64,000 bases of DNA, from IMG/VR virus record IMGVR_UViG_3300035670_000035, positions 72,132 through 136,131 of that record; one strand, given 5' to 3'. Positions 1 through 64,000 of the stretch are shown here, one piece after another (within the stretch, counting starts at the first letter, position 1; every line of letters starts with the position of its first letter). The DNA is from a virus. A program made the position numbers and the translations under genes. Under the pieces are notes generated by a model that was not told the DNA's origin, searched no databases, and saw only the letters and a program-made list of their open reading frames with translations.

Positions 1-2
1 TA

Positions 3-938
3 AAAGTTTTATCCGCTTCAAGAATTAAAACTCTAGAAACTTGTTCTTGGGTTTACTGGAATAACTATCACGCTAAAGTACCACAAACTCAAAACGATGG
101 AGCGCTTAGAGGAACGATTTGTCACACTATTTTTGAACTTCTTTTAAATCCAAAACACAAGAATCATTATAGCAAAATCATAAAAAAGAATTCTATCAAA
201 GGTAGTAAAGCTATAACTAGACTCGTCAAGAAATTAAAAGCGAAAGTTGGATTAAATGAATCTAATTTTGAAATTCTTGACCAGATGATTATGGTTGGAC
301 TAAAACATGATTTCTTTGGTGAAAAAGATGGAAAGATTGTATCTCCAGAATATGCCTTTGAAATTAAGAATGATGAACCAAAATACCATATCAAGGGCTT
401 TATTGATAAGCCTATTAAATCGAAGAATAAAATGGTTATAATTGACTATAAAAGCTCTAAGGCTAAATTCAGAGGAGATGACTTAGAGGCTAATATTCAA
501 GCTATGATGTATAGTCTTGCTAGTAAAAAACTCTGGCCTAAGTTAAAGCCTATTGTGAGATTTCTATTTCTTAGGTTTCCAAAACAACCAATACAAGAAC
601 TAGAGTTTACAGATGAACAAATTAAAGGATTTGAATACTATCTAGAACACATTAATGATTATATTAATAAATTTGACGAAAATGCTGCCAAAGCTAATTT
701 TGCAGTAGATAATGATAAGAGTAAATGGATGTGTGGAATTGGAAACTGGAGATGCCCATATAGAGATTCCTATGAATATTATGTAAAATTAAATGATAAA
801 GGTGATGTTATTGAGACTAGTCTAGATGGTAAATTTAAAGATATGAAAGGATTTAATATAGAGAAAAGAAAATATGATGGATGTCCAAAATTTAATAATA
901 AAATTGAAATAAATAATACAGACGATTTTCTAGATTGA
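3..938 (+). CDS. PD-(D/E)XK exonuclease, Cas4/AddB-like (5' partial)
   Basis: Frame is open from base 3 (KVLSASRIKTLETCSW...GALRGTICH), so the gene is longer than the ORF track shows; GFIDK...IIDYKS nuclease motif, Q..MY motif, and 1+3 Cys pattern (TCS; MCG, RCPY, GCP) typical of Fe-S Cas4/AddB nucleases. Confidence 0.85.
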   Translation, partial: KVLSASRIKTLETCSWVYWNNYHAKVPQTQNDGALRGTICHTIFELLLNPKHKNHYSKIIKKNSIKGSKAITRLVKKLKAKVGLNESNFEILDQMIMVGLKHDFFGEKDGKIVSPEYAFEIKNDEPKYHIKGFIDKPIKSKNKMVIIDYKSSKAKFRGDDLEANIQAMMYSLASKKLWPKLKPIVRFLFLRFPKQPIQELEFTDEQIKGFEYYLEHINDYINKFDENAAKANFAVDNDKSKWMCGIGNWRCPYRDSYEYYVKLNDKGDVIETSLDGKFKDMKGFNIEKRKYDGCPKFNNKIEINNTDDFLD

Positions 939-963
939 CAATTAAAAATATATATTTTATAAT
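935..963 (+). promoter_or_regulatory. sigma70-type promoter, near-leaderless
   Basis: TTGACA (935-940), 17 nt, TATAAT (958-963); ATG 8 nt later; no SD. Confidence 0.85.
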
Positions 964-971
964 AATCAAAA

Positions 972-1721
972 ATGCAAGCTATACCTTTATTCAAATCTCA
1001 TTTTAGTATAGGTAGATCAATTCTTACTCTTGAAGACGAAGAAATCGGTGAGAATGACCCAGATTCTATTATAGATATAGCAAGAAAAAATGATATTAAA
1101 AATCTTTATTTAGTAGAAGATAATATGTCCTCTTTTCTTCAAGCATATACAAATACTAAAAAGTATAACATAAATTTAAGATATGGCTTGAGATTATCAA
1201 TTAATGATAATATTGAAGACAAGACAGAAGAATCAAGATCAAAAACCTCAAAAGTTGTTATATTTTTCAAGACAAATAAAGGTTATAAAAATCTAATAAA
1301 TATTTTTTCATTAGCCGCAAAAGAGGGATTTTATTATGAACCAAGAATAGATTATAAAAGTCTTAAAAAGCATTGGTCAGAAGAGGATTTGATTTTATGC
1401 GTACCATTTTATGATTCTTTTATATTTAATAACACATTAAAGAATTTTATATGTGTGCCAGATTTTAATTTTACAAAACCAGTAGTGTTCTTGGAAAAAA
1501 ATCATTTACCATTTGATGGTATCATAACTAATAGAATACAAAAATACGCAGACGTAAACAAATTAGAAGTTTTTAACACGAAAAGCATTTACTATAAAAC
1601 AAAGAAAGATTTTAAATCTTATTTGACTTTTAGATGCATTAACAATAGAACTACATTAAACAAACCAGAATTAATACATATGAGTAGTAGCGAATTCTGC
1701 TTTGAATCTTTAAAAGGATAA
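972..1721 (+). CDS. Stand-alone PHP domain of DNA polymerase III alpha (metal ligands degenerate)
   Basis: PLFKSHFSIGRSIL, KGYKNL, FYYEPRIDY and ..CI..RTTL follow the DnaE N-terminal PHP domain; HxH, TDH, GxE and NDxHY ligands are largely substituted. Confidence 0.85.
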   Translation: MQAIPLFKSHFSIGRSILTLEDEEIGENDPDSIIDIARKNDIKNLYLVEDNMSSFLQAYTNTKKYNINLRYGLRLSINDNIEDKTEESRSKTSKVVIFFKTNKGYKNLINIFSLAAKEGFYYEPRIDYKSLKKHWSEEDLILCVPFYDSFIFNNTLKNFICVPDFNFTKPVVFLEKNHLPFDGIITNRIQKYADVNKLEVFNTKSIYYKTKKDFKSYLTFRCINNRTTLNKPELIHMSSSEFCFESLKG

Positions 1722-1726
1722 AAATT

Positions 1727-2200
1727 ATGATAATAAAAAAACTAACAATTAATGGAACAAAAGCCATTCAAAGAGATGATAGAGAAGACAGGTTAAGAGA
1801 TTATAAAAAATGGATTTATGATCAGCCTAAATTATACGCTTCCGATATTGACCAAGTTGAATGGGGGTACAAAAATGGAGAAGAAGATCCAGTAGCAGTA
1901 TTAGAATTAACGAGAATTGATAAACAATATAGACCCCCAGTTGGTTATTTTGATGCGATTATACATAGATTTGAGATAAGAGATACTCAAGCTAGAAGAA
2001 TAAGAAAGATTGCTAAGAGACTAGGAGTTGACGCGCATATAGTCGCATTTCTTCAAGATCTTTCTGAGTTTTCAATGTATAATCTATCAAATCCAAATGG
2101 ATGGAACCATTTATCTCCTCAAGAATATATAAATTGGCACTATAAAATAAGAGGTCTAGATCATATGATGAAACCTATCGAAGATCCATTCTTGGGATAA
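1727..2200 (+). CDS. Hypothetical protein, possible PD-(D/E)XK-like fold
   Basis: Intact coupled ORF; SDIDQVE...AVLELT and Q..IRKIAKRLG..AHIV resemble restriction-endonuclease-like folds, but the catalytic Lys is not evident. Confidence 0.4.
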   Translation: MIIKKLTINGTKAIQRDDREDRLRDYKKWIYDQPKLYASDIDQVEWGYKNGEEDPVAVLELTRIDKQYRPPVGYFDAIIHRFEIRDTQARRIRKIAKRLGVDAHIVAFLQDLSEFSMYNLSNPNGWNHLSPQEYINWHYKIRGLDHMMKPIEDPFLG

Positions 2201-2203
2201 TTT

Positions 2204-2842
2204 ATGGACGAACATTTATTAAGATATAATAAAGATAAAACATTTGTTTTCATAGATCTGGAAACATTTAATCTTTGTCTTAATTTTTGTCATAATTTAC
2301 CTTGGCAAGTAGGAATGATAAAAGCTAAAGGAGATTTTAAAACTGATAGCAAGAATTTTTATATTCATTGGGATACCGATTTAAAAATCAGTCAAGATGC
2401 AGCAAGAATAACAAGATATGATCATAAAAAAGTAGAACGAGAAGGTTTAAAAATTAAAGACGCTTTTCCAACCATTAAAGACTGGTTAGACCATGCAGAT
2501 TATATTGTTGGGCATAATATTTTAGGATTTGATCTTTATCTTATAAAAGAATTATACGAACATATGGGATGTCATTGGGATCATCTTTTAAATAAAATTA
2601 TTGATACAAATTGTATTGCAAGAGGAGCAAAGTACGGCACACCATACAAATGTGATGAAAACTTATTAGAATATCAATATAAGATTTATCATACTAAAAG
2701 AAAAGATGTGAAAAGTAGTTTAACTGCTTTAGGTAAAGAAAATGGGATAGAACATGATTACGATAAATTGCATGACGCAATTAATGATCTTGACTTAAAT
2801 TTAAAAGTATGGAATAAATTAAAATGGCAAGTGGAGATTTAA
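2204..2842 (+). CDS. DEDDh 3'-5' exonuclease (epsilon/DnaQ-like proofreader)
   Basis: ExoI FIDLET, ExoII VGHNILGFD, ExoIII LHDAIND. Confidence 0.9.
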   Translation: MDEHLLRYNKDKTFVFIDLETFNLCLNFCHNLPWQVGMIKAKGDFKTDSKNFYIHWDTDLKISQDAARITRYDHKKVEREGLKIKDAFPTIKDWLDHADYIVGHNILGFDLYLIKELYEHMGCHWDHLLNKIIDTNCIARGAKYGTPYKCDENLLEYQYKIYHTKRKDVKSSLTALGKENGIEHDYDKLHDAINDLDLNLKVWNKLKWQVEI

Positions 2843-2843
2843 T

Positions 2844-3059
2844 ATGGCATCATTAGACGATATTTATGATATGATTCAAAAATTAGAGGATTCTGATATA
2901 GAATATCTTTTGATAACTATACAGAAGGGCAAAAAGACTGGTAAGGCTGATGTTTTTTATTCGTTAAAAGATAAAAATTCATTTAGAATTTTAGCCCAAG
3001 GCTTAGATTCTTTTAATAGAGAAATTGATAAATTAGATGGAGAAATTGGAAATGATTAA
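2844..3059 (+). CDS. Small hypothetical protein
   Basis: 71-aa ORF coupled to both neighbours inside the polymerase cluster. Confidence 0.6.
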   Translation: MASLDDIYDMIQKLEDSDIEYLLITIQKGKKTGKADVFYSLKDKNSFRILAQGLDSFNREIDKLDGEIGND

Positions 3060-5616
3060 AGAATTTGAATCTAGATTTAAAGACTTAGACTTACCTCTTC
3101 ATGGAGTTAGACTTCCAGAATTTAAAATCGAAAATAAGTATAAACATGAAGTAGGCATTAGTGAAGATTCTAGTAATTATGACTTCCTAAGAGCTTTATC
3201 TTTAAAAGGTTTTAAAGACTTAAATATTAACAAAGATTCACAAGAATATAAAAAATACATCGAAAGAGCAAAATACGAACTTGAAACATTAAAAGAACTA
3301 GGATTTATTGACTACATTCTTCTTGTATGGGATGTTATTAATTTTTGCAAAGAGAATAATATACCAGTTGGTCTAGGTAGAGGTTCTGCTGCTGGTTCAC
3401 TTATATTATATTTAATTGGAGTCACAAGGATTGATCCTGTTAAATATGACCTTTATTTTGAAAGATTTATATCCAAGATTCGAGCTAAAAAGCAGGTTGT
3501 TGATGGAGTAACCTATTTGGATGGTTCTTTAATGTGTGACGTTGATCTTGATATTTGTTATTATAATAGAAGCAAAGTATTAAATTATCTAGAAACCAAA
3601 TTCTTGGGCAAAACAAGTAAAATATTAACTTTAAATACTTTAAGTGGAAAACTTTTAATGAAAGAGTGTGGCAAAATTATTGGAGAAAAAACAGATCAAG
3701 AAATGACTGAAGTTTCAACATTAATTCCTAAAATATTCGGTCAAGTAAAAGATATTTCTACAGCATATGAAGAAGTTAATAAATTTAAAGAATGGTGCGA
3801 AGAAAATAAACAAATTTATCAGATTGCATTGAAATTAAGGAATCTTATTAAGAATAAAGGAGTTCATCCATCTGGAGTTCTTTTGTCTCATGATAATTTA
3901 AATAATTCTTGCCCAACAGAGTTATCAAGCGATAAAGAATCTGTTTCTAGTTTTGACATGAGTTGGGTGAGCTTATTTAATATTAAACTTGATATTTTAG
4001 GTTTAAGAAGCGTTTCTGTAGTAGATGACGTATGCAAAAGTATTGGTATAAAAATTACAGATATTGATTTGGACCATGAATCTATTTATAGAAATCTTCA
4101 AGATTTAAGATGTCCTCATGGATTATTTCAAATCGAAGCAGATACCAACTTTAAAGTATGCCAAAAAGTAAAACCCAAGAATCTAGAAGAACTTAGTGGA
4201 GTATTGGCTCTTGCTAGACCTGGAGCCTTACAATTCGTAGATAAATACGCAGCTCATACAAATTATCAACAATCAGAAAGTATCCATCCATTCTTTGATG
4301 ATATTCTAAAAGAAACTGGTGGAGTAGCTTTATATCAAGAACAACTAATGAAAATGGCTCACAAGATTGGCTTTACATTAGACGAAGCAGAAATCTTAAG
4401 AAGAATTGTAGGTAAGAAGAAAGTAGAAGAGATTAAAGATTGGCAAAAGAAAATTGAAAAGAAATGTAAAGAAAATAAAATACCAAAACAAGTAGGCGAA
4501 ATTCTCTGGAAAATTTTAGAGGATTCTGCAAATTATTCATTTAATAAATCTCATTCTCTAGCCTATGCAGCTTTGGCTGCTTGTACAATTTACTTAAAGT
4601 TTAATTATCCACAACAATTTTTCTTGTCCTTATTAAAGATGACAAGACATGAGCCAGATCCTATTGGTGAAATTTCAAAAATACAAAAAGAGATGGCACA
4701 TTTTAATATTAAATTATTAAAGCCTCACATTATCAAATCTGATATGGACTTTTCAATTGAGGATAATGATATTAGATTTGGTCTACTTTCTGTAAAAGGC
4801 ATCTCAGATAAATCTATTGAGAAGCTCAATAGTTTTAGAAATAAATATTCTAATAAATTTGAAATTTTTCAAGCAGCAGAAGAAGCCGATTTAAATATCG
4901 GAGTATTATGCTCCTTAATTCAAGCGGGTGCTTTAAGTGGTTTTAAACAAAGCAGAAGTAAAATTGTTTTAGAAGCTCAACTCTGGAATATTTTAACAAC
5001 CAAAGAAAAGAGATACGTTATTTCTTTTGCTGATAAATTTGATCATGATTTAATCAGAATTATTAAACATTTAAATAAATTTACCGATGAGAAGAATAAG
5101 GTTATTATTAAAGATGGTCGAATGGAGACTATTAAATCGAAATATGAACCATATTTAAAAATATATAATCAAAATAGTAAAAGTGAAAGTTTCGCTAATT
5201 GGTATTATGAAAAAAGATTATTAGGCTATACATACGAAAAAACGCTTAAAGATATCTTTTTAGATAAGAAAGACGACTTAATATCATTAATTGATATTAA
5301 TGATATGCCAATAAATGCTAAAGTTTCATTTGTTGCACAAGTTGAGGAAGTTTATTCTGGAGTTTCAAAAAGCGAAAAGAAAACCAAATATGTAAGATTA
5401 AAAGTCTCAGACGAAACAAGTAATTCAACGGTATTATTCTTTAATGATAAAATAGATACAAATAAAATATTAAACAAAAGCAAGAACTTTGAAGAAGGTA
5501 ATATTGTCATATTTAAAGGCATAAAAAGAGATGATTGTGTTTTTGGAGATTTAGGTGCAATCCAAGATCATGATATTTATATGAAACTTAGTGAAGTTAA
5601 GAATATAAAAACTTGA
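3037..5616 (+). CDS. dnaE: DNA polymerase III alpha catalytic core lacking PHP domain
   Basis: GLGRGSAAGS, LYFERF, catalytic DVDLD and KLDILGL, ALARPG, YQEQLM, YSFNKSH, IRFGL, C-terminal OB fold; start may be ATG at 3052. Confidence 0.95.
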   Translation: MEKLEMIKEFESRFKDLDLPLHGVRLPEFKIENKYKHEVGISEDSSNYDFLRALSLKGFKDLNINKDSQEYKKYIERAKYELETLKELGFIDYILLVWDVINFCKENNIPVGLGRGSAAGSLILYLIGVTRIDPVKYDLYFERFISKIRAKKQVVDGVTYLDGSLMCDVDLDICYYNRSKVLNYLETKFLGKTSKILTLNTLSGKLLMKECGKIIGEKTDQEMTEVSTLIPKIFGQVKDISTAYEEVNKFKEWCEENKQIYQIALKLRNLIKNKGVHPSGVLLSHDNLNNSCPTELSSDKESVSSFDMSWVSLFNIKLDILGLRSVSVVDDVCKSIGIKITDIDLDHESIYRNLQDLRCPHGLFQIEADTNFKVCQKVKPKNLEELSGVLALARPGALQFVDKYAAHTNYQQSESIHPFFDDILKETGGVALYQEQLMKMAHKIGFTLDEAEILRRIVGKKKVEEIKDWQKKIEKKCKENKIPKQVGEILWKILEDSANYSFNKSHSLAYAALAACTIYLKFNYPQQFFLSLLKMTRHEPDPIGEISKIQKEMAHFNIKLLKPHIIKSDMDFSIEDNDIRFGLLSVKGISDKSIEKLNSFRNKYSNKFEIFQAAEEADLNIGVLCSLIQAGALSGFKQSRSKIVLEAQLWNILTTKEKRYVISFADKFDHDLIRIIKHLNKFTDEKNKVIIKDGRMETIKSKYEPYLKIYNQNSKSESFANWYYEKRLLGYTYEKTLKDIFLDKKDDLISLIDINDMPINAKVSFVAQVEEVYSGVSKSEKKTKYVRLKVSDETSNSTVLFFNDKIDTNKILNKSKNFEEGNIVIFKGIKRDDCVFGDLGAIQDHDIYMKLSEVKNIKT

Positions 5617-5641
5617 CATTCTAATAAAAGTACATTATTAT
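5613..5641 (+). promoter_or_regulatory. sigma70-type promoter, near-leaderless
   Basis: TTGACA (5613-5618, contains the dnaE stop), 17 nt, TATTAT (5636-5641); ATG 7 nt later. Confidence 0.75.
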
Positions 5642-5648
5642 TCTTAAT

Positions 5649-6194
5649 ATGATATCATTCTATAAACCAAATAGTAAGAACACAGGAACTGCCTGTAGTT
5701 TCAGCGTAAACGAAAAAGACTCCTCAATTTGGAGCTCTCTAATTAAACAAGCGTCTTGGAACGATGCTAAAAAGGTAGGATCTTTTTCTCAAAATCAAAA
5801 TAACCCAGCAAAAAGCGTAAAGATTAAATTCTCTTTAACTGAAGCAGCTGGTATTCTAGACGCTATTGAGAGAGGAACAGAATTCTCTGCATATCATACT
5901 TCAGAGAAGCAAACTACACAAATTAAGTTTAGCCCATATATTAAAGACGAAAAACATGTAGGTTTTTCTTATATGGTATCTAAAACAGATAAACAAAATA
6001 GTGAAAATAAACAATCCTATGTAATAGGATTTTATTTTAATGAAGCTAGACTTTTAAAACAATTTTTAGGTTACGCTTTAGATTCAGTTTTTGATTCATT
6101 AAAAATTGAAATGATTAAAAAACTAAAAAATGCTAAAAAAGAAAATCAAGATAAAGTAGTTACTGATAATCAAGAAGATAGCGAACTTTGGTAG
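5649..6194 (+). CDS. Putative ssDNA-binding protein, Whirly-like fold
   Basis: Two repeated beta-sheet plus helix units (KFSLTEAAGIL; FYFNEARLL), FSAYH, directly after dnaE, acidic tail ending in an aromatic residue (DNQEDSELW). Confidence 0.55.
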   Translation: MISFYKPNSKNTGTACSFSVNEKDSSIWSSLIKQASWNDAKKVGSFSQNQNNPAKSVKIKFSLTEAAGILDAIERGTEFSAYHTSEKQTTQIKFSPYIKDEKHVGFSYMVSKTDKQNSENKQSYVIGFYFNEARLLKQFLGYALDSVFDSLKIEMIKKLKNAKKENQDKVVTDNQEDSELW

Positions 6195-6198
6195 TTTA

Positions 6199-8115
6199 AT
6201 GAGGAAAAAGAAACTAGTATATCAATCTGATTTTAGTTTAGCAAAAACTGGCTTTGGAAGAGCTGCCAAAGCCTTATTGTCTTATTTGTATAAAACTGGG
6301 AAATATGATATAACACATTATTCTTGTGGATTAACTTATAATCATCCAGAATTTGAAAGAACCCCTTGGAAAACAGTTGGTTCCTTACCAAATAACCCTC
6401 AAGAGATACAAGAGTTAAATAAAGATCCTAATGTTGCTAGATTAGCGAGCTACGGAGCTCATTATCTAGATAAGGTAATACAAGAAGAAAAACCAGACGT
6501 ATATATTGCAGTTCAAGATATATGGGGCATTGATTTCGCAATCGATAAAAAATGGTTTGATAAAATTACATCTGTACTATGGACCACATTAGATTCTTTA
6601 CCGATTTTACCAACCGCAGTAGAAAAAGCTCCAAAGATTAAAAATTATTGGATATGGAGTGATTTCGCTACAAAAGCACTGCATGATCTTGGACATAAAC
6701 ATGTTGAAACTGTACACGGACCTATTGAAGTTAAAAATTTCTATAGATTAGAAAACTCTAAAAGAGAAGAGCTTAGAAAAAGAAATAATATTCCATTAGA
6801 TGCTTTTATTGTTGGATTTGTTTTTAGAAATCAACTTAGAAAAAGCGTTCCTAACTTATTAGAAGGATATGCTTTATGGAAAAGATCTAATCCACAAATC
6901 AAAAATACATATCTATTATTCCATACACATTGGTCAGAGGGATGGAATATACATAGACTTGCAAAAGAATATGGAATTGATTTGAAGGAAATATTAACAA
7001 CTTATGTTTGTAAAACATGTGGAAATTATGAAGTAAAACCTTTTTATGGTCAAGATATTGATTGTAGATTCTGTGGCACTAAAAAATCTCAAACCACAAC
7101 AAATGTTGGATTAGGGGTTACAGAAGAACAACTAAATGAAGTATACAATATCATGGATGTTTATTGTCATCCATTTACTAGTGGTGGACAAGAAATACCA
7201 ATACAAGAAGCGAAACTAACAGAATTAATTACTCTAGTTACTAACTATAGTTGTGGTGAAGAAATGTGCCAAGATGAGGCGGCTACATTACCATTAGAAT
7301 GGTCAGAATATCGCGAGCATGGTACGGAATTTATTAAAGCTTCAACAAAACCAAATTCAATTGCTAAACAATTAAATAAAGTATATAATCTGCCAGTTCA
7401 AAAAAGAAGAGAAATGGGTAAGAAAGCCAGAGAATGGACTATCAATAATTTTTCTGTTGAAGTTGTAGGTAAATATATAGAGAATTTTATAGATAATGCA
7501 CCATTTACAGATTTTGATTTCTCTACAAAGGAAGAGGAAAGAGAGCCTTTTCATAAAATTCCAGAAATAAAAGATGACGCAGAATGGATAACGTATATGT
7601 ATCATAATATACTTAAAATGCGTCATGTGGATAATAATGATGATGGTCATAAATATTGGATGAACGAAATATCAAAAGGAGTAAAACGACAAGATATTGA
7701 AAAATATTTTAGACAAGTTGCTACTCAAGAAAATCAAAAAAATAAAAAAATTACTTTTGAGGAATTGTTAGGCGAAGGTAATCCAAAAGATAGAATTCTA
7801 TATGTAATGCCAGAATCTATAGGTGATATTTATATGTCCACAAGTTTATTTGCTTCTATAAAGAAGCAATATCCAGATAAAAAATTATACGTCGCAACGA
7901 ATCCTCAATATTTTACAATATTGGAGGGTAACCCTTTTGTAGATAAAGTCATACAATATACCCCTCAAATGGATCAACTATTATGGTTGGAAGGAGTTGG
8001 AGATCATAAAGGTTTTTTTGAAATTGCATTTTTACCGCACATAGGCACGCAAAGGATGTTTAATTATCAACATAATGGGAAAACTAAAATAGCCTTTGAT
8101 TTAAAAGATGAATGA
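6199..8115 (+). CDS. Multidomain glycosyltransferase: GT4 with Zn-ribbon insert, DUF4214-like domain, GT9-like N-terminal half
   Basis: TGFG, VFRNQLRK, DVYCHPFTSGGQEIPIQEA (GT4 ExxxxxxxE region); CKTC..CRFC; WITYMYHNIL..DNNDDGHKYW; PESIGDIYMS..IKKQYPD. Confidence 0.85.
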   Translation: MRKKKLVYQSDFSLAKTGFGRAAKALLSYLYKTGKYDITHYSCGLTYNHPEFERTPWKTVGSLPNNPQEIQELNKDPNVARLASYGAHYLDKVIQEEKPDVYIAVQDIWGIDFAIDKKWFDKITSVLWTTLDSLPILPTAVEKAPKIKNYWIWSDFATKALHDLGHKHVETVHGPIEVKNFYRLENSKREELRKRNNIPLDAFIVGFVFRNQLRKSVPNLLEGYALWKRSNPQIKNTYLLFHTHWSEGWNIHRLAKEYGIDLKEILTTYVCKTCGNYEVKPFYGQDIDCRFCGTKKSQTTTNVGLGVTEEQLNEVYNIMDVYCHPFTSGGQEIPIQEAKLTELITLVTNYSCGEEMCQDEAATLPLEWSEYREHGTEFIKASTKPNSIAKQLNKVYNLPVQKRREMGKKAREWTINNFSVEVVGKYIENFIDNAPFTDFDFSTKEEEREPFHKIPEIKDDAEWITYMYHNILKMRHVDNNDDGHKYWMNEISKGVKRQDIEKYFRQVATQENQKNKKITFEELLGEGNPKDRILYVMPESIGDIYMSTSLFASIKKQYPDKKLYVATNPQYFTILEGNPFVDKVIQYTPQMDQLLWLEGVGDHKGFFEIAFLPHIGTQRMFNYQHNGKTKIAFDLKDE

Positions 8116-8749
8116 AGTTAAAGTACTTGTTCCACAATTAATATCTCCAAAAGGAGCTTGGTTTTTTTGGAAACAAAATGCGGATAATATATTTAATAAT
8201 TTAACATTTAAAAATAAATATAGAGCCATATACGATGGTTATATCGAAGGTAATGAACATAGATATGCTAAATTAGTAAAGTTAAGAAATAAAATTATAG
8301 AAGATAACTTAAAAGACGAATATACTCATATTTTTTGGATGGATGTAGATATAGTAGAATACCCTTTTGATATTATAGAAAAATTACTATCAATTTCCAC
8401 AACAGAAGTAGTCGCACCATATGTTTATATAGAAGATAATGATTGGTGGCCTTGGAAAAGATTCTATGATATTGATGGTTTTATTGATTGTCAAGGAGTC
8501 AAATTTGATTTTAAACCACCATATAATAGATCTAATGGAGATATTAAAACAGAAGTTAATTCTGTAGGAACTTGTTTTATTATTCCAGCTCATTTACATA
8601 AAAAGATAAAATATGATATTAATGATAAAAGATTAGATCATGTAGCTTTTTTTGAGAAAGTTCGCGGTCTTGGACGTAGAATAATAGTAGAACCAAGTAT
8701 AGAAATAAGACATGCATTTTTACCTAAATATGGAGAAAATTTTCATTAA
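8108..8749 (+). CDS. GT-A fold glycosyltransferase
   Basis: RNKII, FWMDVD (DxD), VVAPY, EVNSVGTCFII, late H motif. Confidence 0.75.
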   Translation: MNEVKVLVPQLISPKGAWFFWKQNADNIFNNLTFKNKYRAIYDGYIEGNEHRYAKLVKLRNKIIEDNLKDEYTHIFWMDVDIVEYPFDIIEKLLSISTTEVVAPYVYIEDNDWWPWKRFYDIDGFIDCQGVKFDFKPPYNRSNGDIKTEVNSVGTCFIIPAHLHKKIKYDINDKRLDHVAFFEKVRGLGRRIIVEPSIEIRHAFLPKYGENFH

Positions 8750-8752
8750 TTT

Positions 8753-9937
8753 ATGCACCTAATAGAATCATATGCAACATCTTCTGGTCTAAAAATAGGA
8801 AAACCATTTATTCTAGAATCCTATTTTCCTTTGCCTTTTGAAAAGTATATATCTTTTCAGCCTTTTAGCAAATATCCAGCTAAGGATTATGATTATTGGC
8901 AGGAAGTGATTAATTTAATATTACCACATTTAAAAGCATACAATATCGAAATTGTTCAAATTGGTGGCGAAAAAGAAAAAATTTTAGAAAATACATATAA
9001 TACAGTTGGTCAAACTAATATAAGGCAAGCTGCATATATTATTAAAAATAGTATCATTCATGTTGGTACAGATAGTTTTGGAGCGCATATTGCTTCTGGT
9101 TTTGGTAAAAAAATAGTAGCTTTATATAGTAATAATAATATTAATAATGTTAAACCATATTGGACAAAAGAAGAAGATATGGTTTTACTTTCACCAGAAC
9201 TTGAATGTAAACCTAGTTATGCTGCCCAAGAAAACCCTAAAAGTATTAATAATATAAAACCAGAAAAAATTGCACAAGCCATTTTAAAACTTCTAAAAAT
9301 TAAAAATAATTTAAATACATTAGAAACGATTTATGTTGGTAAAGTTTTTAATAATAAACTTTTTCATATTGTTCCAGATCATATAGTTCAGAGATCTAGT
9401 CTAATAGACCATTGCGTTTCTAGAATGGATATATTATTCAATGAAAATAATTTAAGAAATCAATTAAAAATAATGCCATGTATTATCGCCACGAATAGAC
9501 CAATAGATATAAATATATTACTAGAAAATAGGACTCATGTAATAGGCATAAATTGTTTTATAGAAGATGAAACTAATCTTGAATTCATTAAACAATTAAA
9601 AAATGCTAATATTAAATATCAATTATACTCTTATCTTTCAGAAGAAGACTTAAATAAATATAAATTAGATTATTTAGATTATGGTATAATTGCTAAGATT
9701 AATCTTCAACATCCAAAAGTAGAGGAAATTATTAACAAATATAAATCTAATAATTTATATTATAAATCAAATAACCTAATTCTTAGTAAAGGTAATGTAT
9801 TTCTAAGCGAAAAAGCTTTTTTTGATAATAAACCAGTTAATTCAATTAATGAAAATATGCAGGAATTTTATGATATTAAAATAATAAATGAGAATCCTGA
9901 AAAGTTTTATATCTTTAATATGAACTTGACACAATAA
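8753..9937 (+). CDS. GT9 (heptosyltransferase-like) C-terminal half plus unknown domain
   Basis: KDYDYWQEV, IVQIGG, TNIRQAAYII, HVGTDSFGAHIASGFGKKIVALY. Confidence 0.7.
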   Translation: MHLIESYATSSGLKIGKPFILESYFPLPFEKYISFQPFSKYPAKDYDYWQEVINLILPHLKAYNIEIVQIGGEKEKILENTYNTVGQTNIRQAAYIIKNSIIHVGTDSFGAHIASGFGKKIVALYSNNNINNVKPYWTKEEDMVLLSPELECKPSYAAQENPKSINNIKPEKIAQAILKLLKIKNNLNTLETIYVGKVFNNKLFHIVPDHIVQRSSLIDHCVSRMDILFNENNLRNQLKIMPCIIATNRPIDINILLENRTHVIGINCFIEDETNLEFIKQLKNANIKYQLYSYLSEEDLNKYKLDYLDYGIIAKINLQHPKVEEIINKYKSNNLYYKSNNLILSKGNVFLSEKAFFDNKPVNSINENMQEFYDIKIINENPEKFYIFNMNLTQ

Positions 9938-9954
9938 ATAAAGTATATTATACT
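9926..9954 (+). promoter_or_regulatory. sigma70-type promoter, near-leaderless
   Basis: TTGACA (9926-9931), 17 nt, TATACT (9949-9954); ATG 9 nt later. Confidence 0.8.
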
Positions 9955-9963
9955 ATACTTAAT

Positions 9964-10743
9964 ATGGAAAATACAGAATCTACCATCATCCAACCAAATA
10001 TTAAATTTATTGAAGAAGTTCTAGAGCCAGAACCGCTAAATAAGCCACCAAAAGTATCTACAAGAAATAAATATGGTCTTATTGAAGATGAAGGCGTAAA
10101 GTACATCTACAATGATGATGGAACCATAAATTGGCGTAAAATGGTCAAAACAGAATACCTTGTTCCAAATAGACAAAAAACTCAAGAGACGGATGTTTCA
10201 AAACTCGAAGATAAAGACCTGTTGATTCTTCTTGGTGGTATTAAAGAGCTTGCTCAAATTCGTGGTTATACTAGTGTCGAATATAAAGTCGTGGCCGCTT
10301 CGGAAGGATATTTTGCTACATCATGTAAGATAAAATGGATTCCCAACTATGAAACTAATGGTAGAGTTATTGAATTTGAAGCTCTTGCTGATGCTACAGT
10401 AAATAATACAAAATCATTTGCTAGATTTTTCTTAGCAGCAATTGCAGAAAATAGAGCTTTTGTAAGATGTGTTCGTAACTTTTTAAAAATAAATATTGTA
10501 TCTCAAGAAGAATTAGGCGATGCAAAACTTTTAGACGAAGGTACTGTTATTCAAGATAACCCAACTTCTCCACATGTTCTTTTAGAAAAAGTTATGAAAG
10601 ATAAAAATATATCTTTTGATATATTAAAAAATAAACTAATAAAAGAAAAATTTGATAATGCAGAAAATTTAAATAATATTAATGATATTCCCAAGGCAAA
10701 AATTTTTGAGCTTATTGATAGGCTTAAAAAATTTAACAAGTAG
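9964..10743 (+). CDS. Rad52/Sak-like single-strand annealing protein
   Basis: LLGGIKELA, alternating beta strands, AIAENRAFVRCVRNFLKINIVSQEEL matches the AExRAxxRAxR...G/N...EE signature of Rad52-like SSAPs. Confidence 0.6.
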   Translation: MENTESTIIQPNIKFIEEVLEPEPLNKPPKVSTRNKYGLIEDEGVKYIYNDDGTINWRKMVKTEYLVPNRQKTQETDVSKLEDKDLLILLGGIKELAQIRGYTSVEYKVVAASEGYFATSCKIKWIPNYETNGRVIEFEALADATVNNTKSFARFFLAAIAENRAFVRCVRNFLKINIVSQEELGDAKLLDEGTVIQDNPTSPHVLLEKVMKDKNISFDILKNKLIKEKFDNAENLNNINDIPKAKIFELIDRLKKFNK

Positions 10744-12106
10744 AAGCAGCTTGTGTGGAATTAGCCTTGGATTTCGTAGAGCCAATATCTCCAGCACCTA
10801 AATTAAAAGCCGAATCTTTACCTAAAAGTTTACATCCGCCAAATAGCTGTGGTAATATATTATACGAAGCCATTCTTAATATTAACTCCATTGAAGATAA
10901 GTCATTAGGAAGAGCTATATTATAAGCTGTTGTTGGTACGCCAAAAAGATCTAAAGCTCCTGTATATGGAACTCCATTAGATTTAATACCTAGGGTACTC
11001 ATAACCGTATCTTGAATTATAATTTTAGGATAATATAAAAAAGCTTTTTTTGATCTACAAATATAAGGTCCAAATATTGATTTTTCTTTCTGTGGATTTG
11101 GATATCCCTTTTGACGCGTACCAGATACAATTGTTTTATAATCAGAAAAGTCAATATGTACAGAAATTGGTCTAAGAATACTATTTATTTGAACTTTTAA
11201 TTTATCTAATATCGCTTTTTCTCTCTCTTGGGATCTTAAAATAAAAGCTTTATCAGAATATTTTGATGAAAGTTTATTTAATTGATCATATTTTATAGTA
11301 CTATTTGCTTTTAAAGTTTCTATAAACATTTCTATATTTTCTTTTTCAATATTCTTAAATATGCTTGATGTAAATCCACCTCCACCATTAAACTGATATT
11401 TACTTAAAATTGTATCATAACTGGAAGTACCTGTAACTTTTTTAAAACCAGATTCACTAGAAAGATTTATTAATTGATCTTTTTGTATTTTTGCTTCGAT
11501 CTTATCTTCTTTTTGTTCAGTAGGAACGAAAGGATGTTTTCTTTTTACTATTTCTGATAAAATTGTCCTTTCTTTATTTGCTAAATCTTTCTTTTCATAT
11601 GTATAATAATCTGTATAACCCATTTTAGGTATTTGAGCTTTGATAACAGAACTAAAAAGCTGATCTACAACAACTTGTAATGTAAGCGATATAGATATTG
11701 CCGCTAAAAGGGCAAGCAACCCAGTATATCCACCAGTTATTAACATAATCATAAAAGGATCAACTGTATATGGTCTAGAAACAATATCTATATCTAAGCC
11801 AAAAGAATTATAATACAAATCACTCATCTGAGTTTCTGTAAAAGCAGCTGGCCTAGCAGTGCCTTCGCCATGATCATTTTTATTTCTATCTATTCTTTCT
11901 TTTTCTAATGCAGCTTTAACTTCTGGCAGAATATTTTTATCATTTTGCATCATTGAAGTTGCTCCATTTTTAAAAAATAAATAATGTTGATTTATAGGTA
12001 AGGAGCCAAAATTAGTAACCTTATTTAAGACATTTTTTGGATTGTCCATGCCATATTGAAAATTCCAATTTGCTGAAGCTAATTCACTCATGTTATTAAG
12101 CAGCAC
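10733..12106 (-). CDS. Hypothetical protein, last gene of the structural block
   Basis: 457-aa ORF coupled to the upstream gene; start may be ATG at 12091. Confidence 0.6.
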   Translation of the reverse strand: MLLNNMSELASANWNFQYGMDNPKNVLNKVTNFGSLPINQHYLFFKNGATSMMQNDKNILPEVKAALEKERIDRNKNDHGEGTARPAAFTETQMSDLYYNSFGLDIDIVSRPYTVDPFMIMLITGGYTGLLALLAAISISLTLQVVVDQLFSSVIKAQIPKMGYTDYYTYEKKDLANKERTILSEIVKRKHPFVPTEQKEDKIEAKIQKDQLINLSSESGFKKVTGTSSYDTILSKYQFNGGGGFTSSIFKNIEKENIEMFIETLKANSTIKYDQLNKLSSKYSDKAFILRSQEREKAILDKLKVQINSILRPISVHIDFSDYKTIVSGTRQKGYPNPQKEKSIFGPYICRSKKAFLYYPKIIIQDTVMSTLGIKSNGVPYTGALDLFGVPTTAYNIALPNDLSSMELILRMASYNILPQLFGGCKLLGKDSAFNLGAGDIGSTKSKANSTQAASTC

Positions 12107-12776
12107 CGCTAGGATTATACCAAAAGAATGGATTCATAAAAGGAATTCCGTAAGCAACTGGATTTCCATCATAATTAAAAGTAGTCATCATTATATTATA
12201 GTCTATAGTTTGAACTAATTGATAAAGTTTAGCTTGTTTATTATCTGCACCACCACCAATTAAAACCGTAGTACCAACCTGTGAATCATCTTTTGTTAGA
12301 TATGCAAGGGGAAATATAGCTGCCGTTTGTCTTCTATAAACTATATTACTTTTTAAGTTTCCTTGTTCATCAAATTCTATTGGTGGATTGTATTCGAATG
12401 GCTCTGGATATCCACTCCAAGGATTAGATATATCTGATACTATAATGTCCGCACTATTAGCATATAAATTTGGTCCGATTCCAACTTTTAAATAAATAAT
12501 ATGACTATCTTTATCTTCTGAAAGTTCTAGTTCTGTACCTAAATTATTAATAATATGCCCACTAATATTTCCTCCTTCAAAACTTTCTATTGTAGATTTT
12601 GTATTATCATCTAAAAAGCCACTCCATATCATCATATCTTTTAAATTAAAAGATCTATATATTACAGATCTTGGCTCTACAATTGCATAAGTTTTATTAT
12701 CTTTTTTTACTATTGTTACTTCAAATGGCCTAAAATTATTAGAAGTTGTAGTTGTTATAGATTTAAATATTTGCAT
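12096..12776 (-). CDS. Hypothetical tail-tip protein
   Basis: Coupled ORF in the tail cluster, beta-rich. Confidence 0.5.
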   Translation of the reverse strand: MQIFKSITTTTSNNFRPFEVTIVKKDNKTYAIVEPRSVIYRSFNLKDMMIWSGFLDDNTKSTIESFEGGNISGHIINNLGTELELSEDKDSHIIYLKVGIGPNLYANSADIIVSDISNPWSGYPEPFEYNPPIEFDEQGNLKSNIVYRRQTAAIFPLAYLTKDDSQVGTTVLIGGGADNKQAKLYQLVQTIDYNIMMTTFNYDGNPVAYGIPFMNPFFWYNPSGAA

Positions 12777-14416
12777 TAGGCTACTCCAGTAAATCTTATG
12801 TTTATATTTTCTGCATCATTTAATGATATTTTTAATTCAGCTATATCATCAAAAATTCTATTATTAGGATTAGAATATTCGACTTGAATATTATATAGAT
12901 TAATAATAGGATCATCTATAAAATTACTTATATATTTAATTCCAGTTGTAGAAGTATATTCGGGAAATGCATTTGCTATAATGTAAGATATATTATTATC
13001 CGAAACATAAAGCCTCCAGACATCTTCGAATTTCTTCAATCCTAAAACGCCAGTTAAATTTCCTGTAACAAAATTTGAATATCCAGTTGTCATTAATCCA
13101 GTAGCTAATACAATTGAATAAACATTACCACTAAATATACCAGTTGGCGTTAATGGTGCATAATAAGTTATTCCGCTTTGTAAAAAGTCTGGGGCATCAA
13201 AAAATGGTCTTGTTGGACTTCCAAATGATTCTACAGATATTAAATTACCACTTTCTCCAGAAGTTGCAGAAACAATTTTTAATTTTCCACCAGCAATTTC
13301 TGAAGTTATTCCATATGATGTGGTTCCAGAATTAATAATATTATTTAAAGTATTTAAAGAATCAAAATATAGAGGAGGCCTAAATAATGGACCCGTACTA
13401 AAAGTAAACGTACTTAAAACATCTAAATTTGGATTTGTTATATTTATAAAATCAAATTCTTCTGGATCATTTAGATTTAAGAAGTTAAATGAATTAGTAA
13501 ATCCAGTACCAAATCCTTGATTTGCAGATAGTACGTTTCCAGTGACTATTTGATTAAAGATATAAATTCCACTATTAATCTCTAAAACTTGCCCAGTTAA
13601 TCTTCCTGTTAATTGTGAATAACCAATTAGATTTCTTCTTGATAATTCTGCTCCAATTATATTACCGCTTACAATTACATTTTGAGTAGATGAAGCGAAT
13701 CCACTACCTTCACTCATAACTTTATTTAATATAAATATGCCTGGGGGCTCATTAATATTATTTACATTATTTTGAATATTTGTAGCAGAGACAACATTAA
13801 AACCAGTAAACCAAAAACTTTTTGAATTTTCACCCGTAGTTGTATCTCCGCTCACAGTATAATTAAAATTTTTATAGAATGTTACTATGGACGTATCTGG
13901 ATCATAGAAGTTATCTTTTAGAAGTATTGAGCCAGTATAAACTCCAGTATATCTATTGTCTCTATAAGTAATTGGAGAGTTTACATAACCAGTAGTCGCT
14001 CCATCACTAGACACGATTTCTAAATTTTCATTTATTGGATAAACTTGTCTATTTTTTTGATCATAAAAAATTTGTCCACCAGAGAAAAATCCTGTATGAT
14101 AACCTTGTGCAACATATATTCCAGAAGAATTAGTTGGACCTTCATCAACAAATTCTGCTATTCCTGTAATTTTTGGATATAAATCTCCAGAATAAAATGA
14201 ATCATACATAGTATCTACGCCACTTAAAATAATATTATTCGGATCATATTTACCATAAACGTCATAATCAGAAAAAAGAGTAATATTATAAATCTTTATA
14301 GTATTTAAAGGAACAGATTTAAAACTAATTTTTTTATTACTTAATTCTTTTAAAACTTCTGGCTCCATTGGAGCTGTCCTAAATCCAGTCATAAATATTC
14401 TTGCGTATTTAGCCAT
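12776..14416 (-). CDS. Tail-tip/fibre protein, [ST]G-rich
   Basis: Dense TG/SG motifs; preceded by late motif and AAGG leader. Confidence 0.55.
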   Translation of the reverse strand: MAKYARIFMTGFRTAPMEPEVLKELSNKKISFKSVPLNTIKIYNITLFSDYDVYGKYDPNNIILSGVDTMYDSFYSGDLYPKITGIAEFVDEGPTNSSGIYVAQGYHTGFFSGGQIFYDQKNRQVYPINENLEIVSSDGATTGYVNSPITYRDNRYTGVYTGSILLKDNFYDPDTSIVTFYKNFNYTVSGDTTTGENSKSFWFTGFNVVSATNIQNNVNNINEPPGIFILNKVMSEGSGFASSTQNVIVSGNIIGAELSRRNLIGYSQLTGRLTGQVLEINSGIYIFNQIVTGNVLSANQGFGTGFTNSFNFLNLNDPEEFDFINITNPNLDVLSTFTFSTGPLFRPPLYFDSLNTLNNIINSGTTSYGITSEIAGGKLKIVSATSGESGNLISVESFGSPTRPFFDAPDFLQSGITYYAPLTPTGIFSGNVYSIVLATGLMTTGYSNFVTGNLTGVLGLKKFEDVWRLYVSDNNISYIIANAFPEYTSTTGIKYISNFIDDPIINLYNIQVEYSNPNNRIFDDIAELKISLNDAENINIRFTGVA

Positions 14417-14445
14417 TTTCCTTATACCTTTAAATATATTACACT
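14417..14445 (-). promoter_or_regulatory. Putative late promoter plus tandem AAGG leader
   Basis: Minus strand AGTGTAA-N7-AAAGGT-ATAAGGA-AA-ATG. Confidence 0.65.
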
Positions 14446-15299
14446 GTTAATTTAATTAAATTTTTATATATATTAGGATATTTAATATTTATAACATTTA
14501 GAATTTTATCTAAATATTTATCTCTGTGTTCTTTAGAGCTTAAATGAGCAAAAGTCATTATTTTACTATCTTTTTCTTTTTCGGTTTCATATATACTATA
14601 AGTTTTTAAATTATGATATTTTGCATAAAATGATAAGAATAATTGCTCTGGTATCGTGGGTAAATAAATACTATTATACAAATAAGAAATATTTTTATAA
14701 AATTTATTAAAAAATTCAAATAATAATAAAGACTTTTCGGCGTAATCTTTTGCGTACTTTGAGTTTTTAAAACCTATAATAGAACAATTATATGCTTTAA
14801 AAGAATATGCTTCATTCTCATTTTTAAGATTTAAATTTTTATCATAAAAACTATCAACTAAATAATCCCATTCTAAAATTAAGTTCTTGGGAACACTTTG
14901 AGCAAAAATTTTTAAAAGCTCACCACAATACCATTTTCTTTCTTCTATAATTTCGTCATGCGTATAGATTAAATCATTTTGATCTAAAAGATTCGATAAA
15001 TCTTTAAAGAGAAAAACATCATGATCAATAATTATTTCATCATTCATTTTCTCAAATGTTTTCATTTTAGAAGAGCTCCAATAATTTCTGTACTTATCGT
15101 CGTGATTAATTTCTATAAAATTATCATAATTTAAACCTAAATTTTTACATTTATTAATATGTTCTAAATTTGAATATAGATTTATTTTTAATTTTTTTTC
15201 TTTTATCAAAAGAAAAGAAAATATCTGGTAAACAAAAAAAATAATATCTGCTCTATTATATTTTAAATTATTTGGCAAAAAAGAATGAGCATAAATCAT
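14439..15299 (-). CDS. Nucleotide-sugar transferase-like protein (DUF6734-like)
   Basis: YWSSSKMKTF..IIIDHDVFLFK (DxD), YNCSIIG, PEQLFL. Confidence 0.55.
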   Translation of the reverse strand: MIYAHSFLPNNLKYNRADIIFFVYQIFSFLLIKEKKLKINLYSNLEHINKCKNLGLNYDNFIEINHDDKYRNYWSSSKMKTFEKMNDEIIIDHDVFLFKDLSNLLDQNDLIYTHDEIIEERKWYCGELLKIFAQSVPKNLILEWDYLVDSFYDKNLNLKNENEAYSFKAYNCSIIGFKNSKYAKDYAEKSLLLFEFFNKFYKNISYLYNSIYLPTIPEQLFLSFYAKYHNLKTYSIYETEKEKDSKIMTFAHLSSKEHRDKYLDKILNVINIKYPNIYKNLIKLTV

Positions 15300-15301
15300 A
15301 T

Positions 15302-18250
15302 TTATTTTTTAGATTTTAATATATCCAAAAAGTTCTGTATTTCTTCTTCATTTATATTTTCATCACTAAAAAAGTCTACGTTAATATCAGGATTTTCAAT
15401 TTGAAAATCTAATAATTTTTCTAAATTTTGTAAGGTTTGAGGTTTATAATTACAATCACTAGAGCAGTACTCAATTAAACAATTAATTCGCAGTTCTATG
15501 CAATTTGAATTTGAAAATGACAGAATTTCTCTTTTACAATAGTCACAAGGTGCAAAACAAGGGCATGGTCGTAAATAATCGTATAGGGATTGAGGAATGA
15601 AATCACGACAACTGCATGATCTTAGTTCTTTACATCTTTCACATGTATATGTTTCATTTGGACAAGCGCTTCCTGGGCCATCGCCTGGAACAGCATAACT
15701 TTCACAACGATATCGCTTTGGAGGTGGACCACATAGATTTGGCCAACACCCAAATTGTTTAAAAGTACCAGAACCACTACATTTTTGACATGGGCCTGGA
15801 CCACTTGTAGGGCCTGGACCACTTGAGGCTGGTGAACCGGATCCTGGAAGTACTCCACCAGGTTTCCAAGGTGGAGGTGGTGGTGGTTGTGGAGGAGGTG
15901 GAGGAGCTGGTGGTGGAGGTGGTGGTGGAGGTGGTGGTGGAGGTGGTGGTGGAGGTGGTGGTGGAGGTGGTGGTGGAGGTGGTGGTATAGGTGGTGGAGG
16001 TGGTGGTGGTATAGGTGGTGGAGGTGGTGGAGGAGCAGGTGGTGGTGGAGGAGATGATGGGCCAGTTGGATTTGTAAAAACAGGTGCGTCACCAACAACA
16101 ATAACATCACTTTGAGCAGAGCCATTATTATTTATTATTGTTATTGGACCAGATGTTGCTCCAATTGGAACAGTAAAAGTGATTCCTGTATTTGAACAAC
16201 TTATAATTTCTGTAGCCAGAATACCATTAAAATAAACTTGAGATCCACACCCAAGATTTTCGCCAATTACAGTAATTCTATCACCAATATTTACTCTATC
16301 AGGCCAAACATCATATATTATTGGTTCAGTACTAACAATTGTGACTCTAAAACTAAGAGCACTTTCTACTGGAGAATATCCAGCAACTGTTACAGAGATT
16401 TTTCCAGTAGTAGTTCCAGCCGCAACTGTAGCTGTAATTAAAGTTCTAGCGCTATTTACAGAAACGCTTGTGGCATTTACTCCATTAAATTTAACAGTAG
16501 GATTAGATCCAAAATTTCTACCAATTATTGTTACAATTGTTCCGATTGGTCCCCATTTTGGAGTAAAATTATTTATAACGGGAAATGGACTGATACTATC
16601 GCAAGTAGAGCAAAGAGATCCATTTGTATACAATTCTCTTGCTAAGTTATTATTTGGGCAAACAATTTGATTACTAGAAAATAGACCAAAATCTTCACAA
16701 GTTGATGATTCATCCCAACGAAAAGATGGAGACTTTCCACTACATGCATAACAATATAAATCATATACCCTAATTGGAGTTACAACACTAGTATTAAAAT
16801 CGCAAGGTAAATCATAATCAGAAGAATATTTATAATTTTCGCAAGTTAAAACTCTGTCATTGCCATATAAATATATGCCAACATTTGCCACAGAAGTTCT
16901 ACCCTCTTTATCAGAAAAATAAATATTTTGATAATACCATTTTCCTGTTTCATCATTTATATACCCAGTAATATAATTTAATTTATTTAAACCCAAAGTA
17001 GAATGACTAAAAATACATGATGGATTATTTTCATAATAACCAAAATGTTCTACAGGATAATTAATATAAGTATTTAAATCTGCAGTAAAACGATGTTCTC
17101 TTGTAAATAAAACGTCATCTAAACTTTTTATTGAAGGTATTTGGGAAAAATCTATTTTAAAATCTTCATTTGTAAATATAAAAAATTTTCCACTATTTTC
17201 AAAAGAACTAATAATTAAAATCTTATCATCGTTACTAATAAAAATATTTTGTCCAAAAAAATTAGAATCTGTAGGATTTAAAACTTGATCTGTTATTTGT
17301 TGATTAAAATTCCAGTCATTATTATCATTTTCATATATTACAATTTTTCCAATATTATATGGACCACCAATAAAAATTCTATTTCCAGAAGAATTAAATG
17401 TTAAACTTGCTCCAAGTGTTCTTTCTGAATCTCCAGTAAATGTTTTTTCTAAAGTCCAGTTTGAAGTATTATTTTTATAAATAAACGTTTTGCCATTATT
17501 ATTTTCTGAAAATGGAGCGGAAATACTAATATAATCGCCTTTTTTATCTATAGCTGTACTAAATCCAAAAAAATTGTTACTTGCTTCACTACCCGTTATT
17601 CTTTCATTTAATTGCCAATCTATTCCATCTCCAGTAAATACATAAAATGCCCCACTGTTCTCATTCTCACCAATGGCACTAACAACTAATTTATTACCAC
17701 TTTCATCTATACTTATAGACGAACCAAAAGCTCCACTAGTAGTTAAATCTCCAGTAATTATTTTATGATAATTAAAATCATATCCTGTGCCAGTAAAAAT
17801 ATAAACTGCCCCTGCGTTAATAACATCATGTGAAGAATCGTATGGTGCAGAAACAAAACCTATATTTCCACTACTATTGAGCAAAGTTTTAACACCAAAT
17901 AAATCTGAAGCATTTGGATAGCCCGTAATTCTTTTTATTAAGTTCCAATTATTATTATATTTATTAAATAAATATGCCCCATTTGCACCAGGAGCACCTA
18001 TTAAAGCAGTATCTCCAGTTTTATTTAAACTTATGTAAAATCCAAAAGAATCATAATTACCACTTATTTTTTCTTTAAATTTAAATTTATTATCAATATT
18101 CTCATAAATATGAACATACCCTCTTAAATCATCTCCAGGATGTCCTATAAATAGATATTTATTATCATTATCCATCGATAATCCTTCACCAAAAATTGGA
18201 TAATTATTATTTGGATTATCTATTTGTTGGATTAATGAATAATATTTCAT
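15302..18250 (-). CDS. Adhesin-like tail protein: 7 FG-GAP repeats, 2 IPT/TIG domains, poly-Pro, Cys-rich tail
   Basis: Seven FG..(I/V)(G/S)AP..G..Y(I/V)(Y/F) repeats; NFTPKWGPIGTIVTIIGRNF and VWPDRVNIGDRITVIGENL (IPT); polyproline run; 18 Cys near the C-terminus. Confidence 0.8.
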   Translation of the reverse strand: MKYYSLIQQIDNPNNNYPIFGEGLSMDNDNKYLFIGHPGDDLRGYVHIYENIDNKFKFKEKISGNYDSFGFYISLNKTGDTALIGAPGANGAYLFNKYNNNWNLIKRITGYPNASDLFGVKTLLNSSGNIGFVSAPYDSSHDVINAGAVYIFTGTGYDFNYHKIITGDLTTSGAFGSSISIDESGNKLVVSAIGENENSGAFYVFTGDGIDWQLNERITGSEASNNFFGFSTAIDKKGDYISISAPFSENNNGKTFIYKNNTSNWTLEKTFTGDSERTLGASLTFNSSGNRIFIGGPYNIGKIVIYENDNNDWNFNQQITDQVLNPTDSNFFGQNIFISNDDKILIISSFENSGKFFIFTNEDFKIDFSQIPSIKSLDDVLFTREHRFTADLNTYINYPVEHFGYYENNPSCIFSHSTLGLNKLNYITGYINDETGKWYYQNIYFSDKEGRTSVANVGIYLYGNDRVLTCENYKYSSDYDLPCDFNTSVVTPIRVYDLYCYACSGKSPSFRWDESSTCEDFGLFSSNQIVCPNNNLARELYTNGSLCSTCDSISPFPVINNFTPKWGPIGTIVTIIGRNFGSNPTVKFNGVNATSVSVNSARTLITATVAAGTTTGKISVTVAGYSPVESALSFRVTIVSTEPIIYDVWPDRVNIGDRITVIGENLGCGSQVYFNGILATEIISCSNTGITFTVPIGATSGPITIINNNGSAQSDVIVVGDAPVFTNPTGPSSPPPPPAPPPPPPPIPPPPPPPIPPPPPPPPPPPPPPPPPPPPPPPPPPAPPPPPQPPPPPPWKPGGVLPGSGSPASSGPGPTSGPGPCQKCSGSGTFKQFGCWPNLCGPPPKRYRCESYAVPGDGPGSACPNETYTCERCKELRSCSCRDFIPQSLYDYLRPCPCFAPCDYCKREILSFSNSNCIELRINCLIEYCSSDCNYKPQTLQNLEKLLDFQIENPDINVDFFSDENINEEEIQNFLDILKSKK
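15869..16051 (-). repeat. Polyproline-coding triplet repeat (CCA/CCT)n
   Basis: About 61 codons, about 56 Pro; GGT/GGA runs on the + strand; far more GC-rich than its surroundings. Confidence 0.95.
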
Positions 18251-18259
18251 TATTGTAAA

Positions 18260-18266
18260 TTACACC
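18260..18266 (-). promoter_or_regulatory. Putative late promoter
   Basis: GGTGTAA 9 nt upstream of ATG 18250; no SD. Confidence 0.55.
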
Positions 18267-18268
18267 TT

Positions 18269-20914
18269 TTAATTTTCCGAAAGATAGTCATAATAGCTTA
18301 TTCTAAACCTATTTATTTCCTGTGTTATAGTCTTACTATCCTCTCCTTTTGAAGAATCTAATTGTTGAGGCTCTTTCTCTATTAATCCATCTTTTCCAGA
18401 GCCCAATGCTTCTAAATCTTCTTCACTAAATTCTTTTGTTTTACATTGAAAAGAGAATAAACTTCCTAATTCAAAATCTTTATATCCACTTCCGCAAATT
18501 TTTCCACTACTTCCTGGGCTAAAAATACATATTGTTTCTCCAGAAACAATATTACCAGATTCAAATTGACTCGCTAAAGCTTCTAAATCCTCCTCTTCCT
18601 CCTCTTTATTATTAATTAATTCTGTTTCAGATGAGATTGGTACAGTTACTGTAAGTGGATATTTTGTATTCTCGATCTCTTCATATGGAATTTCATTTGT
18701 AACTAATGCGTTAGGATTTTTAATATATAAATTTACTGGTAATCTATTTTCTGAAGTAGCAACTCCAGTCCAATTGATATAATCATCTGAAATTTCTAAT
18801 CTCATGATTTTTGGTACAAGGTAATTATATATTTCTAATCTTGGTTGAAGATCTAATTCAATTTTATGACTTCCAAATTTACCACTTCTTAATGAGACTA
18901 TATTAATAATTGAATTACCACTTGCGTCTACACCTCCATCAATTCCAGTAAGTAATGGACCATATTCATATTGAGGGGTTGGATAGTATTTTAAAGGTTT
19001 CCAACTAAATAGACCAGAAGAAGCTAATTTATAATTAATCTTATTTATTAAATCTTGTTTTCCAGAAAAATAATTATTTCCAATTGAAGAATTAGAGAAG
19101 ATAAATTCTGTTGTGTATTCTTTTATTATAGGTTTATATCCATATAGATCTTGAAATGTTTCATCATATTTAAATGGATATTGCTTGAATTTTATCTTAT
19201 CTCCCTCATAAAAATTATTAAATGCAATTTGACCAGAATGATAATTCAAATTATATTTAATATTAATTAGAGCAGCATTTAAATCATCTATAAAAAATAT
19301 TCCAGAATCTATTGTTGTACCACTCGTTGATATACCGCTTGCAGCCAAATTTTGATTTCTAGTTTTAGTAACAACTTTTTGTTTTACATCGGAACAACCA
19401 ACTTCTCTACAGGCGCAACATTCAGCTAATAATGATTGATCAATTGCTATTCTATAGGTTGATGGACTTGGATCAGGATCATAATATGTTAATAGATTTC
19501 CATATGTGCGTATTGGTATATATTGTTTAGGAACATCGATAAATCTTTCTCCTTGATTATACAATTTTGTTGCTTGGTCACAGATTAAGCAAAATGAAGT
19601 CGAACATCCTTTGCCAAGTCCAACAGAGACAATAATTGGAGTACATAAATCTCTGTATACTCCAGAATATTCTCTATAGAATAAAAATGGACTTTCAAGT
19701 TGTCCACTTATATTTCTTTCAAAGTCAATAGTGAACGCTACGGGATCTTGAGCGTTTAACGCATTAAATCCAGAACCAGGCATTAGTTCTGTGGAACCCA
19801 AAAAGTATGTAGCCCAAATTTTATCTTGATTTTCAATATAAATATCTTGTAATTTCTCATCAGACACGAAATTAACATCCATAGAAATTAAATGAGTATT
19901 TTGATTTTTGCCACTCAAACTATTTTCGTTATATAAAAAGTCTATCTCATTACCAGAAATTATCGTGGTATAAGTTCCAGGGCTTAAGAAATATAAAAAT
20001 CCAGTATTAGTTCCTGTTATATAATATCCACTTTGTAAACTTTCTGAAGAATCATAAATAAAGAATCCGTATTCTCCAACATCATAATTTAAATTATTCG
20101 TGGAAGATTTATGTCTAAATAAACATGGTAATGCTATATTTTTATTATATGATGCTGCGGGCGGACTAATTACAATTTCATTTTTAATAAATCTATACTT
20201 TTCATTAGGCGAAGTAAGATTCGATAAATAAGAATTATCATAACTAATTTGACTATTAGTTTCAAAATTTTGTAATATTCTTTTTTGATTAATGTAATCT
20301 TGAACATTATCTGTTATGCCAATTGGCTCTTTTAAGTCTATAATTTCTAAATTAAGTATAGAAGGATTTTTAGGTATATTATGAAAAAAACCCGTTTTGA
20401 TAATTGTGGCATTTAATTCTATATCACAATCTTCTATTTTATCTTCTTCAAAACCATAAAGATTTAAATCTAATATTAGAACATGTGATTCCCCACTTTC
20501 TGGTAAAAATGCTTGATAATAAGGATCTACTGGATTATATCTATAACTTTTGGCTTTGTAATCTATGTAACTATTTTCTCCTAGTATAACGTCTCCAGTA
20601 ATTTTAGGTAATCCATGCATTCCAACTTCGTATTCAATTGGTTCTTTGCCAGAATATAATCCAGTATAAATATGACCCAAATAACTTTGTAAAGGTATAA
20701 ATGAAATATCATTTAGTATATTGTAGCCATTTAATTTTGAATATGTTGCGCCAGATGCTGCGTTTAATATATATTTTCTTAAATCTGATGAATTTAAATT
20801 AATTTGACCAGATTTGTAATCATAAATGCCTTCATCAAAAAATGGACGAATTCTCTTGTTTGTTATTTGGTTTTTTAATAAGTATAATCCAGATCCACTT
20901 GTAAAAATGTTCAT
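18269..20914 (-). CDS. Large tail-tip protein with Cys-rich segment
   Basis: 881 aa; [ST]G-rich; GCSTSFCLIC, ECCACREVGC; acidic linker. Confidence 0.55.
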   Translation of the reverse strand: MNIFTSGSGLYLLKNQITNKRIRPFFDEGIYDYKSGQINLNSSDLRKYILNAASGATYSKLNGYNILNDISFIPLQSYLGHIYTGLYSGKEPIEYEVGMHGLPKITGDVILGENSYIDYKAKSYRYNPVDPYYQAFLPESGESHVLILDLNLYGFEEDKIEDCDIELNATIIKTGFFHNIPKNPSILNLEIIDLKEPIGITDNVQDYINQKRILQNFETNSQISYDNSYLSNLTSPNEKYRFIKNEIVISPPAASYNKNIALPCLFRHKSSTNNLNYDVGEYGFFIYDSSESLQSGYYITGTNTGFLYFLSPGTYTTIISGNEIDFLYNENSLSGKNQNTHLISMDVNFVSDEKLQDIYIENQDKIWATYFLGSTELMPGSGFNALNAQDPVAFTIDFERNISGQLESPFLFYREYSGVYRDLCTPIIVSVGLGKGCSTSFCLICDQATKLYNQGERFIDVPKQYIPIRTYGNLLTYYDPDPSPSTYRIAIDQSLLAECCACREVGCSDVKQKVVTKTRNQNLAASGISTSGTTIDSGIFFIDDLNAALINIKYNLNYHSGQIAFNNFYEGDKIKFKQYPFKYDETFQDLYGYKPIIKEYTTEFIFSNSSIGNNYFSGKQDLINKINYKLASSGLFSWKPLKYYPTPQYEYGPLLTGIDGGVDASGNSIINIVSLRSGKFGSHKIELDLQPRLEIYNYLVPKIMRLEISDDYINWTGVATSENRLPVNLYIKNPNALVTNEIPYEEIENTKYPLTVTVPISSETELINNKEEEEEDLEALASQFESGNIVSGETICIFSPGSSGKICGSGYKDFELGSLFSFQCKTKEFSEEDLEALGSGKDGLIEKEPQQLDSSKGEDSKTITQEINRFRISYYDYLSEN

Positions 20915-21972
20915 TATATTTTCCTTGGTATACTGTAACTAGTATCATTATAAAAACTTTTACTGTATTTAATTAATCCAATATCATCAAAAGTTATAAA
21001 ATCTTGTGTATTTATATTACCGCTATTTGTATTTAGAAATAAATTTGCACTATAATCTTTAGTCAATTGTATTGGATTATAATATATTTCAAAAGTTCCG
21101 CTATATGCATTATTTTTACCAGTAGTTAATATTATTTTATTAATACAACCTTCGCAACTAGAGAGTTGATATCCATACTGTTTATATTCTTTTTTATTAA
21201 GACTAAAAATATCTATATTTCCAGAATCAGCAAAGCTTTTATCATTTAATAACCAATATAGATCCGAAAGATTTGACCATTCATTTTCACCAGTTGCGTT
21301 ACTCTTTTTATAATATAAAGTGTTACCGAAATAATTTATATTAAAATTTTTATTAAATATTCCACCATATTGCGTTGATAAAGAAACACTTAAAGTATCT
21401 TTTCTAGTGAATAAAGTAGACGAAGACATATTATCATTTTCTGGAGTAGAAATAAAACCTAAAATTCCAGAAGTTAAAGCAAAATAATTATCTTCTCCAT
21501 TATAATTTATAAATTTTTGATCAAGAAGTCTATCTGGTATAATATATTTTGTTCCGTCATGTTTTACATCAAGACAGATCAATTTGATATTGTGTTTTAA
21601 ATAATAATCTGTTGAAATTAATTTAATTGGCGCACCGAAAAATTTTCCACTTTCATTACCATAGTAAAGCGTATTTGTCTCTTTATAAGATTTTGGTATA
21701 GAAACAGTAACATATCTATCCAACCCAGCTGCGCCACTAATTGATACATATTTTTCTAATTTTTTATTACCATATTCGTCAAGGTAAATATTTAGTGGAT
21801 TACCGCTATTTGAGGCTCCTGTTTGAACGAATTGATAAGTTTTACCTTTTTCAAAAAATAAGCCAGAAGCTTCTACATTATTTAGATAATAACATTCTGG
21901 AGATCCTATACCAGAATATATATTATATGTATTTTTAATTCCTGTGCTTACATTATAACTTTTGTCTGCCAT
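20914..21972 (-). CDS. Tail-associated protein with degenerate cupredoxin-like domain
   Basis: FEKGKTYQFVQTGASNSGNPL...VTVSIP..TLYYG resembles the phage xGxTYxF..HPL..LYYYC..H..MG module. Confidence 0.45.
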   Translation of the reverse strand: MADKSYNVSTGIKNTYNIYSGIGSPECYYLNNVEASGLFFEKGKTYQFVQTGASNSGNPLNIYLDEYGNKKLEKYVSISGAAGLDRYVTVSIPKSYKETNTLYYGNESGKFFGAPIKLISTDYYLKHNIKLICLDVKHDGTKYIIPDRLLDQKFINYNGEDNYFALTSGILGFISTPENDNMSSSTLFTRKDTLSVSLSTQYGGIFNKNFNINYFGNTLYYKKSNATGENEWSNLSDLYWLLNDKSFADSGNIDIFSLNKKEYKQYGYQLSSCEGCINKIILTTGKNNAYSGTFEIYYNPIQLTKDYSANLFLNTNSGNINTQDFITFDDIGLIKYSKSFYNDTSYSIPRKI

Positions 21973-22003
21973 TTTTTCCTTTTGCCTTTAATTAAATTAC
22001 ACT
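21973..22003 (-). promoter_or_regulatory. Putative late promoter plus tandem AAGG leader
   Basis: AGTGTAA-N7-AAAGGC-AAAAGGA-AAAA-ATG. Confidence 0.65.
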
Positions 22004-22421
22004 ATTCTAAACCTAATCTTTGTGGCGCATTATATTTTATAAAACCTATATTAATAGGATAATTTACTTTATATAAGTATTTTACGCCAGTATTTATAAC
22101 ATTTAATACTATTGTTTTTTCGCATAATATACCTGATTCTAGAATATGAGCTTTAATATGATAGGTTCCATAGTCTTGCAAATATCCTTGAATATATTTT
22201 GAGCCAGTATTATAATAAACATTATTTGGTAAATTTGATAAATTTAGAAGATTAGGATTCCTAGTAATGTCTTGATTTTTATAAAACCCACTAACAATAG
22301 AATTTAAATTAACAAAAATACTATTTGCCACACCAGTTGGCAATTGATATGTTAGTCCAGTAATAAAAGAGGGTAAATCATGACAAGATTGATCATTAAA
22401 CTCAAAATATTGATTTGCCAT
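22002..22421 (-). CDS. Small tail protein with putative Ig (He_PIG-like) domain
   Basis: NLPNNVYYNTGSKYIQGYLQDYGTYHI pattern. Confidence 0.45.
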   Translation of the reverse strand: MANQYFEFNDQSCHDLPSFITGLTYQLPTGVANSIFVNLNSIVSGFYKNQDITRNPNLLNLSNLPNNVYYNTGSKYIQGYLQDYGTYHIKAHILESGILCEKTIVLNVINTGVKYLYKVNYPINIGFIKYNAPQRLGLE

Positions 22422-22470
22422 ATTTCATCCTTTGTCCTTTATAAAGCCATAGCCTTATAAAAATTACACT
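22422..22470 (-). promoter_or_regulatory. Putative late promoter plus AAGG leader
   Basis: AGTGTAA (22464-22470) followed by AAGGCT..AAAGGA-CAAAGGA before ATG. Confidence 0.6.
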
Positions 22471-22482
22471 ATAATATAGCAA

Positions 22483-22902
22483 TTATAGGAAGAAAATAAG
22501 CCAAGAATTCTGGTCTTCAATAACTGAAAATTGTCTAAATTCAAATTTATTCTCTTCAGTATGTTTAAAAAATTGATAAAAAGAATCATCATTTTTATGT
22601 ATTCTAAAAATACGCCCTTGGACATTTGTTCTTTTATTCTTTTCGCGCATTTCATCTAAATTTATTTTAATTTGAGGATTTTCTTCTAAAAAATATGTTA
22701 CAAAATTTGTAACAATAGTTACGTTTTCAAGTACATAATCTGCTACAGTTCTTCTACAAGAACAATCTGCGTTTTTAGATAAGCTTTCTATTTTATCTTG
22801 AATTGATGGAGCAAAATCTTTGAATCTTTTAACAAATACTACATCTTGAGATATAAGTTCAAATACTACATTAATTAAAATATCTTCTGTGATTTTTTGC
22901 AT
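22483..22902 (-). CDS. Hypothetical non-structural protein
   Basis: 139 aa, DCSCR motif, lacks the [ST]G bias of its neighbours; AT-only upstream region with several TATAAT. Confidence 0.6.
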   Translation of the reverse strand: MQKITEDILINVVFELISQDVVFVKRFKDFAPSIQDKIESLSKNADCSCRRTVADYVLENVTIVTNFVTYFLEENPQIKINLDEMREKNKRTNVQGRIFRIHKNDDSFYQFFKHTEENKFEFRQFSVIEDQNSWLIFFL

Positions 22903-22943
22903 ATTTATTATTATTATATTATATTATTATTATATATATTATT

Positions 22944-25418
22944 CTAATAATTATTTATATTTAAACCTGTATAGAATTTATACTCTTTTCCAAGGTTATA
23001 TATCTTCCATTCAAGATTTATTAAATTATTTATAGGTTTAATATTTTTTATTGAAATGTTTTTAGTATATCTTGATGAGTAGCCATCTAATTTATAGATA
23101 TCTGTATATAGTGGCGAGGAATAATTATAAAATTTATATATATCATATGTAGGAGAACAATTAAGATTTTTTATTGACAAAGAAAGTTCTAAATTTAAAT
23201 TATTTAAATTATTAATATATCCAGTAGTTATAGATAAAGATTGCTGTATTCCGCAACAATCTCTACAATTTAGTCCAGTATCACAAATACAATAATTAGT
23301 AATATTTGATGTAGATATTCCAAAATAATCTATATAATTATCCCATGGAGCTGATAATAAATATGCAGAACCTTTTGTAGGATTACCAACTATCATGGTA
23401 TTTCCATCTCTATTTAAAGCTATACTTTCACCAAAAAAATCTCCAGAAATTTGATTTTCATCATTTATTTTTAAATATTTTTGCCATCCTGGATAAATAG
23501 ATGGGCATGTAGGAGGATTTATTGGCCAATATCCATAAAAAATACCTCCACTATATCCAAAGCCTGTTACTGTTCCATCTTTAAGAACTACCATAGAATA
23601 ACCGCATCCAGCAGATATTCCCGTAATTTTTCCAGAAATGCCAGTTGGGAAATTTAATTGTCCATAAGTATTATCTCCATAACCAGTTACAGATCCATCA
23701 TTTAAAAGAAAAAGAGTATTAACACAACCCAAACTCATTTTAACTATTTTACCAGAAATACCAGTTGATATATTAAATTGGTTAGAAGAATCGTATCCTA
23801 TTCCAGTAGCCCATCCACCGCTAATAAGAAAAAGAGAGCTCCTCTCTGTCGCATCAATCCCAGTAACATATCCTTGAATTGATTGTGGAATAGATATTCG
23901 ATCAAATTGATTACTTCCCCAACCAGAAACTGTTCCATTTTTAAGAAGTGCAAGTGCACTATATCCACCAAATGCTATTCCAGTTACATTTCCTTGAACA
24001 TTAGCTGGAATTTTTGTTAAATCAAAAGTATCGCGCCAATCGTCACCCCATCCAGTAACTCTTCCGTCTTTTAAAAGAACCATATTGGTATCTATAGCAG
24101 AGATTATATCAACTACATTATTTCTAACAAAACCAGTAACGCCAGTTGAAATACTAGCTTTAGAAAATTGGCTACTTTGACCAAGACCCCATATATTTCC
24201 ATCTTTTGTTAAAATAAATGAATGGTCATCTGCGATTGTTACTTTTTTAACATTTCCTTGAATTATATCTTCATCTATATATTCGCCTGTAATTTTTCCA
24301 TCTGGTTCATTAAGATTTCCAAAAGCAACAATACTATCATCTTTTCTCAGCGCAAATGTAAGAACTTTATTTGAGCTAGTATCTTTTAGGGGAAAAACAT
24401 CTTTATAACATTTTTGTTTATCTTCTTGGACAAGTGAATTTAACTCTAAATATCCATGTATTGTTCCAGTTCGATCTGAAGAAGAAGCAAAAAATAAATT
24501 ACCACTATTATTGATAGCCACAGACGTACCAAAATTAGTTGTATTTCCAGTAAATCTAATAAAAGGAAAGCTATATTTTTTATCTCTAAACCAAAAATTA
24601 GAATCTTTATCGTATTCAAATAAATAAACTCTACCAGAATATATATCATTAGAAGAATATCCATATTTATTTGCTCCTATTAGGATACTTTGTGCATCAT
24701 CTGTAACGCTAATACTTTTTCCAAATCCTTGATCTTCATTTTCAAAGTCGAATTTGTTATTGTCTGGATTTTTAATCCTTCCTAATAAATTCCAATTTCC
24801 AGTTTCTGAGTATACAAAGATTTCTCCATTTCCATTATAATTTGGTGCAGCAATAAATACATAATTTCCACTATTTATAGATACTTTTGTTCCATATTCC
24901 ATACCCTCACTTGTACCTGAAAAAGTTTTATGTTTAACCCAAGTATCTCCTGCTTTTATGTAAAGATTAGCAAAACCACTTCCAAGTACTCCTTGATATG
25001 AACCAACAATTAATTTATTACCAGAATTGTTTAATTTTAAATCCCATCCAAGATAATCTTCTGCATTGTCTCCAATAATTTTTTGTACTTGATACCAGTT
25101 TTCATCTTTTCCAGTATAAATATATACTGCGCCCCTAGCATTTTCTTCAAGTGGAGCGGACACAGCTAAAATATCTCCTTTATTATTTATATCAATAGAA
25201 TAACCAAAATTAACAATTGAATCTGATTCTAGTTCAATTTGTTGAATTTTTTTCCAAGAATTCCATTCTCCTTCATATTGTTTATATACATAAACCTTAC
25301 CTTTAAGACTTTCTTGTGGGGCAGATATAGCAAAGATATCTCCACTATTTATAGCTACAGATTTTCCATAATAAGAATAAGCAGATAGGTAAGTTTCATT
25401 TATATTTAAAAATTTCAT
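22944..25418 (-). CDS. FG-GAP beta-propeller with inserted RCC1 propeller
   Basis: Six FG-GAP blades, about 300 aa of RCC1 repeats (ALLKNGTVSGWGSNQ), a seventh FG-GAP blade, Cys-rich end; start placed at ATG 25418 (ATGA overlap with upstream stop) rather than 25439. Confidence 0.8.
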   Translation of the reverse strand: MKFLNINETYLSAYSYYGKSVAINSGDIFAISAPQESLKGKVYVYKQYEGEWNSWKKIQQIELESDSIVNFGYSIDINNKGDILAVSAPLEENARGAVYIYTGKDENWYQVQKIIGDNAEDYLGWDLKLNNSGNKLIVGSYQGVLGSGFANLYIKAGDTWVKHKTFSGTSEGMEYGTKVSINSGNYVFIAAPNYNGNGEIFVYSETGNWNLLGRIKNPDNNKFDFENEDQGFGKSISVTDDAQSILIGANKYGYSSNDIYSGRVYLFEYDKDSNFWFRDKKYSFPFIRFTGNTTNFGTSVAINNSGNLFFASSSDRTGTIHGYLELNSLVQEDKQKCYKDVFPLKDTSSNKVLTFALRKDDSIVAFGNLNEPDGKITGEYIDEDIIQGNVKKVTIADDHSFILTKDGNIWGLGQSSQFSKASISTGVTGFVRNNVVDIISAIDTNMVLLKDGRVTGWGDDWRDTFDLTKIPANVQGNVTGIAFGGYSALALLKNGTVSGWGSNQFDRISIPQSIQGYVTGIDATERSSLFLISGGWATGIGYDSSNQFNISTGISGKIVKMSLGCVNTLFLLNDGSVTGYGDNTYGQLNFPTGISGKITGISAGCGYSMVVLKDGTVTGFGYSGGIFYGYWPINPPTCPSIYPGWQKYLKINDENQISGDFFGESIALNRDGNTMIVGNPTKGSAYLLSAPWDNYIDYFGISTSNITNYCICDTGLNCRDCCGIQQSLSITTGYINNLNNLNLELSLSIKNLNCSPTYDIYKFYNYSSPLYTDIYKLDGYSSRYTKNISIKNIKPINNLINLEWKIYNLGKEYKFYTGLNINNY

Positions 25419-27925
25419 AAGGAATCTCCTTGTTGACACACACCAGAATCTCCACTAATAAAGCTTCTTGTGTAAAAATTGACTCCAGAAACAAATCCAT
25501 TTATTGATGCAAACCATTTTGTTCCAGTTGTTGATGTATTACAATTCGGAACAACAAGAATACCTAAAGGAAACATTCCACTTTTAAATACTAAATTATT
25601 GGTTGCTTTAAATAAATTCCCAAATTTTTCCCAGTTATATGGAATTGAATTAGGAGGGTTATCTCCATTTGTTCCTATGCATGTAGTATCAAATAGCGTT
25701 AAACCGCTACCATTTAAATTATTTACAAAATTATCTATCGAATTAGATGAATTAATAGAAGCGCAATCAAATCTATTATTACAACCAGATGACCAAACTA
25801 TTAATCTATCTTTTAGATTATGACTTACAAAATACGTTTCTAAATTAATATTATCATTATTATTTAAATTAGTTGGATTTTCACCACAAGTTAAATTATT
25901 GTTTTGGGGAGTACTAGAGCAAACGTAATTTGGACAAAATCCACAATTTTCTACATATTTAATATAATCAATTATTAAAGTCTCTCCATTATTACAAGTT
26001 GGTGCCGCTGGACAACAATGAATAGGTACTGAAATAGATGGACTTGAAGATAATGCAACAGATGGACAAAATGGTATTTTAGAAAGTTTATAAGAAGCAT
26101 TTAAAGCGCTATTTCCAACAATAGAAATATCATTATCTCCAAAAAATCCATTTCCAATTTGAGCTGCTTTTGCATAAAAAGTTTTAAGATCTTTTTCGTT
26201 ATATAAAAATTTAGATTTATCAATAGAGTAATTTAACTCTTTATCTAAGTAAACGAAATTAAATGTTAAATTTTCAGAACTTCTATAAGAAGCGATTTTA
26301 TTTAAAAATGTTGAATATTTTATTTCAATTGGCGGGGCATATAAAGGGTCAATTTCAGCACAAGGTTCGGCATCAGATTCAATATATGGAAAATTATTTG
26401 TTATTATGTTTACAATTTTAGTTTTACTTGCGTTCCAAGATAGATTTTGTATTGCATAATCTAGAGCATCATTTATTGCGATACCTTCTTTTATTTTTTG
26501 ATATGGTTCTAAAGTTTTTATACCACTAAAGAAAATCCCAGTATTATTTGTAAAATCATGTCCTGTTATAGTATAAATATCATCACTAAAATAAATAGTT
26601 GCTATTTGATTTAATCCAGAATTGGATCTTATTAATGTATCTAAAAGAATTCTGCTATTGCTTTTAAATAAAGCTAATCCAGATTTATTACTATAAGAAA
26701 TATCAATTAAATTAGCAACTTGAACTCCAGCATTACAATAGTATGGCATTGTGGAATTATCATTATAAATTGTTCGAATTTTAGTTTTATAATTACCTGT
26801 ATCAAAAATTCCTGTATACGTTGATATTATTCCAGCAGAGTAAGGAGCATAATTAACTTCAAATATTGGCAAATAACCAACACCTAAACCGCTCTTATAA
26901 ATTAAAAGTTTATGTTTACTATTATATAATGGAGTAAATCCATCTTCTCCTTTTAAATTAAATTGAAAATTACTTAGATTTTGGTCGCACCCATCTGTTG
27001 GTGCATCACCATAAACTACGAAAACACTACTACTACTAGTAGTAGTAGTAGGAACCATGCCGTATACTGCGCCTAAACTATTATCTCCATAAGCTACAAT
27101 AGATCCATCTGTAAGAAGAATTAAATTATGAGTATAACCAGCAGAAATTTTTGCAACTTTTCCAGAAATGCCAGTTGGGAAATTTAATTGTCCATAGCTA
27201 TTGTCTCCCCAGCCAGTTACCCAATTTCCATTTCCAGAAAGCATAGCAAGATTGTGGTATTGTCCCGCGGATATATCTATAACTTTTCCAGAAATACTAG
27301 CTGGTACATTTAATTGTCCAACATTATTACGTCCCCAACCAGTTACCCAATTTCCATTATTTCCACTAACAAGAGCAATGCTATGATCTCCACCTGCGGA
27401 TATGCCTATAACTTTTCCATTAATAGCAGATGGTACATTTAATTGTCCGTAAGTATTAGATCCAAAACCACTAGCTACTCCGCCACTATTAAGAGTTAAA
27501 CCATGATTATAACTAGCTGAAACTTTTTTGAATCCAGTAACTCCACTGAAAGATATTTTTTGAAAATCAAAAAAGGAGCCCCAACCAGTAATAATTCCGC
27601 TCGTTTTTAAAACAACATAACTATTTGATGCAGAATTAGAAAAATCTTCTACATTATATTGTATAGAATTTGGTATGTTTGATTGACCATACCAATTTCT
27701 TCCCCAGCCCGTAATTCTTCCATCTTTAAATAAAGCAAGAGTATGAAAAGGACCAGCATCTACACCAGATATATTCCCAGAAGTAGAAAGTGGTATATTA
27801 ATTTGCCCATCCTCATTATATCCCCAACCAGTTAATCTACCATTTTTTAATAATGCTAAACTAAATCCGGAACCAGCATATATTCCAGTAACATTTCCAG
27901 ATGTAGCGATAATAGCGTTAATCAT
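25415..27925 (-). CDS. RCC1-repeat protein with vWA domain and Cys-rich region
   Basis: About 7 RCC1 repeats (SAGxxH.LAL..G.VTGWG.N..GQLN); LIDISYS (MIDAS DxSxS), IYFSD, DALDYAIQNLSW..IVNIIT; CC/CxxC-rich C-terminus. Confidence 0.75.
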   Translation of the reverse strand: MINAIIATSGNVTGIYAGSGFSLALLKNGRLTGWGYNEDGQINIPLSTSGNISGVDAGPFHTLALFKDGRITGWGRNWYGQSNIPNSIQYNVEDFSNSASNSYVVLKTSGIITGWGSFFDFQKISFSGVTGFKKVSASYNHGLTLNSGGVASGFGSNTYGQLNVPSAINGKVIGISAGGDHSIALVSGNNGNWVTGWGRNNVGQLNVPASISGKVIDISAGQYHNLAMLSGNGNWVTGWGDNSYGQLNFPTGISGKVAKISAGYTHNLILLTDGSIVAYGDNSLGAVYGMVPTTTTSSSSVFVVYGDAPTDGCDQNLSNFQFNLKGEDGFTPLYNSKHKLLIYKSGLGVGYLPIFEVNYAPYSAGIISTYTGIFDTGNYKTKIRTIYNDNSTMPYYCNAGVQVANLIDISYSNKSGLALFKSNSRILLDTLIRSNSGLNQIATIYFSDDIYTITGHDFTNNTGIFFSGIKTLEPYQKIKEGIAINDALDYAIQNLSWNASKTKIVNIITNNFPYIESDAEPCAEIDPLYAPPIEIKYSTFLNKIASYRSSENLTFNFVYLDKELNYSIDKSKFLYNEKDLKTFYAKAAQIGNGFFGDNDISIVGNSALNASYKLSKIPFCPSVALSSSPSISVPIHCCPAAPTCNNGETLIIDYIKYVENCGFCPNYVCSSTPQNNNLTCGENPTNLNNNDNINLETYFVSHNLKDRLIVWSSGCNNRFDCASINSSNSIDNFVNNLNGSGLTLFDTTCIGTNGDNPPNSIPYNWEKFGNLFKATNNLVFKSGMFPLGILVVPNCNTSTTGTKWFASINGFVSGVNFYTRSFISGDSGVCQQGDSL

Positions 27926-27959
27926 TAATAAATCCTTTTACCTTTATGTATTTTACACT
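27926..27959 (-). promoter_or_regulatory. Putative late promoter plus tandem AAGG leader
   Basis: AGTGTAA-N7-AAAGGT-AAAAGGA-N7-ATG. Confidence 0.65.
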
Positions 27960-27966
27960 GTATTAA

Positions 27967-30069
27967 TCATAGTATATTAAACTTAATATAATTAAAATTA
28001 TCTGTAATATTATCTTCAAAAGATATTATTTGAATAGAATTAGAAGATATATAATTATTTGTATAATAATTAGTGGTATTTGATGTATAATCAATAAAAT
28101 TATGCTCCCAAATTCCAGCATCTGCACAACCTGCTTCTGAAAATATACCACTAAAATAACCACTTCCGCTTATAGTATTTCCAATATGAGATATTCTTGT
28201 TCTTATTCCTGTGCCATGAATATTTCCTGTTAAATATTCTATGTTTTCTAAATGCGTAAGACTTGATTCAACTTCTCCAGTAACTCCAATTATAATAAAT
28301 TTAGGAATATCTTCTTCCTCATTAATCGTTTTATCTTCGCCAGATTCATATAGTTGATAACCTCGTGTTGGTTTACCAGTAACCACAAAATCAAAAAGTA
28401 TAGGATCATCATCGCAATAATCTAAGAATTCGCTATATCTATTTATTCCAGATACTAATCCTACTCCTAAATATTTAAATTTTTTTAAATCTGAATTGCA
28501 GCGCAACAAGCCTGATAGACCCGTTATTATTAATCCTTCATCTGATAAACTAAAAAATCCAGAAACCCCTGTTGTTAATTTAGTAAAAAAGTAATTTCCT
28601 CCTTCAAAAAATCTAAAAAAATCTGGATCAACAATACCAGTTTTATTAATTCCCGTACCATATCCTGTAGCCAATTGATAGTATGGTTGTCCTGTGATAA
28701 TTAATCCTGCCATTGATTCTAAATGCGAGCCACTAAAAGTTTTTAAAAAATATTGACTATTAGTTAAATATACGCCAGAAATATCTCCAGTATAAAGGAC
28801 TGTGAGATAATTCGTTACAGTATTTGAAAATCCCGTAATTTCTACAGGATTATTATCCATATCAACACTATATCCAGTTGATAAAAATCCTCCTGTAGTA
28901 TAAAAAAGCTGTCCCCCACCTAAATATGGTACATAACCAGAAACAGAAACTGTAATTGCGCCACTAGAGGGAACGTCTAAATATACATATCCAGTACCTA
29001 ATCCTGTTCCTGTTATAGTATAATCTAAATAAACATTACCAGTTGCATAAACAAATTCTCTTATTGTTACTCCAGTAACTCCTATAGAATCATTAACTTC
29101 GCCATATGGATTATATCCAGTTAAAACAACAGAAGTATCTAATGTTTTTTCGATATAACCAGAACCAGTTATTATACCAGAAATTGTATCTGTTACATAA
29201 CCTGTTCCAAAAATATTACCAGTAAAAAATCCTGTAGTTCCACTAATATAGTTTAGTTGAATATTTAAATATGAACCACTACTACTACCATAGTTTACAA
29301 AAAATTTTGAAATTTGATTATTAAATATATTAACATTTTCAGTTGGATCAATTGTGAGACTAGAAAATTGTAATGGAATATATTGATTTTTAAAATTAAA
29401 ATCAAAAGATATTGGACCATAATTTGTATTAAAAGTAATTGGTAAGATTAAAGAACTATTATAAAATTGTGTTGCCCCAGAATCTGTAATAATATAAAAG
29501 TATCCTGTATCATAAAATGACAATGGTAAACCCGAAAGAGTGAATTCAGGATTATTAGATATGTAGCCATCAAATATTTTGACATTTAGTTCGGGTTTAT
29601 TATTAATAATTCTTCCGGTAACATAATTTATTATTTCATTTGTATTATCGTTTTTAACTCTATTATTTAATCCAGATATTTGTAAAGTAGTCGCCTCGCC
29701 TCTAATAAAAAAATTAAAATCTACAATTAATCCAGAAGGATCAACGAAAAAATAATTATAATTATGTGTACCAAAAAAATTACTTGTTTTAAAAAAGAAT
29801 TTTGGATTATTATTATAATATAAAGTATCTTTAGAGTTTATTATTTCATTTTTTATTGTAAATGGATTATTAATAGCATAAGAACCTAATAAATTATTAT
29901 AAGGATCATAAAGTTCTCCGCTTTTTATTGTATACGCATATATATTCCCGTTTCCACTAATTCCGAATTTACCAGAACCAATTATGTTATTGATTGATAT
30001 AACCCAATCGGTATTAAAATCTCCAGTTTGATTTAGAAAATTTCTATAAGTTAAATTTTCCGCGATCAT
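27967..30069 (-). CDS. Tail-tip/fibre protein, strongly [ST]G-rich
   Basis: 700 aa with about 50 TG/SG dipeptides by manual count. Confidence 0.55.
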   Translation of the reverse strand: MIAENLTYRNFLNQTGDFNTDWVISINNIIGSGKFGISGNGNIYAYTIKSGELYDPYNNLLGSYAINNPFTIKNEIINSKDTLYYNNNPKFFFKTSNFFGTHNYNYFFVDPSGLIVDFNFFIRGEATTLQISGLNNRVKNDNTNEIINYVTGRIINNKPELNVKIFDGYISNNPEFTLSGLPLSFYDTGYFYIITDSGATQFYNSSLILPITFNTNYGPISFDFNFKNQYIPLQFSSLTIDPTENVNIFNNQISKFFVNYGSSSGSYLNIQLNYISGTTGFFTGNIFGTGYVTDTISGIITGSGYIEKTLDTSVVLTGYNPYGEVNDSIGVTGVTIREFVYATGNVYLDYTITGTGLGTGYVYLDVPSSGAITVSVSGYVPYLGGGQLFYTTGGFLSTGYSVDMDNNPVEITGFSNTVTNYLTVLYTGDISGVYLTNSQYFLKTFSGSHLESMAGLIITGQPYYQLATGYGTGINKTGIVDPDFFRFFEGGNYFFTKLTTGVSGFFSLSDEGLIITGLSGLLRCNSDLKKFKYLGVGLVSGINRYSEFLDYCDDDPILFDFVVTGKPTRGYQLYESGEDKTINEEEDIPKFIIIGVTGEVESSLTHLENIEYLTGNIHGTGIRTRISHIGNTISGSGYFSGIFSEAGCADAGIWEHNFIDYTSNTTNYYTNNYISSNSIQIISFEDNITDNFNYIKFNIL

Positions 30070-30070
30070 T

Positions 30071-33000
30071 TTATATTCCTTTTACATTTCTGTCAAAACG
30101 TCTTGAATTTTGAAATTTTAAAAGGTCAGAAGATATTCCTTTAACTATTTTTGTTCCATATTGGAGATTTGTGCTAATTCCTTGTTCTGTAATTTCAATA
30201 CTAAGGCTTTCTAATCCTCTTAGGATTTCTGTTGAATAATCTTTGATATCTGGTAATCCTTTAATTTCTAAACTTAAACTATCATCTGGATCAGTATTTG
30301 AAAATACGTTTCCAGTATAAGCATTGTTTATGCTTGATAAATAATTTAGATTTGGAATACATCCGTATCCTTTTGAACCCGTAAATGATTTAAAATCATC
30401 ATCTGTCAGTTTAGTATACACAACATCAAAATTTCTTATATTATCCCCACAAGTCATATTACTATAAACTCCTGTTTGTATTTTGGGTAAAGTGACAGGT
30501 TGATCAAAGGCTTGAGATACATAAACTCTATAAGCTGGCACTCTAAAAGTCTCAGTCTTTAAAGCGCTATCGCATGGCCTAGCTTTATCTCCTTTATTCG
30601 CGGTAGATTTTAATGTATTTTCTTCAATTAACGCTTTTGTATTTTTTGGTACTAATGTATGAGGAGGAGTATATATTCTTGGAAGAGCTAATCCAGTTGA
30701 AATTATTTCAATTTCGTGACATTTATTATTTATTAAGCCAATCGGTGTTTGCGATGAATATTTTCCACCAACTCTTTTTAATAATTTTTTAGTTACAGCA
30801 GCAGTTTTATCTGTTGGATGATTTTTAGTCGTCGCAAAATCCTCATTAAGTGATGGAGTTACCTTAAAATCTCCTTTATATACAATAAAGATTTTTATTT
30901 TAGCAGATTTACCATCTCCTATAAATCCAGTTCTTCCTCCATAAGCAGAAGTCATCCAGGTTGCATTTGGAGGTACTCCATTATTTCCGAATAATTTCCA
31001 TTCTAAATTTCCTAATTTATCTGAGATAAGTTCATTATAATTTTCTTGGAACTGTTGAACTTCTGGAATCCATTTTGCTTCTCGATCAAGAATAATTGCA
31101 GTTTGTTCGAATCTTGGAATTATTTCATTAGATTTTTTAAGAGAAAACATTGATCCTGCCGCACCTGCGCTATCAGTATAACTATTTGGGGTATCCATTA
31201 ATGAAACAACATCTTGATTGTTAACTTTAGAAGTTTGAAGATCAAAACCTTGAGTAGAAGTTGGGGCTGATGTTGCATCTGGTTTAGCAGGATCAAAATT
31301 TGATAAGTTTTCAGGACCAACTATACATCCAAGATAACCACTTTTATAATATTTATATCTACTTAATGGATGACTACCAATGCCATCTTTTTTGGAATAT
31401 ATTTGAGCACTACCATCTGCAGATTCAATATTTGTATTATTTTTTATAAATTCTTCATTTCCTGTCATTCCGCATAATCTAAAAAGGCTTTCTCTAACAT
31501 AGAATCTTCCTAAGAAATCATAAAGTTCATCTTCCATCTCATATCTTTTCTCAAGAGCAAATTCGTCAATATATGCTACTACAAAAAACCCACTATTTAT
31601 TAAAAGCTTCTCTCGATCCATCGAATTCATTTGTCTTTTTAGAGTATGATAATTCATATTAGCAAGTTTTTGAAATTCTGTTATTTCTCTATCTTCTTGT
31701 GATAGATTACAATCTACTACTGCTAAAATTCGCATATCACCATATTCTGGAATAACTTTTGTATCAGGTACAACATATTGTTCGCCTGTTCTTTGTGCGT
31801 TACGATTAGATCCTGAAAAAAATAAGTTAAAATCTGTAATATATTGTATCATATCTTTAGAAGATTTCATATCATATATATTTCTTAACCAAAATAAATC
31901 TCTTAATAAAGGATTATATGCTCTTAAAATTGCTCCAACAACATCTGTATTAGAATTTATATCTTTACCATTAAGCGCGGTTCTTGTTCTATTTCCTAAA
32001 TAGTCTGCTCCATATAGAGCAGAAAGAACAACTGTGGTAGCCTTAGAACAATTAGCGCTCTTTCTTTCTCCTCCTCTTTCGTACCAAGATATTGCGCCTC
32101 TCTGAGATGTTCTCTCTGATGTTACTTCGTGTTCATAAGAAATTAAAGTACTTTTCCTTTTGTATTCATTTACAATATTTCCCACGGGGACTTGTATTTC
32201 TTGGGCTGATAAATCAATAAATTTAATTTTTTTATCTTTTAAATCATAAAACCAATTTAGTCCAAATTCATTTGCCCAAGATGTTAAAACTTCTCTTAAT
32301 GGTCCAAAATGATCTCTATAAAATTTTTGATATTTATTTATATCACTTTCTATTGCTTTTGGTATTTCTATATCGATTTCTGTTGATCCTTGTCTTGGTT
32401 TATATGTTTTAAATGCATCAACAAAATCTTTAAACGAGTATCCAATTTCAAATATAGTAGTATAAGAAAGTTCTTTGCAACGATTTTCATATTTATCTTC
32501 TGGACAACTTGGACATGGATCACATGGATCAACATTGAATGCTTCATCAAAAGATATCATATTATCTTTATTTTCGTCACAAGGATGAAATTGTCTACCA
32601 ATAATCCAAAAATTATCTGTTATTTTTTGACTTATATTCGGTGAAATTGCGGATGAGCTTGAAGAAGAAGAAGAAGAAGAACCTAAAGATTCAATAAATG
32701 TATTTTTATTTCTTTCTTCAATTTCTTTACCAAAACCATTCGTCCACGCGTGTTTTCCATTTAAACCAATAAATATTTTGTCTAACATAAAACTTGGATC
32801 AATAAAGGATATCTCTAATATATTTCCTTGAGAAGAATATCTATTTTTATATTTATAAGGATACATATCTCCTAAATCTAAATCTCCAATCTTCACTTTT
32901 ACTGTAGTTTTAAAATTTATGGTAGGTGTTTGATATTGACCATTTGCACTAATTACATTAATCTGAACTTCGCTAGGTCTTTCGCTAAAATTTGGCGAAA

Positions 33001-33091
33001 AATTACAATGATATATCCTTCCGCCCGCATAATTTACATCATTATCTAAAGTTATAGATTGTACTTTAATTTTACTAGGAGTGCTACTCAT
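30071..33091 (-). CDS. Putative tail hub/central tip protein
   Basis: Position after distal-tail genes; beta-rich N-terminus, FGLNWFYD motif, C-terminal LESLSIEITEQGISTNLQYGT strands; poly-Ser and EF-hand-like loop. Confidence 0.5.
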   Translation of the reverse strand: MSSTPSKIKVQSITLDNDVNYAGGRIYHCNFSPNFSERPSEVQINVISANGQYQTPTINFKTTVKVKIGDLDLGDMYPYKYKNRYSSQGNILEISFIDPSFMLDKIFIGLNGKHAWTNGFGKEIEERNKNTFIESLGSSSSSSSSSSAISPNISQKITDNFWIIGRQFHPCDENKDNMISFDEAFNVDPCDPCPSCPEDKYENRCKELSYTTIFEIGYSFKDFVDAFKTYKPRQGSTEIDIEIPKAIESDINKYQKFYRDHFGPLREVLTSWANEFGLNWFYDLKDKKIKFIDLSAQEIQVPVGNIVNEYKRKSTLISYEHEVTSERTSQRGAISWYERGGERKSANCSKATTVVLSALYGADYLGNRTRTALNGKDINSNTDVVGAILRAYNPLLRDLFWLRNIYDMKSSKDMIQYITDFNLFFSGSNRNAQRTGEQYVVPDTKVIPEYGDMRILAVVDCNLSQEDREITEFQKLANMNYHTLKRQMNSMDREKLLINSGFFVVAYIDEFALEKRYEMEDELYDFLGRFYVRESLFRLCGMTGNEEFIKNNTNIESADGSAQIYSKKDGIGSHPLSRYKYYKSGYLGCIVGPENLSNFDPAKPDATSAPTSTQGFDLQTSKVNNQDVVSLMDTPNSYTDSAGAAGSMFSLKKSNEIIPRFEQTAIILDREAKWIPEVQQFQENYNELISDKLGNLEWKLFGNNGVPPNATWMTSAYGGRTGFIGDGKSAKIKIFIVYKGDFKVTPSLNEDFATTKNHPTDKTAAVTKKLLKRVGGKYSSQTPIGLINNKCHEIEIISTGLALPRIYTPPHTLVPKNTKALIEENTLKSTANKGDKARPCDSALKTETFRVPAYRVYVSQAFDQPVTLPKIQTGVYSNMTCGDNIRNFDVVYTKLTDDDFKSFTGSKGYGCIPNLNYLSSINNAYTGNVFSNTDPDDSLSLEIKGLPDIKDYSTEILRGLESLSIEITEQGISTNLQYGTKIVKGISSDLLKFQNSRRFDRNVKGI

Positions 33092-36000
33092 TGAAATAAT
33101 TGTCCGTATTATTATATATAATTACATCTGTTTTGTCATAAAAATTTGGATTATAAAATTGATCATTTTCAGATATTTCATAATAACTATCAGATCTTAA
33201 TTTAATACCATTTAGCCAAATTAATTGGCTATTTTTACTAAATCTAGGTAAGTCAAAGCTATACATAGAACCTGTATATCTATCATATTCTAGTAATAAA
33301 TTAAAAGCATGAATTATTCCTGTAACAGGTATATTTCCTGTAATATATTCAATATTTGGAGCATTAAAGTTGTAGTGATATCCACTTATTAATTTTTGTC
33401 CATTTAAATATAAAAAGTCTTTATTATTTAAAGATAAGCCAGTCTCTCCAGTATAATTAAATATTGCTTCACCAGTTTTTATAAAATCAGCTTCAATATT
33501 ATCAAAAAAATCATATAAACTGATAGGCGAGCCTAATGTATCATTTAATAAATAGTTTAAACCACTAATTTGAGCAACGCCATTTAAATTTACTGAATAA
33601 TTTGCTCCAGTATTTCTAAATCTAAAACTATTAGAAGCCTTGCTCATTAATAGCGAATTATTTAAACTAATATCTAATCCACTATTTATTTTAAATAAAT
33701 ATATTTCAAGAATATCATCATTATCAATTAATTGATTAATTAGCAATAGATCTATTCCTAAAGAATTTAAATAATCTAAATTTTTATTTAATGTATAATT
33801 TTTAGTATAATTTAAAATTGTAGTTTTATTTGCTATGTATCCGTTTTGTTTATTAAATATATTTTTAGATTCTGAACTATGATACCCTGAATCTAAATAG
33901 ATAGTATCAACCATATTTACACGAGAGCCATCATTAACATATACAAATTCATAAATATAATTTCCAGTTTTTGATGCGTCATAGATTCCAGAAGAGAATC
34001 CAGTTTGATAAGTTCCATTACTAATTAATTTTTGAGATGTAAATGATGAAGTTGTTATATCTATTCCAGTTAATACATCGCCAGTAATAACTCCTATGAT
34101 TCCAGAGACAAGATGCATCGGAAATCCTGTTCCACAAAACTGAGGAATATCTTTATACCAACCAGTATTGTATCCAGTTATTCCAGAGAATAATACTTGA
34201 TTTTCAAAACCAGAGATTTGACTTACGATAACAGTAGTTGTTTCTGTTATTGTTATTGGTCTTTCGACTTCTATATTATATATAAAATGCGCATTACCAG
34301 AGGCTAGATTTTTTACTTCCTGACCAGTTATATATTCTGCATAAGTTCCATATTCTGAAGTATTATATTTTTTAATATCATTTAAAGAATCTCCATATCC
34401 CGCGTTGCCATAATAAGTTAGATCTTCATTTTCAAAAAGTATTGAAGAAGAATAATATCCAGCATCTATTTGAATTGCACCAGTTAAGCCAATTGGATCT
34501 GTGGCTTGTCCGCCACCATCTTCACCCCATCCTGTTATTGAATTATCTGTATTTAATATAGCTATTGTATGTAAGTTACCCGCTGCTATATCTAATACTC
34601 CAGTTAGGTTATTTCCGTTTCTTGGATATGCTCCTACTCCTTCGCCACCCCAACCAGTAATTGTATTATCTATTCTTAAAGCAATATTATGATAATCTCC
34701 AACAGAAATTTTTGATACCCCTGTAAGTTCTGATATAAGAGTCTCTTCAAATGCTCCAGTAAATCTTCCGTCAGTATCACTATTATAAATATAATCTAAT
34801 TGAACATATTTTGGTTTTACATTAATTTCACCATAATAACCATTATCTTCTACTCCACTCCAATTAGTTAATGGTAATAATGAAGAAGTTCCATTACCAT
34901 TTCTGTATCCAGTTATTCCAGAATAAACAATCCAATTAATTCCACTTCTAAATATTCTCCATTTGTTTATATCGTTAATATATCCAGAAGTAGAGTTATA
35001 GCTATATAAAAGATTTATTCCTGTATCTATACTATTTTCAACTACTATTTGATATGGAAGATTTAAGTCGTTTGATAATGGTGGAGGAGTAACGTTTCCT
35101 GTTAAATTAATAGTATCAGATGCTCCACTATAATTTAAAATCCATCCAGTAGTATTGTTATATAATGAAAGATTAAAATTTTCAAAATCATTGATATATT
35201 TATACGCTGGTTTACTATTGTAATCTCCAGTATAATCCAATATTAATCCTAATAAATATGTATAATTTTCATATATTCCTGTAATTCTTAATTTTAATGG
35301 ATAAGATAAATTATCTCTATCATTAATAGAAGCCACTTGATTATAACTATTATCTCCCCAACTTAATAATGTTCCATCTGTTTTTAAAAACAACGCATGA
35401 TTGAGACCTAATTCAATAGCGGAAATATTTGATAATTGACCCAGAGGAGAAGTGCTGTAATTTCCAGTAAAGTAACCAGAAGAATTATCATAATCTATTG
35501 TGCCAAATATTTTTCCAAAACTATTTTTACCCCATCCAGTAACAGTATTATCATCTTTAAGAGCTAAACAAGCGCTTCCTTTACATGATATGTCTATTAT
35601 GTTTGTTAATTTTCCAACTGGAGATCCAGTCCAATGCCCCGCGTATCCTGTAGCTCCATAAAGAGTTCCTTCATCATTATTTCCCCAACCAGTAATTGTA
35701 TTATCTTTTAATAAAGCTAATACTGTTAAATCATTTAAAGTAGTTGTGTCTCTGAATATTTCTAATTTTTCAATTTGCCCAGTTAGAAGTAAAAGATTTT
35801 GTGGATTAGGTAAGTTATAACCAGTTACCCCAGTAAGATCAAGGCTATAATTACTTCCAGTTATGCTTCCAGAGATAACTCCAGCTTGATCTAAGAATTG
35901 ATTACTAAAACATCCAGTTATATCAGAATAGCTATCAAAAATATGAGTAATATTACTTGGATAGTTTATATAACCATAGAATTGATTGTTTAAAGAAAAT

Positions 36001-36719
36001 GTATAATATGAATTTAAGTTATAAACAAATTGATCTATTACATTATTTAATTGAAAATCAGTAATATTTTTATTTATTAATATAAAGTCTTTTAAATAAC
36101 CACTATAGTTAGGAAAATTAGAAAATTTACCACTACTTAAAATTATAGATCCTGTTACATTTGGTGTTAAATTATTATCTATTTGAAAAGCTTCTGTATA
36201 AAAATCATCATATCCAGCATTATAATAACTTATAAATATATTGCCTCCATATCCTCTAACAGATAATATGCCTTTTGTATCTAAATTATAATTTGTAGTT
36301 AAATATTTTAATTCATTATTAGTATCATAGTATTCTATAAGAATATTATTATAATTACTTACGCAAATATTAAATCCATAATATTTGCCATTAGATCCAG
36401 TATTTAAATTAGAAAATAAAACACAAGGACTATTATTTGTCTTTTCATAGGAATATATAAAAGTAAATTGTTCTGTGCTGAAATTAGATAAATTTATATC
36501 TATTCTGCTATCTCCAGTAAAATATAAATAACCAGTTTGGGCATTTAAATTATCAACTAGATTTGATCCGCTATAGAAACCAGTATATTGCACATATGGA
36601 CTATTATTGTATGTATAATAATTTCCACTAAAGTTAAGAGGATCAAAAAAGTAATGTATAATATAATTATTAGTTTCTACGCTCAGTGGATTTAAGAAAT
36701 ATTTTGTATCGTTTTTCAT
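33084..36719 (-). CDS. Tail protein with LamG-like N-terminus and RCC1 repeats
   Basis: YSGYLKDFILINKNIT (LamG end); several ALLKDNTITGWG.N repeats; C-terminal YLNGQKL, WLNGIKL repeats. Confidence 0.7.
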   Translation of the reverse strand: MKNDTKYFLNPLSVETNNYIIHYFFDPLNFSGNYYTYNNSPYVQYTGFYSGSNLVDNLNAQTGYLYFTGDSRIDINLSNFSTEQFTFIYSYEKTNNSPCVLFSNLNTGSNGKYYGFNICVSNYNNILIEYYDTNNELKYLTTNYNLDTKGILSVRGYGGNIFISYYNAGYDDFYTEAFQIDNNLTPNVTGSIILSSGKFSNFPNYSGYLKDFILINKNITDFQLNNVIDQFVYNLNSYYTFSLNNQFYGYINYPSNITHIFDSYSDITGCFSNQFLDQAGVISGSITGSNYSLDLTGVTGYNLPNPQNLLLLTGQIEKLEIFRDTTTLNDLTVLALLKDNTITGWGNNDEGTLYGATGYAGHWTGSPVGKLTNIIDISCKGSACLALKDDNTVTGWGKNSFGKIFGTIDYDNSSGYFTGNYSTSPLGQLSNISAIELGLNHALFLKTDGTLLSWGDNSYNQVASINDRDNLSYPLKLRITGIYENYTYLLGLILDYTGDYNSKPAYKYINDFENFNLSLYNNTTGWILNYSGASDTINLTGNVTPPPLSNDLNLPYQIVVENSIDTGINLLYSYNSTSGYINDINKWRIFRSGINWIVYSGITGYRNGNGTSSLLPLTNWSGVEDNGYYGEINVKPKYVQLDYIYNSDTDGRFTGAFEETLISELTGVSKISVGDYHNIALRIDNTITGWGGEGVGAYPRNGNNLTGVLDIAAGNLHTIAILNTDNSITGWGEDGGGQATDPIGLTGAIQIDAGYYSSSILFENEDLTYYGNAGYGDSLNDIKKYNTSEYGTYAEYITGQEVKNLASGNAHFIYNIEVERPITITETTTVIVSQISGFENQVLFSGITGYNTGWYKDIPQFCGTGFPMHLVSGIIGVITGDVLTGIDITTSSFTSQKLISNGTYQTGFSSGIYDASKTGNYIYEFVYVNDGSRVNMVDTIYLDSGYHSSESKNIFNKQNGYIANKTTILNYTKNYTLNKNLDYLNSLGIDLLLINQLIDNDDILEIYLFKINSGLDISLNNSLLMSKASNSFRFRNTGANYSVNLNGVAQISGLNYLLNDTLGSPISLYDFFDNIEADFIKTGEAIFNYTGETGLSLNNKDFLYLNGQKLISGYHYNFNAPNIEYITGNIPVTGIIHAFNLLLEYDRYTGSMYSFDLPRFSKNSQLIWLNGIKLRSDSYYEISENDQFYNPNFYDKTDVIIYNNTDNYFNE

Positions 36720-38245
36720 ATTATATCCGAGAATGTTTTATCATTTCCTACTTTTTGTTGAGTATAACTAAATGTTTTATTATTATGATCAATACTTACC
36801 TCATCTTTCAATATTAAAATTTTAGATAAACTTACTAAATCTCCGCTTTTTGTTAAAGAATCACGAAAACTTTGATCTGGAGGAATATCATCAGCATATT
36901 TGCAATTAATAGTTGTATTTAATACTGAATTATTAATATAATCTAAATTTTCTAAATAATAATGTCCTTGACCACTTAAAAGGGGAGTAAATGTATTCTG
37001 TGGAAATCCTGGTTGATAATCTACATCAATAGAAAGATCGTAATATTTTATACCATTCTGATCTCCAATTATATTTGGGGAACTAATATAATTTTCGCTA
37101 TAATTTGATAATTTAGTAACAATACCTGTTCCTTCAGATGAACTTTCTAGTATAAAAGAGCTTGATGTAGGATCATAAATTTTTAATTTATCTGATATTT
37201 TTTTATCAAGATCACTTTTTGTATTTTCTGTATCTTTTACTACAGTTATGGGTTTTACTTCTGAAGTAAAATTAGCTGTATAGTTTTTATTAAAAAAATC
37301 ATAGTTAAAACTTAAACTATTTGCTACTTTATTACCATTAGAAGTTATAGTCTTATCATTAGAATAAGTTGTATTAATTTCTAATGTTTTGCTTACGTCA
37401 TCAAAACTACTTGTATTAGATATTACTGAAAAACCTTCTGGGATAGAAAAATTATTGGTTTTTGCCAAATTTTGTAAATCTTGTTCTGAAGTATTCAAAC
37501 CTCCAACTATTGTTGATATTTTATTTATGGTTGATAATCCATCAATACTAGATTGGATTTCTATTGAATTTTTTATTATGCCCTTTTTTGAAAGATCTTT
37601 TTTTAATAAATTGGCTGTAAAATTTTGTTGTATTGAATATGTACCATTAAAAATATCGGCGGTTTCGGAAGAGCTATTTAATACTATATTTGAAAAATTT
37701 TGATTAGTGTTACTTGAAGAAAAGTTTAATTTCCAATCAGTCGTTTTCCCACTAAGTAATTGAGCGTATGTTTTAGCATCTAAAACAGGATTTGATCCAT
37801 TAACTGATACGGCGCCAACGTTTATATTTCTGCTAATTGTAATTGTGCCATCAATATTTTCAGTAACGTTTATTTCATTGCTGGCGCTAATTGTTTTATT
37901 AAGATTATCGTTTACAAACGCATAACATTCACAATCTACAGAATAAGGTACATGACCTATCCAATTTGATTCTTGTAAATTAACGTTAGTTAATGTACAA
38001 TTCTGATTTGTTAAACTTATAAAACTATCTAGAAATGTTTTAATATCAATTGGTGATAATTGGTTTGGAATGTTACCTCCAATTCCCTGCGGTAAGTATT
38101 CGCCTTCGATACTAAATATTACTTTATTTGCATAATGTTTTGCGCCATCAAAAATAGGCTCTATTCTTTTTGTGGCGAATGTTGTTATTCCATTATTAGA
38201 ATTTAAAGATCCTTCTAAGAGATTAAGGGGTAAAGATATACTCAT
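36716..38245 (-). CDS. Distal tail/baseplate protein
   Basis: Second gene downstream of the TMP; repeated beta modules similar to 38242-39924. Confidence 0.5.
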   Translation of the reverse strand: MSISLPLNLLEGSLNSNNGITTFATKRIEPIFDGAKHYANKVIFSIEGEYLPQGIGGNIPNQLSPIDIKTFLDSFISLTNQNCTLTNVNLQESNWIGHVPYSVDCECYAFVNDNLNKTISASNEINVTENIDGTITISRNINVGAVSVNGSNPVLDAKTYAQLLSGKTTDWKLNFSSSNTNQNFSNIVLNSSSETADIFNGTYSIQQNFTANLLKKDLSKKGIIKNSIEIQSSIDGLSTINKISTIVGGLNTSEQDLQNLAKTNNFSIPEGFSVISNTSSFDDVSKTLEINTTYSNDKTITSNGNKVANSLSFNYDFFNKNYTANFTSEVKPITVVKDTENTKSDLDKKISDKLKIYDPTSSSFILESSSEGTGIVTKLSNYSENYISSPNIIGDQNGIKYYDLSIDVDYQPGFPQNTFTPLLSGQGHYYLENLDYINNSVLNTTINCKYADDIPPDQSFRDSLTKSGDLVSLSKILILKDEVSIDHNNKTFSYTQQKVGNDKTFSDII

Positions 38246-39924
38246 AGCTTTATCTCCGTTGGATTCTGTACTGTACTTGCTGTGTCATTTCTATCCCTAT
38301 GTCCTCCAAATTCCAACCAAGTTGCTGTTCCTTGAAAATTTCTATTAATTAAATTTGTAGATATATTTAAGCTTTTTAATATGCCATTGTTATAATTATT
38401 TTTAATTAAATCTTTAAATTTTGTTATATAATCTTTTATTTTTCCTGCATCTTTAAATAAAGCTTGAACTTGAAGATTTCTCTCTACGGGTTTTGATTGA
38501 TTACTTTCCTGTATAAGTTCTTCTCCTGGTTCTTGACCTCCAATAATAATAAATTGATTAGCTAAATGAACCGCGGATTCGTTTGTTATTTGTGCAGATC
38601 CATAAATCATGTCTTGATCTTGAACATTATATTCTGGACGATCTTCGTATGTTATACTAAAATTTATGCTTCCTTCGCTTATGTTATAAGTTAAATCGCC
38701 ATTAGTTATATAAGTTTTATAATCTCCTATTTTAGGAGTTATAGATGTAAAACTTTTAGCTTGAGTAAATAATTGTTTGTAATTACTGTCAAAATAACTT
38801 TTGGCTGCTGCTAATTTTTTATTTGTATTAGGATCAATTTCTTTATCTGGAGGAAGTTTCATTCCAACTATTGTGCCTCTAATAGTTTTCTTTTTGGCTT
38901 TTTCTTTTTTTAGATCTTCTGTGGTATCAACAATTTCTACTCTTACGCCTTGAATATATTCTGGTTCATTAGTAATAGATACATTATATTGAGATGTTCC
39001 AGCGGCTTCATCAACGGTAATTTGTCTTGAAGTTTCTTCAAAAGTGCTTCTGTAACCACTTGGTAAAGATCCATAAGTTAAACTATAATACGTGGAAATA
39101 AATGTTTGACATCTAGCTTTTGCACCATCAGATTCGGATAATGCTTTATCATATAGTTCTTTTATTGTAAAATCATTGTTTTTATTTATTTTAATTTGTC
39201 CGTTTTCTGAAACTACTATTGAACCATTATTTTGTATATTGTAATTTGTTGATCTTAAAACTGAGAATCCGCCACTAGATCCTCTATATTCATTTTTTGT
39301 TTCAATAAAACTATATGTTCCACTAGTTTCATCATATACATTTGATGCTGTTGTTCTTGAAGAGCTAATGGATAGAACATTTGTAGCATTTAATATAGCG
39401 TTTGCAATATTTTGAGCGCGACTCAAACTATAATTATTAGCATTTTCCCCAAAAGTTATACCAATTGAAGTTGTTAGAGTTTTTCCTTCTAAATTTTCTT
39501 CTCTTGCTTGAGATATTTTAATGTCTGATATATCTTTTAAATCTGATAGATTTACTCCATATGAGGTTAGTAGAGATGAGTTGACTGCTTCATATATTTC
39601 AAAAGTTATAGAGAAATCTTTACTCTGTACGTCTTGATTGCTTGTATTTTCAAAACTAATATCTGTTATTTTAACTCCAGAATAGGATAGTAACCCAGCA
39701 AAATTAAGAGTACAATTCTTTGCTTCTTTATTATCTTCGATAGCATCAATTTGCGCCCAAATTTCACTATATCCGCTTAAATTATTTAATTCTAATAGTT
39801 TTCCTTTTACAGTTATTTCTTGAACTATTTTTAAAAGAATATTAGATTGACTTTTTTCTATTCTTTTTGTGGCACTAGTAACTTCTGGGTAATTTAAAGA
39901 TATGTTAAATGTTGGATTTGCCAT
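38242..39924 (-). CDS. Distal tail/baseplate protein
   Basis: Immediately downstream of the TMP; repeated modules (ITVKGKL, TIRGTI, GSISYS-like). Confidence 0.5.
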   Translation of the reverse strand: MANPTFNISLNYPEVTSATKRIEKSQSNILLKIVQEITVKGKLLELNNLSGYSEIWAQIDAIEDNKEAKNCTLNFAGLLSYSGVKITDISFENTSNQDVQSKDFSITFEIYEAVNSSLLTSYGVNLSDLKDISDIKISQAREENLEGKTLTTSIGITFGENANNYSLSRAQNIANAILNATNVLSISSSRTTASNVYDETSGTYSFIETKNEYRGSSGGFSVLRSTNYNIQNNGSIVVSENGQIKINKNNDFTIKELYDKALSESDGAKARCQTFISTYYSLTYGSLPSGYRSTFEETSRQITVDEAAGTSQYNVSITNEPEYIQGVRVEIVDTTEDLKKEKAKKKTIRGTIVGMKLPPDKEIDPNTNKKLAAAKSYFDSNYKQLFTQAKSFTSITPKIGDYKTYITNGDLTYNISEGSINFSITYEDRPEYNVQDQDMIYGSAQITNESAVHLANQFIIIGGQEPGEELIQESNQSKPVERNLQVQALFKDAGKIKDYITKFKDLIKNNYNNGILKSLNISTNLINRNFQGTATWLEFGGHRDRNDTASTVQNPTEIKL

Positions 39925-39930
39925 ATTTTA

Positions 39931-42900
39931 TTACGCTGTTAAATTCAAATTTTGAGGTGGATTAACAACGCCCTTTTCCCTTGCTTTAGCCTTTTCATCC
40001 GCAATTTTAACAATTGCTTCACCGAATTTTTTAACTTCTGCTTCAATCATTTTTTGTAGTTCTGCTTTATCCATTGCAGCTTCTTGCGCTATATTAATGT
40101 TTGGAGATACAGAGATGGTATTATTTATTTCAAATGGTTTTTCTTTTTCTGTTGCTTTAGCTTTTTCTGTTGCTGTTTCTTCTGATTTGGCAAGCATTTC
40201 TGCTTTAGAAAACTCTTCTGGTCTTGAAGTATTTTCAAATTGTTGGGCAAATTGCTGTTGAGATTCTTTTAATGTTGCTAACGCTACTTCAAGCCCTTTT
40301 GCTTGAGAAGCTTGCTCTTCTTCGGTAAGAGCACTAGCTCCACCTCCGCCTAAAAATCCAGGTAAATTTTGAGATAATGATGTAAATAAATCTGGCATTG
40401 TATCGTAAAGTTTATCACCTAAAACGCTTGCTACATTTTCTCCTTTATCTCCAACTGGAACTTGACTAATTCCATAACCAACAGCTGCTCCACCAGCAAA
40501 TGCACCAGCACCTAAAGCAGTTGTTCCTGCAACTCCTCCAGGTAATGCTAATGCCCCTCTTACTCCTATATTCATTCCATTTGCTGCAGCTGCTGTATTT
40601 AATGCTCCTCTAGCAACTCCAAATCCTCTTCCTATACCTCCAACAACATTTTTTCCTAAATTAGCTGCGCCTCCAACAACATTTTTTCCTAAATTAGCTG
40701 CGCCTCCAACAACATTTTTTCCTAAATTAATTGCACCTTTTCCAGCTGCAGATACTCCTTTTGCACCAAGTATTCCACCGCCTACCGCCGCTATTGTGCT
40801 TCCAATTCCACCACCAGCAAGTAATGTATTTATTATGCTACTTGCATCCATACTTGGAGCAGGAGTAGGTTTTACTACATCTGGAGTAAAGTCAACCTTA
40901 GTTTCTTTAGGAACATCTTCGGCTCTTTTTCTCATAGCTTCTATCTCTGCGGCTTTTTCTTGGGCTTTCTTTTGATCTTCTGTGAGTTCAGGAGCTTTAG
41001 ATCCTAAGTCGTTTAACATAACTCTACCTTCTCCTACTTTCTCCTCTAATTCTTTCATTGTCTGTGTACCAGCATCACCAAAATCATAACCATTTTTTCC
41101 TCCTGCTAAAATATCCTGTGCAGGTTTAAATCCTAAAGCACCCGCTTGTTCCATCTGTTGTCTTTGTACATTAGCTATATATCTTGCTCCTCTTTCTTTA
41201 TATTCTTCTGGAGCTTCAAGTCCAGCTTGTCGTGCTAATAATACAGCTTGCCCAGCTAATCTATCTAGCTCTTCTTCTTTTCCTGGTCCTGCCCCCATAG
41301 TTTCAACCATTTTTATTCTTGACAATGCCGCGTTAAGCTTATCCATTGGTTGAGCTACAAATTCTTCATCAAAAATTCCTTCTCCTTGTACGCTACTTAT
41401 ACCTTTATAACCTGGAGCTTTAGGCTGTACTGCTGCTGCTTTCGCTCTTGCTTCGGCAGCTTTAAGCTCAGTTTGAGTTAATTTCATGGTTGCTGCTACC
41501 ATTTTTTGTGCTGCTTCTGGATTTTTAGCTAATTCACTTTTTAACTGAGCAATAGATTCTGTAGATGCACCTGCCATTACTGCTCCTGCTTCAAGCACAG
41601 CAAAAAATTCGGAAGCAGAACCTGATGATTGAGATAAAGCGTCTGCAACAGTTAGAAAATCATCTGGATTAAGAGAGAGAATCGGTGCCATAACAGATTT
41701 GGCAGCGGAATCAATTGATTCTTTGCTTTGAAATGTTGTTTTCATTTCTTTATTCATTAAACCTTGGCCATAATCTACTAATGGTCCTATTCCTGTACCA
41801 GTTAAAATTCTACCAAATTGACCCATAGCACCCATATCAGCTCTAGCTTTTCCTTGTTCGGCTGTAACTGTTTGTCTTAAAGCAATTTGGCTCTGGGCTA
41901 CTGATTGTTTACGTTGCTCCTCTGAGATAGAGCCCATTACTCCTTCTGGAGTACTTAAATTTTTCATTATTTTATCTCGTAGTTCTGGGCCTAAATCAGC
42001 TATGCCATCTAAAATGCTTGTTCTAAATTTTGCAATAGCTTCTGGATCTGGTTCTGCTTTCTCTAATTCTTCTGCATAAGCATTTAATGTTGGATTTAAA
42101 TTAGATACTACAGTTTCTAATTTAGAAGTAGCAGCTCTTGAAGATTCCATAGCTTTATTTAAGCTATCCATCTGCTTGGTAAGAGGTTTATCTGCATTTG
42201 CAGAAAGTCCAGCTACACCTTGAATTGCTAACATTGTTCCTGCCGCAGCAATTCCTTTTTTACCACCACCAAAAGTACCAATAGCTGTACTAACAGAACT
42301 TAGTGCAGTTAAACTTTGATTTAACCCTTGAATTACTTTACTATTTGTATCCCCAAATTGAAGTATTGTTCCTTGTAATACAGATATGCCAAGACCAAGT
42401 GCTATTAATTTGCTTTGATTATCGTTTACTTTCTTGGATAAATTTTTACTAGAATCAGCAGTTTTACTTAATCCTCTAGCGGCTTCATCTGCTGCTTTTG
42501 CTACGGCAGTAAAATCTCCAGATTTACCTGTACCTACTGACATTTTTCCACCTGGATTTCTAAATGGTATTCCTTTTGGCATAGGGGCAAAATTTGGTAT
42601 AACTCCACTATAACGATTTACTCCTTGCTGTAATCCAGCTGGTTCATCTCGCGTATTATAAACTCCAAGACCAAGAGGGTTATCTCTAGACATTAAACTA
42701 GAGCTAGTACCAACTCGAATTAAATTAGGATTAACGCCAGCAGCTTGCTCGCGAGCAATAGCGTCTTGTAATGCGGCAAAATTTGGAATATAACCAAAAG
42801 ATTTAGTTCTTCTTGCGGAGCTTATCTTTTGTGCTTTTCCTAGCTGTATTCCTTTTTCTGCAGCTTTTCTAGCGGCAAGTTCTTTCTCTTTTAATTGTCT

Positions 42901-45360
42901 CTGTTTTAGTTCTTTTGTATAATTTTCACCTAACATTTCCTTTGTTTTTTGACCTATATACCCTAAATTTAATATTTTTTGAGCTACACTATCTCTTTGG
43001 TCTCCTTTTGCATTTACTTTAGCTTCAAATGTAGCAGCTCTATCCGCCCCCATATTAAATAATTTTCTTAATTCAGGACTTGGAGCAGCAAAATCTATTG
43101 GAGCATTTTGACCTCTTCCTTCATTTAGAGTGCTAGTTGCAAGTCCAACAGCTGTTTCAAATACTGCTCCAGCAATACTACCAAATGATCCAGCATTAGA
43201 TAGTTGATTAATACTTGCGATCTTTGGTATTTGTCCACCACCTTGAAATAATTTTTTAGCAAAATCATTTGTAAATGTTACAATTTTATCTCCAAGTTGT
43301 TTTATCAAATCTATGTCTGCTGGTTTCCTTATGTTCGCTGGGTTATATCCAGACATTGGAAATCCTATTTTAATTTTATAATCTCCATATTTAGCATAAC
43401 CAAAAGCATCTACAGCTTTATTAGTTTTATATGGAAAAATCATTCCAACTTTATTTTGTCTTCCAGTATCAATAATCTTTGTATATTTTTTTCTTTCTTT
43501 ATCTACAAAATTAGGAACATATCCACGATAAGCATAAGGATCAAATCCTACTTGTTTTCTAAATGCGCTTCTATAATTTTCTCCAGCAAGACTATTTTGT
43601 GGTGGCATAATAGCTGGACCATCTGCACCAGCAAATTGTACAACACTCTCTGCTGTATTATAATACATTCCTCCTATCTTTTTGACTGCACCAGGAGTAT
43701 AACCTCCAGCGTATGCACCCATTTTTTCTTGCATAGTTGGCGATACAAAATTTGGTATATAACCACCAGCTTTTGTTTTTACTGTTGGAGTGGCTATTCT
43801 TGCTGCGGCTGGAGCAACTCTAGCTGAAATTGTAGCGCCTATAGCTCTTGCCGTATTTTGCTGCTCAATAATCCTTAGTATTTGATTTTCTATTTGTAAT
43901 AGTGAAGACTCTTTAGAAATAATAGCTTGTATAAGCGAAGGATTTTGTGCTAAGATTGCATTTACTCTTGCTTGTGCTGATGCAATTTTATCAGCTTGAC
44001 TACTAATTCCAATTAAACTTTTTAACGCTTCTGCACTAAATTTAGTTAATCCACCAAATATCTTAATAAATGCTGCACCAACCACAGCAAGTCCTGGACC
44101 ACTTAAATAACCACCTATTCCTTTTAAAATACCTGTGGCAATTTTTGTTCCTGTACCTTGAAGCTCTTCTGGTTTATTGAATTCTTCTAAAATAGAATTT
44201 AATCCACCAAGACCAATTTTTAAACTTGGAGCAATAGTTAATTCGCCAATTCTTGCAGCAGCTTCTTGTAAGTTAACAAAAGTTTTATTCGTTAATGCTG
44301 AAAGAGTTTGATTTAAAGCTTGATTTCTTTGAATTGCTTGATCTGCGGCAGTTCTAGATGCATTTAAAGCTCCACTATAGACACTATATTCTTTACTTAA
44401 ATCTGATAGTGCTGCTCTTAAAATATTGATCTGGAAAACACCGCCAACAGTTTCTGCAACAGAAGCTCTTTGAGAATCACTTAATTGATAAAATACATCT
44501 GATAAATTTTTTAGAATTTGTATAGCTGGTAAAGTGTTACCTTGTAAATCTCTAACTGCAATTCCTACGGCTTCTAATTCATCTAACGTATCTGTTCGTT
44601 GTAAACGTGTAAAAATCGTCTTAAATGAGTTACCAATTACTGCTCCACCTCTAGCGGTTGTTTGTTGGGCGGCTGTAACAATAGCTATTAATTGATCAAA
44701 ATCAACTCCTACGTCTTGAGCTGTACTACCAACTCGACTAATAGCCTCTGCAAGATCCGCTGTGCTTACAGCAAAAGCCGCGTCAACTGTTGCAAGTTTA
44801 TTAATAATCTGACTAGAGGTTAATCCTGCTCTTGCAAATGAGTTTACTGCCGCAGTTAATGTTTCTACGCTTCTTGCTGCATCTAGACCAGAAAGACGAC
44901 TTAATATAAGTGCGTCATTTGTTCTTTTTAATGTTTCTTCAATACCAAGACCTTGACGAGCAAATTCAGTTGCAGCTTTTGCTACTTGATCAAATCCTTG
45001 ACCAGTATTTTTTGCTATACCAAATAATTCTTTACCAAATTTGCCAAGGTCTTTTGTTGAAGCATTTAAAACAACATTAATATCTGTAAGGCTTTTTTCT
45101 ACTTCTAATGTGGCCTTTACTACTTCCCCAAATGCTCTTTGTATTGCGTAAACTGCTCCAGCAGATGCTCCGAATGCTAAAACACGAGCATTAGATGCTT
45201 CTAATGATTTTTCAAATTCAGATACTTTACCAGTAATTCTTCCTAAAGGCTGAGATAAGCTATCCTTTAGATTTAAATTAACGCTTCTAGACGATATTTT
45301 ATTTAACTTAGACTCTAACGGTCTCAGATCTCCATCTACCGATAAAATAATATCGCTCAT
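39931..45360 (-). CDS. Tail tape measure protein with internal cargo domain
   Basis: TMP core (SLTDINVVL, VAKAATEFARQG, ISRVGSTAQDVGVDFDQL, GNSFKTIFTRL), Ala/Gly-rich helices, 11-aa repeats, four G[YV][IV]PNF motifs. Confidence 0.92.
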   Translation of the reverse strand: MSDIILSVDGDLRPLESKLNKISSRSVNLNLKDSLSQPLGRITGKVSEFEKSLEASNARVLAFGASAGAVYAIQRAFGEVVKATLEVEKSLTDINVVLNASTKDLGKFGKELFGIAKNTGQGFDQVAKAATEFARQGLGIEETLKRTNDALILSRLSGLDAARSVETLTAAVNSFARAGLTSSQIINKLATVDAAFAVSTADLAEAISRVGSTAQDVGVDFDQLIAIVTAAQQTTARGGAVIGNSFKTIFTRLQRTDTLDELEAVGIAVRDLQGNTLPAIQILKNLSDVFYQLSDSQRASVAETVGGVFQINILRAALSDLSKEYSVYSGALNASRTAADQAIQRNQALNQTLSALTNKTFVNLQEAAARIGELTIAPSLKIGLGGLNSILEEFNKPEELQGTGTKIATGILKGIGGYLSGPGLAVVGAAFIKIFGGLTKFSAEALKSLIGISSQADKIASAQARVNAILAQNPSLIQAIISKESSLLQIENQILRIIEQQNTARAIGATISARVAPAAARIATPTVKTKAGGYIPNFVSPTMQEKMGAYAGGYTPGAVKKIGGMYYNTAESVVQFAGADGPAIMPPQNSLAGENYRSAFRKQVGFDPYAYRGYVPNFVDKERKKYTKIIDTGRQNKVGMIFPYKTNKAVDAFGYAKYGDYKIKIGFPMSGYNPANIRKPADIDLIKQLGDKIVTFTNDFAKKLFQGGGQIPKIASINQLSNAGSFGSIAGAVFETAVGLATSTLNEGRGQNAPIDFAAPSPELRKLFNMGADRAATFEAKVNAKGDQRDSVAQKILNLGYIGQKTKEMLGENYTKELKQRQLKEKELAARKAAEKGIQLGKAQKISSARRTKSFGYIPNFAALQDAIAREQAAGVNPNLIRVGTSSSLMSRDNPLGLGVYNTRDEPAGLQQGVNRYSGVIPNFAPMPKGIPFRNPGGKMSVGTGKSGDFTAVAKAADEAARGLSKTADSSKNLSKKVNDNQSKLIALGLGISVLQGTILQFGDTNSKVIQGLNQSLTALSSVSTAIGTFGGGKKGIAAAGTMLAIQGVAGLSANADKPLTKQMDSLNKAMESSRAATSKLETVVSNLNPTLNAYAEELEKAEPDPEAIAKFRTSILDGIADLGPELRDKIMKNLSTPEGVMGSISEEQRKQSVAQSQIALRQTVTAEQGKARADMGAMGQFGRILTGTGIGPLVDYGQGLMNKEMKTTFQSKESIDSAAKSVMAPILSLNPDDFLTVADALSQSSGSASEFFAVLEAGAVMAGASTESIAQLKSELAKNPEAAQKMVAATMKLTQTELKAAEARAKAAAVQPKAPGYKGISSVQGEGIFDEEFVAQPMDKLNAALSRIKMVETMGAGPGKEEELDRLAGQAVLLARQAGLEAPEEYKERGARYIANVQRQQMEQAGALGFKPAQDILAGGKNGYDFGDAGTQTMKELEEKVGEGRVMLNDLGSKAPELTEDQKKAQEKAAEIEAMRKRAEDVPKETKVDFTPDVVKPTPAPSMDASSIINTLLAGGGIGSTIAAVGGGILGAKGVSAAGKGAINLGKNVVGGAANLGKNVVGGAANLGKNVVGGIGRGFGVARGALNTAAAANGMNIGVRGALALPGGVAGTTALGAGAFAGGAAVGYGISQVPVGDKGENVASVLGDKLYDTMPDLFTSLSQNLPGFLGGGGASALTEEEQASQAKGLEVALATLKESQQQFAQQFENTSRPEEFSKAEMLAKSEETATEKAKATEKEKPFEINNTISVSPNINIAQEAAMDKAELQKMIEAEVKKFGEAIVKIADEKAKAREKGVVNPPQNLNLTA
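40637..40729 (-). repeat. 33-nt exact tandem repeat (about 2.8 copies) in the TMP
   Basis: cctccaacaacattttttcctaaattagctgcg repeated; encodes NLGKNVVGGAA. Confidence 0.95.
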
Positions 45361-45393
45361 TCCTTTAACCTTTTCCTATGATATTATTACACT
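45361..45393 (-). promoter_or_regulatory. Putative late promoter plus tandem AAGG leader for the TMP
   Basis: AGTGTAA-N9-AGGA-AAAGGT-TAAAGGA-ATG. Confidence 0.65.
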
Positions 45394-45400
45394 TTTAAAG

Positions 45401-46387
45401 TTAAATTTTTGATAATTTTGCTAAATCTGCTATATTTAGAGTGCCTCCTTTAGACTTTGCTATTTCATTAACATCATTTTTAACGTCTTGTTTTAAATAT
45501 TCCATGTCTTCTTTATTTGCGCCCATAACAAAATTCATACCTTTGCCACTAGAATTAGGATTTTTACTTTTAAAATTAACAAAAGCGTTATACCATTCTA
45601 TTAATTTATCTGGATTTCTTTTTGTTTCTAAATCTAATTTTTTAGCTTCTTGCATACCTAAAACTGTATGAAAAAATTTACCATAACTATATATACTTGT
45701 TTGATAATAACTCAAATTATAAATTGCTTGATTAAATAAGTGATAACAATTTCCATCTGCTGCATTTATCATATTTTGAAAAAATTCAGACAGTGATAAT
45801 TGTTTGATATTATTGATATTAAATTTTTCCATTACTTTATTGTGCAATATTATATATTTATAGTATAAATTTTCATCAATATCATAATTTTCAATATCTA
45901 ATAATTTAAACTTAAGTTCTTTATCTTTATAAAATGAATTTAAAATATAAATAAAATCAACTTTACTTTGAGCATAAGATTCAGCATATATGCCCATAAG
46001 ATCTTTCTTGTCGTTCAAAAGGGTTTTGACTTCTTTTTTTAAATTAACTATTTCTTTTTTTGATTTATCTATATGGGATTTTAAAAATAAATTACTATGT
46101 GATTTCTCTAATTTTTGAAGTTTTTCTTTTTTATATTTTAATTCCTTTTCCTGCTCTTCTGTCCAGTAATTTTCAGAGATTAATAGCTTTTCTTTTTCTT
46201 CATAATTTGGCAAACCATTCTTTTTTGCTTTATCATAATATTCAAAAAAATGCTCTTCAAATTCACCAGAGCTAAATTCTCCGTAATGTTTTATGTAAAT
46301 ATATTCATTTTTATCTAAGACTTTAGAATAACGATTACAAATTTCAAAAAATAATAATTTTAATTTGCGCTCTGTAAGATTTGTCAA
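45401..46387 (-). CDS. Putative tail assembly chaperone (pre-TMP)
   Basis: Directly upstream of the TMP, coiled-coil; TTG start overlapping the upstream TGA. Confidence 0.55.
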   Translation of the reverse strand: MTNLTERKLKLLFFEICNRYSKVLDKNEYIYIKHYGEFSSGEFEEHFFEYYDKAKKNGLPNYEEKEKLLISENYWTEEQEKELKYKKEKLQKLEKSHSNLFLKSHIDKSKKEIVNLKKEVKTLLNDKKDLMGIYAESYAQSKVDFIYILNSFYKDKELKFKLLDIENYDIDENLYYKYIILHNKVMEKFNINNIKQLSLSEFFQNMINAADGNCYHLFNQAIYNLSYYQTSIYSYGKFFHTVLGMQEAKKLDLETKRNPDKLIEWYNAFVNFKSKNPNSSGKGMNFVMGANKEDMEYLKQDVKNDVNEIAKSKGGTLNIADLAKLSKI

Positions 46388-47145
46388 TCTTGATTACCTT
46401 GCTCTTTAATATAATTTTCTATTATTTTAAAATCTTCTTGTTTGGTAGCTTTTCCAGCATACCAAAAACTTACAAAGTACGCAAATCTTGTTAATATTTT
46501 CTTTAAGAATGCATCATCGCCTTCTTCAATTTCATCATACTTTTTAAGTCTTTGTTCATAAGTTCCTTCTCCAAACAAAGGAACGTAATCTTCTCCACTC
46601 TTTTTATATGACATAAAAAGAATCCACCACATCATTGTTTTATTCTTTGCTCTATTCTCTGCTGTTTGCTCAAAAATATTATTCTTAGCATTTTCTAATT
46701 CAACTAATTCTAATCTTAGAGCATTAATTTGATTTTCTAATTCAATTTTCTCTTTATTCTCTTCCTCGGTAAGTTTTTCTTTTTTCTCCTCTTTTTCAAC
46801 ATAAACTTGATATTTAATTTGAATATTTGTAATTTCTTCTAAAAGGATCTTAATTTTCTCTACTTCTCCATCAGTAAAAATACCACCATCTTTGTCGTAT
46901 TTTTTAACCATTAGAGTTCTTGTCAACATGCCAGCTTTAATTCCTTCTGCTAATTTTACTCCATAAAAAAGTTCAGCATCATCAAGCATTGCTCTTGTTG
47001 GTTTTTTAAGTGCAAATTCGACTGGTTTTTCTTCTTTGACTTTTTTAATAGTCTTTACTAGTTCGTTGTTATCGTTAGTTGATTCTTCGATTTTTTCTAC
47101 TTCTTTAACTTCAGATTCTGTAAACGTATATAAATACTTGCTCAT
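46384..47145 (-). CDS. Putative tail assembly chaperone
   Basis: Between tube and TMP; acidic coiled-coil; LKKPTR motif; FEQTAENRA. Confidence 0.6.
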   Translation of the reverse strand: MSKYLYTFTESEVKEVEKIEESTNDNNELVKTIKKVKEEKPVEFALKKPTRAMLDDAELFYGVKLAEGIKAGMLTRTLMVKKYDKDGGIFTDGEVEKIKILLEEITNIQIKYQVYVEKEEKKEKLTEEENKEKIELENQINALRLELVELENAKNNIFEQTAENRAKNKTMMWWILFMSYKKSGEDYVPLFGEGTYEQRLKKYDEIEEGDDAFLKKILTRFAYFVSFWYAGKATKQEDFKIIENYIKEQGNQD

Positions 47146-47402
47146 TGTTTTTCTCCTATTTTTTCATCAAAAAAATATTTAACTTTTTTAAAATTAAGTT
47201 TACCAGCTATAGTTTTGACAAAATCTTCTTTTCTTTTTTCATCCCAATTTCTATACATAGAAATAAATTTATCGCTAACTAACGTCTCTAGCTTTGGACT
47301 ATATATCTTATATTCCTGAGATAAGCTTCTTTGAACTGTCTGTAAATTCAAATTAGCTTCAATTATAGACTGGGCGGGAAAATTAAATATTCTCTTTCTC
47401 AT
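47142..47402 (-). CDS. Small hypothetical protein
   Basis: ATGA-type overlaps at both ends. Confidence 0.6.
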   Translation of the reverse strand: MRKRIFNFPAQSIIEANLNLQTVQRSLSQEYKIYSPKLETLVSDKFISMYRNWDEKRKEDFVKTIAGKLNFKKVKYFFDEKIGEKQ

Positions 47403-47614
47403 AGATTTATCTTGAATTGCTTAAGATCTTCTTCAAGCTCTCTAATAGTATCATTACCATAATCTAGCACTCTTTTACGAAGCTGATTGTATTTCTCTTG
47501 AGAGATGGAAGGATTATCTTTTGATAAATCTTCTAGAATAATAAAGAAGTTTTTGAATAAGTTAGTTACTTTTCTACGTATCTGAAATGATAGATAATCT
47601 CTTTCCTTTGACAT
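47399..47614 (-). CDS. Small hypothetical protein
   Basis: 71 aa, helical, own promoter and AAAGGT-TAAAGGT leader. Confidence 0.65.
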   Translation of the reverse strand: MSKERDYLSFQIRRKVTNLFKNFFIILEDLSKDNPSISQEKYNQLRKRVLDYGNDTIRELEEDLKQFKINL

Positions 47615-47634
47615 ACACCTTTAACCTTTAAAAT

Positions 47635-47669
47635 ATTATATGATAAACTAAACGGAAAGTCTAGTTTAT
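47635..47669 (-). promoter_or_regulatory. sigma70-type promoter overlapped by an inverted repeat
   Basis: TAGACT (47658-47663), 17 nt, TATAAT (47635-47640); hairpin ATAAACTAGAC-TTTCC-GTTTAGTTTAT at 47643-47669. Confidence 0.6.
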
Positions 47670-47684
47670 TATAATATTGAAACC

Positions 47685-48503
47685 TTAGGCGCCAATTAAT
47701 ATATGATCTTGACTTTTAACACCAGCCTCTAGAGCTATAGAAGCTATTTGAATATCATCCAAAGAAGTATTAGAAGTAAAGTTAGATAGTTTTGCGCCAG
47801 TAACTCCAAAAGATATAGTTCCCATTGAAATAACTACGTTTTGTGGATCATTTGTTCCAAATTTTGGATCTGCATTATTTCTTAAAATAACTTCTGCTTC
47901 TACTGTAACTTTTGGAGGTCCGTTCAAAATAGTCGCAATTGAATCGATTTGTCCAAGTTTATTTATGGTTTGGCGTGGAATATCAAGAGCATAAGAGAAT
48001 GATCTACATTCATACTCTGTACCATTAAATGTAATTTGAATTTGATCTGGTCTAGCAACATTTATTGCATCTATTGTCCCAACTTGGGATGAAGAAGGCT
48101 CTCCAGCTGTATAAATTGCATCTACGGCTTGTATACTTACGCTAGCGATTGGTATATTTCCAACTGATCCTTCAACTGAATAAGAAGTAACAATTCCACT
48201 TTTTATATCAAGTGATCCAGCGCCACTAATTTTAAAATCACGTCCAGCTACATCTGCTAAGGTATTTTCTAAATTATTTAAACCAATTTTTACATGATTA
48301 TCGCTACCAGTAGCTATAGCATAGCTATAATTTAAAGTTACAGTTGGCGGTTCTACTTGAATATTATCTACCGCAAATACATTACCAAATTCAAAAATAT
48401 CCTGACGACTAATACTGAAATCTACGTCTGCGCTTTGAACAAGATTAATTTCTTCTCCTGTTACTAGTAATTTTTGTGCTGGATAGTGTGTTACATTTCC
48501 CAT
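47685..48503 (-). CDS. Major tail (tube) protein
   Basis: Position after the terminator gene, strong AGGAG SD, VQSADVDFSISRQDIFEFG..PPTVTLNYSY, internally duplicated. Confidence 0.75.
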   Translation of the reverse strand: MGNVTHYPAQKLLVTGEEINLVQSADVDFSISRQDIFEFGNVFAVDNIQVEPPTVTLNYSYAIATGSDNHVKIGLNNLENTLADVAGRDFKISGAGSLDIKSGIVTSYSVEGSVGNIPIASVSIQAVDAIYTAGEPSSSQVGTIDAINVARPDQIQITFNGTEYECRSFSYALDIPRQTINKLGQIDSIATILNGPPKVTVEAEVILRNNADPKFGTNDPQNVVISMGTISFGVTGAKLSNFTSNTSLDDIQIASIALEAGVKSQDHILIGA

Positions 48504-48540
48504 ATATTTTTTCTCCTATAAATTCATACTAAATTACATT
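48504..48540 (-). promoter_or_regulatory. Late-motif variant plus SD
   Basis: AATGTAA at 48534-48540; AGGAG about 9 nt before ATG. Confidence 0.45.
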
Positions 48541-48568
48541 AAATTAAAGTATTTGAGAACTGATTAAT

Positions 48569-49414
48569 TTAAATTGTCCTTACCTTTTTAAGGGTAAAAT
48601 CAACAAAAGCTGGATATAATACGTTTTTAAAATTAGTGCCATTAAATCCTAAATTTGGGACCTTGCTAACCCTAACTTCATCAATATATAGCCTATCGGT
48701 ACTATTTGACTTGCTATTAACTATATTATTATAGTTATAATATCCGCTTGTAAAATTGCCTAGATTATCCATACCTAGCTCACTTGAATTAATGGTATAT
48801 ACAAAAGTATTGCTAGTATCCCTTAATATTGAGCAAGCCGCATCTAAATTAAATAGATTATCGGCCACAACTATAGCTCTTACATTTAATATAGAGTCTT
48901 TAACGCCTCCAAAAGCAAAAGGCTCGTTAGTGCCTCCATTGTATTTAACAAATATCGAAGGAATAGTCTCTGTATCATCAGCTAAACCAGTTAAATTTTG
49001 AGTTACTTTTGGTCTTACCTTATATTGGGTCTCAAATAAGATCTCTTCTTCTGGCTTATTAGTTAAATATATATTAAAGTCTTTAACAGCATAATTACCA
49101 CTAACTGTACCCGCTGGATTACCACTAAAATATACTTGGCCGCGGTAATGATTTATTCCTTTTAAATTACTGGTATTAATAGTAGTAAATGAACCATTAA
49201 TGTATACTCCAGACATTATATTGGCTCCGCTAATTGAACTATCGGCTATAATTTGCTTAAATGGTAAAGCATAGGTATTATAGGAATAATAAGTGCTTGT
49301 TATAGGAAATATTTGACCACTATAGTTTGTGTAAGCTTCACCAACTGAACATAATTTATGATCAATAAATAGAAGCATGCTAGAGGTGACTATATTATCA
49401 AATTGGCTTTTCAC
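48569..49414 (-). CDS. Tail terminator/completion protein
   Basis: Canonical position before the tube; IPSIFV..NEPFAFGG; GTG start. Confidence 0.6.
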   Translation of the reverse strand: MKSQFDNIVTSSMLLFIDHKLCSVGEAYTNYSGQIFPITSTYYSYNTYALPFKQIIADSSISGANIMSGVYINGSFTTINTSNLKGINHYRGQVYFSGNPAGTVSGNYAVKDFNIYLTNKPEEEILFETQYKVRPKVTQNLTGLADDTETIPSIFVKYNGGTNEPFAFGGVKDSILNVRAIVVADNLFNLDAACSILRDTSNTFVYTINSSELGMDNLGNFTSGYYNYNNIVNSKSNSTDRLYIDEVRVSKVPNLGFNGTNFKNVLYPAFVDFTLKKVRTI

Positions 49415-50001
49415 TTAATATTCTTTACACTTTTTACAAAATTCGTTACTATTTCAGACATATATTTAACTGGCTTAAATGTTCCTGTTCTAACTCTATT
49501 TTCAGATTGTAAGGCTTCTCCAGATCTTCCCTTCTCGAATCTTTTAGCAATATAACTACCAAATCCAGAGATGCCTCTTTCGATCCCAATTAGCCAACTA
49601 TTGCCACTTTCCCAAGGCATTCTTGTTAATCCATCTAGGTCTTTATCTGTAGGATAAGATATTTTATAATTAACATTAATTTTATTTCCAACAGTTTTTG
49701 ATTTTAGTCTATCTAATTTAAAAGCATTTCTAATAAATTCTCTAACTGATCTTATGGGATCTGAGCCTCTTTCAAAACCTATGTAACTAAAAAGATTGCC
49801 AATTCCATTTAGCGTTCCGGAGTTATTTGATGCTGTTGGGCCTTGGCTTATCTCCTCTGTTACAGGATGACTCTCAAAATCTTGAATAAAATTATTTTTT
49901 AATTCTTCAAAGTTCTTTTTGATTTTTTTATCTATTGTTACTTCAAATTTTGCGGAATTTTTAACTTTATTCCTAACCGCAGAGTAATTAATTCTGCTCA
50001 T
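49411..50001 (-). CDS. Neck/tail completion protein
   Basis: Basic protein in the head-tail cluster; HPVTEEI..G, LFSYIGF, PWESG.SW..GIERGISG. Confidence 0.55.
   Translation of the reverse strand: MSRINYSAVRNKVKNSAKFEVTIDKKIKKNFEELKNNFIQDFESHPVTEEISQGPTASNNSGTLNGIGNLFSYIGFERGSDPIRSVREFIRNAFKLDRLKSKTVGNKINVNYKISYPTDKDLDGLTRMPWESGNSWLIGIERGISGFGSYIAKRFEKGRSGEALQSENRVRTGTFKPVKYMSEIVTNFVKSVKNIK
49425..49431 (-). promoter_or_regulatory. Putative late promoter
   Basis: AGTGTAA 10 nt upstream of GTG 49414, inside the end of the previous gene. Confidence 0.55.
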
Positions 50002-50002
50002 T

Positions 50003-50446
50003 TTATTTTGTTTCTTCTAGATAAAAATAATAATATTGAAGTCCCTGATAGTCTTTTACAATATCCGTACTTATTAAATTAAAAGATTTATTATCGAAGG
50101 TTATTTTTTCCGTAGAACCTTCTAATATATAATTTTTTGCATCACTTTTTACTTTAATTGAAACTATGGGATTACTTGTTTTAATTTGTATTTGCTCAAT
50201 TAGATCTGGAGTAGCATTATTTTCATATTTAATAATTGCATAAAAATTTTGACTAATTGGAGTATATTCTATTTGTTCTTCAATTGAGTCAGTTTGATAT
50301 CCAATTATTTGTGGATTTGATGTAGAAATAGTTATTTTTTTAGATGGAGTTTTGTGAACCGTGATTAATCTTTTAAATGTATCAAAATGATCATTTATTG
50401 CTTGATGAAAATCTGTTATTTCTTGAGCAGATATAAAAGAAGGCAT
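50003..50446 (-). CDS. Head closure/head-tail joining protein
   Basis: Size, position and beta-strand pattern of stopper proteins. Confidence 0.5.
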   Translation of the reverse strand: MPSFISAQEITDFHQAINDHFDTFKRLITVHKTPSKKITISTSNPQIIGYQTDSIEEQIEYTPISQNFYAIIKYENNATPDLIEQIQIKTSNPIVSIKVKSDAKNYILEGSTEKITFDNKSFNLISTDIVKDYQGLQYYYFYLEETK

Positions 50447-50449
50447 ATA

Positions 50450-51055
50450 TTATAAATTTTCTATGTTTCTTAAGTAATTTGTAGAAGTATATGGTCTTGT
50501 TGGGTCTTGATAAATATCATCTCCAGCAATTTGTAGTGGACTTACTTCGTTTAAATTATAACTATCTATAAGAGATTTTAACTCTAATGCTTCCTGTTTC
50601 TTTAATTCAACAAAATTTAAACCAAGTTGACGTATAAATTGTGTATTGGCTTTTATTGTTTCATTGGCGGTTTTTGTGCTACTTGATTTTTGATAAGTAA
50701 AACCATTTTCTGAAATTTGTATACTATCTGCATTATTGACTCCAGTTGTACTTGTATCTGTGCTAATTAAATTTATATTTCTAGATTTTCCAATAAGATT
50801 TACGATTTGTCTATCATAATAACTTATATTATACATTTTTTTAAATATAACTTTTTCTGTGAGAGTAAAAGTCTCTGGGCTGATAGCGTCAACCTCTAAA
50901 TCTAAAGAATTTATGCTATATTGTTTATTTATTAATATATTTAATTTACCTAAATTTGTACGCAACCAAAAAGCTATAGATGCTATGCTAATATCTTCTG
51001 GTTCTCCTAATTCACGATAGATTTCGTCTGCAATATCTACAATTTTATTAGTCAT
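50450..51055 (-). CDS. Head-tail adaptor protein
   Basis: Helical; first gene of the neck cluster; ends with IAGDD. Confidence 0.5.
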   Translation of the reverse strand: MTNKIVDIADEIYRELGEPEDISIASIAFWLRTNLGKLNILINKQYSINSLDLEVDAISPETFTLTEKVIFKKMYNISYYDRQIVNLIGKSRNINLISTDTSTTGVNNADSIQISENGFTYQKSSSTKTANETIKANTQFIRQLGLNFVELKKQEALELKSLIDSYNLNEVSPLQIAGDDIYQDPTRPYTSTNYLRNIENL

Positions 51056-51065
51056 ATAATAGATA

Positions 51066-51072
51066 TTACACT
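51066..51072 (-). promoter_or_regulatory. Putative late promoter
   Basis: AGTGTAA 10 nt upstream of ATG 51055; no SD. Confidence 0.6.
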
Positions 51073-51109
51073 ATATAAAGCAAATATTAATACTAAATAA
51101 CCTTAAAGA

Positions 51110-51787
51110 TTATCTATTATTTCTGGTGCATTTTAGTATTTTTATAGAATCTCTAAATTCAAATTTTACTATAGGATTATGACTATAGGTTATATCAAAT
51201 CCACTATTCATTAGTTTATCTGTTATTTCATCGATATTTCCAAAATAATTATGAACTTCTATAGCCATTTGCTTAAACTTTCTTAAAGTTTCTATAGGCG
51301 CACTTTTTATAATCTCAAATTCTGCCCCTTCTGCGTCTAACTTTAGACATCCGTCTTCAATGCTATGTTGATTAACAATGGTTTCTAGGCTAATTTTATT
51401 TAATTTTTTATCTGGATTTTCAGCATAGTATACTTTTGTTTCTGCTCGATTTTCAAAATCTGGATCACAGTTGAAAAACCCATCCTCATTTGAAACTGCC
51501 ATTCGGTAACTTTTTATATTATTACATCCATTCAATCGTGCGTTAGATAAAATAAACGATTCGCTCTTAAATGGTTCATATGCAAATACTTCTGATGCTC
51601 CCATTCTTGAATAATATATAGCGGTTTCTCCATAAAAAGCGCCAATATCAACAACTTTAGCTCCTTTTACGTCCATCTCGTATATTCCACCCATTATTTC
51701 ATAAAATACATCATTTAGATATACTTTATTTGGATAATAATCTAAACAATCAATCTTAATATCTAGTATCTGATTCTCTATCCTCAT
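51110..51787 (-). CDS. FkbM-family SAM-dependent methyltransferase
   Basis: VVDIGAFYGETAIYY, AYEP, LKLDAEGAE, IEVH. Confidence 0.9.
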   Translation of the reverse strand: MRIENQILDIKIDCLDYYPNKVYLNDVFYEIMGGIYEMDVKGAKVVDIGAFYGETAIYYSRMGASEVFAYEPFKSESFILSNARLNGCNNIKSYRMAVSNEDGFFNCDPDFENRAETKVYYAENPDKKLNKISLETIVNQHSIEDGCLKLDAEGAEFEIIKSAPIETLRKFKQMAIEVHNYFGNIDEITDKLMNSGFDITYSHNPIVKFEFRDSIKILKCTRNNR

Positions 51788-52407
51788 TAGATATAGATCT
51801 TCTTTTCATGATACAGTCTTAAATCAAGATAGCGAAGTTGTATTTTATTATCTCTAAAGAAATTAATATCTTCTGGACGATCATCGTAATGAAATTGGTA
51901 ATCTAAATTAATTTCTCCATAGTAAAAACCTAAACCAGAAACAGTATCTGGCAGTTCATCAAAAGTTTTTAATTTAACCAAATCTTCATCAGAGTAAAAA
52001 GAATATTGATCATTTTTCTTTCTTTTCATCATAACATTTACCATACCATTTTCTGTTGCAGTATGTTGAACTCTATAGTTAGCTATAAGATTCCAATTAT
52101 TTTGGTCTGCTTTTTTAAAAGCATCAACGACAACTCTTAAATCAAGATTCGTTGGTAGGATTATATCATCATCTATTAATAATGCTCTTATTTTCCCACC
52201 GTGTTTTACTCCCATTTTATCAAGAGTATTTTTAGCTGTATTAAAAGCTGCAGTTCGTGAAGCAGGAATTCCTTTATTGTAAACTGTGATTGGAAAGAGT
52301 CTTTTATTTAAAAATACTGGTATAGTAGATAATTTCCAGAGGGTTTCTATATCAGCTTTACCACCACCAGTAGGAATAATAATAAAGAAAAAATCTTCTT
52401 TTACCAT
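51787..52407 (-). CDS. GT-A glycosyltransferase
   Basis: IIIPT, LIDDDII (DxD), SGLGFYY, EDINFF, LYH. Confidence 0.7.
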   Translation of the reverse strand: MVKEDFFFIIIPTGGGKADIETLWKLSTIPVFLNKRLFPITVYNKGIPASRTAAFNTAKNTLDKMGVKHGGKIRALLIDDDIILPTNLDLRVVVDAFKKADQNNWNLIANYRVQHTATENGMVNVMMKRKKNDQYSFYSDEDLVKLKTFDELPDTVSGLGFYYGEINLDYQFHYDDRPEDINFFRDNKIQLRYLDLRLYHEKKIYI

Positions 52408-52413
52408 AAAGAT

Positions 52414-52442
52414 ATTATACTTTAAAAGTAAATAAAAATCAA
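52414..52442 (-). promoter_or_regulatory. sigma70-type promoter, leaderless
   Basis: TTGATT (52437-52442), 17 nt, TATAAT (52414-52419); ATG 6 nt later. Confidence 0.75.
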
Positions 52443-53311
52443 TATTTTTCTTCTATATACAATTGAACGTCTCGAACACGGATTACTCTACCAGAAATTC
52501 CAATATCAAACCAATATTCAGTTCCAGTATTTAAACCAGTTATTTCTGCAACCCAAGAAGTTCCAACAGGATTTGGAATACTGGTAGCTGGATTGGTGGT
52601 GGGGACATATTTAGTTCCTCCAATTCTAGTTCCTCCTAAGCTTACTAGATTTCCAGAATAAACTGGAGGAGTTCCTGTGCCATACCAAAATGTAGTAGCC
52701 TGTGCTGTATCAGTTGATATTCCGCCTATTTGAGTAAATGAAATAGAAGCGTCTGCTCTTAATGTACCTACATATTTTGGAGTAAGAGTGCAATTTGCGC
52801 CATAAGCAATGACTGTAGTTGAATTTCCTCCTCCAATTGAATTACCTGAATATATAAATTTTTTATTTTGCTGAGGAGTTCTAATCATTCCAGAAACATC
52901 AAGATTTCCATTAACAAATAATTTAGTCGTTTCAGTATTTGGAAGTCCACCTATTCCTAATGCATTTCCAGTTAATACAAAATCATTGCTATTATAAGCT
53001 CCCATAATAACAGTATTATCATCAAAAGCTTCTATGATAGGAAGACCAGCTATATCGTTAACGCTAAAAAGAGATCCAGAAAGATTATCTGTTACAGAAA
53101 ATAGTCTACCATTAGCGCCATCTACGGAAAATCTATCTAATCCAGTAACATTAGATACATAACTAGTTAAATTTAATCCACCATAATTATCAAAACTCAT
53201 TCTATTAGCAAAAGCGCCACCAGTGAAATTAGTATTAAATGAACTAGCTCCAGCAGTTCCTGTGGCGAATTCTATTATTCCTGAGTTTGGATTGATTAAT
53301 ATGTTGGGCAT
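52439..53311 (-). CDS. Short tail-fibre-associated protein
   Basis: RFSVDGANGRLFSVTDNLSGSLFSVNDIAGLP fibre motif; LFVNGNLDVSG; beta-sandwich C-terminus. Confidence 0.6.
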   Translation of the reverse strand: MPNILINPNSGIIEFATGTAGASSFNTNFTGGAFANRMSFDNYGGLNLTSYVSNVTGLDRFSVDGANGRLFSVTDNLSGSLFSVNDIAGLPIIEAFDDNTVIMGAYNSNDFVLTGNALGIGGLPNTETTKLFVNGNLDVSGMIRTPQQNKKFIYSGNSIGGGNSTTVIAYGANCTLTPKYVGTLRADASISFTQIGGISTDTAQATTFWYGTGTPPVYSGNLVSLGGTRIGGTKYVPTTNPATSIPNPVGTSWVAEITGLNTGTEYWFDIGISGRVIRVRDVQLYIEEKY

Positions 53312-53321
53312 ATAGATAAAA

Positions 53322-53328
53322 TTACACT
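53322..53328 (-). promoter_or_regulatory. Putative late promoter
   Basis: AGTGTAA 10 nt upstream of ATG 53311. Confidence 0.6.
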
Positions 53329-54029
53329 TATGTTAATTGAAATCTTCCTTTTAAAGATTTAAAATTTGTTAAAATTTCTTGTGGATTTAATGCCCTGTTG
53401 TATATCTTTAAACTAGATACATATGTATCAGATTTTCTACCTCCTCCAACGCTATTGTAAGATATAGTAGAAGATGGCGCCACAAATGTTCCAACGTTTT
53501 GATTATCATAAATGCCATTTATATAAGATATACCTTTAGTTCCATCATATGTTACAACATAATTAATTGGCGTATTAAGGATAACAGAATAATTCGTTAT
53601 AAGATTTAATGTACCACCACTTTGAGTAGAGAAGAATCCAAGTTTGTTAGTACTTTGCTGCATCCCAGCTCTAAAACCATTAGTTAAATAGCTTTCACAT
53701 GAAAGAAAAAAATCAAAAAAATTGTCTCCGTATCTTGTAAAAGAAAACCATATGCTAATTGTAAAATTAGTAGAAAGATTTAATGAACTCCAAGTTGGTA
53801 AACTAGCAGTTTTACCAATGCTTGTACTGCCTGCTTGTCCTTCAAAATATATTCTTCCTAAATATTTATTATCGCCAATTGTACCTGCTGTTAATGTCGC
53901 AGTTTGATTTAAATTTACTAAATTTCTCCATGTTGTGGTGCTAAAATTTGAATAGCTTCTTTTATCAGCAGCATTAAGATCTAATACAAGCCCATCTGTA
54001 ATTAAATCTGGGCCACCAGCGCAACTCAT
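53328..54029 (-). CDS. LamG/concanavalin A-like lectin protein
   Basis: TDGLVLDLNA, FTISIWF, YVVTYDG..SYING, LKIYNRALNPQEI. Confidence 0.85.
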   Translation of the reverse strand: MSCAGGPDLITDGLVLDLNAADKRSYSNFSTTTWRNLVNLNQTATLTAGTIGDNKYLGRIYFEGQAGSTSIGKTASLPTWSSLNLSTNFTISIWFSFTRYGDNFFDFFLSCESYLTNGFRAGMQQSTNKLGFFSTQSGGTLNLITNYSVILNTPINYVVTYDGTKGISYINGIYDNQNVGTFVAPSSTISYNSVGGGRKSDTYVSSLKIYNRALNPQEILTNFKSLKGRFQLT

Positions 54030-54715
54030 AAACTAAACCTCCCCTTTAATGCATTGTAATTCTGCAAAACTTCAGAAGCTGATAAATTTCTGTTATAAAC
54101 TCTAATAATAGCCATAGAACCGTTATAATAATATCCAGCTAGATTGGGTGTTCCTCCATTATATGCACCAATAGTCATGCCATTATTATTTGTACTAATT
54201 GTACCAGCTTGGGTATCAGAAGTAATTAATTGTCCGTTCAAATATAATCTTCTATTTCCTGAGATAAATGTTCCAACAACTTGATGCCATCCATTTATAA
54301 TTAAATTTGAAGTACTAATTAATGCAGCAGTAAGACTACCACCAGTAAAACGTTGTCTCCAAGTAATATTTGCTCCTTCTAAGAATAAACTGTATTGTGT
54401 ATTAACAGCGCCTTTTTCAAAAAAGAAACCATTTTGATTTAATATACTTGTTCTAAACCAAACTTCTACGGATGGAGTTTGAGTATTTAATAAAGTATTA
54501 TTTGGTATTGTTCCGCCTTGAGTACTACCATTAAAAGAGAAATTACCAAAATTACTTGTTGAAAAAGTAGGAGAATTAATTAAAGTTACATTATTATCAT
54601 TTTGAGACAGATCTTGCCAAATTGTTCCACTACCAACATAACTTTTTCTATTACCAGCATCTAAACATAATACAAGACCATCTGTAACTATTCTTGGAGA
54701 ATGATGAAGGCTCAT
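54026..54715 (-). CDS. LamG/concanavalin A-like lectin protein
   Basis: TDGLVLCLDAG, WQDLS, SVEVWF, WHQVVGT..LYLNG, IRVYNRNLSASEV. Confidence 0.9.
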   Translation of the reverse strand: MSLHHSPRIVTDGLVLCLDAGNRKSYVGSGTIWQDLSQNDNNVTLINSPTFSTSNFGNFSFNGSTQGGTIPNNTLLNTQTPSVEVWFRTSILNQNGFFFEKGAVNTQYSLFLEGANITWRQRFTGGSLTAALISTSNLIINGWHQVVGTFISGNRRLYLNGQLITSDTQAGTISTNNNGMTIGAYNGGTPNLAGYYYNGSMAIIRVYNRNLSASEVLQNYNALKGRFSL

Positions 54716-54716
54716 T

Positions 54717-55445
54717 TTAGTATATTTTCCATTTGTTATTAAGATAATTTTGTATTTTTAGAATATTAGTTAAAGATGGAATTGGAGAATATACAATAAT
54801 TTCGCCAAGAAAACCTTTTAGAAAATAAGTTGCACTATTTTGAAAAATATTTGTATTTTGAAATACATTCGAAACTGTAGAATAAAATGAAGTTGAATTT
54901 ATTTTTGATTCCCAAAAACTAGATCTAGACTCGACGCTATACATAGTTAAATTTGTTAGATTTTGCGATGGATTACTTGTCGTTTTTCTTGTGTTAGTAA
55001 ATGTTGCATCATAAATTGTTCCATCTGTCCAAGGTATATGAGAATTTAAACTAGAAATTGTTCCTAATGGATGTCCAGCGAGAATATTTGCTGTAGGAGG
55101 ATCATTGTCTATTTTAAAAATACATATTGCAAATGCAGAAGTTGCAGCTGAGGTATTTATAGCGCTAAAATATTGAGTTCCATCCATTCTTATAAGACTT
55201 AATCTATTTTGTCCATTTAATTTTAAAGTAGGTCTTACGCCAGCAGTTGATTGAAGAGCGTGTCTACTGTTTCCACTTTTATCTTCCCATCTGCCAATAG
55301 CTGTTCCGTCTGCAATAATTCTATTTCCTCCAGTATTATTATCAAACAAAGTAGTTGAGTCATTTGCATCTAACCATAAACTTAATCCACTAATAGTTTT
55401 TGGAAATATGCTTTTTTCTGGCGTAGTTCCATATACTGTTGCCAT
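54717..55445 (-). CDS. LamG-like lectin protein
   Basis: LSLWLDAND, WEDKSGNSRHALQ..RPT, GFLGEIIVY..IQNYLNNKW. Confidence 0.8.
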   Translation of the reverse strand: MATVYGTTPEKSIFPKTISGLSLWLDANDSTTLFDNNTGGNRIIADGTAIGRWEDKSGNSRHALQSTAGVRPTLKLNGQNRLSLIRMDGTQYFSAINTSAATSAFAICIFKIDNDPPTANILAGHPLGTISSLNSHIPWTDGTIYDATFTNTRKTTSNPSQNLTNLTMYSVESRSSFWESKINSTSFYSTVSNVFQNTNIFQNSATYFLKGFLGEIIVYSPIPSLTNILKIQNYLNNKWKIY

Positions 55446-55446
55446 A

Positions 55447-58400
55447 TTAAAACTCCACAGTTAATTTTGGTATATCTTTTCGTTCTGCTGTGAAACTCCA
55501 ATAAAATTCATATTCATTTTTATCAAACCAGCCGCGATTAGTTCCTACAACAAAGTTATTTTCTTTTACATTAACTTCTTTTACGAATAATATCTTGTCG
55601 TGATTAATGTTTGTGAGTTGAACATTTACTTTGTCTTCGTTTACTAAGGCAGAAATATAATCTGGTAAGTTTACTTTAACTGAATCGGCGCTAATTTTAT
55701 TTTTATCTGTTAATCTAATTCCATGATAAGGAGACTCTAAGCTTCCGTATTGGAGTTTTTTGCCAATTATTGTTGGATGATCTATTAAGAATGATTTAGA
55801 AGCTGCAGAAAGATGACCAGTAATTGTTGTGTTGCCACTTACTGTTAGATCACCTTGTAATGTGCTATTTCCGCTAACATAAAATCTACTTGGCACAGAA
55901 GATATCCCACTACCAATACCAAAATTGCCATTTGAATCTAATAAAACTCTGTTAACGCTTGCACCACCACCTCGAAATATAATACTTCGTGTTCCGCCTC
56001 CGCCGTAAGATAAGGTTAAATTTTGATCACCATCATTATAAAGAGTTATGGTGCTTAAATAATTTGTTCTTAAAATTCCAGCATTTCCATTTAGAGTAGG
56101 TTCAAAATATACTGAATTGAAATTATTAGGAGATTTTAATATAAATGAATTTCCAAGACCAGAAACAATTAATCCTGTAGTATTTATATCTCCAGTTATA
56201 TTAACATTACCACTAATAATATGGTTTCCTATGAAAGTTTTGACTCCTGAGATAATCTGATCGCCCGTTGTATATACGATAGTAGTTGGTAGTGGAGCTA
56301 CTTCGCCACTAAGAAGAACGCCTGTACCATTAACTGTTGGACGACTAATAAATGCTTTAATACCACTTATTGTTTCATTTCCAGTTTTATGAACAACTTC
56401 GCTGTCCATTGCAAGAAAATCATTTTTACCTGTTGGTAATTTTAAAAATGAACTATTTGAAATTAAGGTATTACCATTACTGCTAAATTGTATAGTTATA
56501 TTTGAAGAATCTGCAGTGTTTATTAATTGCATCTCACTATCACTCCAATATATCGTGTTGTATGCATCATTTGGACCATCATACATATATAGTGTTGCAC
56601 TAGCGCTTCCGGGTGAACCAAATTTAATATCTCCATTTACTTCTAAATTTGCATTTTCAATTTTGCATAATGCACTTGCTTGATCAAAAGATAAATAAGC
56701 ATCATTATACGCCGCATCAACATCTCCCATTTTTATCAATAAATCTGTTCCAATTTCTCCTTGAACAAAAAATCCATTTTCTCCATTTTTGTCTCTTAGA
56801 TTTAAAATTTTAGATATTCCATCTATTCCTCTAATGCTAATAGCTGATTGTTCGTGCCCTTGTCCACCAATATAAAAAGAACCAGAAAGCGTTTTATTTC
56901 CAGTAATATCTTGATCCCCATAAAGCAGAACCGCTGAACCGCTTAAATCATTAATTTTTGTGTCCAAAGTACTACCAGTTGATGCAAGATTATTAATCGT
57001 AGCATATGAACTTAAATCAACTCCAGTTAATACTGGGTTGCCGCTAAGTAAAATATTTCCAGTTACATTAAGATCACCTAATATATTAGTATTATCAAAA
57101 ATATTAAATACGCCAGAAGCATTAATACTAATATTTCGACCAGTTAAAAATACATCTCGTAAAATTCCACTTTGAGATTGTTGAGCTCCGATGATTAGAT
57201 TATTATTCTGCCAACCAAATAATCCAAACTCGCCAGAGTTAGTGCCAGTTGCGTTATAAACTCTGAATTGTTGAGCGTTAGTTCCATTTTTTTGAGCAAG
57301 AATATGATCTGCATCGTATCCCAAAAATAAAACTGTGCCTACGCCAAAATTCCAAGCTAATCCTCCTCCAGCTAATCGAGATTCAAAAGACCCACCAGCG
57401 CGGATATAAGCTCTTGTTGTTCCAAAAGAATTAAATTCAAAATCCGCACCATTAGAAGCAATCCCAAATGCGCCATTAAGTCTGGCAATTTGATCATTTG
57501 TTGTAATCCTACCGTTTCGATCAACTCTAATATTTGCTCCAGAAATTAATACATTATTACCAGTTAATAAAATGTCGCGAGATATACCAGAGTTCGTTGC
57601 CTGCGAACCTATAACTAATTGGTTATTTTGCCAACCAAATAAACCGAACTCGCCAGAGTTTGTACCAGTTATATTAAATATTCTAAAAGATTGAGGATTA
57701 GTTCCTCTAACTTGACCAATAATATCTGTCCCTTGTGAATATAAAGCGTGTCCTTCACTAAATGTCATTCCTCCATTACTTCTTGTGAATACTATTCCCG
57801 GAGCAGGAGCAACATTCCTTGTAATTCGTAAAGCTTCAAGTCCAGCGCTATAGCAAGAAATTCCTCCTCCAGCTACATCACCAAAAGAAAATCCATCATC
57901 ACTTCCAAAAACTACATCTCTTGCAAAAATTGCACCATCTTTTCTTATGCGTAGCCTTGATGTATCATTAGTTCTAAAATTTATAAAATTAGTCGTACTA
58001 TTGCTATTTGTATCTGTAATATTTAGATCAATCCCAGTATAAACTTGAGAAGAATTATTCCAAGTTCCAGTAATATACAATGCTGGATTTGTTCCTGTTG
58101 GTTGAACGTTTATTGCTATTCCAGAGTTAAATGTTTTGGTTCCATTTATTAGTTGATTGCCAGTAGTAAATACTATATTACTGTTTGAAGAATTAACATA
58201 CCCACTAAGATTATCAATTTTAGTATTTAATGTTGAACCAGTGCTAGTTAGATTTGTTACTGTCGCGTATGTTGAGCCAAGGTTATCGATTTGGGTTTGT
58301 AACGTAGATCCAGTTAGACCAAGATTCGTAATAGTTGCGTAAGTAGATGTTAACGTACCGCTTAACGAACCGATCTTGCTATCTAACGTTGATCCTGTCG

Positions 58401-60648
58401 AAGCAAGATTCGTAACTGTAGCGTAGGTATTGCCAAGGTTATCGATTTGGGTTTGTAACGTAGATCCAGTTAGACCAAGATTCGTAATAGTTGCGTAAGT
58501 AGATGTTAACGTACCGCTTAACGAACCGATCTTGCTATCTAATGTGCTACCAGTCGAGGCAAGATTTGTTACAGTAGCATAAGTATTACCAAGGTTATCT
58601 ATTTGATTTTGTAGAGTCGAACCAGTACTAGCTAGATTTATTATAGTAGCATATTTTCCATCAACAAAACCACTATAAGCAGTAATATCTTGAACAGCAG
58701 CAATATCATTTAATGTTGAAAGATCTGATCCTCTGCTAGATATACCAAATTTAAATTTATCAGTATGATCAAAACCAATAATTGGGCCAAGATCATTTAT
58801 TCCAGTAAGTCCAACACCAGTTACAAAGAAAATACCACCATCAGTTGCACCACCAGTAAGATTAAGAAGAATATATGGACTTTCAATAAAATTATTAGTA
58901 ACATTTGCAATAAATTCTTCGCCAGTAACATAAAGATCATGGATATAAACTTTATCTCGGAAAGTCTTTGTGCCATCTATTGTTTGATCTCCGTATAACA
59001 AGACTGAACTACCGCTGAGTGAATTTATATAGTTTTGTAATGTTGTTCCAGTGCTTGCAAGATTAACAATAGTAGCATAATCAGAAGTTAATGTTCCACT
59101 TAGTGAACTTATTTTATTCTCTAATGTAGAGCCAGTTAAAGCTAAATTTGTTACTGTTGCATATGTCGTGCCAAGATTATTAATCTGAGTCTGTAGTGTA
59201 TTTCCAGTAGAAGCTAGGGCTATGTCAGTAGCATAAGTAAGATCTAAATTATCAATTTGATTTTGTAAAGTGGCACCAGTTAAAGATAAATTAGTTGCTA
59301 ATGTTGATCCTGTAGAAGCAAGATTAATAATTGTAGCGTAATTAGATGTTAGTGTATTACTTAATGCAGTTATAGAATTAAATAAAGTTATTCCAGTGTT
59401 TTGTAATTCAGTATCTGTGGCGTAAGTATCATCAAGATTGTTAATTTGATTTTGTAGACTAGAACCTGTGCTTGCTAAATTAAGAATTGTAGCATAGTTT
59501 GAAGTTAATGTTCCGCTCAAACTATTTATATTATTAATAAGAGATGAGCCTGTATTTTGTAATTGAATATCTGTTGCATAAGTCAAATCTATATTATCAA
59601 CAAAATTTTGATAAGTCCCGCTAAATGTATTAATTTTTTGATCTAAAGTTTGACCTGTTAAACTTAGATTTACATCTATGGCATAAGTATTATCAAGATT
59701 ATTTATTTGATTTTGTAAAGTTGATCCTGTGTTTTCTAGATTTACTATAGTTGCATAAATTGAACTAGCAGTAGAAGAAGTAAGATAAGAACTAAGGTCA
59801 ACTCCAGTTATAAAACCGCTAGGATTAGATTTAAGATAATAGTTATTTGTTAGAGTATCACTTAAAGAGCTTATACTTTGATTAAGTGTAGATCCAGTAT
59901 TTTGTAATTGATTATCTGTTGCATATGTTATATCAAGATTATCAACGAAATTTTGATAAGTACCACTAAAGTTGTCTATTTTAGTATTTAAATTACTGCC
60001 TGTATTTGAAAGATTTGTAATTGTTGCGTAAGTATTAGAAGCAAATGAAGTAGTAAGATAATTTCCAGTAAGAGTACCACTAAGTGAATTTATTTTATTA
60101 TCAAGATTTACGCCAGTAGAAATCAAATTAGATGAAACTGAATTTATACTAACTTGAAGAGACGAACCAGTAGAAGCTAAGTTATTAGAAATTGATAAGT
60201 CTTGAGAATTTACATAACCACTTAGATTATCTATTTTTGTATTTAATGTTGAGCCAGTATTTTGTAATTGAGTATCAGTAGCATATGTTGTGTCAAGATT
60301 ATTTACAAAAGATTGATATGTGCCGCTAAAGGTATCTATTTTAGTATTTAAATTTGCGCCAGTTGAATTTAAATTAGTTGTTAATGAATTTACTGCTGAT
60401 TGAAAATATCCACTATTACCAGAAATAAAAATTGTACTATCTCCACTAGTATAAACTATATTGCCATCTGCGCCAGTTATTGCTATATTTTCTGCTGTTA
60501 AATTATTGACGCTTGTTGGATTACCTTTTTCTCCTCTTGGTCCTTGTGGTCCAGGAATTGAAACATTAGTTGCCAAAGCTTGCGTTGGCGATGTTACATC
60601 AACGCTTAAGGCACTTGGCAAACTAACATCTACAGTAATATCTGCCAT
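55447..60648 (-). CDS. Long tail fibre with coiled-coil repeats and C-terminal chaperone-like domain
   Basis: Short collagen motif GPQGPRGEKG; many YAT..NL.STGSTL repeats; GDQ.I.G.KTF and RPTVNGTGVLL motifs; AASKSFLIDHP..LQYGSLESP C-terminal domain. Confidence 0.85.
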   Translation of the reverse strand: MADITVDVSLPSALSVDVTSPTQALATNVSIPGPQGPRGEKGNPTSVNNLTAENIAITGADGNIVYTSGDSTIFISGNSGYFQSAVNSLTTNLNSTGANLNTKIDTFSGTYQSFVNNLDTTYATDTQLQNTGSTLNTKIDNLSGYVNSQDLSISNNLASTGSSLQVSINSVSSNLISTGVNLDNKINSLSGTLTGNYLTTSFASNTYATITNLSNTGSNLNTKIDNFSGTYQNFVDNLDITYATDNQLQNTGSTLNQSISSLSDTLTNNYYLKSNPSGFITGVDLSSYLTSSTASSIYATIVNLENTGSTLQNQINNLDNTYAIDVNLSLTGQTLDQKINTFSGTYQNFVDNIDLTYATDIQLQNTGSSLINNINSLSGTLTSNYATILNLASTGSSLQNQINNLDDTYATDTELQNTGITLFNSITALSNTLTSNYATIINLASTGSTLATNLSLTGATLQNQIDNLDLTYATDIALASTGNTLQTQINNLGTTYATVTNLALTGSTLENKISSLSGTLTSDYATIVNLASTGTTLQNYINSLSGSSVLLYGDQTIDGTKTFRDKVYIHDLYVTGEEFIANVTNNFIESPYILLNLTGGATDGGIFFVTGVGLTGINDLGPIIGFDHTDKFKFGISSRGSDLSTLNDIAAVQDITAYSGFVDGKYATIINLASTGSTLQNQIDNLGNTYATVTNLASTGSTLDSKIGSLSGTLTSTYATITNLGLTGSTLQTQIDNLGNTYATVTNLASTGSTLDSKIGSLSGTLTSTYATITNLGLTGSTLQTQIDNLGSTYATVTNLTSTGSTLNTKIDNLSGYVNSSNSNIVFTTGNQLINGTKTFNSGIAINVQPTGTNPALYITGTWNNSSQVYTGIDLNITDTNSNSTTNFINFRTNDTSRLRIRKDGAIFARDVVFGSDDGFSFGDVAGGGISCYSAGLEALRITRNVAPAPGIVFTRSNGGMTFSEGHALYSQGTDIIGQVRGTNPQSFRIFNITGTNSGEFGLFGWQNNQLVIGSQATNSGISRDILLTGNNVLISGANIRVDRNGRITTNDQIARLNGAFGIASNGADFEFNSFGTTRAYIRAGGSFESRLAGGGLAWNFGVGTVLFLGYDADHILAQKNGTNAQQFRVYNATGTNSGEFGLFGWQNNNLIIGAQQSQSGILRDVFLTGRNISINASGVFNIFDNTNILGDLNVTGNILLSGNPVLTGVDLSSYATINNLASTGSTLDTKINDLSGSAVLLYGDQDITGNKTLSGSFYIGGQGHEQSAISIRGIDGISKILNLRDKNGENGFFVQGEIGTDLLIKMGDVDAAYNDAYLSFDQASALCKIENANLEVNGDIKFGSPGSASATLYMYDGPNDAYNTIYWSDSEMQLINTADSSNITIQFSSNGNTLISNSSFLKLPTGKNDFLAMDSEVVHKTGNETISGIKAFISRPTVNGTGVLLSGEVAPLPTTIVYTTGDQIISGVKTFIGNHIISGNVNITGDINTTGLIVSGLGNSFILKSPNNFNSVYFEPTLNGNAGILRTNYLSTITLYNDGDQNLTLSYGGGGTRSIIFRGGGASVNRVLLDSNGNFGIGSGISSVPSRFYVSGNSTLQGDLTVSGNTTITGHLSAASKSFLIDHPTIIGKKLQYGSLESPYHGIRLTDKNKISADSVKVNLPDYISALVNEDKVNVQLTNINHDKILFVKEVNVKENNFVVGTNRGWFDKNEYEFYWSFTAERKDIPKLTVEF
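58276..58542 (-). repeat. 156-nt-period tandem duplication in the fibre (two identical 111-nt copies)
   Basis: 58276-58386 is identical to 58432-58542; 52-aa unit. Confidence 0.95.
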
Positions 60649-60652
60649 AATT

Positions 60653-61000
60653 TTATCTCGTTACTTCTGGTAAAATAGAAAACTTTCCTCGCATTAATTT
60701 AATACTATTTCCTGTCTCGATTCCAGATGGATATCTTTCTATATCATAAAGATGATCGCCAACTGGAATATCTTCTGAAATATAAGAATTAATATTAACA
60801 GACACTATACCAGATGAACCATTTCCAGATATAGTTGGATTTAAATCTAATAAAAGCCCTGTAGAGCCATAACTCGCACGGACTTGTCCGCGTACTTCAT
60901 AACCGCTTAAATTAATTGCAGAGCCATTACTATCTTTTATATTTAGGGTTAATTGAATGTAATCGCCTTGATAACCAGTAATATTATAATATGTCGCCAT
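60653..61000 (-). CDS. Fibre attachment/adaptor protein (BppU-like)
   Basis: QGD..L.IKD..G.AINLSGY.VRGQVR, YDIE, GKFSI.PEVT; start moved to ATG 61000 because it lies 8 nt after GTGTAA. Confidence 0.6.
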   Translation of the reverse strand: MATYYNITGYQGDYIQLTLNIKDSNGSAINLSGYEVRGQVRASYGSTGLLLDLNPTISGNGSSGIVSVNINSYISEDIPVGDHLYDIERYPSGIETGNSIKLMRGKFSILPEVTR

Positions 61001-61008
61001 GTAAAATA

Positions 61009-61014
61009 TTACAC
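61009..61014 (-). promoter_or_regulatory. Putative late promoter
   Basis: GTGTAA 8 nt upstream of ATG 61000. Confidence 0.55.
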
Positions 61015-61040
61015 GGAACAATTATTTTATCGAAATAAAA

Positions 61041-61397
61041 TTAACGACCTTCAGCAAGAATATCTTTTGCTTTTTTAGAAATATCTTTTTTTGGAGCAAG
61101 AGTTTTTGTTGAATATTTTGCTGTATGTTTAATGAATTCTTTTTTTAATCTAGCGATTAAATTTGTTCTATCATCAATTGGCACAAGACCAATCTTTACA
61201 GCATGTTTTTGTAGATCACTTTTATTTAAACTATTGACATATTCGAGATATTTCTCTGTGTCAAGAGTGCCATATTTATTTAATCCATCATCTCCCCATA
61301 CTTGTTCTAGTGTTACTGGATTCTCAACTTTACCATGAGTTTGATTTAAATTATCTAATTTATTACCTTTGGTTTCTTTGCTTGATTTACGTGGCAT
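61041..61397 (-). CDS. Small basic protein with possible HeH/Rho-N-like motif
   Basis: LNKSDLQKHAVKIGL..DDRTNLIARL; AAGGAG SD. Confidence 0.6.
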   Translation of the reverse strand: MPRKSSKETKGNKLDNLNQTHGKVENPVTLEQVWGDDGLNKYGTLDTEKYLEYVNSLNKSDLQKHAVKIGLVPIDDRTNLIARLKKEFIKHTAKYSTKTLAPKKDISKKAKDILAEGR

Positions 61398-61414
61398 AAT
61401 ATTCTCCTTGTATT

Positions 61415-61443
61415 ATTATATGTTAATAAATATAAGATGTCTA
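61415..61443 (-). promoter_or_regulatory. sigma70-type promoter
   Basis: TAGACA (61438-61443), 17 nt, TATAAT (61415-61420), directly after the terminator. Confidence 0.75.
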
Positions 61444-61485
61444 ATAAAAAAAGAAAAACCCAAGGGGATTAACCCTTGGGCTTTT
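61444..61485 (-). terminator. Intrinsic terminator after the capsid gene
   Basis: CCCAAGGG-TTAATC-CCCTTGGG stem-loop followed by a long U tract. Confidence 0.92.
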
Positions 61486-61506
61486 CAATTTTCTAATATT
61501 TAAATA

Positions 61507-62610
61507 TTAGTCGTTGGCTACGATTAGTCCTGCTACTGCACGACCATCGAGACATACGCGGCCTTCTTCGAGAGAACCGTAGAAGCCAACTTTGTCTTGG
61601 CGAGCTACGAATTGATCATCTGGAAGAGCTGTGAATGTGCCACCAGTTTCACTATTACGAGCAACTGGACGTACGAATGCATCTTTAGTTAGGTCGAGAC
61701 CAACTAGGATTTCGTCACCGTCAGTAGTATTAGCTTCGTTAAAGTCTGGGGAACCACCTTCACTACCACCATAGAAGCTATTGAATAGAGTGTTGTACTT
61801 TTTGCCAACACCGAGTTCAACTAGCTCATGAATTGTGATGCCATAGATCTCTTGAGCACCAGCGTTACGATAAATTTCTTCACGAACACCAGCTGGAAGA
61901 TCTGTTACGCTAGAACCAGCGGTAGAACCGCCAACTGCGTTATAAGCAAATGCACGGATATCACCTTTGATCTCTGGACTTACGAATAGATCGGTTAGAC
62001 CATAAGAACTATCAGTTGTACCAGCAGCATAAGAAGTATTAATTCTTTTTACTGTGGTGATTAGGCTATTCAAACCGTTGAGGGTAAGAGCGCCACCAGT
62101 AATTCTTTCGATATGATCAGCACCGTTGCTTGTAGCTTCGGCTAAAGCTTTTAGAACAACTGCCCAAGCGTTACGCTCTTGTTTGACAAGAACTTCGTTT
62201 GTCATACGTTCTACTGCTTTGCTTACTACGTCGAGACGGCCACGACGAACATATCTTTTTAGCATGGAAACTGCACTATCCAAACGATAGGTTGCAACTT
62301 TCATCTCAGAGAAGCCTTCAACGTTAGAAGTTGGAAGACCACCTGCTACGTTTTGACTCCATACGGTTGTATAACCTTCGCCTTCACCAACCCATAGGTC
62401 GAGAGGGATTGAAGGATTGTCATCTTCGTCATAAGGAAGATCACTATAAACTGCACTAGCAGTACCAGCTTGCATTAGAACTTTGCTAACGACTGGGCCG
62501 ATAAAGGCTGCAAATGCTTGAGTGGCTTCTCTGGCTACGTTAGCATCTCTGCTGCCCATAGCTTTGATTAGCTCAACTTGTTCTGGGGTATTTTTTAGTT
62601 TTAATTTCAT
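61507..62610 (-). CDS. Major capsid protein (probable HK97 fold)
   Basis: 367 aa after scaffold and decoration genes, AGGAG SD, terminator after, optimised codons; RLDVV.KA.ERM..EVL.KQE, G...EEGR..LD.RA. Confidence 0.85.
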   Translation of the reverse strand: MKLKLKNTPEQVELIKAMGSRDANVAREATQAFAAFIGPVVSKVLMQAGTASAVYSDLPYDEDDNPSIPLDLWVGEGEGYTTVWSQNVAGGLPTSNVEGFSEMKVATYRLDSAVSMLKRYVRRGRLDVVSKAVERMTNEVLVKQERNAWAVVLKALAEATSNGADHIERITGGALTLNGLNSLITTVKRINTSYAAGTTDSSYGLTDLFVSPEIKGDIRAFAYNAVGGSTAGSSVTDLPAGVREEIYRNAGAQEIYGITIHELVELGVGKKYNTLFNSFYGGSEGGSPDFNEANTTDGDEILVGLDLTKDAFVRPVARNSETGGTFTALPDDQFVARQDKVGFYGSLEEGRVCLDGRAVAGLIVAND

Positions 62611-62634
62611 GTTAAATTTTCTCCTTTACTGAAA

Positions 62635-63180
62635 TTAGAGTTCGATCTTGAGGAGAGCGACGTTATTGGCGTCGAGATCACCAAGAAGCTTGCCTACTTT
62701 TGTACCACCAGTATTTGTTGTGGACAAATCACCAGCAACGGTATCATGTAGGTAAACGTTATCGCCAGCTGAACCAGCGGCTAGTCCACTATAAAGAACT
62801 ACGCCACGAGTTAGAACTGGAACGGCTTGACCGCTGATAACTACATTCATTTCAGCAGCTTTACGTGGATTGTAAATGAGCTTTTCACCGTTTTCATCAG
62901 TCTCACGGATATCTAGTAGAGTTAGACCAATAACTTTATCACCAGATACAGCGGCAGCTACTTTTGGTACTGCGCCATAACGTTGTGATACTGTGTTGGT
63001 GTAAGAAGCGCCAGGAGCACCTAGCATTTCTACTGGATTTGTAGAATCGGCTTTGAAGCCAGCACCTTGGATTTTAACCGCAGCGCCTTTACGAACAAGA
63101 GTACTATCTCCGCTATAAGCGAAGAAATTAATAACATCATGCTCGTTATATTGTTGTAATGGTCTTAGATTGTGTGCCAT
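62635..63180 (-). CDS. Capsid decoration/cement protein
   Basis: Between scaffold and capsid, AGGAG SD; DENGEKL..NPRKA.E, SGQAVPVLTRG. Confidence 0.65.
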   Translation of the reverse strand: MAHNLRPLQQYNEHDVINFFAYSGDSTLVRKGAAVKIQGAGFKADSTNPVEMLGAPGASYTNTVSQRYGAVPKVAAAVSGDKVIGLTLLDIRETDENGEKLIYNPRKAAEMNVVISGQAVPVLTRGVVLYSGLAAGSAGDNVYLHDTVAGDLSTTNTGGTKVGKLLGDLDANNVALLKIEL

Positions 63181-63195
63181 ATATTTTCTCCTTAA

Positions 63196-64000
63196 TTATT
63201 TTTTAAATTCAAATCCTTCCAAACTGAAAGCTTTAGCATACTTTTCTTGTACGGTTGGCTCTGCAGTAGGAGTAGAATTTGGTATTTCAACGGAAGCTTT
63301 GGTTCCATTGTCAACAGCTTGTTCTACAACTTCTTGGGTTGTAGGAACTTGTGCTACTTCTTCGGAAGCTTTGACTTCTTCGGAAATTGTTGAAGCTTTC
63401 ATTTCTTCTTCTTTTTGCATCTTTGCTTTTTTAGCAGCTTTATTTTTCTCTTTCATAAGAACTGCCATTTTATTTTTGTAAGCAGAGAATGATTCATCAT
63501 TTAAATCTTTAATATCAGCAGCTAGAACTTGACGATCTTCATCAGACAATTCAAATTCTTCATCAAGAGCGGCCATTCTGAGGGTAAATGCCTCTTGTTT
63601 GGCTTTGGCTTCTTGTTCGGCTTGAATTGCTGTTAGCTTTTGATTAACTTCTTCAAGTTGTTTCTTGAGAGTTTCTTGTTCAGCAATAGCAGCTTCAGCT
63701 TTTTCTGTAGCGGCTTTAACAGCAGTTTCTTTTTCTGCTTTTTCAGCTACAAATTGCTCGTTTACTTTTTTGATCTCTTCTGCAATAAAATCAACAACCG
63801 AACTAGCGGTTACTTCTTTAAGCAGACTATCAGTAATGTCTTCGATTTTGGTTATTTTCATATATATCCTCTCTTTTTTTACATTTAAATTATCTTCTTG
63901 GGAAACATTATTTTCTGATACTTCTTCTGTAATACCAGCTTCTATTTCCTCTTTTTTAGGCTCTTCTTCTGAGCTTTTATTTGTTTTTAGCTCAATTTTA
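63196..64000 (-). CDS. Prohead protease/scaffold C-terminus (5' partial; internal start at 63861)
   Basis: Frame stays open for 46 codons upstream of ATG 63861 to the window edge; acidic Ala/Lys coiled-coil typical of scaffolds. Confidence 0.7.
   Translation of the reverse strand, partial: KIELKTNKSSEEEPKKEEIEAGITEEVSENNVSQEDNLNVKKERIYMKITKIEDITDSLLKEVTASSVVDFIAEEIKKVNEQFVAEKAEKETAVKAATEKAEAAIAEQETLKKQLEEVNQKLTAIQAEQEAKAKQEAFTLRMAALDEEFELSDEDRQVLAADIKDLNDESFSAYKNKMAVLMKEKNKAAKKAKMQKEEEMKASTISEEVKASEEVAQVPTTQEVVEQAVDNGTKASVEIPNSTPTAEPTVQEKYAKAFSLEGFEFKK

Follow-up and report, generated by a model that had tools for sequence, protein, structure and literature searches.

The tape measure protein (TMP) encoded in the window, the 64,000-nucleotide stretch of viral DNA analysed here, appears to be built as a rack of modules, with folded domains fenced by a recurrent short peptide (G[YV][IV]PNF) and an exchangeable, nuclease-like cassette, module A, in the middle. 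We assign this reading as a whole a probability of about 0.6. The product of the reading frame at 39931–45360 is identified, by its sequence, as a TP901-type TMP of a large uncultured aquatic phage. Residues 116–307 match PF10145 (PhageMin_Tail) with an E-value of 2.4e-28 and 99.8 bits, against a cut-off of 33.2, and PHROG tape-measure families match as well (best E-value 8e-54). The gene lies in a tail gene block, where phrog_290, a family of minor tail proteins, is weakly matched by one neighbor, and an upstream gene encodes a large BppL_N-containing protein. The upstream genes at 45401–47614 probably encode chaperones, and a probable tube protein gene lies at 47685–48503. Profile searches detected no recognizable family among the other adjoining genes, and no protease domain in the TMP or its neighbors. 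Related loci occur only in aquatic metagenome-assembled bins (Flavobacteriales, Proteobacteria and Neomarinimicrobiota). Four hydrophobic segments are present in the TMP (residues 414–442, 984–1003, 1036–1054 and 1508–1531), and the protein is laid out as follows.

39931–45360, minus strand: TMP gene P0001, 1809 residues, the longest open reading frame, with PF10145 and PHROG matches
43771–45360, minus strand: conserved N-terminal region, residues 1–530, with PF10145 and the hydrophobic GPGL segment (residues 414–442)
43747–43767, minus strand: junction peptide 1, GGYIPNF, residues 532–538, pLDDT below 50 in the model
43525–43746, minus strand: module M1, residues 539–612, a small predicted α/β domain containing GMYYNTAE
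43507–43524, minus strand: junction peptide 2, GYVPNF, residues 613–618, upstream mosaic boundary of A
42796–43506, minus strand: module A, residues 619–855, a globular, basic cassette bearing a nuclease-like signature
42778–42795, minus strand: junction peptide 3, GYIPNF, residues 856–861, downstream mosaic boundary of A
42607–42777, minus strand: module M2, residues 862–918, a small predicted helix and hairpin domain containing GVYNTRDE
42589–42606, minus strand: junction peptide 4, GVIPNF, residues 919–924, border to the divergent C-terminal part
39931–42588, minus strand: C-terminal part, residues 925–1809, with hydrophobic segments, the helical ruler and a Gly-rich 11-residue triple repeat

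An earlier, sequence-only reading of this DNA had placed the four motifs, together with GAVFETAV, PIDF and FEAK, on this minus-strand frame, and all of the coordinates are correct. The TMP contains four PNF tripeptides, compared to 0.11 expected from its composition, and each follows G-x-[IV]. In the whole 136-kb genome (six frames, open frames of at least 60 residues), 25 PN[FY] tripeptides are found, only four of which carry a G-x-[IVLM] prefix, all of them inside the TMP. A role as a head-maturation protease site is weakened by this confinement, since no other genome-encoded protein contains the motif. Every close relative of the window TMP retains the motifs, and 656 copies are present in 151 related TMPs (the 150 matches listed and the window TMP itself), with the consensus [AS]-x-G-[FLYH]-[IV]-P-N-[FY]-[AS], in which G, P and N are invariant. 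Synonymous sites within the motif vary among relatives; thus, selection acts on it as a peptide and not as DNA, which rules out a DNA-level recombination signal. No description of the motif was found in the searchable literature.

An AlphaFold2 model built from 38 sequences, a 404-residue three-domain chain with a mean pLDDT of 80, resolves the zone into three confident domains, M1 (74 residues), A (237 residues) and M2 (57 residues), with all four motifs in flexible linkers (pLDDT below 50); a single-sequence AlphaFold prediction of residues 520–940 was uninformative (pLDDT 38). M1 corresponds to model residues 13–88 (pLDDT 73–90) and M2 to residues 335–387 (pLDDT 77–88). In A, the confident fold extends over approximately residues 625–845 of the protein at a pLDDT of about 90, and is predicted to consist of four N-terminal strands followed by helices. 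The segment between motifs 2 and 3 is therefore globular in the model and unlike a helical TMP repeat, as had been proposed. Periodic aromatic residues are common in TMPs, and the zone could on that account have been taken for an ordinary helical ruler repeat, in which the motifs arise by chance or from low complexity. This is refuted by the excess of motifs, by the three globular α/β domains of the model and by the 656 copies with their invariant G, P and N, and we consider it extremely improbable.

M1 and M2 had been read as short, related linker modules. They are instead confidently folded domains and the most conserved part of the zone. Their relationship holds only as long as the motifs are included: hhalign aligns M1 with M2 at 96.6% probability with the PNF flanks, but at 0.2% once the flanks are removed, leaving just a 10-residue G..YN[ST]..E match, so that homology of the two modules is unsupported. 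An arrangement of an intein with a homing endonuclease was also considered and rejected. Inteins are characterized by all-β Hint halves, an N-terminal Cys or Ser, and a C-terminal His-Asn followed by Cys, Ser or Thr. In contrast, M1 and M2 contain helices, the Asn of the peptide is always preceded by Pro and followed by Phe or Tyr in the 656 copies, and no Hint or intein profile matched.

The borders of the modules coincide with abrupt changes in sequence identity. Between the window TMP and its clade, identity is 92–99% as far as motif 2, only ∼44% within A, and 93–96% once more at motif 3; it drops again past motif 4, with the C-terminal part being only about 45% identical to every clade relative. 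The last 400 residues upstream of motif 1 are 85–88% identical to clade relatives, M1 89–99% and M2 89–96%. Compared to P0153, the window TMP has identities of 88, 99, 44, 96 and 44% over the N-terminus, M1, A, M2 and the C-terminus, respectively; the corresponding values for P0071 and P0078 are 100, 97, 32, 100 and 47%. In both pairs, the breaks fall at motifs 2, 3 and 4. The opposite pattern is observed with P0002, for which A is 85% identical, M1 70% and M2 67%. Mean pairwise identity is 19% for A, 54% for M1 and 57% for M2, and 51% for the 400 residues before motif 1 across 49 canonical TMPs. From these comparisons, A alleles are shown to have been exchanged between near-identical TMPs with borders exactly at the junction peptides. 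The idea that the motifs delimit a swappable cassette is thus borne out, both in the relatives and within the clade of the window TMP.

M1, M2 and the motif are common to 953 library matches, all metagenomic TMPs, of which the 150 listed were analysed together with the window TMP (151 proteins). Among these 151, the number of motif copies per protein ranges from 0 to 23, with four copies in 77. M1-type segments are present in 98 of the 151 and M2-type segments in 144; A-type modules occur in 82, in a single copy each, and the order M1-A-M2 is found in 60. The cassettes of related TMPs belong to unrelated families and number up to about 20 per protein, and in the multi-cassette proteins listed M1 is usually first and M2 mostly last. 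Most cassettes in the listed proteins are smaller than 300 residues (90th percentile 297). Family A, which hhalign finds unrelated to the other cassette families, is by sequence comparison the commonest cassette type. Hence, as anticipated from the window alone, motifs and end modules are kept among the 151 listed TMPs while the identity and number of the cargo vary. Searches for standalone homologues of A or M2 returned none, with neither split genes nor free modules; P0070 (166 residues), a candidate free module, is a fragment of a TMP. No known enzyme families were detected in 14 multi-cassette relatives, whose domain matches were limited to PF10145, DUF7178, tape-measure profiles and a weak PGDYG. 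Neither the M1-A-M2 zone nor the junction peptide was found in 50,697 deposited phage records, in which matches cover residues 4–470 only. With no deposited phage genome containing the region, a cultured model does not yet exist.

Within one protein, 49% of pairs of motif copies have the same post-Gly residue, compared to 29% in shuffles, although this co-variation could partly stem from lineage or composition effects. In each phage, the junction peptide may be read by a single common partner, which could be a protease or a docking surface. It is possible, at clearly less than even odds, that the peptide remains uncut and binds a tail component (the tube lumen, a chaperone or the M domains) or serves as a plain conserved hinge. 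In that case, the folded inserts would be stowed beside the extended ruler, and the modules would be active without leaving the membrane-inserted TMP to which they are tethered. The disorder of the motifs between folded domains in the model, the co-variation of the copies and the peptide-level constraint are all consistent with such docking. The motif zone lies between hydrophobic segments (residues 414–442 and 984–1054) and could loop out from a membrane-inserted TMP, and the conserved end pieces M1 and M2 could bring the insert ends together. However, no partner was identified, the neighboring genes are without a recognizable family, and six nearly invariant residues would be needless for a plain hinge.

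Alternatively, the junction peptides could be proteolytic sites, with M1, A and M2 freed from a polyprotein inside the tail lumen or the host, which we regard as rather unlikely. The cut would fall to a dedicated protease, encoded by the phage or the host, or would result from cyclization of the invariant Asn, the mechanism of asparagine peptide lyases. The tetravirus coat protein is such a lyase with an Asn-Phe site. Asparagine lyase sites normally reside in a structured catalytic environment, whereas the monomer model predicts disorder at the motifs. Cleavage would account for a nearly invariant peptide at every domain border, up to 23 in one protein, in linkers predicted to be disordered and accessible; within-protein co-variation is what a single protease specificity predicts, and cassettes of mostly fewer than 300 residues are compatible with separate cargo in the lumen. 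Processing is also typical of polyvalent phage proteins (PMC5512222). On the other hand, no protease domain is recognizable in the TMP or its neighbors, the motif is confined to the TMP and, hence, is unlikely to be a head-maturation protease site, and neither split genes nor free-standing modules were found. A cut TMP also fits the role of a ruler poorly, unless it is cut after assembly.

Module A contains a small set of fixed residues in an otherwise highly divergent sequence.

43156–43170, minus strand: G731-A-V-F734-E735, within GAVFETAV (43147–43170, residues 731–738), on helix 197–215 of the model
43093–43098, minus strand: I755-D756, within PIDF (43090–43101, residues 754–757), a hydrophobic residue followed by the invariant Asp
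43018–43026, minus strand: E779-A-K781, within FEAK (43018–43029, residues 778–781), on short strand 251–254 of the model
42976–42978, minus strand: K795, 14 residues past K781, on helix 260–273 of the model

Across 83 family A sequences, G731, E735, D756 and K781 are present in all 83, F734 in 78 and K795 in 82. Position 779 is acidic throughout (Asp in 47, Glu in 36), and the residue preceding D756 is Phe, Ile or Leu in 80 of the 83. The elements E, D and (D/E)xK, in which the sequence-only reading had recognized a restriction-endonuclease signature, are thus invariant in these sequences despite an identity of about 19%; the segment is neither a helical repeat nor an invariable segment with unconserved acidic and Lys residues. 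The domain is also strongly basic, with a pI of 9.9 in the window and 8.9–10.5 in the family.

The restriction-endonuclease fold itself did not receive the same support, with no fold or family match despite a pLDDT of about 90. Module A had no family match in Pfam (to an E-value of 10), PHROGs, NCBIfam, PADLOC or PDB sequences; NCBIfam and PADLOC gave chance-level matches or none, and M1 and M2 were likewise without an NCBIfam match. A cargo-only profile of A matched no PDB sequence, and the PDB profile search with the whole-TMP alignment was dominated by coiled-coil matches. ESM Atlas searches with A and with M2 returned nothing, and the Hjc Pfam profile had no match across the whole genome. 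Fold searches, which used the 404-residue three-domain model and were thereby weakened for single-domain matches, gave no credible match; a small-GTPase fold, recurring in weak rows (TM ≤0.25), was rejected, as A has no P-loop. The PD-(D/E)xK core has the order α-β-β-β-α-β, with the Asp at the start of the second strand and (D/E)xK on the third. In the model of A, no strand is present between the Glu helix and the Asp, which lies at a one-residue bridge, and thus the canonical α-β-β-β core is not evident. Members of the PD-(D/E)xK superfamily often escape detection by HMMER.

We tentatively consider A, at odds somewhat below even, to be a domain of the PD-(D/E)xK kind that handles nucleic acids or acts as a metal-dependent phosphodiesterase, and the nuclease identity of the predicted module is plausible. 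It is unlikely, in our view, that A is instead a host-interaction or injection domain whose charged residues are structural or bind a ligand other than a nucleic acid. Such a domain might, for instance, contact variable envelope proteins or help the phage escape prophage-encoded injection blockers directed at the TMP. Blockers of this kind are known for lactococcal and streptococcal phages, and the extreme diversification of A, with allele swaps between near-identical phages, would fit such a role. The lack of a nuclease match in any search, the strand order of the model and the occurrence of A solely inside TMPs point in the same direction. However, G, F, E, D, (D/E)xK and K are fixed at 19% identity, and all but G and F are charged. 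The order and spacing of these residues are typical of PD-(D/E)xK sites, the family is uniformly very basic, and diversifying binding surfaces rarely retain an acidic triad with lysines.

In the rack reading that we prefer, the conserved N-terminal region is followed by M1, A and M2, then by the hydrophobic segments and the fast-evolving C-terminal ruler, and flexible junction peptides some nine residues long flank each independently folding domain. M1 and M2 are the constant end pieces of the rack, and the slot between them holds the cassette. Cassette A is a strongly basic, quickly diversifying domain in which essentially only G-x-x-F-E, h-D (h, hydrophobic), (D/E)-x-K and a further Lys are fixed. 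It would ride in the tail within the TMP and reach the host envelope or cytoplasm before or with the DNA, and variable host or prophage factors met there may drive its diversification. TMPs are among the first phage proteins at the host envelope and are known targets of injection blockers; against the rack reading, TMP regions may diversify just to escape such blockers.

A further proposal, which we hold to be doubtful, is that the junction peptide is the address or cut code of a cargo rack in the tail lumen, with the TMP doubling as a polyprotein. Its hypervariable effectors would be released, or displayed at the DNA entry channel, upon infection; the effector of this phage would be a new nuclease family, and reshuffling would proceed by recombination at the code peptide. 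The polymorphic TMP effector system put forward in the sequence-only reading is likewise tentative, given that no known enzyme family turned up in 14 multi-cassette relatives. A rule-based rack in about a thousand uncultured aquatic phages would reveal a large untapped set of early-delivered proteins, provide a simple sequence signature for finding them, and possibly give a means to load phage tails with foreign cargo. If A is truly a nuclease, it would define a new family, similar to restriction endonucleases and confined to tail rulers.

TMPs of the TP901-1/SPbeta type (PF10145) resemble the window TMP in N-terminal domain, length, hydrophobic segments and location within the tail block, but the deposited phages of this type are without its M1-A-M2 zone and junction peptide. 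Embedded enzyme domains are known from several TMPs, including the Mt3/Rpf-like motifs of mycobacteriophage TM4, the peptidase of T5 pb2 and the transglycosylase of SPbeta YomI; a YomI annotation is present among the deposited-phage matches of the window TMP. These proteins likewise carry a globular, probably enzymatic domain inside a ruler that leaves the tail at infection. Whereas the inserts of TM4, T5 and SPbeta are recognizable wall hydrolases, A belongs to no known family, has a nuclease-like signature and is hypervariable. To our knowledge, those inserts are not fenced by a shared peptide; unlike them, A is exchanged at a conserved junction peptide.

PD-(D/E)xK phosphodiesterases include the Hjc-type resolvases, the RecB/Cas4 nuclease domain and the type II enzymes Cfr10I and Bse634I. 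They display the same ordered signature as A (a helix Glu, a hydrophobic residue followed by Asp, (D/E)-x-K within a strand, and then a polar residue in the next helix), and both are basic domains.

Polyvalent proteins, which are encoded by phages and by conjugative elements (Iyer, Burroughs, Anand, de Souza and Aravind 2017, PMC5512222), also combine unrelated domains in one virion-associated polypeptide, are thought to enter the host with the DNA, and vary in domain content between relatives. They contain known conflict domains and usually a zincin-like processing protease (MPTase), and tape measure proteins are never mentioned in that paper (PMC5512222). Polyvalent proteins bear several unrelated effector domains, whereas the window TMP has one cassette and two end modules, with many unrelated cassettes in its relatives. 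The conflict domains and the MPTase of polyvalent proteins are absent from the window TMP, in which only PF10145 is matched, and from the 14 multi-cassette relatives. Unlike in polyvalent proteins, the domain borders in these TMPs are marked by a conserved junction peptide, and the cargo rack, if real, would give tailed phages their own equivalent of polymorphic toxin and contractile-injection cargo systems.

The tape measure protein (TMP, P0001) is encoded by the longest open reading frame of the region (1809 residues). It matches Pfam PF10145 (PhageMin_Tail) over residues 116–307 with an E-value of 2.4e-28, and the PHROG tape-measure families with a best E-value of 8e-54. In tblastn searches of deposited phages, matches were confined to about residues 4–470 and fell in the TMPs of SPbeta-like and other large Bacillus, Staphylococcus and Enterocloster phages. 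The source IMG/VR virus contig is 136 kb long with a G+C content of ~29%, and most genes neighbouring the TMP have no recognisable family. The features of the region are as follows.

39931–45360, minus strand: TMP gene
42589–42606, minus strand: motif 4, GVIPNF
42778–42795, minus strand: motif 3, GYIPNF
43507–43524, minus strand: motif 2, GYVPNF
43747–43767, minus strand: motif 1, GGYIPNF
43297–43827, plus strand: TTG-started open frame of 176 residues, antisense to the TMP over motif 1 and M1; in this AT-rich DNA most likely open by chance
51110–51787, minus strand: SAM-dependent methyltransferase-like gene (phrog_8156, E = 1.3e-12) inside the structural gene block
53328–55445, minus strand: three adjacent genes (233, 229 and 242 residues) with PHROG matches
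55447–60648, minus strand: 1733-residue protein with a BppL_N match (lactococcal-phage lower baseplate N-terminal domain; residues 1414–1437, E = 3.6e-18)

The three adjacent genes are apparently structural genes arranged in tandem. PHROGs 24074 and 8510 (virion structural protein) are matched by each of the first two, which are probably paralogues; the third has a match to virion structural family phrog_10356. The 1733-residue protein also has coiled-coil-like matches and a C-terminal domain common to PHROGs of unknown function. Its gene is upstream, rather than downstream, of the tail genes and probably encodes a long fibre or receptor-binding protein.

The four G[YV][IV]PNF motifs, and all other features for which the sequence-only reading gave positions, are located exactly where it had placed them. 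AlphaFold modeling of residues 527–930 (404 residues), using a checked 38-sequence alignment, gave a mean pLDDT of 80 and three confident domains, each bordered by motifs.

M1 (residues 539–612), model residues 13–88: one helix, four short strands and two helices
A (residues 619–855), model residues 99–319: pLDDT about 90, an N-terminal four-stranded meander followed by helices
M2 (residues 862–918), model residues 335–387: one helix and a hairpin

M1 and M2, previously described as linker modules, are thus predicted to be folded domains. The pLDDT falls below 50 solely at model residues 1–12, 89–98, 320–334 and 388–404; since these stretches coincide exactly with the four motifs, the latter are predicted to be flexible junction peptides.

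P0001 contains four PNF tripeptides compared to 0.11 predicted from its composition, all with a G-x-[IV] prefix. The six reading frames of the 136-kb genome together contain 25 PN[FY] tripeptides, and the four carrying this prefix are all in the TMP. All four motifs are kept in six related viral contigs. The consensus of 656 copies is [AS]-x-G-[FLYH]-[IV]-P-N-[FY]-[AS], with [IV] at 97% and the invariance of G, P and N built into the search pattern. Synonymous positions inside the motif vary freely (ATA/ATT, CCA/CCT, GGT/GGA); the conserved entity is the peptide. Literature searches for the motif gave nothing relevant.

Comparison of related metagenomic proteins indicates that module A is exchanged with boundaries exactly at the motifs, as the sequence-only reading had proposed for its cassette.

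Identity (%) by TMP segment, in the order N-terminal part, M1, A, M2, C-terminal part
P0071 and P0078: 100 (541 residues), 97, 32, 100, 47
Window TMP and P0153: 88, 99, 44, 96, 44
Window TMP and P0002: 81, 70, 85, 67, 38

In the first pair, identity lasts as far as the Asn-Phe of motif 2, is restored from the motif 3 Gly onwards and is lost once more just past motif 4; the breakpoints are identical in the second. The discordance is reversed in the third, where A is more alike than its flanks. Among clade relatives with M1 and M2 89–99% identical, at least three allele classes of A can be told apart (about 85–88%, 58–60% and 43–46% identity to the window). The middle module is thus swapped as a unit, as apparently is everything beyond motif 4. 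Recombination presumably uses the conserved coding sequence of M1 and M2. The C-terminal 700 residues past motif 4 (39931–42588, minus strand; residues 925–1809) are only about 40–49% identical to every close relative; the N-terminal part, by contrast, is 85–88% identical. The entire distal half of the ruler thus seems to be another unit of exchange, bordered by motif 4.

Searching 1.84 billion representative proteins with residues 520–940 gave 953 matches at E ≤ 1e-3. Nearly all of the 150 listed are of TMP length (about 1,000 to 5,354 residues); the small number below this length are apparently fragments, and P0070 was checked to be one. M1-type sequence usually lies at about residue 540–640. 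These relatives and P0001 (151 proteins) carry 0 to 23 copies of [IVLMF]PN[FY], with four copies in 77. Clustering of their 565 inter-motif segments placed 214 in the M2 type (144 proteins) and 113 in the M1 type (98 proteins); besides these and the window's cargo type, there are 106 further clusters (71 singletons), so that the motifs are kept while cargo identity and number vary. M1-A-M2 is the order seen most often (60 proteins), and in multi-cassette proteins M1 is usually first and M2 mostly last. By hhalign, the 11 other cassette families with at least three members show no relation to A (probability below 1%), and Pfam searches found no known enzyme families in 14 multi-cassette giants. 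The M1-A-M2 zone is absent from deposited phage genomes, and within prokaryote genome collections occurs in aquatic metagenome bins only. A 483-residue metagenomic protein (P0021) combines these parts differently: it has three tandem M2-type modules without cargo between them and degenerate junction peptides (IPNL, IPHF, LPHF and VSNF).

Among 49 canonical TMPs, module A averages 19% pairwise identity, compared to 54% in M1 and 57% in M2; the N-terminal part averages 51% and the C-terminal part 17%. M1 and M2 are thus as conserved as the N-terminal domain. Neither has a family match in Pfam or NCBIfam, and no standalone relatives were found. The relatedness suggested for them is reduced to a common G..YN[ST]..E, the homology being lost once the motif flanks are removed. 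An intein-like arrangement of two splicing halves and a homing endonuclease was rejected: helices are present in both models, the Asn is followed by Phe or Tyr in every case, and Hint profiles gave no match.

An iterated search from residues 619–855 produced an 83-row alignment of family A, which occurs once each in 82 of the 151 proteins. All rows have G731, E735, D756 and K781; at position 779, 47 rows have Asp and 36 have Glu; and K795 and F734 are kept in 82 and 78 rows, respectively. The acidic and lysine residues proposed earlier as nuclease elements are thus clearly conserved. In model numbering, helix 197–215 carries GAVFE, D230 falls on a one-residue bridge, and E253-A-K255 and K269 are on strand 251–254 and helix 260–273, respectively. 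What A retains is essentially a helix Glu, a hydrophobic-Asp, a strand (D/E)-x-K and a Lys on the next helix 14 residues on. This order, and approximately this spacing, characterize PD-(D/E)xK active sites. The A domains are also all strongly basic (pI 8.9–10.5). Against a nuclease assignment, no family match was obtained in Pfam (to E = 10), PHROGs, NCBIfam, PADLOC or PDB sequences, even with a cargo-only profile, and in the predicted topology no strand separates the Glu helix from the Asp. No standalone homologue of 91–461 residues was found. The ESM Atlas gave nothing for A. The fold search matched no nuclease fold; it was queried with the three-domain model, an input that weakens single-domain matches. 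Beyond the conserved signature and basic charge, nothing links A to nucleases. Since it has an acidic triad and lysines, with no His or Cys, PD-(D/E)xK is the best single guess, and we regard A as a putative member at somewhat below even odds (roughly 0.35–0.4).

The junction peptide, predicted to be disordered and exposed, could be cleaved, either by a protease or through cyclisation of its Asn, or could serve uncleaved as a docking or hinge motif. Its occurrence in the TMP alone across the 136-kb genome argues against a head-maturation protease. The residue after the Gly agrees in 49% of pairs of copies from one protein compared to 29% in shuffles, a kind of statistic that lineage effects inflate; this co-variation fits one common reader per phage. 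Cleavage is weakened by the lack of a recognisable protease domain in the TMP or nearby genes. Given the disorder and exposure, TMP-only occurrence, co-variation and missing protease domain, we consider the two possibilities nearly equally likely.

The motif zone is bracketed by hydrophobic segments (residues 414–442 and 984–1054). The first (44035–44121, minus strand) lies ~90 residues ahead of the first junction peptide and has a G-P-G-L core, whose Gly and Pro are invariant in ten giant relatives. Hydrophobic segments of other TMPs have been proposed to insert into the host membrane, on established but indirect grounds. If those here do likewise, the modules would loop out to a single side of the membrane, beside the DNA channel. 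Three tandem copies of an 11-residue Gly-rich repeat, LGKNVVGGAAN (40636–40725, minus strand; residues 1546–1575), occur in the C-terminal part of the ruler shortly past another hydrophobic segment (residues 1508–1531).

Overall, the original observation was confirmed and its interpretation gained partial support, with the biochemical claims standing as candidates. P0001 is a domain-carrying TMP or putative polyvalent protein, and as such is of genuine interest for phage biology. Embedded wall hydrolases occur in the TMPs of TM4, T5 (pb2) and SPbeta (YomI). Multi-domain "polyvalent" virion proteins have also been described, in an account that does not mention tape measure proteins and in which processing is via an embedded zincin-like peptidase (PMC5512222). 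Compared to both, four features differ here: a conserved junction peptide, end modules that stay constant, swapping of cassettes exactly at that peptide, and a putative nuclease-like catalytic signature in a hypervariable domain confined to TMPs.
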